A stretch of DNA of 64,000 nucleotides from Tubiluchus corallicola (lineage: Eukaryota > Animalia > Priapulida). The notes under the pieces are model-generated. The model was given only the letters and a program-made list of their open reading frames with translations, did no database searches and was not told where the DNA came from. The position numbers and the translations under genes are program-made. Below, piece after piece: positions 1 through 64,000 of this stretch. Within the stretch, counting starts at the first letter, position 1. Each line of letters opens with the position of its first letter. The DNA is taken from NCBI GenBank assembly GCA_030141605.1, contig JAQGDQ010000195.1, forward strand, positions 1-64,000. The letters run 5' to 3'.

Positions 1-823
1 TGATTGATTGCGAATGGCTATAGTGTCGCTTTCTTTGATTTGGTAACCAGTAAACATTACTTCAATACATTAATTTTGCATACAGATCCTTGTTCTTAGT
101 TGTGTTCACGCATATACATGTACGGTCTCCTCTTTGTTTCTTGTTGCCATGCGTCCCCATACAAACGCTGGTCCTCATTATGGGAAAAATAGAGTTGCAA
201 GTGAATGAATGAGAATCATCATTTATAAACGAGGCTACACTTCCTGACACAGCGATGGAAAGGGTAAGCAGTACAAAAGAAATATCACATATAGCCCTAC
301 GCATAGAAACAAGGGCGATGGTGACAACGACAAAACAAACGTCATCACCGGCATAACTGGCGCGAAGTTTCAACAGTTAAACTCAGCATATGTGTCTCAG
401 GCAAATTCTTTTGAAAAAAATTTTGAAATTACTACATCGCTTGAAAAATTTTGACCAAAACAGGATATTTTGATTTAAAACCTGGAAGGATTTAAATTCA
501 TCTAGTTATTAATGAAAGGAATGGCTATTTGCCATTTCGGTCATTGGCTGTGTTTTTCATTGCCTAACCAGGTCCAGCGTTGTTTAACTACGGCAGCCAA
601 ACACAATTTTAGATATTTAAGCTGTAAAGAAAACATTGACACTGATCACTGTAATGAGTTAAAAGCCTTAAGAAAGCGTACTCCTGCTTCCTCGACCAAA
701 TATGCTAATTTATTAAAGTAACATGCTATTAATAATAATAGAGGCCACATTGAAAATGAGTGTTACTTTAATGTTAACTGGTGGGCTATGGACAAAAGAA
801 GATTGATGATGATGATAGTGATG

Positions 824-836
824 ATGATGATGATAG

Positions 837-879
<43 letters not shown>

Positions 880-881
880 AG

Positions 882-969
<88 letters not shown>

Positions 970-995
970 AATAGTTGTTGTTGTTGTTGTTGTTG
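824..995. repeat. Compound microsatellite (GAT)n then (GTT)n
   Basis: Directly visible; explains the poly-D/M/H ORFs at 713-1189. Confidence 0.97.
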
Positions 996-1084
996 CTGAT
1001 GTCGTTATTATTATTGTTATAATTTTTTTTATTACACGGTTTAAATATCAGTTTAAACAATTTTTTCTGTTATTATTTTTTCAG

Positions 1085-1325
1085 AGGCAAGCCACTGATT
1101 CGGTTAGGACGTCGAGTTCCAGTTGTCCGGATAGGTCGAGTGCCGGTTGTTCGTCTCGGACGAGTTCCAACAGTCCGACTTGGACGTGAGTTAGAGGAGG
1201 AAGACGTCAAGGAGATGCTGAAGGAAAACATGTTGGCTCTGCTCGCAGACTCTCTTGATGACGGTATCCAAGAAAGGGGACCACCAACGCCAAGACTTGG
1301 TCGAGAGTTTGAAACGGAAAGCTAA
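1085..1325 (+). CDS. Terminal coding exon of an amidated neuropeptide precursor (xxxRL/RI-amide and PRL-amide peptides; myomodulin/PRXamide-like)
   Basis: Pyrimidine tract plus CAG acceptor ending 1084. Frame reads GKPLIRLGRR-VPVVRIGR-VPVVRLGR-VPTVRLGR, an acidic spacer, then ERGPPTPRLGR-EFETES*. Repeated Gly-Arg amidation/cleavage sites; AATAAA near 1419. Upstream exons with the signal peptide were not identified. Confidence 0.8.
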
Positions 1326-1641
1326 TCAATCATTGGACTTCACTGATTTTTTTTGTAGCTGTTTCTGTGCTCATTCACTTACTTTACTGCAATGTGCTGG
1401 CAAGTGAAAAAAATACAAAATAAAAACTTAGTGTTAGGAAGATTGGAGGCTTGTGTTTGATCTTAAGATAATATATTATCCCTTCCTATGACGTCACCTA
1501 AACATGCGAAATAAACGTATTAATAAAACTTATAGAACTAACATTTGCAGAACAATTTTCGTAAATAAATACTGAAACTTTTGCTGTCTAAAGTTTGCGT
1601 TTGACTTTCTAACACCATCTTAAAGGAAAAGCCGAACTTAA

Positions 1642-2301
1642 AGCACAAGAAAAGTGGTACCCGAAGAAGGTTTCAGAAAAATCGCCTTGAAAATTATATT
1701 ACTTTGTAGCAATTTCATGCGTATATCGCGCTCGCGTTGGGTTGGATTTTTTGTTTATTTTCATTTTAAACTTCCTGCAATACTGTTCCGACGGCGCCAT
1801 TACATGACGTCACTTACGCAAACATAAATCAGGGAAAGAAGAAAAGTACAGGTTAAATTATGTCCCAAAAAAACTTTCTATGCAAAATTATACTAACCTG
1901 CTAGAAAGACTTATATAACTAGAAAAGAAAATTATTAATTATTTAAATATTTTCATTAATTGGTAAAATGTCGCTGACTCGCCCTCCAGGGTGCAACACT
2001 CACTAACCAAAAACGTATTTTTAATCTTATTATACAGTAATTTTAAATTTTACTTAGTTAGTGACGTGTATGCTACGAATGCTCTATTTTTTGTTAAACA
2101 TTACTCAGTGTTATCTAAACTTTAAATGACTTATCGTCAAAATGGCTGCATCTAACAGTCATCGCAGAAGTTTAAATTTACAAGTTTCATACAGCGTTAT
2201 TACCGACGCAAGTCCAATACGCAAAAAGGCAGTATTTAAGTGGTATAAAATTTGAAGACGAATGTTTTAAGCGTCTTGCAAGTTGGGTGTTTTCTTGTGC
2301 T
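1642..2301. mobile_element. Non-autonomous DNA transposon with TTAA target duplication (Kolobok-like termini)
   Basis: TTAA at 1638-1641 and 2302-2305 flank 12-bp inverted termini AGCACAAGAAAA / TTTTCTTGTGCT. An inverted partial copy lies at about 4995-5160. Confidence 0.7.
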
Positions 2302-2305
2302 TTAA

Positions 2306-2785
2306 GAAAATTTATTTCATTGATCGCGAAAATTATTAGTAATAGAACTGCGATAAATCTTTCGTGTAATTAGTTTAATCACTTTAAAGTCACTATCATT
2401 TGACACTTAGGCGCTCCCATTCTGGACATTGATTCATCCACCACTGACGTAGTTCACAGACTGAAGAAAAACAGCGCTGCTGTCAATTTCAGCCGAAGGT
2501 AAAAAAGCTTTCACAAAAAATTAGATAATTAATTTTGTGATGTTTTTGTTTGCAAGAACATTAGGTAAGCTACAGAAGTTTGAATTAGCTCAAGCAGTGC
2601 GGACACGAAAAGTCACAACATCCACCAGTTACGTCATTATTTTTAGATGAATGGCGGCTGTCAGAGCACTTGAAAAGTTCTATACAGCTATAGTATAAAT
2701 TAACTTTATGCTTTGTAGACATCTACTGCAAATTTCTTCGTAATGATTTTCTAAATTCAAGTGATAACAGTAAAATAAACCCGAT
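2306..2785 (+). mobile_element. Dispersed repeat family starting ttaaAGGAAA; this copy is split by the 1642-2301 element
   Basis: Collinear with about 5308-5810 (for example ccacca.tgacgt.gttca..gctgaagaaaa and ccaccagttacgtca). Its own 5' end, ttaaaggaaaag, is left at about 1620. An inverted copy ends at about 16829. Confidence 0.6.
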
Positions 2786-3875
2786 ATGCAAAGTGACCTG
2801 TCCTTTCTGCGAACAAGTAAAATTAGAGAACAAAACCAAAATCAGCAAATACATATTAAATACACGTGACAAATACACGTGACACATATTTTGTCACGTG
2901 AACACTGCACATAATAATATATGGAAGTTGTTTTCCACATTGGTAGACTCGAGATGCTCATATTTTCCAATGCTGTTTTAGCGTTGTTTGTTTTAAAATA
3001 TAAACTACGTTATATTGCCATTGTGCGACCTGCCTTCCTCAAGACGGCAAATAATTAATCACAAAAATAATCACAGTGCATAGAGTTTTTAAACTTTTGT
3101 TGTTTTTTTAATTATAGTACTTTTTCATTTAGACAACACGTAATCTTTCAAAAAACACCCACGCATGAAATTAAACGGATCAGTTGAAGCTCTGCTTTTA
3201 GTCCGCTCTTTAAGGCTAAATTTTGATGAAATGGGAACTGAGTGTTGCCAACTTTCAGGAGTGGTCTATAGGCATTTCAACAGCGTTCTTTTTAGGTTCT
3301 TACAAAATTTTGCATTTCGGTCAGCTGTCCCGGGACACTAAAAGGTCAAGAAATAGTCCTACACTTTGGAGGCTTGTCCAAAGAGTACTTGGAACATACA
3401 AACTAGCCAAATTACATCATCAGTACCCCACAAGTCATTTCGCGGATTCAACAGTCTGGTCTAAGAGGGCCAAAATGTGGAATTTTAGAGTAGTGTCCAA
3501 AAATGCTATAAGAATGGCCTACGGAATCATTCCTGAAAGTTTAGCAGTTGTATCCAGTCAGTTCCTATTCAGCTAACAGACGGAATTATTTGATGGAAAC
3601 TCCAAGCACCAGCACAATAATTATTCTACTGTTTTTCTATCCCGGTCTCTCTTTATCTTCTTATTAGTTATAAGGAGGGAAAGTGTAACCCTGATTTTTA
3701 GAGTTCAACATGAAACCGGCATGCGGTTTTACTGAAAAAGTTAAGTTAGTATAGCTTAATTTTGGGCTTAAACTTTAACTTTAAAGGAAGGAACAAGTCA
3801 CTGAGTATGTTAGTATTATTTTATTGTTAGCATTTAAACTTAGAAAAATGTAACAAAGAAATTTGCAAAGGCCTA

Positions 3876-4648
3876 ATGAAACGTAGTGAAGTACCTTTAC
3901 TTCTTTACCGTGAATGTAGAATTATGCAATTAGATGATTTAATCAAATTGAATATTGCAGTATTCATGTATAAATGCAATAATAGACTATTTCCTAAGTT
4001 TTTTGCAATTCCTGTCAAATTGACATGTAAGAGACATAATACAAGATTTAATCAATACATTGTGCCTTTCTGTAGAACCAACATAGCCAAACATTTTATA
4101 ATATATCAAGGACCAAAAGTCTGGAATGAAATTTGTCAATCCGCAAAAAATAGCAGATCTATTACTAGATTTAAAAAAATGCTAAAAAATCAAATTTTAA
4201 GTAAGTATCAGTGAGCAATTAAAATTTCTCTCTGTATCCATCCTCACAGTAGTTGCAAAACAGTGGTGTTAGTTTAATCAAGTTATTTTAATTTTACATA
4301 CTATTAAAAAATTATAGTCTTTCTATCTTTTATATCATTCCATATATGAGTTTCATTCATTACATCATTCCATTTTAAGCACTAACGTTTTTTTATCACG
4401 ATTCACTTTAAATTTTCAGATTATCTCCATTACTTTTTTTCTCTATCACTGTGTGGGACAATCTAACAAGCCCTGCTTTTTGATTGCCCACAACACATTT
4501 ACCTTCGTTTATAAGTGAATAGTGCTTGAGGCTTTTTCTGTGCAGTATTTTTTATTTGTATTATATCCATTGTAGGCCCTTTCACTAGATATTGTATATG
4601 TAACCTGTAAATGTGTAATGTGAAATAAATGACTTATGACTTATGACT
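3876..4648 (+). mobile_element. 5'-truncated LINE: ORF2 C-terminus, 3' UTR and tandem tail
   Basis: ORF 3876-4214 has the typical post-RT tail (FMYK...HNTR...RTN...YQGPKVWN...FKK.LK). AATAAA is followed by (TGACTTA)n at about 4630-4648. Confidence 0.75.
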
Positions 4649-5307
4649 AAAGAACTACCGATAGAGTGATAAATTTAATATATACTATTTCCGAATAGAA
4701 ATTTTCAGATGGCGGTGGTTGTCGCCTTTCACTTGAAAATCTCGACGTTGCTAGGTGACTTCATGATCTTCTGTAAGCGCACTGCACAATGCACGTAAAG
4801 TGACTTTGCAATCATACGGCACACCCGTTTCTATATTTCAGTCAGTATCTTGCGTTTGCTTTAACATTCTAGAAAGTCATATTATAGATTGGAATGTTTG
4901 TTAAGTAAATAGACGTCACTGAAACACCCCAAAACACACCAGAACGCCAAAATTCATCAACCAACATTTTATGGTAGCTCAGCAACACAAGGCATTAAAG
5001 CACAAGGAAAACCCATTTCATAAATAAAGTGGAAAAATTCGTCTTCAAATTTCATATCTTACATGCTGTCTCATTGCATACAAGGCTTGCGTTAGCTAAC
5101 CCTGTATACAACCTGTAAATTTAAACTCCTGCGATGACCGTTAGGCGCATACATTTGGACGTAAATCATTTTGGACAATGTGTAAAGTTTGCATTAGTAG
5201 CACACTCTTTGCTAACTAAGCAAAAGTATAGATTACTTTATTCTTGTCAATAAGATCAATAATGTGTTTTTTGTGTATCAATGATTCACACTGGGCTGGC
5301 GATGCAA

Positions 5308-5810
5308 TTAAAGGAAAGGTCAAGCCTTCTGGGAAGTTTGGCTTATTGTAATGTTTGCGAAAAAATTTAGATGGATTTAGTAATAAAAGTTGTGATAAGC
5401 GTCTCGTATAATTACTAAAATCACTCTAAAGTCGCCACAATTTCACGCTTGGGCGCGTCCATTTTGGACTCCCATTTTTCCACCAATGACGTCGTTCATC
5501 AGCTGAAGAAAAACAGCTTATTGTTACTTTGCGTCAGAAGTCTAACATGTTTTCACAAAAAAGATAGATAGCTAATTTTGCGATATATTTCGATGACTAT
5601 TAGGTAGGCCGCAGAAGTTCGAATTACTTTAAGCAGCGCACGCTTACGGAAAGCCACGATAAGTTAACGAAAAATCACGAATTCCACCAGTTACGTCACA
5701 AATTTCAAGTGAATGGCGGCTACCCCCGCACCTCAACATTTCTATTCGACTGTAGCATAAAATAACTTTATGCTTTATAGACAGTTTAAGTGATAACAGT
5801 AAAATAAACC
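5308..5810 (+). mobile_element. Second copy of the ttaaAGGAAA repeat family
   Basis: Similar to 2306-2785 and to the inverted copy near 16450-16829. Confidence 0.55.
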
Positions 5811-5967
5811 CAACCCGTTAACCAGCTTGTTCTTCTCTATAAATTATTTTAAGAGTTCCTTTTCAATTACGCAAGTCTTTCAAACAGGTAAGCGTTCTGG
5901 TAAGTATTGTCACTTTGTGTGGAGACTTTTGAGATATACTTTAAAATTCCCCTTTCTCACCTTTTAA

Positions 5968-6423
5968 CCCTTTCATACCCGTTGTATCCCGTAGGATACG
6001 AGAATATTGTCTGCCTTTAAAATTAATAAAATTTTAAAACTGACAGTTATTTGATCTGTTAATAGTTATTTTGATTTAAGCCAATAACAATTGACTAAAA
6101 AGGTGATAAAATGGCAAACTAGAAAATCTACATAGCATAAAAAACTGCACAAGGTACAGTACTTTAGAGACGACTTTGTACAGATCAGCATAGCATGCAT
6201 ACTAAATGTCTTAAATACTTAAAAAAATTATCAACAGTTGCAAAATGAAGCACATTTTATGCTTCCATTGAATCCCAATGTATCCCGTGGGATACAGGTT
6301 ATATTTAGCACTCGGGCACAGGTAGAAAAAATAACTATTATGTGTAAACAAGATGGACGTACTGAACAAAAGTACCAAGCCAAAATTTTTTTCTTATTAA
6401 AAAATAATTTGGGACTGAAAGGG
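5968..6423. mobile_element. piggyBac-type MITE
   Basis: TTAA at 5964-5967 and 6424-6427 flank CCCTTTCAtaCCC ... GGGacTGAAAGGG. The internal near-palindrome tgtatcccgt(a/g)ggatac occurs twice. Confidence 0.75.
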
Positions 6424-7203
6424 TTAACTTTGTTATCAGTTTTTGCTGCACAAAAGTGTATTTATTTAATCATAATACAATAAAGCTGCATTAGAATGAT
6501 AAGTATTAGAATGATAGATTAAATAAACAAAACGCACGGACTAATAAAGTTGTATACAAACATTTTCTGGTAACTCACTAACGCAAGGCTTTAACATTGT
6601 TAATAAATTCTCCTGCCTGATGTCTGTCGACCAGCTGACAGAAGTGAACTTGATTATTCAAATCCCAATTGTTTAAAAGCGCATTTTCTCTTAATCATTA
6701 AAAGTAAATAGTTAGCAGAATTTAGCAGCTATATATTGCTAACCCTATTCATTAACACCATCAGTTACAGACACTCTGAGTAATTATCTTACCTACAGTT
6801 TCTATGCGCATTCAGATGCTATAACGAAAGACTGTTTGAATAATTCAGTACGCGCATGAGCTGTAAGGTAAGGTATATTAATAGGATTACTTATTTATCA
6901 GCGTTTAGTTGCTGATTTTAGTCAGTGTGCTATTTCAAAATCAGAAGTGTGACGTGAATCTTGTTGTCTAGTGATTTTTTGCATTGGCAAGATGAGTGTA
7001 GTTTAAATTTGTGTATAAGAGCAAACTCGACGCTTGAATGCGAAATTCAGCGGACACAATTAAATTTCGTTTTTTCTGTTAAAGTGTCCTTAAAGTTTTT
7101 TTCAAAATGTGGGGACGTGTTTTCATAACTAGATTTAAAGCATGGCTGAATTTAAAATAATAAAAATAACTACAAAAAGCGTTAAAAATGCATGGCTAAA
7201 GCG

Positions 7204-7610
7204 CTCTCTCTCTCACACTCACTCACTCACTCACTCTATCTCTCTCTCTCTCCTTTCTTATCTCTCTGTCTCTCTCTCTGTCTCTCTCTCTCGCTCTCTC
7301 TCTCTCTTTCCCTCTCTCTCTCTTTCTCTTTCCCTCCCTTTCTCTCTTTCTCTTCCTCTTTCTTTCCTTCTTTGAGGGAAAACAATGTATTCATTGTTTA
7401 ATAAAAAGACTAATAATAATAGTAATTTCTTTCTTCTCTCTCTCTCCCTTTCCCCCCTCTCTCTCCTATGTGTCTCTTTTTCTGTTTCTCTTTTTTCTGT
7501 CTTTTTTCCATTTTTCTCATTCCTTCTTAATTTCTTTCAACTTACTTTCTCTTTCTCCCACTCTCAAATTACTTTCTGTCACACTCGATCACTCTTTTCT
7601 TCCTAAATTT
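7204..7610. repeat. CT-rich low-complexity / (CT)n tract
   Basis: Directly visible; explains the SL-rich ORFs. Confidence 0.9.
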
Positions 7611-9010
7611 TTTTTTATTATTCTTCAGATTTTTATTCTTCTCACTTGTTCACTTGTTTCACTTTTGCGGATCTTTCGTCAAGTTTTTTTTAGTTATTTT
7701 TTCTGTCGACTTTGCCTCTGTATATAAACATCAAGTTACATTGCTTGTCTCCACCATTCTCTAATGATACCGGAAATATTCATTTCTTCTTCTTCTTTTA
7801 GACATTTTAAAATTAAATAAATTCTGGATTACTGGATTACTACTGCAAATCAGATTCACTATTGGGGAAATTATTGCTGCATACAACATATCTAAAGAAC
7901 AACTAAAAAAAAACTTATACTATTTATAAATTCCTTATAAATAAAGCTTAGAATGTCGTCTTGAAATGTTATATCACTTACATGTTGTCTTTTTGCACAC
8001 AGAGTTTGCGTCAGTAGCTTCGCTGTATAAAATTTGTAAATCTAACGTTCCGCCAGGATCGTTAAGCGCAGCCATTTTAACGGTAATTCCTACCATAAGC
8101 TAGCTTCTTAGGTCTCTAGCGCAGAATTCACGAATTGTATCATATTTTTATATAACAAAAACTGATTATCGATGCACATGTAATGCATATCTATATGTTT
8201 ATTGCGAAATAGATCTATTAAATCTAAAAAAAATCTAAAAATATGAAACAAGTTTAGATGACATGCGTAAAATTTTAAATTATAATCAGAGCATTCGTCG
8301 AACACCCTTCACTAACTGAGCAAAAGTATAAATTATTGTATATTGTCAGTAAGACCAATGACATATATTTTGGTGAATCAATGGTGCACACTGGGATAGC
8401 GACGCAGTGCCGTTTTACCAGGTGGCATGAATACTTTAAATTATTGGTATTAAGGATTTTCTTTTCCAATGGCATTAGTCTTTCAAACAGACAAGCGTAA
8501 TGCCAAGTATTGAAACTATGTATGGAAAGTTATTTGGGGTAGGGAAATACTTTAAAATTTTGTTTAATTTCCCCTTAAATAGTCACTATAAATTAAGGAC
8601 TCTACCCTCTTAACTTCCCATTTCTGAATACCTTACATATATAATAGGAATTTTAGCACCTGTGTTTCATAGGGGTCTCAGCATATCAAAGCCCATAGAT
8701 CCTTTAACAAGTCGTTTTTATGATCAAATATTGACCCTATGTCAAATATCAAGTATAAACGAGCATTTGACAGGAATATCAAGCCGAAATCATGTAAGAA
8801 AGCATGTCCCGTCACTTTAGTTCAACAAACGTCTGAGAAAAGAGGAAATTTAATCATGTGTCTTTTCGTGTGCTTATGGACCTAGGAGATGTCGAGTGCT
8901 TGGCGTGCTTCTGTATAATATCCTATTTTGGTGAGGGCTATACATTATTGTGAACTCCAAACTAACGTGGTAATAAAGGCTTGAACAACGTGTAGACGGT
9001 TTTATGAACA

Positions 9011-10504
9011 ATGTGGACACACAGTTTTAGGCGCCATAGTGCTTTGATAACAACATTTGGGCTTCAAACTTTACTTGCTCTGTCAATGATGTTGCATTTC
9101 TACGGCGAGCCGGTTGTTAGAAACCCTTGTGTTGAGCCCGAATCGAGGGCTTTGGCTCGTCGTGATAATGCCCTTCTTTCCTTAAACGAATCTCTGGATC
9201 AAGAACATTTCATAACTGCGGGGAAATTACGCGATGCCCAGTGGTCACTGTTGAATGGTACTAACACCGCGACCTACTCCGCCTTTTACGACAATCGTTT
9301 AGCATCTCCAATCGTTCGCGTTATTGGTGTAACGCCACGCAAAGGAAAGGAACCTCCTATTTTTTGTCATTTACTGTACGGGGATGCAAATATTAGGACC
9401 ACTAAGGCATCTGTGCAAATCCTGCCAGAAAACCACAGAACGCATTATTCTGCAGCATACATAAACTGCGACATATCTGACAAGGCTGTGTCGGTAGCTG
9501 TAGGTCTCAGTGTTTCCAATAAAATTGGACCATCTGAGGACTGGATTAAGATTGTTTCAAATAAAATTAGTGATGAAGACCGACAGACATTTGGACTTTG
9601 CTTGCCTGTGCTTTTTGAAGGAGATGTACCACTAAACCCAGTGCAGCTAATAGAATTCTTCGAGATGATTAAGATGTTTGGTGTGGATCATGTCACTGCA
9701 TACATAGGAACAATGAGTGATGATACAAAGAAAGTTATTAACTCCTATGTAGAAAAGGGCTTTCTTACAACTCTGGACTTTGCATTGCGGTCTAGTACAG
9801 TTCGCAGAGGTCTTAATGCTTCTGATGGTAAAAAGTGGGACGTGTGGTATGGCGGACAACTGGCTTGTATTAATGATTGCTTATACAGATATATGTATAG
9901 ATTTAAGTACATAGCTTTCCAAGACTTGGATGAATTCATTTTACCAAAACTGCACGCAAACTGGACGGAGATGCTTCATTACATTCAGTCACAGAGCGGC
10001 AACATGGATGAAAACCTTGTTGGAAAAAACACAACGCTCGATGCTCGTAAAAATCAGAGGAATCTCAGAAGCGCTCAAAATGCGGCAGGATTTTCGTTTA
10101 GAAATAACTTCGTCTATTACGATAATAAAAGTGTCCACGAATCATGTGAGAACATAACCCAAGAACTTGCTCTTCTTAAAACCAATTTCACCACATCGGG
10201 TCGTTATTGGATAAGAAGGTGGAGATCTAAGATGATTGTGAGACCAGAACGAATAGTAATAATGGGAATTCACCAAACGCACAAGTTACTTGGTGGAAAA
10301 TATTTCGAATATGATGTACCAGTTAACATTGGAATATTGCATCATTTGAGGGAAGGCGCTTTGAGAAATGCAACGTTACGAATGCAAATCCCGTTCACAG
10401 AACGTGAGATTCTCAACCCATCGACTCCAGAATACTCCACCTCTTGGAAATCACAGCTGGTAAAGACTTCACAAAATTCTTATAGAAGAGTCTTTTGCAA
10501 ATAA
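9011..10504 (+). CDS. Glycosyltransferase family 92 (DUF23; GALT-1-like) type II membrane protein, 497 aa, single coding exon
   Basis: N-terminal hydrophobic anchor; YSAFYD, LIEFFEM..MFGVDHV, GQLACINDCLYRY, FQDLDEFILP (DxD), RSKMIVRPE and GIH motifs; AATAAA about 20 nt after the stop. Confidence 0.88.
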   Translation: MWTHSFRRHSALITTFGLQTLLALSMMLHFYGEPVVRNPCVEPESRALARRDNALLSLNESLDQEHFITAGKLRDAQWSLLNGTNTATYSAFYDNRLASPIVRVIGVTPRKGKEPPIFCHLLYGDANIRTTKASVQILPENHRTHYSAAYINCDISDKAVSVAVGLSVSNKIGPSEDWIKIVSNKISDEDRQTFGLCLPVLFEGDVPLNPVQLIEFFEMIKMFGVDHVTAYIGTMSDDTKKVINSYVEKGFLTTLDFALRSSTVRRGLNASDGKKWDVWYGGQLACINDCLYRYMYRFKYIAFQDLDEFILPKLHANWTEMLHYIQSQSGNMDENLVGKNTTLDARKNQRNLRSAQNAAGFSFRNNFVYYDNKSVHESCENITQELALLKTNFTTSGRYWIRRWRSKMIVRPERIVIMGIHQTHKLLGGKYFEYDVPVNIGILHHLREGALRNATLRMQIPFTEREILNPSTPEYSTSWKSQLVKTSQNSYRRVFCK

Positions 10505-13426
10505 AGTACTGCTTGTTTTAGTGCAATAAAAACATTAATTAATTAATTGTAAGAAACAGGGATTGCATGTGCCTTCATTGTGAGTTTGCTGAAGCAGATT
10601 TTGTCCAATGAAATGGTACTGATGAATCCTAATTCTTACTTTTTAAACGTTCTCTGCAAACCATACTGGAGTTAGATTTTAGCGGGACTTCATTTTAGTC
10701 AAGTGAAATAAAATTACTGTGCAATAATAAACGTTTAAATTCGTTATAATAACAAATTTAGCCTAACTGAGTTTTTATCATTTGGAGCAATGCCGCATGG
10801 GCTCTTATTATGTCAAAATGCCATGGTTCTATGATGCTAAAATCCCGAGAAACAACTAGACATTTTGTGCAGTATCTGCTAATAAGGCTTTGCACAGTTT
10901 CGTTGTGCGCACGCGCACTTGCTGTTCGTCAAAGGTTAAGTGTACCACAGCAACGCGTGTTAACTACAACCGTCACGTGGCATGTGTATAAAGCAAAGCC
11001 GTCTGCTGTATCGGTCCAGTAACTTCAGTTGTTTTACATGGACTTTACTTAATTATATATTTGTCTGTGTGTAGAGTGATTTACTAGCAGGATCTTGCCT
11101 AGAGAACAAGAAAAAATGAACTAGGAAAGGTTCTACCTAGCAGTTAAGACCGTTAATATTACAACACAATGAGCTGTGAGACGTTGTCAAGTGTACACAA
11201 ATGCGTTGTCTGGTACACTTAACCTTTGACCTTTTCACGACCAACATCAATCGTTGAAACAGTGGAAAGGCTTATTATTGCTATTATCTCAAGGCAAGTT
11301 CCAGCATCTGAAGCACATACTGCATTTTACCTTTGTTTTCATAACTTAATGCACAATATCTTTGAAGAGCAACGGCTGCTCAACAGATACTGCATTTTGC
11401 CATTGCGTGAGCACTTATATTAAGAATAAGATATTACAGATACTGTCTAACATAAACAGTGGCTTAGATTGATCGTTCCATCGCCATAGTTGACATCAGT
11501 TAAACACCAATACTAACTGTGTGTGAGTGTGTCTGTTCAGACAAACATGGAGTCCACCAGAGTGAAGTAATTTTGGAATTATTTTTAATTCTTTATCTGA
11601 ACATCATAAAGAATTACGACCAACAAACAAACATGTTATTCCATAAGAATCAGAGATTTTATTAAAAAACATGTTCTCGTTAAACTTTTTCCTATTTTGC
11701 TCTACATGTGCAGAAGAAAACCTTGTCGAACGTGGTTTCTGTTTCAATAGCAACGCAAAATTTTCCAATATAATTTCGTTACTTTTTTAAATTGTGTGTT
11801 AAATATCTAATTTGAAATACAAATCAAGTAAATTAAACATTTAAATTTAAGGAAATCAAGGTTAAACTTACTTAGTGCAATTATTTGTTGGGTGCACTTC
11901 TCTGATTATACACAAAAACAAATCTAACTAATTAAATAAATTAAAAAGGCAAATATAAATATAATAATTGTACAATGTAATTAAAAGTAATGCAAACGCA
12001 TTAATGTTGCACTACGTTTGTTTTTTTAGTTCCTGCTCTACCACTAGGCAAACTAGACAATTGCCTACGGCGCCAATTTTTGGGGGGTGTCAAATTCTGG
12101 AAGTAATACCTTAATTTTTAAATTCAGCATAAGTAATGATATAATTTATGTGCAATTGCTTTTTAACTACACAACATTGTACTTTACGTTATTTCCTGTC
12201 AAAATGTATGACTCATCGAAGCTAACAAGTGTCTTCCCTCAACAAAACACTTAGTACTTTTACTTTATCTGGTTTATTAAGATTACGTCAATTCACTCTG
12301 ACACTACCAACATGCTTTAACCCGCAGTTTGTACAGTACGCATAGAACAGCAGAGCTACATAATGACCTTTCCACTAAAAATAAAGTTTCTTACAATAGC
12401 ATTTAAATAATTATGGCACCTAAACCTATAAGAATCGAGGTTTCCAGAAGTGGAATACAGGAAACGAAAGGTAAGAAAGCTGACGAGTGGCAACACTGAA
12501 CAATAAAAAGAATCTCTAATTTACGCATTCCGTGTCAATTCACCCAGTGATCTACACCCGAGTATTAAAAATGGTTCAGTTGCCCTTTAAACCCAATATT
12601 TAGGATTTTAAGTTCTGCGGGTTGGTTTGTAGCATATAATTTTTTTGAGCGATATGAAGCCGTCTGATCAACTTGTGAATGAAGCCGTCTGATCAACCTG
12701 ACATTTCAAAAATTCATATCTCGATACCTGCTGGACCAAAATTCATGGGAGAGGTGTTGTTTTAATCAGAAAAATGCCCAGAATCCAAATCCAAGCTCAA
12801 CCTATCTGATGATTTTCAGTTGACGACCTTTTGACCCAAATTTGACCTTGACCTTGACCCCTGGATAAAAAATCCTTGACTCCAAAGTTAGTGCGGATGA
12901 AAAGCCAACTTGTTAGCCACAACATATCAAAAAATCAAAGATTGGTTCTTCTTTGTCAAAGATTAAAATCACACCCTCAGATAATAAGACACAATTTAAG
13001 ACATAAGAAGCGTATTTCTTAAATTTATTCAAAGTACTTGCAACCAGACCAGAGTTATGACTAGGGAGATGGACTAAGGTGGAATGAATGCGTACGTGAA
13101 AAAAAGGTTTAGAATTTTAAAGACTTCTGATGAAAAAAAGCTGTTGGAAAATCTAGCCAAATGTAAGAGAAATTGCAGAAATTTTGCATACTTCTGAAGA
13201 CCCAGGACGTACAGTGTTCAATTTCAAATTTCAACCAACAGACGCTGTATATAGGTAGTAAAATACATTTAATTAGTACATTATACTAATTAGTGCATTA
13301 GTTCATATATAAGCCTAACACACGTGTACCGTTATACTTTATTATAATATTATACAACAAAAATTCAATTTGAATACAAATTCAAATTCAATAATAATAA
13401 TAACAATGTTGGTTATTGTTGCTATT

Positions 13427-16300
<2,874 letters not shown>

Positions 16301-17130
16301 TGTCAGGCTGAATAAAATAAAACAAGTAGACATTGTATCCACTATGATGTAAATATACTCATTCAAATATTGCAAACGAGCTTTGCATCACAGTTGTATA
16401 GTATGATAAAATGCAAGACAGGACACAGTATCTGCAGAGTTTTGGTTTCGTTCTTCAAATGAATTAATGAAGACCACCTAAGTCACATCCCAAAATTCAC
16501 CTATTAGACTTTGCGATCAGATCATCACAAGTCATTCTTCGTCGGTGCAAAGGACTGCTTAAACTAATTCAAACTTCTCGCAAGCTTGCCAAATGTTCAC
16601 GCAAAAAGATTGCAAAATTAGCTGAAATTTACAGTGCGCTGAATTTTTCCAGCCGACGAAAAACGTTATTGGCGGAAGAATTTGCTTTCGAAAGGGATAG
16701 GCCAAACGTGAAATGAACGTCACTTTAAAATGATTTTACTAATCACATATCGTACTTATCGCACTTTTGTTACCAAATTCTTTCACCATTTCTCACGAAC
16801 ATTTCCCAGAAGTTTTACCTTTCCTTTAAAAACGAAATTTTCCGTTGCATCGTTCGTTCCTTCAGTCGTTTCAGCGTAGTTCGAAAACCTGATCGTAATC
16901 TCAAATTTCCATTCTGTAATAATATACGTTGACTAGGACTATGGTCATTACCCAGAGGCCGTCTAACTGTTATCGCCTTATGAGTAAATGACTTTATATG
17001 ATATGTTTACTAAAGTTGCTTATGAATGCAAATATGCCAATGTTTATGTTCAGTTGGTGGTGTACTGTTAGTCCTGTGTTAGCATAATTTTTATGCTAGA
17101 TGGCATTAAGGATTGTTTGAAATCACAGCG

Positions 17131-20100
17131 ATGGATCCCACACCCCCAGATGGTGGGTGGGGATTGATGATTGTCGTCGCTGGCTTTGTGGCGCAGTTTG
17201 TCACCATGGGACAAATTAAGTCCTATGGCGTGTTGATGTTAGAATTGGAGGTGATTTTCGAAACAGGTGCAACATTGACTAGCTGGATAGGAGGTCTTGC
17301 GCAGGGACTTGCATTTGGTTTAGGTAAGTCGAATAGCGTGTGTGTGCGTGCGTGCGTGCGTGTGCGAGTAAAGTCGTACATCACCTATTCAGTCACTAAA
17401 AACTTTGGATTTAACTGTTATTTGACGAAAGCAGATTAAGACAGTATAGCAAAGAATTTTATATACCAATTCTAACTAACCCTTTCTTGTACATAAGCTT
17501 ACTCTGTTTCTGTAAATTAACTCTGTGTATTTACTTGTGCCTTATTTTTATTCTTGTTCTACGGGTTGTAAATGTTTGAAGTAAAATAAACAATAGTAAT
17601 AATAATATGCGTTCATAGTGCATTCAGTAATAACTATCTTGCTTACAGAAGTAGTAGACTGAAAACTACACACATAGAATGTAGGCTTAAAACCGTTTAT
17701 AGTACAATCAACAGATGTACAGACATCGTCAATATTTCTCAATCAGTAGTAATTAGTTTGCGTTTGGCACTGAATACAGACATGCTCATATATAGAAGGA
17801 TGAAGCATTGGCACAGATGGTCTACACCAGACCTAGAACTACACCAAAACTTTACGCCATAGATGCAGAATCATCCAGGGATTGGTCTACACCAGACCTA
17901 GAACTACACGAGAACTTTACGCCCATAGACGCAGAAGCATCCAGGGATTGGTCTACACCAGACCTAGAACTACACGAGAACTTTACGCTAATAGACGCAG
18001 AAGCATCCAGGGATTGGTCTACACCAGAACTAGAACTACGCCAGAACTTTACGCCCATAGACGCAGACGCATCCAGGGATTGGTGTACACCAGAACTTTA
18101 CGCCCATAGACGCAGAAGCATCCAGGGATTAGTGCACACCAGAACTTTACGCCCATAGACGCAGAAGCATCCAGGGATTGGTGTACACCAGAACTTTACG
18201 CCCATAGACGCAGAAGCATCCAGGGATTAGTGCACACCAGAACTTTACGCCCATAGACGCAGAAGCATCCAGGGATTGGTCTACACCTGTGTACACCAGA
18301 ACTTTACGCCCATAGACGCAGAAGCATCCAGGGATTGGTCTACACCTGTACTAGAACTACACCAGAACTTTACGACCATAAACGCAGACGCATTCAGGGA
18401 TTGGTCTACACCTGTACTAGAACTACACCAGAACTTTACGCCCATAAACGCAGACGCATTCAGGGATTGGTCTACACCTGTACTAGAACTACACCAGAAC
18501 TTTACGCCCATAAACGCAGAAGCATCCAGGGATTGGTCTACACCAGAACTAGAACTACACCAGAACTTTACGCCCATAAACGTAGAAGCATCCAGGGATT
18601 GGTGTACACCAGAACTTTACGCCCATAGACGCAGAAGCATCCAGGGATTGGTGTACACCAGAACTTTACGCCCATAGACGCAGAAGCATCCAGGGATTGG
18701 TGTACACCAGAACTTTACGCCCATAGACGCAGAAGCATCCAGGGATTAGTGTACACCAGAACTTTACGCCCATAGACGCAGAAGCATCCAGGGATTGGTC
18801 TACACCTGTACTAGAACTACACCAGAACTTTGCGCGCATAAACGCAGAAGCATCCAGGGATTGGTCTACACCAGAACTAGAACTGCACCAGAACTTTACG
18901 CCCATAGACGCAGAAGCATCCAGGGATTGGTGTACACCAGAACTTTACGCCCATAGACGCAGAAGCATCCAGGGATTGGTGTACACCAGTTTTAGAACTT
19001 ATGCCCTTGAAAGCAGGCAGTCGTGGCTTAAATGATAGCAGTCCACACTAACATTAAAACGTGCGTCAATAAAAGCCTGTAGTATCAGCTGCAGAGGATA
19101 TTGGTTCACCAAATCTAAAATCATATTTACATTAAAATTTGTATGTAATCAATTTATAAAAAAGCTGGTGTCATTATTAAAACTGCTTATATACTCAACC
19201 TAACGTATACTTAAAAACTAAATTAAAACTACATGATTAGGAAAGTTACAAAATGCACGTAAAATGCACAAAGCAGGAACGTTAAGAACTAAATGAAAAA
19301 TATGCACATGATGGCAAATAGCAAAAAAATTTACAAAATGCATAATACACTGACAATGAAAAATTAATCTATGTAAACAAAAACGCTTAACAGTTTCATA
19401 AGTATTTTATATATTACCGATGCAATATTTTTAGTAACTTAAGTCAATTAAATAGTTTCAGACCGTTACAGTTTCTGTGTTATATAAAAGTCTTGTAGTT
19501 AATGAAATCCTACGGTGTATTAACAATATTTCTGTTAGCGTGAGTTCTTTTAAGTGTGTGCTTGTACTTGCATTTCCCGTTTGAATATTATTGCATCATC
19601 GAAACTATTGAAAACTGAACAAGCGTTCGTTGTGTTAAGTTTAAAAAGCACTTAGTGCCCGATTAAGCATGGGGGCTGCAATTCAGTGGTTTCCACAGAT
19701 TAATTGAAATGAGAAGAGACAACAGAATGAGAGTAGAGGTATGCTGAATTATCCTTTTTTAAAAAGGACTCAATTAATTAATATACTATCTAATAATACA
19801 CTGTAATTGTTTTCTTGTCCATTGTTCCAACTCATTGTTACTGCCACACTCACAATCCTGATTACAATGACGTAGTTTTGTAAGAATTGAGGTCACATCT
19901 CCTCTGACAAGATTACAATTTATTGTAATTTGTATGTATTATATTTAATATTTCAAAAACTTATTTTAATTTTGAAAATATCAAATATCTCCTCTTTTTG
20001 TTGTGTTAGAGTTGCACCCCTGTATGCGGGCCTAAAGTTGGCATTATGTTGTAGAAGTTGAATAAACTGATTTGAAGAATCCAACATTCATGCTTTTGTT

Positions 20101-23100
20101 AAACGCCATTGGGGTCCTGGGCCTCACAGTATCTGTAACCATGGGGACTACAAAATCAAAATCCAGCCCTGTAAACATTGTATGCATGGAAACTGAAATT
20201 TGAGATGTTTCGTCCAATTTTCATGCAATCCAGGGCAAATGGCATCTAGATCTTCATGCAAGCAGTCTTCTTTACAATAAAAGCAAGAATGGAAACATGG
20301 TGTTAAATTTTCTTTTCTTTGCAGCACCAATTTCCTGTGTTTTGGTAAACAAGTTTGGCCACAGACCTGTCGTTATTGTTAGCGGAATCTTGGCAGGCAC
20401 TGGCATGAGTCTAGGATACTTCGCAAACTCACTAGCAGTGTTATTCATCACATACGGAATAATTTTTGGTAAAGGATTTGCTTTATGTGTTTAGTAAACT
20501 AGGTGACATTTCAAATGGTGTTGCTATGAATATTAAAAAAATAAAAATGGGTGAGTAAAGTTATAGGTGCAAGTAGGCGTTTATGAGATAAGGAAACATT
20601 TGCTATGTTGTGTTTTTCTAAATTCTTTTTCTAAAAAAATACGCAAAAAACTATTTTACAATTTAACAATAAGTTGATATTTTTCTAGGTACAGGGGTTG
20701 GTTTGGTGCATAATCCATCTGTAACAATTTTACCTGTGTATTTTCAAAAACACTTGTCACTCTCATGTGGTATTGTTATAGCTGGTGGAGGACTGGGAAC
20801 TCTGTGTTTTCCCCTTATACTAGAATATTTGCTACACGAATATAACTATAAATCTACGCTACTCATCTGCGGTGGAATCGCTTTCAACGTCATCGTATCT
20901 GGTCTCTTGATGCGACCATTGACAACCGTCAGGAAATGTTCACACGTACAGCAAAGCAAGAAAACGTCAAGGCGTGCAGACGGACAGTTCAGCTACGCTG
21001 CTCAGCTGGATGACGACGCAGCAAGCGGGTGTAGTGTGAGTACAACTGTAACATATATAAAATCCGATGAAGTCTCGCTAAATGGCAGATTTCCACGTAG
21101 TGCATCTGAAAATACAATGAGTGATGTAATAGGGGTAGCAGAAGCAGACTCAGTGTGTGAAAGCAAATCAAGTGCATCTGTTACGTTTAAAACAGAGAGC
21201 TGTACCAACAGCAGCAAACAAAAGCCTGTTAGTAATGCAGAAAAACGTGACAACATTGCAAACCTCTTCCACTGGTATCTGTTATTTGATCCATACTATG
21301 TGCTGTTTGTCGCTGTCAGAATGATGTTTGCTTTTAGTTCAATTGGTATCTATATTTTACTTCCCACAAAGGTTCAAGAACTGGACGACAATCACATCAC
21401 CGAGGCATCATTTGTTTCGCTCATGAGCCTATCGGAAGTGACGTCACGATTACTTTGGGCTGCAATGTGGGACAGAAAACCGTTTCGGCATCCGGCCGTG
21501 CGACAGATTGGAATGGCGACAATACTGTTTTTTGGAAGCGTCAGCATGCTGCTCATTGGGATAGTTGAGTCAGTGAGCATCCTTGGTGTATTAGTTGTCC
21601 TCATGGGCGTGCTCCTTGCAGGTTCTCAAGCGCCGACAATCATTATTTTAGGAGATTTAATAGGAGCGAAGCGAATTGGAGATGGTTTGGGAATTATGAT
21701 GTTGGGACAAGCTGTTGTACTGATGATTTCACCTCTTGTTACTGGTTAGTCTCAAGTTAATTTTATTGGTAAATAATGAAATAAAAAAAACTTGAAAAGT
21801 GTTGGTACAATACTCATTGACAGTGTATGCCAATTCCTCATTATCTGAGTTTTCTAATTATCCTGATTCAAAACCGAATTTCCTAAAGTTTAGAAGATTG
21901 TTTTTAAGTTGTAAAAAGTGGCACCAGCTGCAAGTAATTGTATATAAGATAAGCATTATGTAACACCTTGCAGAAATCTCACCTTGAAGGTATTTTGATG
22001 CGTCCTATGAGTAGCTTTAAAAAGTGTTAATTTAAAATTTAAATTCCCAGACAAACTCTAGATCACTAAAAAGATTACAAAAAGTTCAAAGTTTAGATCA
22101 ACAATTTTTTATTTGGTAACTTTATCTAGCAAGATGATAATTATCAATGAAACTTATGATTAGCGTAACTGACATGTTTCTGGAGAAAGTGAATCTCCAT
22201 AATGCAAGCATGCCACAGCCATTTTCGAAATAAGAAAACACCTGTTTACGTTTTGCTACAGTTTTGCATCATCCTCATGATCCTATGATACATGATCGGC
22301 ATAATGCCAGACTGCAGCAAAACGTAAGCAATACAAATATGCCGTATTATTATCAACCATAACTGTTGTTTTATAGTTAAAAACAAAACAACTTTATTAA
22401 AACTCTTACGTTATAAAGTTAAAAGCGTGCCAAACGTTTCAACTAGCTGCTGCTGTCATCATCATTGGCAAATTTACAAACTTACAACCAGTTTGTATAA
22501 GCAGAGCCTATTATGCACTAATTAAGTAGTTAACAGAAGCCAACTAGGTAATTAATAAACGGACTCGAATGAAAAGAAATTGATACAGCAACAATTAGTG
22601 TTTAAAAATAAAGTTAAAGGAATTGAACTGCTTTATACATTAAGACAAGGCTTGTTGAGTTCTTAGGGTACATAGATAGACTTTCTTTTATTACTAAGTC
22701 CCAGTTATTTGTAGCTCTGGTCACAATGCTGAAATTATTAAAATCAGCTTTTGGCAGGTGGCACAACTGGTTGTATGTTTGCAAATTTATTGCTGATGAT
22801 GACAGCAGCAGCTAGTCGAAACGTTTGGCATGATTTTAACTTTTAGCTTTTTATTTTAAAAATTTTAATAAAGTTGTGTTGTTTCAATCATTAAAACTTA
22901 TGTCACTTGACTGTAACTGTACTGTTATTAATTCATTTAGGTTCACTTCTGGATAATCTCGGTTCGGTGACATCATCATACGCGATAATGGGCGTTGCTT
23001 GGTTTATTGCATCCTGCCTGTGTTTCTCTCTAAGGTTGTTGTATTGCTGTAACGTCAGCCATATACAGCAGATCGAAGCGCCATCTGAATCTGATGAGGA

Positions 23101-23203
23101 CGTTTCGCTGAAACTGTCACGCATGTACACAGAAATGGACATCTTAGATTCAAGATATGCGATGCCCGAACTTGTTGGTTACAAGTTGAAAAATAATAAC
23201 TAA
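17131..23203 (+). CDS. Monocarboxylate transporter (SLC16/MCT, MFS) paralog 1, 4 coding exons, 551 aa
   Basis: PPDGGWG signature. Exons 17131-17323, 20325-20468, 20689-21744 and 22941-23203 have GT-AG phase-1 junctions and join in frame (1656 nt). Confidence 0.92.
17807..18990. repeat. Intronic minisatellite of interspersed 66-bp and 49-bp units
   Basis: Unit cagggattggt(c/g)tacaccagaactttacgcccatagacgcagaagcatc, with or without a 17-bp internal addition; no unique spacers. Confidence 0.95.
22375..22890 (-). mobile_element. Penelope-like element 3' remnant with inverted terminal repeat
   Basis: Minus strand at about 22760-22603 reads DFNNFSIVTRATNNWDLVIKESL...KPCLNV*SSSIPLTLF, the typical GIY-YIG C-terminus. 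22380-22475 and 22783-22885 are inverted copies, each with a hammerhead core. Confidence 0.78.
22788..22830 (+). ncRNA. Minimal type I hammerhead ribozyme motif, degenerate (second copy on minus strand 22428-22470)
   Basis: CTGATGA-t-gac[agcagcagcta]gtc-GAAAC-GTT-tggca. The minus copy keeps stem I (tgcca/tggca) but has C3 changed to A. Confidence 0.65.
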
Positions 23204-24559
23204 CCCATTAAATAAATTTATATTAGTATTTATTCACTCCTCATGGTATGTTTAAACATTACCATTGATTCCATACTAAGTACAATTTCATAAATTTTAA
23301 GGTGAGCTCATGACAACTTGCTATAATTTTAAGGTTCGTGTACAGTGAGTTAAAGAGTACAGTAAAATTGAGTTCATTTCAAATATAGCAAATGTAACAA
23401 CAGAAAAGTGTACTTGTCATTGGCAACCAAACCATGTCATGGCAATGAAACCGTTCAGCTAATCTGAAAAATATATGGCAGATATGGCACCAGGACGTGG
23501 CACTGCAAGGCAAACAAGTGAATCAGAACAACATGATGCTTTAATTACGGCGCGTTTAGACTAACAAGTTTTCTGTCGCGAGTTTTCTCTTTGACAGCGA
23601 ACTTGCAAGTGTGAACGCTTTTCCAATTACTCTCAGCAAACCGTTGCAAACTCTCCGATAGTCGCTGTGAATTGATTTCCTACTAGTTACTGTCTAGTGT
23701 GAACGCCTCGTTCAGTTAATCCTCGTTACCGTTTGCAATGAATAGAGAATTGAGTGTCAGTTTGTGCTTACTTCACAGAGTAACTCGCAGCAAGATTTAT
23801 TCTCTAAACCGAACACGCTTGCGAGTTGCACGGCCAAAACTCATTACCCTGAACACGGGCCGTACGGCATGCTGAAACTGTTGGCTTGTATACTCTGCAT
23901 ACTGCTTAAATTGCCGATGAACGTGGACTCCAGAACTTGGGAAAGAGAGCAACCTTCTAGTTTGGGCCACACTGTATTGAATGATTTCAATATATACATG
24001 GATCCTATATTGTGTTTGACATTTTGACTTCTGTGCCATTGCCTAATATTTGATTTGCGGATAACGCAAGTCCCACTCAACGTTTATGTGATACGAACGT
24101 ACTCCTTACATTATTTAGGCTATTTCACTAATTTTGGTAAACTAAGAGATTTTGCAGTAAGCTTAATTGTGTGTAAATACTAAGCATTATATGACTTCGT
24201 TGCAAATTTATCCATCTTCGTAGTAAATATTTGGGTGGCTGACTCAATAACTTATGTTGCCACCCCTTCATCTATGCTGGCTATACATGGCAATTAAAAA
24301 TTAAATTATAATGTCATGTTTATATTTTTTAAATCGTTACAGTTATATTGTACTAATATTTTTACTAACTAATGGTGAAAAATAAACGAAATTTTAATTC
24401 AAATTTGTAGCGTTTGGACTCAATTACATTACCAATATTACAGGGTGTGGTCTACTGAACTGCATTATTAAATAAAGCATAATTTTTCTTATAAACAAAG
24501 CGAATTAATAAGTAGCATCTGTCTACCGAACTGAAATCGTAAATTGGCTTTCTGTTATG

Positions 24560-25445
24560 ATACTTATTTCACCATAAATGTTATTAAAAGTTACATTTGG
24601 ATGCATCAACACAATCGGTTAAAAATGTCACTACGCTACTGGGTATCGAACTCATAAATAATCTTAAATGGGATCACCAAATTGAAAAGGTTATTGCTAA
24701 AGCAGTAAACGAATTTTGATGGTATTTGTGTTAAAAAAAGATAGTGAGCTTCTACATTAGATTCAGTTCCTGTCTAAACAACTAACATTCGCCCTGTTTT
24801 AAAGTATGCTTCTGTTACTCGGTGCTCGTCTATAAATCAAACTCAAATTGCGAGTATTAAAAAATTCAGAAAAAAATTGTTGACTAATTTTCGTCAAAAA
24901 CTTTGTTTCTTATGACGACGCTTTAAGCTCAACGTGATTACTCTGGAAAATCGCAGACAAAAATTAACTTGTAATTTTGCTTTTGACATTATACAGCACC
25001 ATAGACACTTGCTCCTGCTTTACATTTTAGTGTAAGCAATCGTATTACTCGAAATTCTAATAAATTAATTATGGCTTAAATTCGAACAGAATGTTACAAA
25101 CGTTCACAAATGCCTGTTGTAATTAGAACCATAAATAGTAATCATGAACTTCTTTCTAAATTATAGTAGAACATTTATTGTCTCAATTGGTTTTAAACTG
25201 TTTTACTGACTTTGGTATGTAATTCCTTCAAATTTTTATCTTGTAATGCTCTCCTATGTGTTTTTATTCTTTTTTCTACTTTTATTGTATTCACACTTTG
25301 TATACAGTTTTACTGCTCTGCTATACGGTTTTTAATAAAACCCATTTTTTATTTATTTAAATTCTTACGATTTAATCTGTGCTGTTGCTTTCTGTACGTC
25401 GGACTAGGTGCTGGTGTCTAAAATCCCTTATGAGATTAATAAATA
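24560..25445 (+). mobile_element. Degraded LINE 3' fragment (CR1/L2 group)
   Basis: Broken frames give LLGIEL.NNLKWDHQIE, IRPVLKYAS and TLENRR. An AT-rich tail ends at AATAAA near 25440. Confidence 0.6.
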
Positions 25446-25636
25446 TCATAATACGTGACTTTAGGCCTTTGTGCTGTTCAGTACTGTTTGCTTTGCCCTA
25501 AGTCCACAAAAATAACTTTCCATTACAAGTGACCAGCTGTTATTCGTCTGTCACACTGTATACACCTAGATATAGTGCTCATAATAGTAAATGTGTTTAG
25601 TATCATAGAAACCCAGAGAACATCACAACAGCTTTA

Positions 25637-28600
25637 ATGGAACCCACACCCCCAGATGGTGGGTGGGGGTTAATGATTGTTGTTGCTGGTTTTGTAGCGC
25701 AGTTTGTCACTTTGGGTCAAATTAAATCATATGGCGTGCTGATGCTAGAACTAGAGGAGATTTTTGAAACAGGTGCTACGTTGACAAGTTGGATTGGTGG
25801 CCTTGCACAGGGACTGACATTTGGTTTAGGTAAGACTAAACTTCCGTACAGCTTTAACTGTGTTGATGTATTTTCTACTTTTCCTCCATAAAACTCTCAC
25901 TTATCATTTAATGGGTGCAGTTTTTGTTTTTTTTTGTTTGAAAAAGAAATGTAACACACCGTGGACTATGCATCTGAAAGCACGAGAAATTGTTTTCAAC
26001 GTCCGTTTCACAATTGCATGTTTTATTAATACATGTGATATGTGATTAACAGTTTTATGTTGCTGTTGCTGTGATTTATAAATTAGTATTTTTATATAAA
26101 TTTATATTTTTCTCACATAAGCGAATTTCGAAGCTAATGGATTCATTTACAATGTATTTCGATAAATTCTCGTTTTCATGAGACGATATTACAAGGAAAA
26201 GTAAAATAAAAATAAGATGCGAATTCACGAGTGTGACTTTGACCCTTTGACAGAAGTCACTGATTACCACACTACTTTCAAGGTCCCTTCCCCGGTATCT
26301 ACCGTGCAAGATCCATAGATGTCCAGCCCCCTATGTTTGTGTTTTAACACGAATTAAAAGTGGATGCCCTAATAATTGTTGTATTGTGACTCCTGTCTCG
26401 GGTCCTTAAATAATCACAATTTTAGCATTATCTGTGTCCTCTACTGTGCTGTCCTCTGTGTAAGTTTCGTGACTGTGTTTCTGTAGTTTAATTTAGTCTT
26501 ATGTACTTTGGCTTCTATGCAGACATTTGAAGTATCGGAGAATATTAAAAGCTTGGGCCCCCAAATACCTAAATACCATGAAAAAGATTTGAATTTAACT
26601 GAAAGCCTTGGGTCGCTAAGACGAGTTAAATGGGAATAAAAAAACTTGATCAACATAAACAAAAAAGTTGAAAACTGGGTGCCTAACGTAACGAAATGAT
26701 GATGAATAAAAATCAGCTTATTGGTCTTCCTGAACGCTACTATCCTATTCGACGCTGGTGTTCGCGGATAATACGCAAAATTTGCAATGGTGATTTAAAC
26801 CACGTTTGCCAATTTCGCGTTTAAATATTCTGTACTTTATTTTTATTTTATAATGTCCCCTGAAAAAGACAAACATTTTGAGGAAAAATTTTGAGAACAA
26901 ATTAGCGGTTTATATTATCCACTTTATTCAACTGAGGTGACATACAAGAGTTGACAATGTTATAATGTAGCGTGCAAATTTGTAATTGCAGTGTGATTGA
27001 TAGTTTGTAGAGTTAACTTAATAAATGTCAAATTTATCATAATTCCACGTGTTTTTCCATTTATCTTATAGTGCAAATAACTTAATACATTTGGGGTGAA
27101 ATTAATTAGCCTAAATTATTAAATTATTTTGCTTTTCCATACTTCATTCTTCCTGACAATAATTCCAAGTAAAATGATTACGTCTATATTTTACATTTTT
27201 GTAGCACCAATTTCTTGTGTTTTTGTAAACAAGTTTGGTCACAGACCTGTGGTTATCACTAGCGGAATCTTGGCTGGCACTGGCATGAGTCTTGGATACT
27301 TCGCAAACTCACTAGCAGTGTTATTCATCACATACGGAATAATTTTCGGTAAAATATTTTTTCACAATTATAGTTAATACTAAACCAAGTAAGATTTTTT
27401 TTGACAAAATAACGATTGAAAATTAAACCAAACAGACAGTGATTAACAGAAAGTACTGGTTTAGCTTTCAAGGTAAAAAAAACAAGACTACCAGTAAGTA
27501 GCAAATCACTTGGCAACCGAAACTTAAAAATACATTTTACACTTACATTTTAAATATTTTCCTTAATTTTTTTATAGGCATAGGTGTTGGTCTGCTGTAC
27601 AATCCTTGCTTTTCTATTCTACCAATGTATTTCCAAAAACACTTATCATTTTCTGCTGGCGTTGTGATAGCAGGAGGAGGTCTGGGAGCACTGTGCTTCC
27701 CTCTTTTACTCGAGTATTTGCTTATTGAATATAATTACAAATCTACTCTTCTCATCTGTGGCGGAATCGCTTTCAACGTCATCCTTTCTGGCCTGCTAAT
27801 GCGGCCATTGTCCAAGAATAACCAAACCACAAAGAATGACACTCCAACTGTGGGGGCAAAAGAGCATTACAACTTTCCTGCACAGCTAGATGACTGCAAA
27901 GACGGCGAGTTCACGAATGGTGCAACTATGGATTATAAGAAAAGTGATGAAAGTTTAATAAATGATGGTGTATCCAATGACACGAGTTGGTTTCAGTGGT
28001 ACTTATTATTTGATCCATATTATGGTCTGTTCGTCACATCTAATATGATGTTTGCTTTCAGTTTTTTCGGTATTTACGTTCTGCTACCCACAAAAGTTCA
28101 AGAACTTGATGGCAATTCCATCACCGAGGCTAAATTTGTGTCTCTCATGAGCTTATCAGAACTGACCTCTAGATTGCTCTGGGGTGTCATATGGGACAGA
28201 AAGACATTTCGCCCGCCAGTTGTACGCCAATGTGGACTGGCCATAATGTTGCTTTTGGGAGGCGTCACTATGTTTCTCATTGGCGTAGTGGAGTCAGTGA
28301 GTCTTCTTGGTGTGTTAGTTGTTTTGATGGGTGTTTGGCTTGGAGGCTCCCAGGCGCCTTTGTTTCTTGTTGTGAGAGATTTGATTGGTACTAAACATTT
28401 TGGTGATGGTTTGGGTATCATGATGTTTGCACAAGCAATTATGATGGTAATATCACCTCTTGTTACTGGTAAGTTTACGTTGGCATGTAGCAATATATGT
28501 ACTGAATACAATTACACTGTTTGCAGCAATATTGTACAGAAAAACTATTCCAAAATACTATTAAATTACTTGCTAATACGCAAGTTTACATAAAAATTAA

Positions 28601-29891
28601 TCAACTTTCAACTGCTGTTGGTATTTCAAATTTTGTTAGACGAACTTATCACTTATTTATTATTTCTATTATTACTATGAAGCAATGAAAAAAGAAATTT
28701 CATCAGTTGCATGGCGCTCGGCGATGACCTTGGCTGGACTGTTCACGGTGAAAGATCATTGTTCAAAAAAAATTGAATTTATTTCTTCGTCGAGTTTTAA
28801 TAATAGGTTACTGAAGCTCAGGTGGATGGTGAAGGTGTGGAGTCCAGGTGCACGGGGCCAAATCAACTTACTTTGGTTAAGTGGGTGGGACTGCAGAGAG
28901 GCAATCCTCGTTGAGAGGAATCTGTAAAATATGAATCAGTACACTATTTAGTGCAGTATATATTATTCATTAGTTTTACATATTTTACATATTATTTATT
29001 ACCACTCATTTATCTATGATGCTGAGTGTAACTGTACAGTTTTGTATGACAAACACCGTTCTGCTTCTAATGAAACGTTTGTGATGTACTGATACAAAAT
29101 AAGATTTCCAAGGGGGTTACATCAAATACCTATTGATATGTACCTTTGGCAATATGCAAATATGGCATACTGTAGTATTTTGAAAAGACGAATTTTGCAG
29201 AGTTAATTTATTACTGGTAATGCACTGGTAAACAGGCAGTAAACAGGGCCCGATTATGACCTTTTTGTGCCTTTTTGTGGCTAATGAAATATGGGGCCTC
29301 TCAGATTGAACCCTCTAACTCGCCTGCATCCGCCTTGAATATTTTTACTTGTCGTATATTTTAGAGATATATTTTACATAATTTGAAGTAAACTTATTAC
29401 AATTACTATAAATAAAATGCAATAGTTATGTTTTGTTTGTCAGTAAAAATATTCGTTAAGAAATGCCACTATTTTACTATTTATTGCAAACCAAATTAGC
29501 GCATGAAAAACTGATTTTTTTTACCAAATGTTACCAAAGCTTGAGGGACCCTAGCTTGTAGCCAACGCTAGCCCGTAGAAGAGTCCGACCCTGGCGTGTG
29601 TTCGCTGAAGACATTTCTGAGAAAGTCGGAAACAACACACATAGTTTAATATTGTTTTTTTCAGGTTCGCTTGTGGACAAACTTGGCTCAGTCACAACGT
29701 CATACGCAGTTATGGGCATAGCTTGGTTATCTGCATCGTGCCTGACTGCTTCTCTGAGATTATTGTATTGTTGCAACGTGAGCCGCTTGAAGCTGTTACG
29801 AACACCAGTAGAACCTCCTCGAGAGTCACCTCCAACTCTGTGGCACACCTGCATAGACATGAGTCCATTGAATTCTAGTCAACGCTTGTAG
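25637..29891 (+). CDS. Monocarboxylate transporter (SLC16/MCT, MFS) paralog 2, 4 coding exons, 484 aa
   Basis: PPDGGWG signature. Exons 25637-25829, 27205-27348, 27578-28468 and 29665-29891 have the same intron positions and phases as paralog 1 (1455 nt). Confidence 0.92.
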
Positions 29892-32800
29892 GGTACCAGT
29901 TGAAAAATGATTTGGTCACCATTGAAAAATAAATTTGATTCAATGTAAATTTATTCTTTTAAATAAACTGACGAATGGATGCAGTTTTTGTGATAATTAC
30001 ATATTAACTAGAGGTGTTTTGTTAAAATATGAAGATTACACTAGGCAATAAACTGCCTCCTTTCCCAAAAAATACAGCTGGCATTAGTGTATTTGAAACA
30101 GAAAGTATGATAAAGATATAGTGCTTTAGCTCATGTTTGTGCTGGAGCGTTTTGCTGAAGTCTGGTACAAGTAAAATCCGCATAATTCAATTCAAGCTGG
30201 ACGGAAAAAGCTTTGAGTAAGGCGATATTTTGAGCTAGGCGATGTTGACCATTTTCCAGCACAGAAACTCTAAACCATCTTCCAGAAGCTATATAACTAA
30301 ATAAAAGGCAAAACGTTCACCCTTCTATACATAAATGACGAGATTGAATGAGAATCACATAAAGAATAACAAATTATGTAGTGAAACCCGGTTTTTGATG
30401 TTGCAAAACGGCACGTACACAAATACTTATTTGAGCCTACAATTTTTCAAACGCCCTTTAGTTAGGATAGCTTATGACTGTTATACAATTACAGTGATTT
30501 TAATTAGGAGATTTTTTGTAAAATTAATAAAATACATAAAATATTAGAATTACACGCAAATATTTTATATGTGCTATTTTTTCAACTACTCATCCGTTGC
30601 CCATAAAAAATGAATAAAAAAGTGTGATGTCATGGTACACTAAATTCCTAATTAACCACTATTTTCGTTAGTCAGGTTTGGGCATCCTACTGTCAGTGAA
30701 CAATATACGTACGTGTACTTATTACTGCATGAGTTATTATATCAAGTCAGTGAGTATTTCACCAGGTGAATTTTGTCACCAGTAATATTTGTGTAGTAAC
30801 CTGCCTATATGTTATAATGTGTGGTGTCTCTTAGTTACATGTATACACTAGCACACGTTTACACATGTATATGCTAGTACTCAAGTAAGATACACATGTA
30901 CACTTGTATTAGGCATGTATGTACTAGTTACAAGATATTTTAAAATTTCATACTTCATATTAAAACAAATCATCATTAAATAATTATTAGAATCGACACA
31001 ACTACAACATACAATGATCAAACTTATATTCAACACATATTTTAATGACAAATAAAGAATTAATATATATACTAATAATCATGCTGTAATAATCAATAAC
31101 GATTTGCGATAATGAGCAATCATAATAATAATCGATACATTAATAAGCAATCATATTAATCAATTTATTAATAAACAATCATAATAACAACCTTGGTTTA
31201 CATCGTTGCATATAATAGTGACTTCATTGCATATTATAGTTAATTATGGAATGTTTTCTTCTGATGAGAAAAAAACGAGGAATTACTGGGGGGGGGGGGA
31301 AGAGGGGCTTCGCAAAAACAAAGTTTTTGAAATGTCTTTTTAGGGCTTATAATAACGTTTAATAACAACTGTAAGGGTACTTGCAATAATTTCAAATTAG
31401 GATTATTAATATTATATTGTAATATTACACCTCAATGTCTAAGAAAGCTGAAAGATGAGAGTTATTAGAAAGATGATGTATTTGGTCAGTTAAATGACCA
31501 GCAGGCGTTACACTATAGTTCGTAATCGAGGGAACTCTTGTCAGAGCCCGATCACGTGACTTGAGTAACTAATCGCTGGCTGACCTAGAGACGGTTAATG
31601 AGGGCCGATAGTGGGGCCACGGGTTTTAGAATAGTGACATCCCAGGACTCTGTACCAGTGACAGTAAAGACTAACAGAGTGCTCAGAAGTCGGGATGCTC
31701 AGATAGCCAGCCATCAGGTGTATCAGGTCACATAAGGGGGGAAGGAGGGTCGATGAGAGTCCGGGCTTTTTGGTCGATGTCAAGAAGGTGACAAGGTGTG
31801 GACTCTCTGTTGAAATCTCTGAAGGTAGAAGCTAAACCTTCTATTGATATCAGCGTAAACGTCTTCTCCGTAGTTGGACCGAGCCAACCTCTGAAGCACA
31901 GAACAGTCCGTATTAGGAGCAGGACTGGGCCAATTAGTTCAAGTTATAGAGAGGCCAGTTCCAGAATTAATTGATTTTACATATAACATTGCTTGGTAAT
32001 GCGAAGTAATTGCATTCAATTAATGAAAGTAATTCATTGTTGTTAAAGCAACAATTGTTACTAAATTGATTGTTGACGAAAACAGTCGTACTGTTCTTCC
32101 TCTTTCTGATGAGCCGTATAACTCCTTCCGAGAGTCCCACCAGGGGCCGCTAGCACGTTTTTTCTGCAGGCTGTTTGTTCAAAATTTCGAAAAAAGTCGC
32201 GAGTTGGGTCCGGGAAACCGCCCGTTGCGGTGAGGCCGTGGCCCTCTCGGGAATTCTAAATATGCCTACTACACCCACCGCTGAACGGACTGTCTATCCG
32301 TAGCCAGCACCATCCTCGGCCCGTTCCAGTTATTGCTGTCGACACCAAATCTATTACCACTTCATCAAAACAGTCTTAAGAGAATGAAAATTAAATAAAC
32401 ACAATAAGAAGACTGACTTGATTTTTGCTTGTGTACGTTTTTTTCACAGTATAAGATAAGTTAAGCATTAGATTATGATTCCAAATAATGATCAAATATT
32501 TAAAAGTGAGAGTGATTCAATTAAGTTTAAATATGTAAAGTAAATCATGCAAAATTCACACTTCACATTTGCATTCCACGCAACAATTTCATTTGTATGC
32601 CTAGTTTTGTTACAAAGTTGTTTAAACATGAAAGTGATAAAAGGTTGTTTAGCCATGAAACGCAATCTACAATGAAAGTGATAAAACTTAGCCAAACAAT
32701 ATTAGCCTGTGATCATGTGTCAAGATTACTGCTAAACAGGCAGCTGTGTAGTTTGATTAACAAAGAAAGAAACAACTGTTGCCACGTAGAGGTTAACTCA

Positions 32801-33999
32801 AAATTATAAACTTGTTGGCGTACTGCATGTCAGAAAGCATTCAAAGGTAGTGCCTTCTCAAGGAAATGTTTGGGCCATGGCCAGAATTTGATTTACTATC
32901 AAGGATAGCTCTTTGAGATGAGCCTATGAACCAGTAGAGGTGTCAGCCATGTATACTTATCCTCCCCATTATCCTCCCCATACAAGGTGAACTGTCAAAA
33001 CTTATGAATGATATCAGCCAGAATGAGTGCTTCAGAACCAATGGTGATCACACGAAGCGTTGGCACCCTATCTAATACCGTACCCTGCTTGTAAATGCAG
33101 CTAAAACTGCCAAAATACTATGACGTAAACATGAAATACTGCACACACTTAACTAAATAAGCATAACACGTGATCAGCATTTTTATTATATACTTAGTTA
33201 AAATTAAATAGATTTTTGCAGATTTTAACATAATGTCAACGAAATAGTAACACTCGTACGCTTACATGAAAGACCTTCTTTATATAATTTCCTTTATTTC
33301 TGGTTCCTTCTCTTACACTGCAGGTTCTTGCAAAACCCAGATGGTGTGCATTTCACTAGCATAGTATGGAGAAATCCAGCATTGTTCAAAAAGCGGTTGT
33401 GCCTCTAGATGGTAACAGTGATGGTGACAAAAAGGCAGACGAACATGTTCCAATCATTAAGCTGCAGCTGCAGCAGAAGTGGAACCAGATTATGTCTAAC
33501 CACACAGTGTGCATTTTCAGTTCGCTGTCACTGCTATCATTGTGCTTTTTCACTAAGCTACGATAATGTCTTTTGCTGTTCTGTCTTCATAATTACGCAA
33601 ATGCATTAATGAGTCACATTCCACTTTTTCGTATAACAGTCTGAAACTTTACACTAATGCTTTTTTGGAATTTTGCATTCAGAATTGTATTAATTATCTA
33701 AGCTGTGGTACTATACTTTAGAAATATGTTGTTTCTCACTGCATTCTTACATTCTTATCAACTGCTACTTTTATATAGGCACATATTTCATATAGATAAA
33801 TTGTCATCATAGAAGATTTTCTACACATAACTATTGATAATTTTTTTTCTTTCTATTGCCACCAGAATTTAGGCAATTATTTGTAATAAACCTTGAACAT
33901 ATATGTGCTTAAAACAGCAGTTTTATCTCTAATAAATTTATTAATGAGTGTCTGCAGTTAGCATCAAATACATTAGTTAATAGTAGTTTTTAAATTCAA

Positions 34000-34998
34000 C
34001 TAATGCTGCTGAGTTGCAGTTACTACATTTATCATGACTTGGTTGTTACCGCATTTCTTCCTGCATATTAGTCTTTCTAGAATTCCACGCAATTCTTTAA
34101 CTTTGTAGAAATAGATGATAATATTTAAAAAGCCAGTAACCACGAGCAGTATATTGGCCATTTGCTTTAATGTCCCAAGTTCTCCTTTTATTTTGCCTGA
34201 ATGGTAAAGAATTGAGTGCAAAAAAACAGGACTAAGAGAAAACGCTGTCACACTTGTTAGCAGAAATACAGATAACGTTGTTTTAATCTGCTTTTTCCTG
34301 CCGAAGACACTTTGCTCACTTCCTGGCAAGTGATTCATGGGCATTACACGTCGTTTGTGTCGCAGAACAATGTTTAGTATGCGCGAATAAGCGACTATCA
34401 TCACTAGAAGCAACAGAAAGTAATGTGTAGTATAAAAAAGACCCCATTCATCATAAACGTTGCGTATTACTACACATTCTTTAAAATACATCTTTGTCGT
34501 AGCCATCAGGCATGAACTAGCTATGATGCCTGTGATGCTGCCATATGTCCACAACAAAAATAGAAGTATTTTAATGCGTTTGACCGTAGAGATCATCGGG
34601 TAATGTAAAGGATAAACAATAGCGATGTAGCGATCAATAGTAATGAAGATGTGAGTCAGCATGCTCTGTACTAGAAAACCATATGTTCCAAAAACCCTTA
34701 ACATGCAAGTTCCCTTTGACACACCATTGTAAATGAGCAATTCACTGGTCACGTACATACCAACAATTCCCATACATGCATGTGAAGCAGCCAAATTTGC
34801 CAAAAGCATGTTTCCAGCACTTCTCAATGTCTTTGTAGAGATTATGGCTCCAACAACAAATACGTCGAGTACACTGTTAATTGCTGTAAAAAGCATATTT
34901 ATGCATCTGAAGAGGACGTATGTTGAAGCTCCTGGTGGGTCTGCATAAGCAATGCCATTTAAGACAGTAAAATTTGCTTCTAGTGAAAAGTTTTTCAT
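34000..34998 (-). CDS. Class A (rhodopsin-like) 7TM GPCR, intronless, 332 aa from the first ATG
   Basis: Seven hydrophobic segments, LANLA in TM2, IDRYIAIVYPLHY, AYSRI and N-terminal N-glycosylation sites. The ORF-track start at 35028 is TTG; the first ATG is at 34998. Confidence 0.9.
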   Translation of the reverse strand: MKNFSLEANFTVLNGIAYADPPGASTYVLFRCINMLFTAINSVLDVFVVGAIISTKTLRSAGNMLLANLAASHACMGIVGMYVTSELLIYNGVSKGTCMLRVFGTYGFLVQSMLTHIFITIDRYIAIVYPLHYPMISTVKRIKILLFLLWTYGSITGIIASSCLMATTKMYFKECVVIRNVYDEWGLFYTTHYFLLLLVMIVAYSRILNIVLRHKRRVMPMNHLPGSEQSVFGRKKQIKTTLSVFLLTSVTAFSLSPVFLHSILYHSGKIKGELGTLKQMANILLVVTGFLNIIIYFYKVKELRGILERLICRKKCGNNQVMINVVTATQQH

Positions 34999-35690
34999 TT
35001 CGGATGTATTATTTTGATAATGAAACAATATGTCGGTATAGCAAGAAGTGATAGTTTCTTTGATTTATTTCGTCTTATATATCTGCTATGTTTATCTCTT
35101 GGAATCTGATAACCTACGACATGCGCATAAGCACTTGCTATTATCCTTGATGTAATTTCCCATCCCTCTAGCACGTCGTTTGTTATGTCTGTTAATTTTA
35201 AATGCTTTTTGTTCAGGTATGTGAAATAATATACCTAAATGTCATTTATTCAACTTTATTGTCATGAAGTGAGAGTAATTTTTGTCAGATGTAAAATTTC
35301 CATAACAGATCTCTTCTAAAAGACTTAAAACATACTTATTGTTTACAGCTTTGGCAATTGAAATTGTTTGAAATTTGAAGCAATACTTCAAAGAGGTTTT
35401 AGCTTATGTGAAATCAGGGACAAAGGTAGTCTATGATCTTCAAAGGCGTGGCCTAGGTTAAACACGTTTCTTGTACAATTTGAAAACACTGATGATCAGA
35501 ATATTTTGCATAATTCAAACGGATGCGAATAAAGTATTTTAAGCCCACAAATGTAAGTATGTATAAATAATGAATAGGTTTTATCTTGAAGGTAATATTT
35601 TAATATTAACGAGCATTGCTCATGAATTTCCTCTATAGCAGCTGTGATTGTGATGATGAAGACAGCAACGACAAAATCAAGACTTTGTTC

Positions 35691-35770
35691 CAATCAGTTT
35701 GTTTTGTTAAGATTGTAAAGGCATACCAGACAATCAGTTTGTTTTGTTAAGATTGTAAAGGCATACCAGA
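35691..35770. repeat. Exact 40-bp tandem duplication
   Basis: caatcagtttgttttgttaagattgtaaaggcataccaga occurs twice. Confidence 0.95.
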
Positions 35771-36959
35771 CTACGAGTTTGTAAACACAAAATCATTATG
35801 TATGTTGTTTAATTATTGATTGATATTTATTGATAAAACTGCAACCAGGTTCTTGTAAGTAAATTGTTTTTCGGAAAATATAGTTAATTTGTCTTGTTTA
35901 GTTGAAATATTTAGTATTAATAGGGCTCTCAAACATTGATGGAAACATTTCAAAAAGTTTGTCAAACATTTCCAACAGGTTTCATCATGCCTGCGTTTCT
36001 CTTTTTTGTTAAAGACGAAAATACCGAAAAGATGTTCATTATTAAATTTATGAAAAAACTGATTTTTCTTTACGTCTAAATTAAAAATTGCTTAATTGCT
36101 TGCCGGAGATATATCAGATCCTGGCCTGGATCTAGCAAGAATCCAGTCATTCCCATGTTCATGAAAAAGAGTAGTAAGAAGGAGGTAAGTGGAGATGAGG
36201 TGAAGCTGGTGCTGAGCTCTGGCGACAATGCGAATTAATTCACAGTGACATAAGTGTGAGTATAGATGATTTTGAAGTGCTTTTAGACTTAGAAATTTGC
36301 AATTCGTGTTTTGTCATTCTCAACATATTTCTGTTCTAGCTTTTGTTTCAAGTAAATTTCACAGAGAATTATCATATAGAAAGCTGAATTTGTTAGCAAA
36401 ATTTTTGGATTTACCAGAAAATAGTTAAACAGAGTAAAGTCAGTTTTGCTTTGTTTTTATGTTTCAGCTTGCGATTTAACTGTAGTTTACTTTCTGTGGA
36501 TCTCATCAAGACTTATGCCACACGTGCCTCAACACAGCCATTTTGTTACTGAATACGCAATAAATACACATACTAAAAAGATAGACAAAGAACCACTTTT
36601 GCAGTAAACAAGTGTATATATGAAGATTGCACAGCAGGTTAAATCGGACCTGATTTGCGCAGGGTTTATCCCGAACAAGATCATCCGTCTCAACAACCCA
36701 TCTCTTGTTGGTTTGACTATATATTTAATATTGAACCAGATTCTCAAGTTGATTTGATATTTGATATTGAACTAAAAGTTGGTTCGAAAAGCGTTCAAGA
36801 AGTGTAGTAGTCTCAGATGCACCTACTATTCAACATTAAACCAAAAACTGGCTTAATGTTGAAATCATTGAACATTCGAAATAGCTTAAAGTGTACGTAC
36901 TCTTACAAAAGGACGTACAGTTAACATTGTGATGCCTCAGCAAAGATTATATTATTGTT

Positions 36960-37775
36960 CTCTAATACTTCTCTGCCTATTTCCCGCACGTTCCTGCATT
37001 TCCCCCAAGTTCTTCTAGAACTTCTAGCTCACATTCAGCACAAGCCCTTCGGGTTTAAAGAGCTAGTTCGTGTAACCAAAGAAGAGTTCGTCACCCCTCA
37101 GCAAAACACACATTATGCTATGTTATTAGCTCATTGTTTGTTATGCTATTAGCTCATTAGCTATCTAATGATATAGGTATCTGCCAATTACAAACTAACG
37201 TTTCCATATTATGCACTTTCCACATGTTTCACATTTCACACAAGTACTGCATGTTTAAAGAGCTGGTGTAACTCATCGGCAAAAAACACACATTGTATAA
37301 TAGTTCATTAGTTATGTAACCCCTATGAGTTGGAGATAAATAATATATGTTTCCTTATTCTTTACCAGTTTTTTAGACTACTCACTTGTTGATTGTGAAA
37401 TGTGTGGAAAGTGCAGAAATATGGGAACTGGAAAGTTTGTAATTGACAGCAACCTATGTGGCTAGATAGCTAATGAGCTTTGAACAATATGTTTCCTTGG
37501 TTAAGACGTCACAAATTTTTCTTTGGTTACACCACACTTTAAATAAGAAATATTTTCGAACGAGAAACTCAGAGAAAGTACATGAATGCGGGTACATGAA
37601 ATTTGTAACGGGCAGGTACCTACCATTAGCTAATGCGCCAATAAACAGCAATTCTTTTTCCTGAAGTGTTACAAACGTTTCTTTGATGCTACCAGCTGCT
37701 TAAACATGAAATACTTGTGTCGAATGTGAATGTGGAAAAATACAGGAATACGGAAATAGGAAAGTTTGCAATGGG
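36960..37775. repeat. Long imperfect inverted repeat (foldback-like)
   Basis: agctcattagctatcta (about 37151) vs tagatagctaatgagct (about 37463); tgcactttccaca vs tgtggaaagtgca; cctatttcc...ttcctg vs caggaa...ggaaatagg. Confidence 0.55.
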
Positions 37776-37779
37776 CGCA

Positions 37780-38060
37780 TCTCCGCTGTTTCTTTTTAAT
37801 TCGAGCATGGTCAAACTGCTATACTTCAATCTTTCAAAATATGGCATATTATTGTAACCGAATATTAGTTTTGTAGCACGCCTTTGTATACCTTCCACAA
37901 GCAGTGCAACTTTCTGGTAATGGGGATTCCAAAGTTGCACACAGTATTCTAGATGAGGTCTAACCAAACCAACGTATAATTTCAATAGAATTTCTTTAAT
38001 TCTATAAACGATATTCCTCTTTATCATTCGAAATATTTTGTTTGCTTGTTTGCTTTTTCA
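37780..38060 (-). mobile_element. CR1-type LINE ORF2 fragment
   Basis: LYVGLVRPHLEYCVQLWNPH...EGIQRRATKLI...YFERLK. Confidence 0.8.
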
Positions 38061-38069
38061 ACAGACACA

Positions 38070-38860
38070 TCTTTTTTTCTTAATTTACATCAGTGATTTG
38101 GCACACTGTTCTGATTTCCAAGTCCTATTTTTACGTGGTACTAATCTCAGTCAGCTGCCGCTCAAAACTAACAATGAACTAGACAAGATAGATACATGGA
38201 TGAGTTCTAAAAGTTAACAATAAAGTATGAAAAAACAAAATATGCAGTCAACCTCGGATGTAAGGGACACCTCAGGACCGGAAAAAACCGTCCTTTATAT
38301 CCGATGTCCCCTTATAGGCGAAGTTGAGTCAGACCGAGGATGTATCTAGACCTGTACTTTTCTGTACTTTTACCCATATTTTTATGGATTATTGCTACAC
38401 ATTCAGTGCAAACGGTATGTAGGAAGCTCCTTCGGTGATGCCAGATGTATGTGACCGCAGAAACCGAGTTGTTCGTAGGCCGAGTTTGCTAAAAATTGAG
38501 GTTATAAATCGATCAATTTTGCTTTGATCATAGAGTCCCTTATATGCGAAGTAATCTACCTTTGTTACTATTACGCGATGCCTGAAGATATCGTCTCTTA
38601 TAACTGAATCCCTTGTATCCGAGTACCTTATATACGAAGATTTTCACACAGGAAAAACGTTACGAAAAATCGGGACCGGTGCTTGTGGTCCTTTATAAGC
38701 GAGTACCTTATACCCGAGGTTGACTTATGCTTATTTCTCCCTAAGCTTTCGATTCACATAATACTTTTAAACTGTTTTTATGGGATCATGAATTAATTGC
38801 GGCCGACAATATAAAATACTTACATTTGTATATTGATAATACATTGTCATGGAAAACTAA
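38070..38860 (+). mobile_element. LINE RT fragment interrupted by a MITE
   Basis: FLIYISDL...ELDKIDTWM...KTK, then the insertion, then MLIS...IKYL.LYIDNTLSWK. Confidence 0.6.
38245..38725. mobile_element. Tc1/mariner-pogo-type MITE
   Basis: Inverted termini cagtcaacctcggatgtaagg / ccttatacccgaggttgact at a decayed TA site. Confidence 0.65.
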
Positions 38861-40049
38861 TTGAATTAAATTAAATCAGTCACATATAAGCTTAATAAGC
38901 TCATTGGTCTTACCTCTCCTTTATAAAATCATTTAAAAAACTTATATAGCTAAATGTTTGTTTTATCAGCATATTTAAAATTATTTTATCTATCTATCCA
39001 TCTATTATATTAATATTCTTGGTATCTTAATATATTTATTTATTTATATATATATAAGATTAATTAATAAATTAATAACTCTGTAAGAACACTGTCTGTC
39101 ACACAAATCTAGCACGGAACATTTTCACACTGAAACGGCTTATGGCGGAGCCAAGCTAGAAAACTAGAGAGATAAAAATTTTCTTCACAGCGCGTATTTC
39201 GTGGTTTGAGGTCGCTCTGGTATTTTTCATTGCTAAAGCTCTCGTAGTCGGGAATTAAATCTTTAATTAATTACCTAATTAGCAGCCTGTGCTAACCATT
39301 GTATAATACTCGCCATCTCTTTCGATTTTAATAAGTTATTTTTAGCACAAGCTTCTGACACCTCTGTGACAAGCTGACTTCGTCTTACTTTATTTTATAC
39401 TAACACTGATCCAAGCAGACACTTTAGGAGAAGACATCTTGCAAAAGGGTCAGTCATTTCTATTTAGCTTAAAGCTTCAACTTTAAGTAGCAGAAAAAAT
39501 TATATAAATAATATAATAGGAACCAGAAACACTAACAAAGACATCATGAATTTTTTTTGATTAAGACATCATGAATCAATTAATGATTATAAATACAAGT
39601 GATTATACAAGTTTTGTTAAATGCGTATACACGTTTTCGTGAAATACTATTCTCAGGCTGGCTGGCTTCTTTGGATTTTCTTGTACACAGACGGTAAGTG
39701 CTGTCACGTTTATTTAGTTAGATAGAAAACTTTCGTGGAGATTGGGCTTCACAGTGCAGAACCCAAGTGCCTGCTGATCCAGTGACTCATCTGACGTCAG
39801 GGCTTCGTTTCTCATGCCATGCACATGAGCTAATGCTAACCACTCAAGCTTTGTACATGACAGATCCTCATAACAAAAAGGCTTCATCACTTTATATTAT
39901 CTACACGGAATATAATTTTATTATATAATTAATACAAAGTATATGATAATAACTATTAGTAGAACAATAATGTATATGACGATAACTATCAAAAAACAAT
40001 GTATATAAAGATATAAACGTATTATTATAATGTTGTTGTCTCAGCTACT

Positions 40050-40943
40050 TTGCGCTTGCACCATTGCTAGTGGAGGGGATCCCGGCCATCTCCTACATCT
40101 TCACAAGGGCCCATTCCCAGTCGCTTATACAATGCTAATGAAATACACGATGTAGTTGCACCGGCATCTATCAGCATGCGCGTGGGCCATCCGTTCAACT
40201 CGACCGAACAGGTTGGCTGGGTGACCAATGGTTCTTGTCAGCCTGTTGAGCTGTGGGTTCGGAACGCGCTTACTGCGTCCCAATCATCCCTTTTTACACT
40301 CGACACCCTGCAGTTGCTGTGGCACCCTCTATGCACATTTATTTCACGCCGTTTTTTATTACTATTCATTTTACTACATTTACTGCATACACTTTTCTCA
40401 GTCAAATATTTACTATTTACAGCGATGCTTGTCTCCGTTACAAAAGCTTGGCTCCTGACGGGGGAGACGACCCGTTGGGAGCCTAGTAGTTTCCCTGTAG
40501 CCTCCTCTGGCCTACTCTTCCAGGTAGAGCAGGGCCTGTATATCGGCATTCTCTAGCAAAATGCCCTGGCCGCTGACACTTATAGCATATATCTGCTTTT
40601 GTGGGCCTTCTTGGGTTCTGGGACCACCTTCCCATACCTTGTCGGCCTAAACCGGCTTGCTGTGGCCTCTGCCTGAGTGCCGGTCCTCCTCTCTGAGGAT
40701 TTCTTCCTACTTGATGCTGGTGACGCTGCCATTTCTCGGGAACTTTCTTCCTTGGCTCAGGGTGACCTTTCTCTGGTCTCTTACTGCCTCCAGGTAGCAT
40801 TAATTGACACACAGGGCCTTCACTTTCACTGGCTGATTCGGTACCTACATAGTATCTCCATAGGCGTATCCATTCTTAGATGGTGTGCGACATGTCTACT
40901 CTTTAATTTGGTAATTTCGTGATTGTTTTCATCTTCGCAACAT
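40050..40943 (-). pseudogene. gag: Ty3/gypsy copy A: gag 3' half with zinc knuckle, gag/pol junction and start of protease
   Basis: CYKCQRPGHFAREC; G_GGA_AAC slippery site plus hairpin; ...VELNGWPTRMLIDAGATTSCIS is a decayed D(T/S)GA protease motif. Confidence 0.85.
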
Positions 40944-42234
40944 TGTCACCTTCTCGTTTTTAATACCTAATGTTTTATCGTATATATCGTATAGATTGAA
41001 TTTAATATGTCCGCTTAATTTCTAATTGCTATAAGGCGAATTCTTCACCTGGCTCCGAGGGCTTTAGATATTAGTCTAGCAAGCAATGATCGTCTTATCT
41101 AAACTTCACCTTGACCTTCGCGTTGTGAGAAAAGGTCTACTTCCCTCAAGCTTCCTAGCAACGCTCCCGCAATATGAGCGCTAGTTAATTCAAAGCGAAC
41201 TACAGATTCGTATATCGGAAATAGTGTTGCTTGAGTTGAACACTCTGATATCATACATTAACTCAATCGTTAAATGTCAAAGAGAATTACTTTATTGATT
41301 TTACAACAGTTACTGCTTCTAGGTAGCTTACAAGATTTGTTCTTATGCGCTTTTGATGCGTACAACTAGTGTATAGCTTCCAAAAGTATCTCTCTGAACA
41401 ATTCTTCAATTCTATCACCTAAGGTGTTCTTTACACTTATCATATAGTACAATGTGAACTTATGCGAACTACAGATATGCACAGTTACTCTCAGTTTACA
41501 AATGTGTTAAGATTACTTAACTCTGCGGATTGACCACAATGTACCCAGTACAATTGGCCAACTCCAATAGTTGATATGAGACTCTCGTTGTCCAGTGCCT
41601 AGATTATCCTAGGAACGCAGAAAGATGTCTACGCTGAACTTCTCAAGTTGTCCCAATGTCCTGTGTCAGGTAGCCCTCTGTGTGAGTCGCACACACTTCA
41701 CGTGTCTCTCCCAGTACGATTGGGTGGAAAGAGCCCTGGGTTATTAAAACTCAGGGCTTATATCTCATCGAAGTAACCTCGTAGTAACCTCGTATGATTT
41801 CAACGTCGCACGCAACACTTAGATTTATTGGACAGCTGGGAGGACATCCAGTTTCTTAGGTTTGTGACTCTTCTTTAGAAACTCTCATCCTTGAAGTCAT
41901 CGTAACCCGTAAAACTCATTAGTCCTCTTTTCATCAAGAAACAGTGACCTCGCAGAGTTTTCGTTAATTACGAGTAACTTGTGCATATAGCTTATAATAA
42001 ACGGTACACCCGTCTCAACCTAATATTAGCTAATTATCCTGAGCATCCTGGTGTCCTTACGTAAACGATAAATCTTACTTCTTGCATCCTACGCTTTCAC
42101 AGCTCATTAAATTCGAGCTTACCAGCTGAGTGAGTTCCATTGCACCATTTGTAAATTTATTCATGAAATCAGGGAGGCATGCGATTTCATACCAAAATAT
42201 CGAGAATCATCGATTTATAAATTTATTCACCACA
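40944..42234 (-). mobile_element. Solo LTR of the copy C family, TG...CA termini, 4-bp flanking repeat
   Basis: Reverse-complement match along its length to 60788-62111. ACAT flanks both sides (40940-40943 and 42235-42238). Confidence 0.88.
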
Positions 42235-43639
42235 ACATCATCCCAACGCATCGTAGGCGCTCGTTTCCTTCCTGGATTCCCGCACGAACCCTAGAAATAC
42301 AAGGATATGATAATAAAAGAGGCCCATTAACAGACGCGTCCCTTTTACACATATATGGTGTATAACAGTCTTTAGTTAGGATACAAATGTTACTTTATGC
42401 ATGGCACTTCTTATAATGCAATAAACAATACATCAGAGAAACATTAGTTTATAACAAGCGCGACGCATGCTATTTGATTTGAAATCATAATACTAGCTGA
42501 AATATTTTGTGTTATTTGAAATCGTAATACTAACTAACCGAATAGCTTTCAGAAAAACGCACATCTGGTACTTGCAATTAAAAATTTCCAGATCGAGTGC
42601 ACCACGAAGTAATACTTTTCGATATCTAGCAAAAACACTCTACTCGGAATAATTTTTTCTAAAATTCTCACTATTCCGAGCAGTACTAATGGTGAAAATA
42701 CTCGAACAATTAGAATTCTTTCCTACAAAAAAATAAGGATGATTTTACAAACCACTAACAGTATTTTTTAGAGTTTTATTAAGAAATACAATTCATTGTT
42801 GTATGCGTATGTAACGACCCAGTGCAATAAATTAGTTTACTTTATTTTTATTCCTATTTGCATTGCTTTGAGTTATGATGTAACATTTAGCTGTTTCCCT
42901 ACTACTAGTTTAACCACAATTAAATTAGGTACCTGGGATCCACAAGGACATCATCCGCAAACACCGGCTTCATTCACAGCCTAGTTTTACCTGTGTGACC
43001 ATATAGTTGTCGACCTAGTTTTACTGCTGAATGGTCGAGCAGGAAGCCAGCCTTTAAGGCTAACCTGCAATGTTTAACTAGAGTGAAGTTTTCTGGTGAA
43101 ACGTTCACAATATTCTCTTCGTCATGGATATATTCACGGATTAGATACGATGTGACATTTGCAAGCTGACAGTGCTTTCTGGGAGAGACAGACGGTTGTT
43201 TTTGGCAACGTATCCATCAATGCAGCACCCGTAATACTGTGAATTTGTTCATTTCGTTTGTAGCTACTTATCACGTGCCTAACAATAAGCTGATTGGGCA
43301 TACAAGCATTAGAATGTTTACAGCATAGAAATTGTAAACTGCAACACACAAGTTGCTGTATTCGTTCCACCAGTCACGTGACTACTCACGATGAAAGAAG
43401 AGGATTCGGCGTTGAATGCTAGCATGTACGAGGTGGCCGGAAAGTGAAGTTAGGCCTCTAGGCACCGCTCATAATCAGTCAGTAATATTATTGCCAGTGT
43501 TTAAAACATGCCCTTAGTGCAGGTGTTTGGATTATGTAGCAAACTTTGACTTTGAGTGTTCTGCATGTTATTTTTTTGATATAGTAGAACGTAGTAGTAC
43601 AATTTGTAGTTTTTGGGTGTCACTTTCCTTTGAGTATTA

Positions 43640-44295
43640 AAAGTCTCACTTATACTCCTCCAGCAGTCTGAGAATCTGGTGAAATACAAAATCCTCTCCT
43701 GGTAATACTTTGGACCCAAATGCGAAACTTTTCGCTACAGTCCAATTCCTGACGCGTAAATTTCGTAGATCCGCCAATGCACTGCACAGAGCCCATTGGT
43801 CGGTCATAGCGCCTATTTGAGTTGAGAGCCAGCTAGCTCTCTCTACCATAGTGAGTACAGCCCCACTTGTTTGAGCAGAAGTCTGTACTTCTGGGTTAGT
43901 CACGTCTTTGGGGAGGTTACCGCTTTCAACACCTTGGTCATTGTCACGTATTCGTCGCAAAACTACTGCGTGTAAGGCCTGTATTTCCGGACTCTGCCGA
44001 TCTAACCACCCGATCAGGAGACTTCTGGACCTAATCCAGCTCTCGATTTGAGCTTCACTTATCTCTTCAGGGTCTGACATAATATTCAACTTATTCGCAA
44101 CTTGGCACTTAGGTCCTTTGGGCTCCCCTGTATGGGACGCACCCGGGCTGGACCCCTTTCTATACAGTGCATCACCACGTGCCACTGTGTTCTCTGCTTC
44201 CCGATTTAACCTTTTCAGCTTCAGTCGATCACAGAGACTTAGCTCGCCTGTTCACAATTCGGCTTGCTAAGGCCTGACGGTATATTGAGCAATCT
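43640..44295 (-). pseudogene. gag: Ty3/gypsy copy A: leader and gag 5' part (ATG at 44080)
   Basis: MSDPEEISEAQIESWIRS...DQWALCSALADL matches the gag N-termini at 47418 and 57264; frameshifted. The leader matches 55465-55650. Confidence 0.85.
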
Positions 44296-45562
44296 CACCT
44301 TAGAGCAATCAGTGTATTATAATTGTAATTTAAAACACATATAAATCATTTATTACATCTCTGACGTTATAGATATTATATTGTTGGTACAAATGTTTCA
44401 TTACAATGACACATGTAATCTAGATATTAAGGATTACAGTCTTTATTTAACTTGGATTTTAGAGAATAACGTTTAAAAATTAATTAACAACTACATAGTT
44501 CAAGAGAAGGAAAAGAATATTAGTACTGAGTGTTTAAAAAAGGTGTGTCGAGATTCACACTATATTGTTCTAAGAACGAAGTTTTAATTAACGGGTCCAG
44601 CTAAAACTATTAGGACGATTAGCACATTCGAGAAAAAAGGGGCAGAATTTATACCATGAATCTTACTGCTATTGGTAATATATTCAAAATATTAATTCAA
44701 GTGTAAAGTTAGATTAAACTCGAACCTGCTAGCATAACTACCCGAGTTAAATAAATGCCCTGGTTAAATAATGTTTGGATGTTTTTTTTTATTAAATGGT
44801 TCCAAAACGGTCAATGTTTTGAAATGGCAAATAAAGATTTTATTCTTACTACCTACAATTTGAAAAGCTGAAACGAAAACTAGCACAGAACTCCTCCAGC
44901 ATTAATTATTAACTGTTTTCCGATCGATACTAATTTTTTATGTATCTAGCTTACCATTTGGCTTTTCCCCTTTGCTTTTTTCCCTTTTTGCATAATTTCT
45001 TTTTGGTATTTTGTCCTTTTTTTTTCAATTTTTTTGGGTTTTTCTTTTTTTTCTCCCTTTCACTAATTACTTCCAACGTCAATTAAATCAGGCATCACTT
45101 CTAATGAAGCGAGCCATAGTTCCTCCACTCCAAGTTCTTTTGCTGCCTTGAGGAGGGTCGCCAGATGAAATATTTCTCCGATTTCCCATCGCTGCATCGC
45201 GATGCACTACGCCTCGCGATTGATCAACCGTACTCTATCTGGCGCTAAATATTCTAATAATTTGGCCATTACTGGCATGCCACGCATTTGGCTTCCTATA
45301 AAATGAATATAAATCCTCATTAATATTCCTTTAAGCAAAATCATTTTACTTCTGTAATTTAATTCACACGATTTTAGCTTCAAAATTACCAATATAGCGA
45401 TTGTGATTGCTACTAGAAATTAAGTAAAAGAAACTGACGTATTACCTACCTCATCAATCACCGACTTTCCATATAAGAGCCGTAGGCTCCTGGGAAGTTC
45501 AGGTCGAACTGACTAATTTGTCGCTGAATCCCCGCTAAGAGGTCATCCCTTTCTACTAAAGT

Positions 45563-47117
45563 TGTTATGAATAAATTTCTGAATCATGAATTAAGTGATT
45601 AATTAATGGAGTTATCAACTTCATTAGATTATGTTGATAAAGAGACCTCCTAATTGGATTAGGTAAATTTATTGAAAGATTATGGGAACTCACTTAGCTG
45701 GTTAAAGCACATATTTAATGCGAGGCAAGAAATTATCGTCACAGAGTTTGTGTTTACAAGGAATAGAACAGGTGTTCATTTAGAGAGTAAAAGTTTGTCA
45801 CAGGTGTTTATTTAAGAGAGCGTAGAAATTGCAGGTGTTTAGTTTAGAGGAAGCAAAGCTTATTTTTATAACTTTGCGTGGTTAGATAATAAGCCTGATG
45901 TAATGTTATGCGGAGTTGCCGAACTATAATTGAGAAGAAGCAGAAAGTGGTTCTTTTCTTGAAAGAGAGTTTATAATCCGAGCGACGCAAGGAACTATCT
46001 CTCGAGTTGATGAAGTGAAGGACAAGGCGAGTAGCAGTGTTTTTCTCATGTAAGAAGCTACGTTACCTGCCATCTGGATGGTCATAAACCACCAAGCCAA
46101 GAACGTAACCTTTGAACTATTGCGACACGTTGGGGCGTTAGCGCGCAATGTTACGAAACTCTATTAGAGTATATAAGATGGTGTTTTGGAAGAACACGTG
46201 GCTAGTCGGATGTGAATCGAACGTGAGTGAGTTCGTCAGTCAGAGAAGGGAGAAGATCAAGTCTGGAGAGGCTACAGGAGTTCTGAGAGAAGCAAAGACA
46301 CGTTAGACACAGCGTAGACAACAATCTGCATCCTCAACGACTTGAGCACTGGATCTGCGAATAGAGTCTTGCAGCGGAATTGGATTTGGCCAATTGAACA
46401 GTTGTCATTGGTCATTCCACCAAGTTAAGTGATCTTAACATATCGTAACTTGAGAGCAACTCTGCATAGTAGTAAATCACAGTAATAGACACCTTAAGTG
46501 TAACGTGTAGTTGATTGTAATTGCATACTTCACATTGTAATTAGCACCTTAAGTGCGAAGTAAGGAAATAGTTAACTGAATCTGATTAGTGTCTCTTGGA
46601 GCTAATTATTAATTGTGAGCGTCTTTGGCGATTAAGATCAAACATTGTAAAATTAGTTGACTGAGAGTAATTGTTGTAAAACAATAAACGGATTTCACTT
46701 TAACTTAAAGGAATAGTTTGTGTATGCTTATAGGTGTTTCAGTTAAGCAACATTAAATTCTGTAAACGAATCTGAAGATTTGCTGTGTACATTAAGTTAA
46801 TTTACAAGTTCAATTGCGGGAACTCTAAGTTCAAAGACTCTAATCACAACGCGGAGTCATAGAAACAGTCTTGTGGGAAGATATCATAGCCCTATAGACT
46901 TTATCTTAAGCTCTAGGAGCCAGGTTGTAAATAACCTTATAGCAATTAGTGTAATAGAAGCGAATCACTCTTTAAATAGTCGTGTGTCTCCTTAGGTCAC
47001 GTGTTATACGATCACGAGCGAGAGATAAGAATCAATATTAATTAGAGAGATTAATAATACATGATAACGAATACGATAATTGGTACTAGTGACCATAGTA
47101 AAGAGGAGAAACCGATA
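45563..47117 (+). mobile_element. 5' LTR of Ty3/gypsy copy B (diverged sister family)
   Basis: Starts TGttatgaataaattt, like TGtggtgaataaattt of family C. Shares blocks such as aactcac...agctggt, cagcgtagaca and caataaa. Ends GATA directly before AC plus the PBS. Confidence 0.75.
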
Positions 47118-47119
47118 AC

Positions 47120-47140
47120 TGGTGCCGGTGACAGCAGGAT
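47120..47140 (+). promoter_or_regulatory. Primer binding site, tRNA-His-like (copy B)
   Basis: tggtgccggtgacagcaggat approximates TGGTGCCGTGACCAGGAT, the complement of the animal tRNA-His 3' end. Confidence 0.65.
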
Positions 47141-47417
47141 TTTGTTTGCTTAACTAAGTATTGTAATCAATATTGTTTGATAAGTTGTAAACTGTGAACT
47201 GCTTGCATTACTCTCAGGTGTGTCATAATTGAAAGTGGAAGCTGTCAGAGAAAGCTAGGACACAGCTGGAAATTTATTGGAGGACAATTACTGAGGCGGT
47301 TCTAGAAGATATTGGAGACCCCAAACCAAATTGGTAGGTGGTTTTTATTGTCCAAGGTGTTAACAGCCTGAAATATTGTATTAGGAAAATTTTGTGTTGC
47401 GATAAATTCTGTAAATT

Positions 47418-48700
47418 ATGTCGGACCCTCAGGAATTAAAAAGCGAAGCTCAAATTGAGAGCTGGATCCGGTCCGGGAGTCTGCAGGACGGATGGTTAGA
47501 GCAACAGAGCTCAGAGGTTCAAGCTTTACATGCGGTAATTTTACGACGTATAAGAGACGAGGAACAGAAGGCTGTAGGCAGCCAACTCCCCAAAGAAATG
47601 ACTAGCCCAGAGGTTCACACCTCTGCTCAAATAGGTGGGGCAGTACCCACGATGGTAGAGAGAGCGACCTGGCTCTCCTCTCAATTAGGAGTTATGACCG
47701 ATCAATGGGCATTGTGTAGCGCATTGGCGGATCTACCAAAATTTTCGGGTCAGGAATCCGATTGTAGTGAGAGATTTAGAATTTGGGTTCAGGGTATTAC
47801 TAGGAGAGGTTTTTGTATCTCACCCGACTCACAGAATGCTGGCGGTGTGTGTGTAAGATTGGCTTATGTGACGGTTGATGGTTCTTGCACTCAGTACTTA
47901 GATGCGAATAGGGAATTCTGGTCTGGTATGAACTGGAGTCAGTTCGTAACGTATTTGGAACAGCGGTATGTAAACCGTGCTGAATTAACGAAACATATGA
48001 TTGAATTAAAGAATCTCAGGCAAAAGAAACATGAATCTTTGCGACAGTTAGTTGACCGTATTTGGTACCACGCTAGATTGGCGTATCGACCTTCAGAAAT
48101 TGACCAGCCCCTTGCACAACAGTTTCTAACTGATGTATTAATAGAATCGCTTAGAAATGGTCAATTAAGAGCCAAACTGATTAAGCACAACCCCCTGACC
48201 CTAGAGGTGGCATATGCGAGATGCCGAGATGATGAAAGTAACCATGAGATTACCAGGTTAAAGAGCCGGCAAGTCGCTCACCAGATGAGAATGGATACGA
48301 CCCTATGGAAGTTGATTGTATAGCGACTAAATCGAATAGTGAAGATGACAGCCCTGTATGTCAGCTGATGGTGCCCAGAGATGCTAAAAGGCCAGAACAA
48401 GGTCACCCTGAGAATAGAAAAAAAGTTCCTGAGAACGGCCAGGGTCAACAGCATCCGGTAGGTAGGAATCCTCCCCTCAGAGGACCGGCACCTAGGCAGC
48501 GGCCTCAGCCCGCCGGATTAGGCCGTCAAGGGTTGGGAAGGTGGACTCAGAGCCCACGAAGGCCCACACAGGCGGATATATGTTTTAAGTGTCAGAGGCC
48601 GGGACACTTTGCTAGGGAGTGTCGATACAGGGGCCCTGTTATGCAAGGAAGAGTAGGCCGTGGAAGGCCGCAGGAAAACTCAACGGTAGTCTCCCCCGTG
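47418..48700 (+). pseudogene. gag: gag of copy B, frameshifted near 48300
   Basis: Capsid-like LKNLRQKKHESLRQLVDRI; CFKCQRPGHFAREC knuckle in ORF 48305-48976. Confidence 0.88.
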
Positions 48701-48929
48701 AGGAGCCGAGATTACGTAACGGAGACAGGCAGCAATGTAAATAGAATTTTAAATAAAATTGGTACATGTAAATGTTGTAAATGCGGAAATGATAATAGAA
48801 AAAGGCAGACTGCGCTTAAAGGGTGCCGAGAAAGGTTAAAAATAGCTAGTGTAGGGAAAGATAAATGGGATACCGTGAGAGCGTTTCGAACGCACAGCTC
48901 CACGGGTTGGCAGGAATCCATAATTGTAG

Positions 48930-49849
48930 GAGAGGATATGTGGGAGAGGATTATTTTGAGAATTATTTACAAATGATGCATCAGGCTTTTGTGGTAGCTA
49001 AGAAGAGAACAGAAGAAGCCAGAGCCAAGTGTAAGGAGTTGTATGACCGTAAGGCCCAGACTCGTCATTTTAGGGTCTATTATAACCAAGCTATGAAGAT
49101 AAAAGCTTCAAGAAAACTGCATCAGTATTGGGAAAGTAACCATGTTGTGTTGACAAGATTAGGTAAACATAGGTACAAGATAAAGAACATGGACACGGGC
49201 CGGGTAAGGACGTGCCTTGTGACACATTTGCGATTAGTGCCTCCCACGGCTGCCTGGTCAACTAAACCAGGAGCTCGAGAGAAAAATAGAGCAAGCAGAC
49301 CTCTGCGTAGAGCTGCCCGCGTTTCTGAACCCGAAGTCTCCCAGGAAGGAGAAAATGTTAGTAGGAGGGCCCAAGAAGGGTCAGCTCCTGTAGGAACCTC
49401 GTTGCAGGGAGCAACGTTAGGTCAAGGGAAGGAAGATAGCGAGAAGGCTGTAGATAATGCCGAGAGTTTGGCATGGGAACGACCTTGGCGAAGAGCTGTC
49501 TGAAGCAGAAGAGACACCTCGCCCTGGTGTACCGGAAGAGGATAACTCAGAGATCTCTAGTAGTTCGCCACCACCCCTGCTATTGCCGAAAGAAGATCAC
49601 TCGGGCGCCACCAAGCGAACAAGGAGCGATAGTGGTAGCGAATTCTCTGAGGTTAGTGCGAAGTCGAGACGAACCGGAAGTGATATGACCTATAGCGAAA
49701 CCTCTCAGACAGGTAGTTCGGTAGAGTCAGAATATGAAGATGAAGGACCTCCTCCCCTAGAAAAGGTTCTTCATATGTCTCGAGCAGCAACCCAGGTTCA
49801 GAAACCTGTGGGTTGGACCTGCGTTTGGACACGCTGGCTTAGAAAGTGA
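48930..49849 (+). pseudogene. pol: Integrase C-terminal tail of copy B plus Ser/Glu-rich extension; most of pol deleted
   Basis: K.LYDRKA...F....SRKLHQYW...VV..RLG..RYKI.......HLR resembles the GPY/F module. No protease, RT, RNase H or integrase core upstream. Confidence 0.7.
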
Positions 49850-50192
49850 AAGTTATGGTAGGACGCAGGTGTTCGCAATAATTAGGCGACCTCATGAAAT
49901 AAATGGGATAGATCTGATGTTGTTTGCGAGCTGTTTAGTCTAGTTATGAACTCTTGATATGCTTAACCTCGTATTAGGTTAAGAACTAATATCCGCGCAC
50001 GCGCAGCAGATCTAATGATAAATAGTAAGGCTGGAACTGAATAACTTACTAATTTAGGAAAAAGGTTAGGGCCACTCTAGGGGGAGGAAAGTCCCCTAAC
50101 CTATAGATAAAGATATGAGAATGATGATAAATAAATGTACAGTGAGTCCAGATCTTTCCAAGGCTATGATGTTTTGGACTGTTTTTCAGAAT

Positions 50193-51400
50193 ATGGAATC
50201 CAAAATAGTGCTGTGGATGTTCGGGAGTCTCATGTTGGTACTCTGTGAAGCCAATGTAGTGACCAGTCTCGGAGCAATCTTCATCCGTAAAGGAGAAGTC
50301 CAAGTATCTCAATCCCGATGGGCCCTATTAATGCAACTAAACATTAGCCCGGTTGAACTTTGCTTGGAAGCTTTGAAGCAAGAAATGCTTATCTCAAAGC
50401 ATCATTCTTGGGACCCGGCTAGACGTGTGGATGAACCCCACACCCCATTGCATCAGGAGGATAGGTTCCTGGAAGCCATCACAGTGTTAGTAAACACTAA
50501 AGCTTCAACTTATCTGGCTGAGATGCAGGAGCTAGAGCAGAAGACGAATGACATAGCGCACCTCCTGGCCTCTAGGAGAGCAGGAGATCGTCAACCATCC
50601 TCAAGCGAAAATAAGTCTAGGCCTGAACCTTCATCCGGAATGAACCTGGATGGTAGGACTAGAAGAAGCCGAACAAGGCGTAGCTTGCTTCCTTTCCTAG
50701 GGAAAATTTCTAAAGCCCTAACAGGTACTGCAACCGAGGAAGATCTACAAGCCCTGGCAGGAAAGCTTAATCTGATACAGGCCTCCCTAGAATCCATGCA
50801 GCACATCCTTGAAAAGTCTGTGACATTAATAAATTATACACACATACAGAGTCAGGAAAACGCTAGACATATAATGTTGTTGCAGAATGACACTGCAGAG
50901 TTAAAATACAATTTAGCGGAACTTAAGGTGGAATTTGCATACCACGCACAGATAATGACTCATGAGATGGTGGCATAACAGAAATAATGGCGCTGATGCA
51001 GCGTATTTCCCATACTATGCGAAGGCTGACTGACAATGTGCACAAAATGACAGACATGTTGTCTACTTTATTGTCGGGCACGATGTCACCTCTTTTATTG
51101 GGACCTGCACAGTTGCGAGATACACTGTTACCGAGTACTTTATCCTTACCGGAAAGGCTGGAAGGAGATTTACTGTATTATTATGAGACTATGGAAGTCA
51201 CGTTATTAGCTACTGCTGGAGGATATGCGGTGCTAGCCCTCATATCGCTACAGCCAGATCAAGATAGGTTCGACTTGTTCCAGATCGTACCTATGCCTAT
51301 GGTAATGCCAAATTCTACGGTTTATATTTACCTTAATCCAGGGAGGAAATATTTTGGTATTAATATAGAGAGGACAAAGTTCTTCTTAAGAATTTGTAAT
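50193..51400 (+). pseudogene. env: Envelope protein, F-type (errantivirus env / baculovirus F-like); frameshift near 50975, 3' truncated
   Basis: Signal peptide MESKIVLWMFGSLMLVLCEA. Furin site RTRR is followed by fusion peptide SLLPFLGKISKALTGTATEED and heptad repeats, then GTMSPLLLGP..L, FDLFQIVPMP and YIYLNP..KYFGIN. No TM anchor remains. Confidence 0.82.
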
Positions 51401-51446
51401 GAACTTCTTTAACTTCTCATGAAGTTAAATATTCGACTTTTAGTAA

Positions 51447-51806
51447 CTTATAGATATCGAAAACAACCTTTTCGGAGACTACAAAAGAAATCAGTTTATT
51501 CTACTAGATCTACCGCATACCAAATATTTCAGAAGATATCCATTAAGTGTAATTAACTTTAAACCTTACTTTGATAAATACTTAACTATGAGGGCAGTCA
51601 AACGCTTCGAACAATATGAACATTATGACTTACAGAATCGAACAACCTTGCCTGCTATAAACTGCCATGATTTTATGCGTTGCCAAAATTATTTTGAGCA
51701 CTTAATGGGAGAGCCACATACTTGTGTTGATAGTGCAATTTCAAACTTTCAGACTTCAGTGTCATTTCAGTGCAATTTAAAACATTCACACTTCAGTACA
51801 ATTTAA
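51447..51806 (+). other. Stop-free frame of about 119 codons, unknown product
   Basis: LIDIENNLFGDYKRNQFILLDLPHTKYFRRYPLSVINFKPYFDKYLTMRAVKRFEQYEHY...; same frame as the nuclear receptor; no recognised domain. Confidence 0.35.
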
Positions 51807-51839
51807 AAACATTTAGACTTTCGTGTAATTGTTCAAGCC

Positions 51840-52652
51840 ATGTCGAACACAGTCACACGAAGCTGTTTAGTCTGATCTGCACCAGCTTCTGTTAGACGCT
51901 ATGGTATATTTACGTGCAGTGCATGTCGGTATTTTTTTTATCGACAACAGCATACTCAGAAGGCACCTCCACAACAAGGCTGTGTTGGGGACTGTTGCAT
52001 TACTCCAGACACCAGACGCTATTGTAAATTTTGTAGACTTAATAAATGTATAACAGAACTGCCTCAAAGCTAAATTGACCAATCGTATTAAATCCACCGG
52101 TCAAATGCAAACCAGCTCTTACCAGTAGCGATCCGGATTACCACTCAGAAGACATGCCAGCAGCCAGAATTACAAACATTATCCCAAAACGACCAAATAA
52201 TTCTACTAAAATCCGGTATACCAAGTATTGCATTAATATGGATGTACACGTTAATTAACTTCGCTTCGCTTGCACAACAGACAGTACCTCAGCACCAACT
52301 CAGCGATTTTGACGAATTTACGCAACAACTTTATAGGACCGCACAAGCTATTATGTTAGTCCGACCATCTCAAAACGAATTAGACATATTAACGAATATC
52401 TTACTGTATGACTCAAGTTGTCTCAACTTAGAACGACCTGATCAAGTGGCTATTTTTCACTCCATGTGGATACAAAGATTTAACCACGAGATTGCCATGA
52501 CATGGCCCTCCAGATTCACCTCGCAAATGGCGGCTTTGAGCAATTTCCAGGCACTATACCAAGCTGTAATTGCATTTGCAACACGTCTCCAGTCTTCACA
52601 ATTGACCCCCGATCAAAATGCTTACTTTCAACTAAGGGAAGAGAAGGAATAA
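51840..52652 (+). pseudogene. Intronless, compact nuclear receptor (C4 DBD plus NR1-like LBD), 270 codons with 3 in-frame stops
   Basis: From gccATG at 51840: MSNTVTRSCLV*SAPASVRRYGIFTCSACRYFFYRQQ...GCVGDCCITPDTRRYCKFCRLNKC, then in the same frame PELQTLSQNDQIILLKSG and ELDILTNILLYDSSCLNLE. Stops at 51873, 52071 and 52089. Confidence 0.87.
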
Positions 52653-52664
52653 TGTGTAGAGAAT

Positions 52665-52990
52665 GATTTGTCATTTGTATTTTGAATTCATGATTTATAT
52701 TTTGAATTCATGATTTGTATTTTGAATGATGATTCTAGATTTGTATTTTGAATGATTGTATTTTGAACTCACGAAATGTGAACTCCTTTGTATTCTGAAT
52801 GATGGTATTTTGAACTTGGACGAACTCTGAACTTATATACTCTGAACTCATATGATGTGTGTTTTGAATATATGTTTAAAATATATTCGTAATTTGAACC
52901 TTGATGAATTTTGCATATACACATACTTTGAATTAAACTTTGCACCGCGAACTTTGAAGTCATGATATGGGTTATACATAGTAATTGATG
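52665..52990. repeat. Degenerate short tandem repeats (atttgtattttgaa-like)
   Basis: Repeated tttgtattttgaat / ctgaac units directly after the receptor stop codon. Confidence 0.6.
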
Positions 52991-53799
52991 TGAACTTGTG
53001 TGTTTTAAACTAAGGGTGCTTAAAGAAAAAACAAAAAAAAATTATTAGTAGTATAGCTATATCTAATAAAGATAATGATGACGATTAAACCTATGATCTA
53101 TGATGATGAATGTTAGGATAATATGCTGTGTAGCGGGTGCATAGACCCTTTTTTGGTCTTTATTTAGTTACTGCCACGGTGCTGCCACCTGTTTGTTTAT
53201 TTAGTAGACTTTTTGCCTTTTACAGTAGTCACTCTTTTAAAATTGAAGCACCTAATATCCTTGAATACATTAGCATTTTGATCTTTCGCTATAGCTATAG
53301 TAGTTGTCTGACATTTTACCCGTCTTTTGATTCTCTCGGCCATTGCTCTAGTGTTGTCTATGGTGAACATTATGTCTGTAACTTTCTTACGAGTTTATTG
53401 TTGTGACATCGTTGTTCTTAAGGCCTTGGAGTTCTCATTCCTGTCTTTGTAATTGCTAAAGGCTCTAACAACGTAAGTCATTATTAATTAATTTCAAATT
53501 ATCTCAAATTATTATATATTATTGAATTACAGAATAAAGAAACTTTTGGTCAGCACATTAAACTGGTGTTTTGCATCCATTTCATACTGTATGGTAATAA
53601 TGATATTTTAAAGAAAAATGTTCGTCATGATGATTTGGTCACAATGATATTATAGTATTATAAGGAAAAATGGTTATTATAATGATATTATATATATACT
53701 GATGTTGCTGAGACCTTGAATAATGTAATCACCAAAGATAATAACTACCTCAGCATATAGAGGCTTCTTCTAGACATTCGCACGTAATCATTCGCTTGT

Positions 53800-55440
53800 T
53801 ATATGACTGTACTGTTAGTGTAGATGAAATATATGCCATGATACAAACCATGAGCAAAGGTAAATCAGCAGGCTATGATCAAAGATATGCTGAACATTTG
53901 TTATACGCTCCTAGAGTATTATCAATGTACATAGCAATGCTGTTTAATCTTATATACATACACTGTTAGGTGCCAAATGATTTTGGGAAAGGAATAATTA
54001 TACCTGTTGTTAAAGATAACAATGGCGACCTAACAGATTTCAATAATTATCGTGCCACTATCTCAAAATTATTTGAATCTGTTTTACTGGCAAAGTTTGG
54101 TGATTGCTTAGAAAGTGACGAATTACAATTCGGTTTTAAAGTTGAATCAAGTTGCAATCATGCCATACATACCATAAATGAAACGGTAAATTTTTTCACC
54201 GCAAGAAATAATCCTGTATATGTCGCATTTCTAGATGCCTCCAAAGCTTTTGATAGAGTACTGCACGGAGGGTTGTTTATTAAACTGGTAGAAAAACGGG
54301 TTCCCAAGATATTTGCTAACGTATTAATGAATTGGTATAGTAAACTTACGGCCTGTGTCAAATGGGTGTAAGTTTACTAAGATCAGTGTAGTACCCAATT
54401 TTGTATAAAAACAGGTGTCAGACAAGGAGGTGCATTATCACCGATTTTATATGCTGTATATACAGACGACCTTATACGTCAATTGCGTTCAGCTGGTTAT
54501 GGTTGTTACGTGGCAGATAATTTTGTGGGTACTGTCATGTATGCTGATGACATTGCCTTGTTGTCAGGGTCATGTAGACACTTACGTGAAATGCTTAAAA
54601 ACTGTGAAAAATATGGTATAGAATGGAGTATCTCATTTAATCCTAACAAAACACGGCTTCTTTATTTTGGTAAAAGCTTTACTGGAGAGGGTGTAATCTG
54701 TTTTTGCGGTAAACAACTGATCTGGAAACAGACAGTAAAGTATTTGGGTTGCGATATTGTGACAAGTGATAGTTTTTCTATTGATGTTTCAAGGTTAAAA
54801 AGGAAATTCATTGATTCCGTGAATAATATTCTCTCAAGTATGGGCCACAACCGTAATGACATAGTAGCTAAAACTCTGGTCAATACATATTGTCTACTCA
54901 TTTTGTTATACGGATGTGAAATTGGGGGTATATCAAACAATGAAGTTAATGCCATTAGGGTAAAATGGAACACTGCTTATAGAAAAATATTCGATTTTAG
55001 ACAAAATGAAAGCGTCAAATTGTTAATGTATTTTTGTGGCACAATGCCTGCGAATTATTTAATAGAGTGTCGAAAATTAAACTTTGTGAGAAAAATTGTA
55101 AACTCTTGCACATTGAGAATTCCAAAGCTATGCTACTATGTAAATAACAGTCAAGTAAATTTAAGATTTAAATATGGTTGTACTGTAGATCTAAACGAAA
55201 ATGTCAAATTAAAGGTTAAGAACTCATTTAAATCATATGTTTTAAGATATCTATTATAGCTTCTTACAACACTGTATAATGTAATATAATTACAAGGGAA
55301 CTACAATGTCTGGTTATTATAAAGTTGAATGTCTGTAGATATGTTACTTTACTAACATCGCATTACCTGTTTTACTAACATCTTTAACTTTGTAAATTGC
55401 ATATTTTATACGAAATAAACTTATAATAATATTAATGATA
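53800..55440 (+). mobile_element. 5'-truncated LINE with disrupted RT ORF
   Basis: NNYR, LQFGFK, FLDASKAFDRV, GVRQGGALSP, YADDIALL and VKYLG motifs; AATAAA and a TAA-like tail near 55413-55440. Confidence 0.88.
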
Positions 55441-55464
55441 ATATCAGAAATAATACGAAGAGAA

Positions 55465-55650
55465 ACATGCCCAATGTACAGTCAGGCCTTAGCAAGCCGA
55501 ATTGTAATCAGGTGAGCTGAGTCCCTGTGACTCATTGCTGCTGAAGAAGCAGTCAGGAAGCAGAGAGCACAGTGGCATGTAAGGATGCCCTGTGTGGAAA
55601 GGGGTTCAGCTCGGTTTCACCCTATACAGGGGAGCCCAAGAACTCAGAAC
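55465..55650 (+). mobile_element. Leader remnant of an older Ty3/gypsy copy (D) left of the copy C insertion
   Basis: gtcaggccttagcaagccgaattgt...tacaggggagcccaa matches the copy A leader at 44110-44295 (reverse strand). Confidence 0.65.
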
Positions 55651-56934
55651 AGAAACTTGTTTATAGAAATTAAAACAATAATTTAAAGAATTGTGGTGAA
55701 TAAATTTATAAATCGATGATTTTCAATGTTTTGGTATGAAATCTCATGCCTCCCTGATTTTATAAATAAACTTACTAATTGATCAAGAACTCACTCAGCT
55801 GGTATGCTCGCATTTAATGAGCTGTGAAAGCGTAAGATAGGATCCGTGAGAAGAAGTAAGATTTATCGTTTACTTTAAGGACACCAGGATGTTAGGAGTA
55901 ATTAGCTAATATTAGGTTTAGACGGATGTGTCATTTATTATAGCTATATGCACAAGTTACTCGTAATTAACGGAAACTCTGCGAGGTCACTGTTTTTCGG
56001 TGAAAAGAGGACTAATAGTCTTTACGGGTTATGACGACATCAAGGATGGGAAGTTCTAAAGAAACTCACCGATATAAAGAAATCCGATGTCCTCCCTGCT
56101 GACCATAAATCTAGCGATTGAGTGCGACGTAGAAATTGCGCGAGGTTACTTCGTTAAGATATAAGCTCTGAGTTTTAGTAACTCAGCGCTCTTTCAATCC
56201 TACCACAGTGGAAGAGACACGTGAGTGTGCGACACGAGTCACACAGAGGGCAACCTGACACAGGAGATTGGGACAGCTTCGGAAAAGTTCAGCGTAGACA
56301 CTTTCTGCGTTCCTAGGATAATCTAGGCACTGGACAACGAGAGTCTCATATCAACTATTGGAGTTGACCAAGTGTACGGCATACATCATATGATAAATGT
56401 AAAGAACACCTTAGATGATAGAGTTGAGGAATTGTCAAGTGAGATACTTTTGGGAGCTATACACTAGTTGTATGCGTCAAAAGCGCATAAGAACAAATCT
56501 TGTAAGCTACCTAGAAGAAGTAACTATTGTAAAATCAATAAAGTTAATTCGCTTTGACATTTAACGATTGAGTTAATGTATGATATCAGAGTGTTCAAGT
56601 CAAGCAACACTATTTCCGTAATAGAATCTGATTGGTTCGCTTTAAGTTAACTAACGCTCGAATTGCAGGAGCGGTGCTCGACAGCTTGAGGGAAGTAGAC
56701 CTTTTCTCACAACGCAAAGGTCAAGGTGAAGTCTTGATAGACACGATCATTGCTTGATAGACTAATATCTAAAGCCCTCGGAGCCAGGTGAAGAATTTGC
56801 CTTGTAGCAATTAGATAATAAGCGAACATATTAAATTAAAATTCAATCTATACGATATATAGATATAAGTCACCTTACACTATACGATCAAGATAAACGG
56901 AGAACATTAGGTACTAAAAAGGGAAGGTGATAAC

Positions 56935-56953
56935 TGGTGCCGTGATCGCGGAT
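56935..56953 (+). promoter_or_regulatory. Primer binding site, tRNA-His-like (copy C)
   Basis: TGGTGCCGTGA, 2 nt after the LTR end, complements the tRNA-His 3' end. Confidence 0.75.
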
Positions 56954-57263
56954 TTAGTATTTGCAATCCTTTGTAACTTTGTAATTAAGGTTCTGAATTT
57001 TGTAAACTTTGTGAACTTGTTATATACAGTAAGTACGTTATTCTCAGGTAAAACGCAACTGAGAGTGAAAGTAACTAGAGCAAGCCTTGAGGACATTCAC
57101 AAATTGGAGAAAGAAATTACCAAGGCGGATCTGAAGGCTGCACCAGAACGACGTTGAAACCCTCCCCAACTAATTGGTGAGTGGTTTTTGTATTATCTGA
57201 AGGTATTAACAGCCTGTGTTATTGTATTGAAAATATTTTGTGTTGCGCCTAGTTGCGGAAATT

Positions 57264-58500
57264 ATGTCAGACACTCAAGAAATAACTGAAGCTCAACTTG
57301 AGAGCTGGATTAGAACCGGAAGTCTCCCGATCGGTTGGTTAGACGGGCAGAGTCCGGAGATACAGGCCTTGCACGCAGTAGTTCTGCGAAGGATACGAGA
57401 TAGTGAACAGAGCGCTGAAAGCGCTAAAGATGAGACTAAACCAGAAGCACAAGCTTCTGCTCAAACAAGTGGGACTGTACCCACTCTGGTAGAGAGAGCT
57501 AGCTATCTCTCATCTCAGATAGGGACTATTACTGACCAATGGGCTTTATGCAGCGCCTTGGCGGATTTACCTAAATTCACGGGTCAAGAAATAGATTGTA
57601 GCGAAAAGTTTCGCACGTGGATTCAAAGCATTACTCGGAGAGGGTTCTGTATTTCGCCTGATTCCCAGAATGCTGGTGGAGTGTGTGTGAGATTGGCCTA
57701 TATGACTGTAGACGGTGCTTGCGCCCTTTATTTGGACGCTAATCGTGAGGTTTGGTCTACCATGAATTGGAGTCAATTTGTGACGTTCTTAGAGCAGCGG
57801 TATGTAAACCGTGCAGAATTGACAAAACACATGGTAGAATTAAAGAATCTTAGGCAAAAGAAAAATGAGTCCCTACGGCAGTTAGTAGACCGTATCTGGT
57901 ATCATGCTAGATTGGCGTATCGGCCATCAGAAATCGATCAATCATTGGCCCAGCAGTTTTTGACGGACGTATTAATTGAATCATTGCGGAATGATCAGTT
58001 AAGGGCTAAGTTAATTAAGCATAACCCCCTGACCTTAGAGGTGGCGTATGCAAGATGTGGGGAGGATGAAAACAATCATGAGATCACAAGGTTAAAGAGT
58101 CGACATGTGGCGCACCACCTGCGAGTAGAGACGCCCATGGAGGTTGACTATGTAGGCTCTGAGTCAGAGAGCGAGGGGCCCAGTGTGCCAGCTAGTACTT
58201 CCCCGAGTTACTAAAGGACCTGAACAAGGTCCCCCTGAGAATAGGAAAACGGTTCCTGAGCAACCTCCGGTGGGAAGAAATCCTCCGAGAAACGGACCGG
58301 CACCTCGGCAACGGCCGCAGCAAGCCAGATTAGGCCGACAAGGTATGGGAAGGTGGTGGTCCCAGAAACCCAGGAGGCCTACACAAGCAGACTTGTGTTT
58401 CAAATGTCAGCAGCCAGGGCATTTTGCCAGGGAATGCCGTTATACTGGCCCTGCTGTAAGAGGAAGGGTGGTAGGCCCGAGAAGGCCGCAGGAAAACTAA
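57264..58500 (+). pseudogene. gag: gag of copy C, one frameshift near 58180
   Basis: ATG at 57264; collinear with gag B; CFKCQQPGHFAREC; TAA at 58498-58500. Confidence 0.88.
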
Positions 58501-58536
58501 TAGGCTCCCAACGGGTCATCTCCCCCGTCGGGAGCC
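58491..58536 (+). promoter_or_regulatory. Programmed -1 ribosomal frameshift signal (gag/pol)
   Basis: G_GAA_AAC at the gag stop, 5-nt spacer, then stem-loop ggctccc-a-acggg...cccgt-c-gggagcc. The downstream open frame is -1. Confidence 0.72.
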
Positions 58537-58752
58537 CACCTTTTGTAACGGAGACAAGCGGCGTTGTAAATAATAGAATTATGAGTAAAACTAATATATG
58601 TAGTAATTGTAGCAGTAAAACTGAAAATAAAAAATGGCGTGATGCGCGTAGTAAGTGCCAACATAACTTAAGGGTAACGAATATAAACAAAGGGAACTGG
58701 GACGCGATAAGTGCATTCCAACCTAATAGCTCAACAGGCTGGCAGGAGCCGC

Positions 58753-60150
58753 TCAGAGGTGCAATTTTTGGGCTATATAATTAGTAAAGATGGATTAAGG
58801 CCCGACCCCGAACGTGCGAGAGCAGTACAAACAATGGACCGCCCAGTAAATGTGAGAGGGGTGAGAAGTTTTATAGGTAGTTGCAATTATTATCGAGCTA
58901 ATATACCGAGATTTGCAGAGATAGCTCGGCCTTTAAAGGAATTAACAAGGAAAAATATTAAGTTTGTATGGGGGAACGCCCAGGAAAAGGCTTTTAGAGA
59001 GTTGAAAGCGGCGTTATTGAACCCCGTAATGTTAACACACCCAGACACAGAGAGGCCCTACATTTTGTATACAGATGCAAGTTTATATAGTGTGGGAGGT
59101 GTTTTGACTCAAGAGATTGATGGAGTAGAGAGACCAGTAGAGTTTTTCTCTCATCAATTAACACCTACCCAGCAGCGTTGGACTGCCTCGGAGCTCGAAT
59201 TGTACGCGATAATTTACGGTATTCGGAAATTACACCATTATCTGTATGGTAGCCGCTACGTTATATGCACAGACCATAAGAGTCTGCAATATTTGCTTGA
59301 GAGCAAACAGTTAAAAAATCCGAAATTAGAGAGATGGGCCTTGTTACTATCGCAGCAGAATGCGAAGATTGAGTATTGCCCCGGGAATAAGAATCCCGCA
59401 GATCATTACAGTCGACTACCAATGAAATTAATGGAGCCGCAAGCAAAACCGCCATTTACCAAGAGAGACTTGGATGCTAGGTTGCGCCGCCTAGAGAATG
59501 AAAATAATATTCATAAATTAGCCACTATAGGAGATGATAGCTCGCCATCAGAAAGCAGTACATTTAAAGATCCAGCACGCCCAGAGGCCCCTGCTGTGAC
59601 CTTTACTGCGGATGGCAGACCTATTTTATTAGAATATAATGATGAAGATTGGGTTCAGTCTGCCAATTCTTCTGGGATATTATTCCCAAAGAAGAAAGTG
59701 CAATTGCGTGAAGAAGCATTGCTAAAACGTAATAAGGTTAATGAAGGTACTGAGACTGGCCGACAGCCAGGTCCGGAAGTGACCCGATCGGAGGTCACTG
59801 AATTAACGACGGATAGTAAGGTGAAGGAAGCGTTGATTGATAAGAAGCGATTTGCTTTATTACAGGGTCAGGATGCAATGCTCTCCTACTTAATACACGT
59901 CATCACTAGTCCTAAACAGTCGCAAGAGGCATATAGATTAATGGAGGACTATGCTATTAATGATGATGGATTACTATGCCGTATAAATAAGAGATACGGG
60001 GAGAATGAAGGGAGTTATTATTTGATAGTCGTCCCCACAGTGCTAGTAGAAGAAGTTATTCGGGAAATACATAGTTCTTATGCCGGAGGACATTTTGCAT
60101 TGGCCAAAATGGTCAATAAAATTCTTATAAAATTTTGGTGGTCCACCATC
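58753..60150 (+). pseudogene. pol: pol remnant of copy C: RT thumb, RNase H and start of the integrase Zn finger
   Basis: EVQFLGYIISKDG, VRSFIGSCNYYR, LYTDAS, ELELYAI, TDHKSL, NPADHYSR and IHSSYAGGHF. Protease, the RT YxDD motif and the integrase DDE core are absent. Confidence 0.9.
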
Positions 60151-60775
60151 CGGCAGGGACTCCTGAGGAACAGGAACCAAGGGTTAAGGTTAAGAGGACT
60201 AGACAGCATGTAGAGGACCCTGTGGAGTTTGAGTTGAGGGAAATACCTCAACCCGCTGCCCGAAAAACTAACCCGGAAAGGATCGAGATGGCCTAACATT
60301 TATAATTGAGAATGGACATAATACTAAAATTGTAGGATTAGTATATAAATAACAGGCTGGTGATATTGGATGATCGTAGAGGAACCACCCAATTAGGTAT
60401 AGAGGGATCTATGTAAATAACTGTATAAGAAATGATATTTGATGAAACCCATGATACTGCGGAATGTATTTTATGTTACAGAATGATGGGACCATTGGAG
60501 ATGGAAGGCGGGAAGAAGATGAAGTCGGTAAAGACAATAAGGGGTGTATCTGAGGAAGAATCTCAAGAGATTAATGGAATCAAAACCCCGGTCCAGGAAG
60601 CCGAAGAGACTCGATGGACAATGGTATCCCGCCACCATGACCTCCAAGATGGAACGTCCCATAGTATATTAAGATGTAACATGTAATATTGCTAATATAA
60701 CTAATTAAGGAGCTTCCAAAAGATGAGACCTTAGAATGGATCATTAAATACGTGCTACATCTGGAGTGAGTGTTA

Positions 60776-60787
60776 GGGGAGGAAAGT
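60776..60787 (+). promoter_or_regulatory. Polypurine tract before the 3' LTR
   Basis: aggggaggaaag(t) abuts TGtggtg. Confidence 0.8.
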
Positions 60788-62649
60788 TGTGGTGAATAAA
60801 TTTATAAATCGATGATTTTCAATGTTTTGGTATGAAATCTCATGCCTCCCTGATTTTATAAATAAACTTACTAATTGATCAAGAACTCACTCAGCTGGTA
60901 CGCTCGCATTTACTGAGCTGTGAAAGCATAAGATAGGATCCGTGAGAAGAAGTAAGATTTATCGTTTACTTTAAGGACACCAGGATGCTAGGAGTAATTA
61001 GCTAATATTAGGTTTAGACGGATGTGTCATTTATTATAGCTATATGCACAAGTTACTCTTAATTAACGGAAACTCTGCGAGGTCACTGTTTTTCGATGAA
61101 AAGAGGACTAATAGTCTTTATGGGTTATGGCGACATCAAGGATGGGAAGTTCTAAAGAAACTCACCGATATAAAGAAATCCGATGTCCTCCCTGCTGACC
61201 ATAAATCTAGCGATTGCGTGCGACGTAGAAATTACGCGAGGTTACTTCGTTAAGATATAAGCTCTGAGTTTTAGTAACTCAGCGCTCTTACAATCCTACC
61301 ACAGTGGAAGAGACACGTGAGTGTGCGACACGAGTCACACAGAGGGCAACCTGACACAGGAGATTGGGACAGCTTCGGAAAAGTTCAGCATAGACACTTT
61401 CTGCGTTCCTAGGATAATCTAGGCACTGGACAACGAGAGTCTCATATCAACTATTGGAGTTGACCAAGTGTACGGGGTACATTGTGGTCAATCCGCAGAG
61501 TTAAGTAATCTTAACACATTTGTAAACTGAGAGTAACTGTGCATAACTGTAGTTCGCATAAGTTCACATTGTATCATATGATAAATGTAAAGAACACCTT
61601 AGGTGATAGAGTTGAGGAATTGTCAAGTGAGATACTTTTGGGAGCTATACACTAGTTGTACGCGTCAAAAGCGCATAAGAACAAATCTTGTAAGAAGTAT
61701 TTAATTGTAAAATCAATAAAGTTAATTCGCTTTGACATTTAACGATTGAGTTAATGTATGATATCAGAGTGTTCAAGTCAAGCAACACTATTTCCGTAAT
61801 ACGAATCTGATTGGTTCGCTTTAAGTTAACTAACGCTCGAATTGCGGGAGCGGTGCTCGACAGCTTGAGGGAAGTAGACCTTTTCTCACAACGCAAAGGT
61901 CAAGGTGAAGTCTTGATAGACATGATAATTGCTTGATAGACTAATATCTAAAGCCCTCGGAGCCAGGTGAAGAATTCGCCTTGTAGCAATTAGATAATAA
62001 GCGAACATATTAAATTAAAATTCAATCTATACGATATATAGATATAAGTCACCTTACACTATACGATCAAGATAAACGGAGAACATCAGGTACTAAAAAG
62101 GGAAGGTGATAGAATTAAGGAGAAGAAAAATCAATGCGGATGGTAGGAACTCGACCCATAATTAGCAAAAATACTACCAGGTGTAGCGCTCACCCACCAA
62201 TGGTGCCCAAAGGTGAACAAGAGACATACTTTGCCTTATACTGAAGGCAAAAGGTCTTGAGCATTTACGCCGGAAGTATGTGAAGAGCCCGTGCGGAGAA
62301 CGGAAAGTGTTGTTCGGAAATTAAAGGAGTAGAGCGTGCGATTTCGATGCATAGTGGCCAAACACAAATATTTTAGGAAAATGATTGTAACTCGCACTGT
62401 ACGCTCGCGAATTAGTGTAGTTTAGAACTCTTGACATGTCCGGGCTACTATTAGACCGTGGACTAAATTCGCATAAGCACAATGAAATTAAGGACAGTTG
62501 TAAGTAAATAAATACTTGCTGTTTGGGAAAAGGAGGTTAGGGCCACTATAAGGGGAGGAAAGTACCCTAACATCAGGAACCGGATAAAAGCTACAGTGTA
62601 AGTCCAGATTTCTGCAAGACTGTGATATTTTGGCCTTGTTTTTCAGAAC

Positions 62650-63180
62650 ATGGATACCAATATTGTGCTGTGGATCATAGGAAGTCTCACGTCGGCACTT
62701 TGCCAGGCCAATGTAGTGACCAATCCCGGAGCTTTATTCTTACGACGAGGTGAAGTCCAAGTGTCTCAATCTCGATGGGCCCTGCTGATGCAGTTGAATA
62801 TCAGTCGAGCTTTGCTTGGAAACCTTGAAACAGGAGATGATTAATCCGAGGCAACATTCCTGGGACCCTGCAGCCCGTGTCGACAAACCCCACACTACGA
62901 TGTACCAAGAGGATAGGTTCTTGGAAGCCATCACGGTGTTACTAAACACCACGGCTTCAACATATCTGGCTCAGATACAAGCGCTGGAGTGGAAGACTAA
63001 TGACATTAGCACACCTCCTGGCCTCTAAGAGAGCAGGAATTCGTCAACAATCCTCAGCCCAAGGTGAGCCGAAACCGCAAAGCCTACTCCCTTTCCTAGG
63101 GAAAATTTCTAAAGTCCTAGCCGGTACGGCTACTGAGGAAGATATAGAAGCACTAGCAGGGAAACTCAACCTGATACAGA
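62650..63180 (+). pseudogene. env: env remnant of copy D (frameshifts; furin site deleted)
   Basis: MDTNIVLWIIGSL...GEVQVSQSRWALLMQLNIS, QEDRFLEAITVL and SLLPFLGKISKVLAGTATEED are all collinear with env B. Confidence 0.82.
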
Positions 63181-63269
63181 TTGAAGGAATACGTGAGTGC
63201 TTACTCATAAAGACGCTGTCCCCTGCACGAATCTATACATAAAATTATTCACATTGAGACGACTTATTG

Positions 63270-63436
63270 CAGAAGGATTTATAACACAACGCATATTTCA
63301 TGGTTCAAGGTTGTGCGGGAAGATATCATTGCCCTATCGACCCAACCGAAGCTCCCGTAGTCAGGTGGTTAATTAATTGCAATTAATTGCCTCAAAGCGA
63401 GTATACTTTATATAGTTATAGAAGGGTTACAGTAAC
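63270..63436 (+). mobile_element. Probable U5-side LTR remnant closing copy D
   Basis: cacaacgc...gggaagatatcat.gccctat.gac...aagctc...cagg resembles LTR B at about 46845-46925; ends ...gtaaca. Confidence 0.4.
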
Positions 63437-64000
63437 ATCCCTGGAGTGAGTTTCACAAGGATATGACCCTTTTTCATGGATAGGATTCAATGTAGGAGAG
63501 AAAAGCATAGGAGCCATTGGCAAGCCTGTGGCTTCCTCTAGAATGGAGATGCAAGGGCTCAGTACAAACTGACAACCATTCATTGGTACAAGGTATCCGG
63601 ATTGTAGAAAAGGAATTATTTACCAGCCTTCTGATAAAATCGGCTGCTCAATTTGTGGCCGGCAGCTACAATTCAGAGCGCTGGTATGAGTGGAAATTCA
63701 CTGTATTACACGGGAAGTCGATTATAGATGGGGTAAGTTGATACTTTTCTTAATATTTTCTACTAGAACACAAATGATTAACTTTTCGAGAATCAAAGGA
63801 ATCTGTTTATCGTTGCACTTTTCATTATTTAAGATTGGAATTAGGTTTAAATATCTAACAGCCAAATATTATGTAGGGAATGGGCTGTTTGTAAAATTAT
63901 GCAAAATGTTTTGCAGGAGGAAATTATACTCGTACAAGTCTTTTCTATTATGGCATTGCCGGGCGTGGTTCGCCTTCTAGAAAGAATATCACCCGGGAAT

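Follow-up and report, generated by a model that had tools for sequence, protein, structure and literature searches.

The window analysed here, a 64,000-nucleotide stretch of DNA from the priapulid Tubiluchus corallicola, contains the decayed, intron-free frame of a nuclear receptor whose ATG lies about 430 bp past the end of a truncated env gene, on the same strand (Table 1). The env gene belongs to a degenerate Ty3/gypsy-type element (element B). A new observation is that the receptor and the spacer upstream of it exist as several copies, 5-17% diverged, in sequencing runs of two studies. The best explanation, held tentatively and with somewhat less than even confidence, is that an env-bearing Ty3/gypsy family carried this intron-free, multi-copy receptor along as an accessory fourth frame.

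Table 1. Features of the window in and around element B, the receptor frame and element A.
Feature	Positions	Strand	Remarks
5′ LTR of element B	45563-47117	+	starts with TG; summed depth in run X1 7,500-17,000, against 156-183 for window-identical contigs
Primer-binding site	47120-47130	+	2 nt past LTR end
gag of element B	47415-48700	+	two frames, CCHC knuckle; Retrotrans_gag/DUF6339 weak, zf-CCHC E 4e-6
gag-env remnant	48920-49850	+	lacks protease, RT, RNase H and integrase core
Hairpin with polypurine tract copy	50064-50101	+	directly before env
env of element B	50100-51412	+	F-type, two frames; Baculo_F E 6.7e-6 and 0.025
Spacer	51386-51839	+	A/T-rich; 27-37 bp repeats; 119-codon open frame 51447-51806
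Receptor frame	51840-52652	+	270 codons; three stops, at codons 12, 78 and 84, rendered as X
DBD	51840-52055	+	without N-terminal A/B region; one stop in finger 1; P-box CSACRY
Hinge	52056-52150	+	abnormally short; two stops; length differs in other copies
LBD	52152-52652	+	open from signature to C-terminus; no recognisable AF-2 motif
T-rich 15-47 bp repeats, then A-rich tract	52666-53042	+	A-rich part 53022-53042
Later insertions ending element B	53074-55460	+	very high-copy repeat, then 5′-truncated LINE (RT only)
Element A, complete	55692-62111	+	two LTRs, 4-bp target-site repeat GAAT, gag, partial pol, no env

The sequence-only reading had proposed that one frame from a gccATG encodes two zinc fingers followed by the signature and later helices of a ligand-binding domain (LBD), that three stops break this frame, leaving a 136-residue piece among the open reading frames, and that introns are absent. 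All these points were borne out. The ATG at 51840 stands in the context caagccATG, and the stop-free part of the frame (52092-52652) comprises 186 codons, or 136 counted from its first Met. The Pfam profile zf-C4 matches residues 8-72 with E 1.2e-9 (38.9 bits; cut-off, 21.1), in agreement with the two C4 zinc fingers that characterize the nuclear receptor superfamily, both of which are present; finger 1 holds one of the stops. The Pfam profile Hormone_recep stayed below its cut-off of 23.5 (16.7 bits, E 0.005), whereas a custom profile, built from 20 of 22 LBD segments cut from database matches (the two others being shorter than 150 residues), gave 53.8 bits for the receptor segment and 29.0 bits for the part following the signature alone, as compared to 9.9 bits at most for 200 shuffled sequences. 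Signature and helical sandwich, the two marks of a ligand-binding domain, are both present. In the profile alignment, the LBD is unbroken from the signature to helix 10/11, indicating that no intron lies within it; the DBD is likewise continuous. An alignment-based structure model of the LBD (pLDDT 83) matches the LXR, FXR, VDR and RAR domains, with a TM score of 0.7 to LXR/FXR, which shows compatibility and no more, as the modelling alignment consisted of receptors; folding from the single sequence was uninformative (pLDDT 39). In an Atlas search with the receptor, 28 of 30 matches fell into Hormone_recep clusters.

The copy in the window is dead. Besides carrying the stops, it has only 40 residues between the last finger cysteine and the LBD signature, as compared to at least 91 in 33 of the 34 relatives having both motifs (the single exception being an odd multi-domain protein). 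This suggests that the C-terminal extension, the hinge and the first LBD helices are missing here; helices 1-3 of the LBD are missing or unreadable. The first two cysteines of the second finger are separated by 3 residues, versus at least 5 in most relatives, and the D-box is shortened.

Eighty-seven solved sequences match the receptor at E 0.01 or better, with the vitamin D receptor DBD on top. The best LBD matches are RAR, ROR-gamma and Rev-erb by sequence and LXR/FXR by fold. Judging from these sequence likenesses, the best matches point to subfamily NR1 and to no finer group. The likeness to NR1 receptors (VDR/PXR, LXR/FXR/EcR, RAR, ROR, Rev-erb) consists of the best DBD and LBD matches; unlike them, the receptor in the window has the P-box CSACRY, a shortened D-box, no A/B region and no AF-2 motif. 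Among 197 DBDs taken from the 150 matches listed, none exceeds 46% identity to that of the receptor. CSACRY, found in place of a canonical P-box (CEGCKG, CESCKA and kin), is absent among the P-boxes extracted from these same 150 matches. Given the established role of the P-box, this one would be expected to select a response element different from the usual. The AF-2 motif consists of a hydrophobic pair, a glutamate and a second hydrophobic pair at the C-terminus; inspection by eye of this one decayed copy found no such motif at its C-terminus, unlike in most complete relatives. Under the best explanation, the receptor, missing this motif, is likely of the repressor type. A word-indexed homologue search with the receptor gave no match among 146 candidates, and a further homologue search gave only generic DBD matches among 255, none below E 1e-30.

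Upstream of the receptor, element B displays an LTR, a primer-binding site, gag and an F-type env in the order expected of an env-bearing Ty3/gypsy element. Its LTR aligns locally with that of element A with a score of 324 (30 shuffles, at most 52). An X3 contig reaches LTR B from a loose end rich in purines, the arrangement expected of a 3′ LTR; the 255 loose letters preceding this LTR copy could be placed nowhere in 45000-56000. The primer-binding site, putatively of the tRNA-His type, contains an 8-mer found at only two places in the window, behind LTR B and behind LTR A at 56935. The gag products of B and A share 232 of 287 residues (81%), and the likeness between the two elements stops at 48915. 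In the remnant that follows, no Pfam family was detected in three frames; it contains what is presumably an integrase-tail-like motif. While pol of element B is deleted, relative A shows the RT, RNase H, integrase order, which assigns the family to Ty3/gypsy. The env frame aligns to residues 140-359 of the 706-residue protein P0152, similarity ending at 51352. Since the hydrophobic membrane anchor of P0152 lies at about residues 568-596, env B lacks the second half of the protein and the anchor. An env homologue search yielded one relative among 3,795 candidates. Neither a second LTR B nor a target-site repeat for element B was found in the window.

The 11-mer preceding the 3′ LTR of element A (60776) is repeated at 50081 and 62552, each time between inverted arms. 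The resulting hairpins (50064-50101 and 62535-62571) are conserved, precede env and hold an exact copy of the polypurine tract; they may represent an internal plus-strand primer or the mark of the addition of an env module. The LTRs of element A itself differ by 1.9% (1208 of 1232 aligned letters being identical). Its pol lacks protease, the beginning of RT and the greater part of integrase, the deletion starting at the same point behind gag as in element B. A second, shorter env piece (62522-63179, plus strand) and the segment 55468-55690 lie outside element A, which apparently inserted into a third relative, one that carries env; the window contains no receptor past this env piece.

Comparison with public DNA runs was used to look at other copies. 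Four runs, representing at most two samples from two studies, were compared with positions 45000-56000 at 80% likeness. The listed material comprised 32 of 7,794 pieces, 24 of 1,371 loose ends and 15 of 67 joints, and 12 of the 32 pieces were used, after setting aside window-identical pieces, repeats from the same sample, pieces of the LINE and of the flanks, and a number of further ones from gag, env and the remnant. Among the pieces listed, diverged copies of the receptor differ from the window at 53 of 315, 61 of 446, 49 of 329 and 12 of 232 letters; diverged spacer copies at 36 of 244 and 16 of 258; env copies at 98 of 716, 57 of 425, 54 of 362 and 64 of 542; and gag copies at 65 of 448 and 48 of 734. 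The receptor and spacer thus diverge within the range of gag and env, as expected if all belonged to one element. The similarity is weak evidence, because the 80% threshold bounds the range and long pieces favour diverged copies.

Summed depth points in the same direction as to order of magnitude, the only sense in which it can be read, as it does not give copy number. Taking 170 as the unit in X1 (window-identical contigs having depths of 183 and 156), gag reaches 4-5 units, env 3.6-7, the spacer about 7, the receptor about 9.5 and the LTR 44-100. In X3, env stands at 20-40, the spacer at 9-21 and the receptor at 18-22. In other copies, joints occur at 52048-52057, right behind finger 2, and two pieces (X1 record 3 and X4 record 32) carry 105 and 120 unaligned letters at the position of the short hinge. 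As the others carry extra hinge sequence, the copy in the window would be a deletion derivative in its receptor part, as it is in pol and env. The multiple copies, together with this extra sequence, indicate that the receptor is not a one-off pseudogene, and two outcomes that would have told against the sequence-only reading, a lack of nuclear receptor HMM matches and a single-copy state, did not occur.

That reading had gone on to suggest that the receptor is an accessory gene of the env-bearing element. Here the evidence is divided, and cargo status is plausible. In its favour, the frame stands directly behind env and on its strand (at a distance close to the 450 bp originally estimated), its domains are intron-free, it has diverged very fast from all known receptors, its copies match gag and env in divergence and in order of depth, and hinge, pol and env have all suffered internal deletions. 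On the other side, the complete relative A, bounded by its target-site repeats, has neither env nor receptor. No polypurine tract or 3′ LTR was found past env, in keeping with the earlier remark that none is visible for copy B; likeness of the sequence there to LTR B, the leaders and the 3′ region of A does not rise above shuffle level (best score 43, versus 40). A comparison of the spacer with the sequence behind the second env piece gave a short likeness within shuffle scores. None of the 32 pieces listed is a diverged copy running across the env-spacer junction (51385-51490): the diverged spacer copies start only at 51491, one of them (X4 record 29) with 43 unaligned letters before that point. 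Depth at the junction is a bin mean, with which a dip there is compatible. Just past the receptor stop, summed depth falls to 403 in X1 (about 2.4 units) and to 0 in X3, where a receptor copy departs from the window sequence at 52645.

Base composition also weighs against the cargo reading. At third codon positions, the G:C ratio is 37:48 in the receptor and 205:118 in gag and env of element B (p 0.0012), confirming the A/C-rich shift noticed at the outset; four host genes of the window (294:292) resemble the receptor (p 0.30). GC skew goes negative at the env break. By this measure the receptor lacks the G-rich strand bias of element B, as would be the case if it were a host gene, belonged to another mobile unit, or had been captured later than env.

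In one alternative, spacer, receptor, T-rich repeats and A-tract form a separate mobile unit, either a multiplied retrocopy or the passenger of another transposon, that inserted into env, the rest of element B being lost later. Such a unit would explain the compositional shift at the env break, the start of the listed spacer copies at 51491 and the depth of the receptor, about twice that of gag in X1. Insertions nested on all sides and the A-rich tract behind UTR-like repeats are also in its favour. We nevertheless consider it less likely than the cargo reading. No target-site repeat of 7 letters or more connects 51330-51470 with 53035-53095, the missing half of env was not found behind the receptor, and no transposase or endonuclease frame was found within the spacer-receptor unit. 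Furthermore, the copies seem to diverge right past the stop codon and not at the A-tract.

Divergence at that point would, instead, be typical of a gene family with diverged 3′ UTRs, and suits a scenario in which the receptor is a pseudogene that deletion or rearrangement placed beside env, its family being one of fast-evolving host NR1 receptors without introns. The host-like third positions agree with this scenario, as do further host genes of the window, those for GT92, a GPCR and a pair of MFS paralogues, each of which has one very long frame. The acceptor-like TTTCAG sites at 51747 and 51765, 76-98 nt before the receptor ATG, would suit a 5′-UTR intron, although they are weak evidence, there being 26 such sites on that strand of the window and these two lying in a tandem repeat. 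Against a host family, the copies share the non-coding spacer, which has diverged as much as the coding sequence, the gene starts at most 430 bp from env on the same strand, and no close relative was found among annotated proteins. We regard this origin as slightly less likely still. Since the region is a nest of insertions, chance adjacency of receptor and env is plausible. Under either of the two alternatives to cargo, protein collections would still be missing a compact, multi-copy receptor whose P-box is new and which lacks an AF-2 motif.

Two further candidates were rejected: the receptor as ORF1 of the downstream LINE, which is 5′-truncated and far more abundant, with no endonuclease frame linking the two, and the receptor as a part of element A, closed by its own LTRs and target-site repeat. 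Parts of the 53074-55460 interval have depths of 23,000-151,000; it matches RVT_1, with an RT-like frame from near 53790. Within it, 460 bases (53130-53589) are skipped by a contig in three runs of one sample, likely reflecting insertion polymorphism of the very high-copy repeat. The spacer shows no Pfam family in six frames (best Atlas value, 0.79). A contig at about 6 times single depth lacks 62 of its bases (51594-51655), inside the 119-codon frame, which makes it less likely that the copies have this frame in common as a gene.

To our knowledge, capture of a receptor by a retroelement is known only from avian erythroblastosis virus (AEV), where it was a recent oncogenic accident. Among the predicted viral structures of BFVD, the only clear match to the receptor is the AEV polyprotein Q64895 (E 0.004, TM 0.61). 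The v-erbA gene of AEV resembles the present case in being an intron-free NR1 receptor in a retroelement context from which replication genes were lost (PMC2194726). In its own setting, a vertebrate retrovirus, v-ErbA is fused to gag and is almost the same as host TR-alpha; it acts as a repressor that binds DNA and corepressors but not hormone (PMC2194726). Unlike v-ErbA, the receptor in the window has its own ATG behind env, a DBD at most 46% identical to those among the matches listed, and an invertebrate Ty3/gypsy context in which no 3′ LTR was found.

In a survey of metazoan "errantiviruses" (PMC13524379), the elements, which carry an F-type env, are comparable to element B with its LTR, primer-binding site, CCHC gag and F-type env, and to relative A with its RT-RNase H-integrase order and 4-bp target-site repeat. 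The survey annotates gag, pol and env only; the terms "nuclear receptor" and "hormone receptor" do not occur in its text, nor "nuclear receptor" and "zf-C4" in its seven supplements (PMC13524379). Other sources describe LTR elements that gained extra ORFs before or behind env or in its place (PMC6431247, PMC5408684): Juno and Vesta of bdelloid rotifers carry a GDSL esterase and a DEDDy nuclease, the ORF3 genes of rotifer elements being expressed from spliced RNA (PMC5408684), and Burro of planarians carries BCL2, BIR and env (PMC6431247). In these elements a host-derived accessory gene occupies the 3′ part of an invertebrate Ty3/gypsy element (PMC5408684, PMC6431247), as it would in our case; unlike theirs, the proposed cargo in the window is a sequence-specific transcription factor. 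The word "receptor" does not occur in either paper (PMC5408684, PMC6431247). A literature search, outside which lay Repbase and most subscription papers, turned up no description of a receptor carried by an invertebrate LTR element. Viral contigs searched with LBD, pol and a generic DBD alignment (IMG/VR with one generic pattern) yielded no receptor locus, and no metagenome locus with receptor plus gag was found.

If the receptor is indeed cargo of the element, a host receptor mRNA, already spliced, would have entered the 3′ part of the element through template switching. The receptor could then be expressed from a spliced subgenomic RNA, possibly via the TTTCAG sites mentioned above. The protein, devoid of A/B region and AF-2 motif, would associate with DNA or with a partner, for example RXR, and would act, as v-ErbA does, as a ligand-independent repressor rather than an activator, adjusting transcription of the host or of the LTR in those cells in which the element is replicating. 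On this reading, whose likelihood we place not far below one half, an enveloped invertebrate Ty3/gypsy family possesses its own fast-evolving receptor behind env, an invertebrate v-erbA, that represses or reroutes hormone-controlled host genes or times the LTR to hormone signals. This would mean that a mobile element taps hormone signalling as a standing strategy, and would provide a route by which the odd, intronless, lineage-specific receptors of invertebrate genomes might have arisen. Should the linkage hold, it would be a case of accessory-gene capture with regulatory cargo.

The remainder of the window contains additional traces of these elements as well as host genes. A solo LTR of family A (40944-42234, minus strand) begins with TG, ends with CA and has the target-site repeat ATGT; it is adjoined by reversed gag pieces at 40228-40943 and 43644-44291. 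Four host genes with long single frames, 9008-10504, 20673-21749, 27502-28593 and 34000-35064, encode a GT92 glycosyltransferase, two paralogous MFS transporters and a rhodopsin-type GPCR; for GT92, no relative at E 1e-30 was found among 7,995 candidates. Finally, a tandem array at 17818-18999 is composed of units of about 66 bp with open frames.
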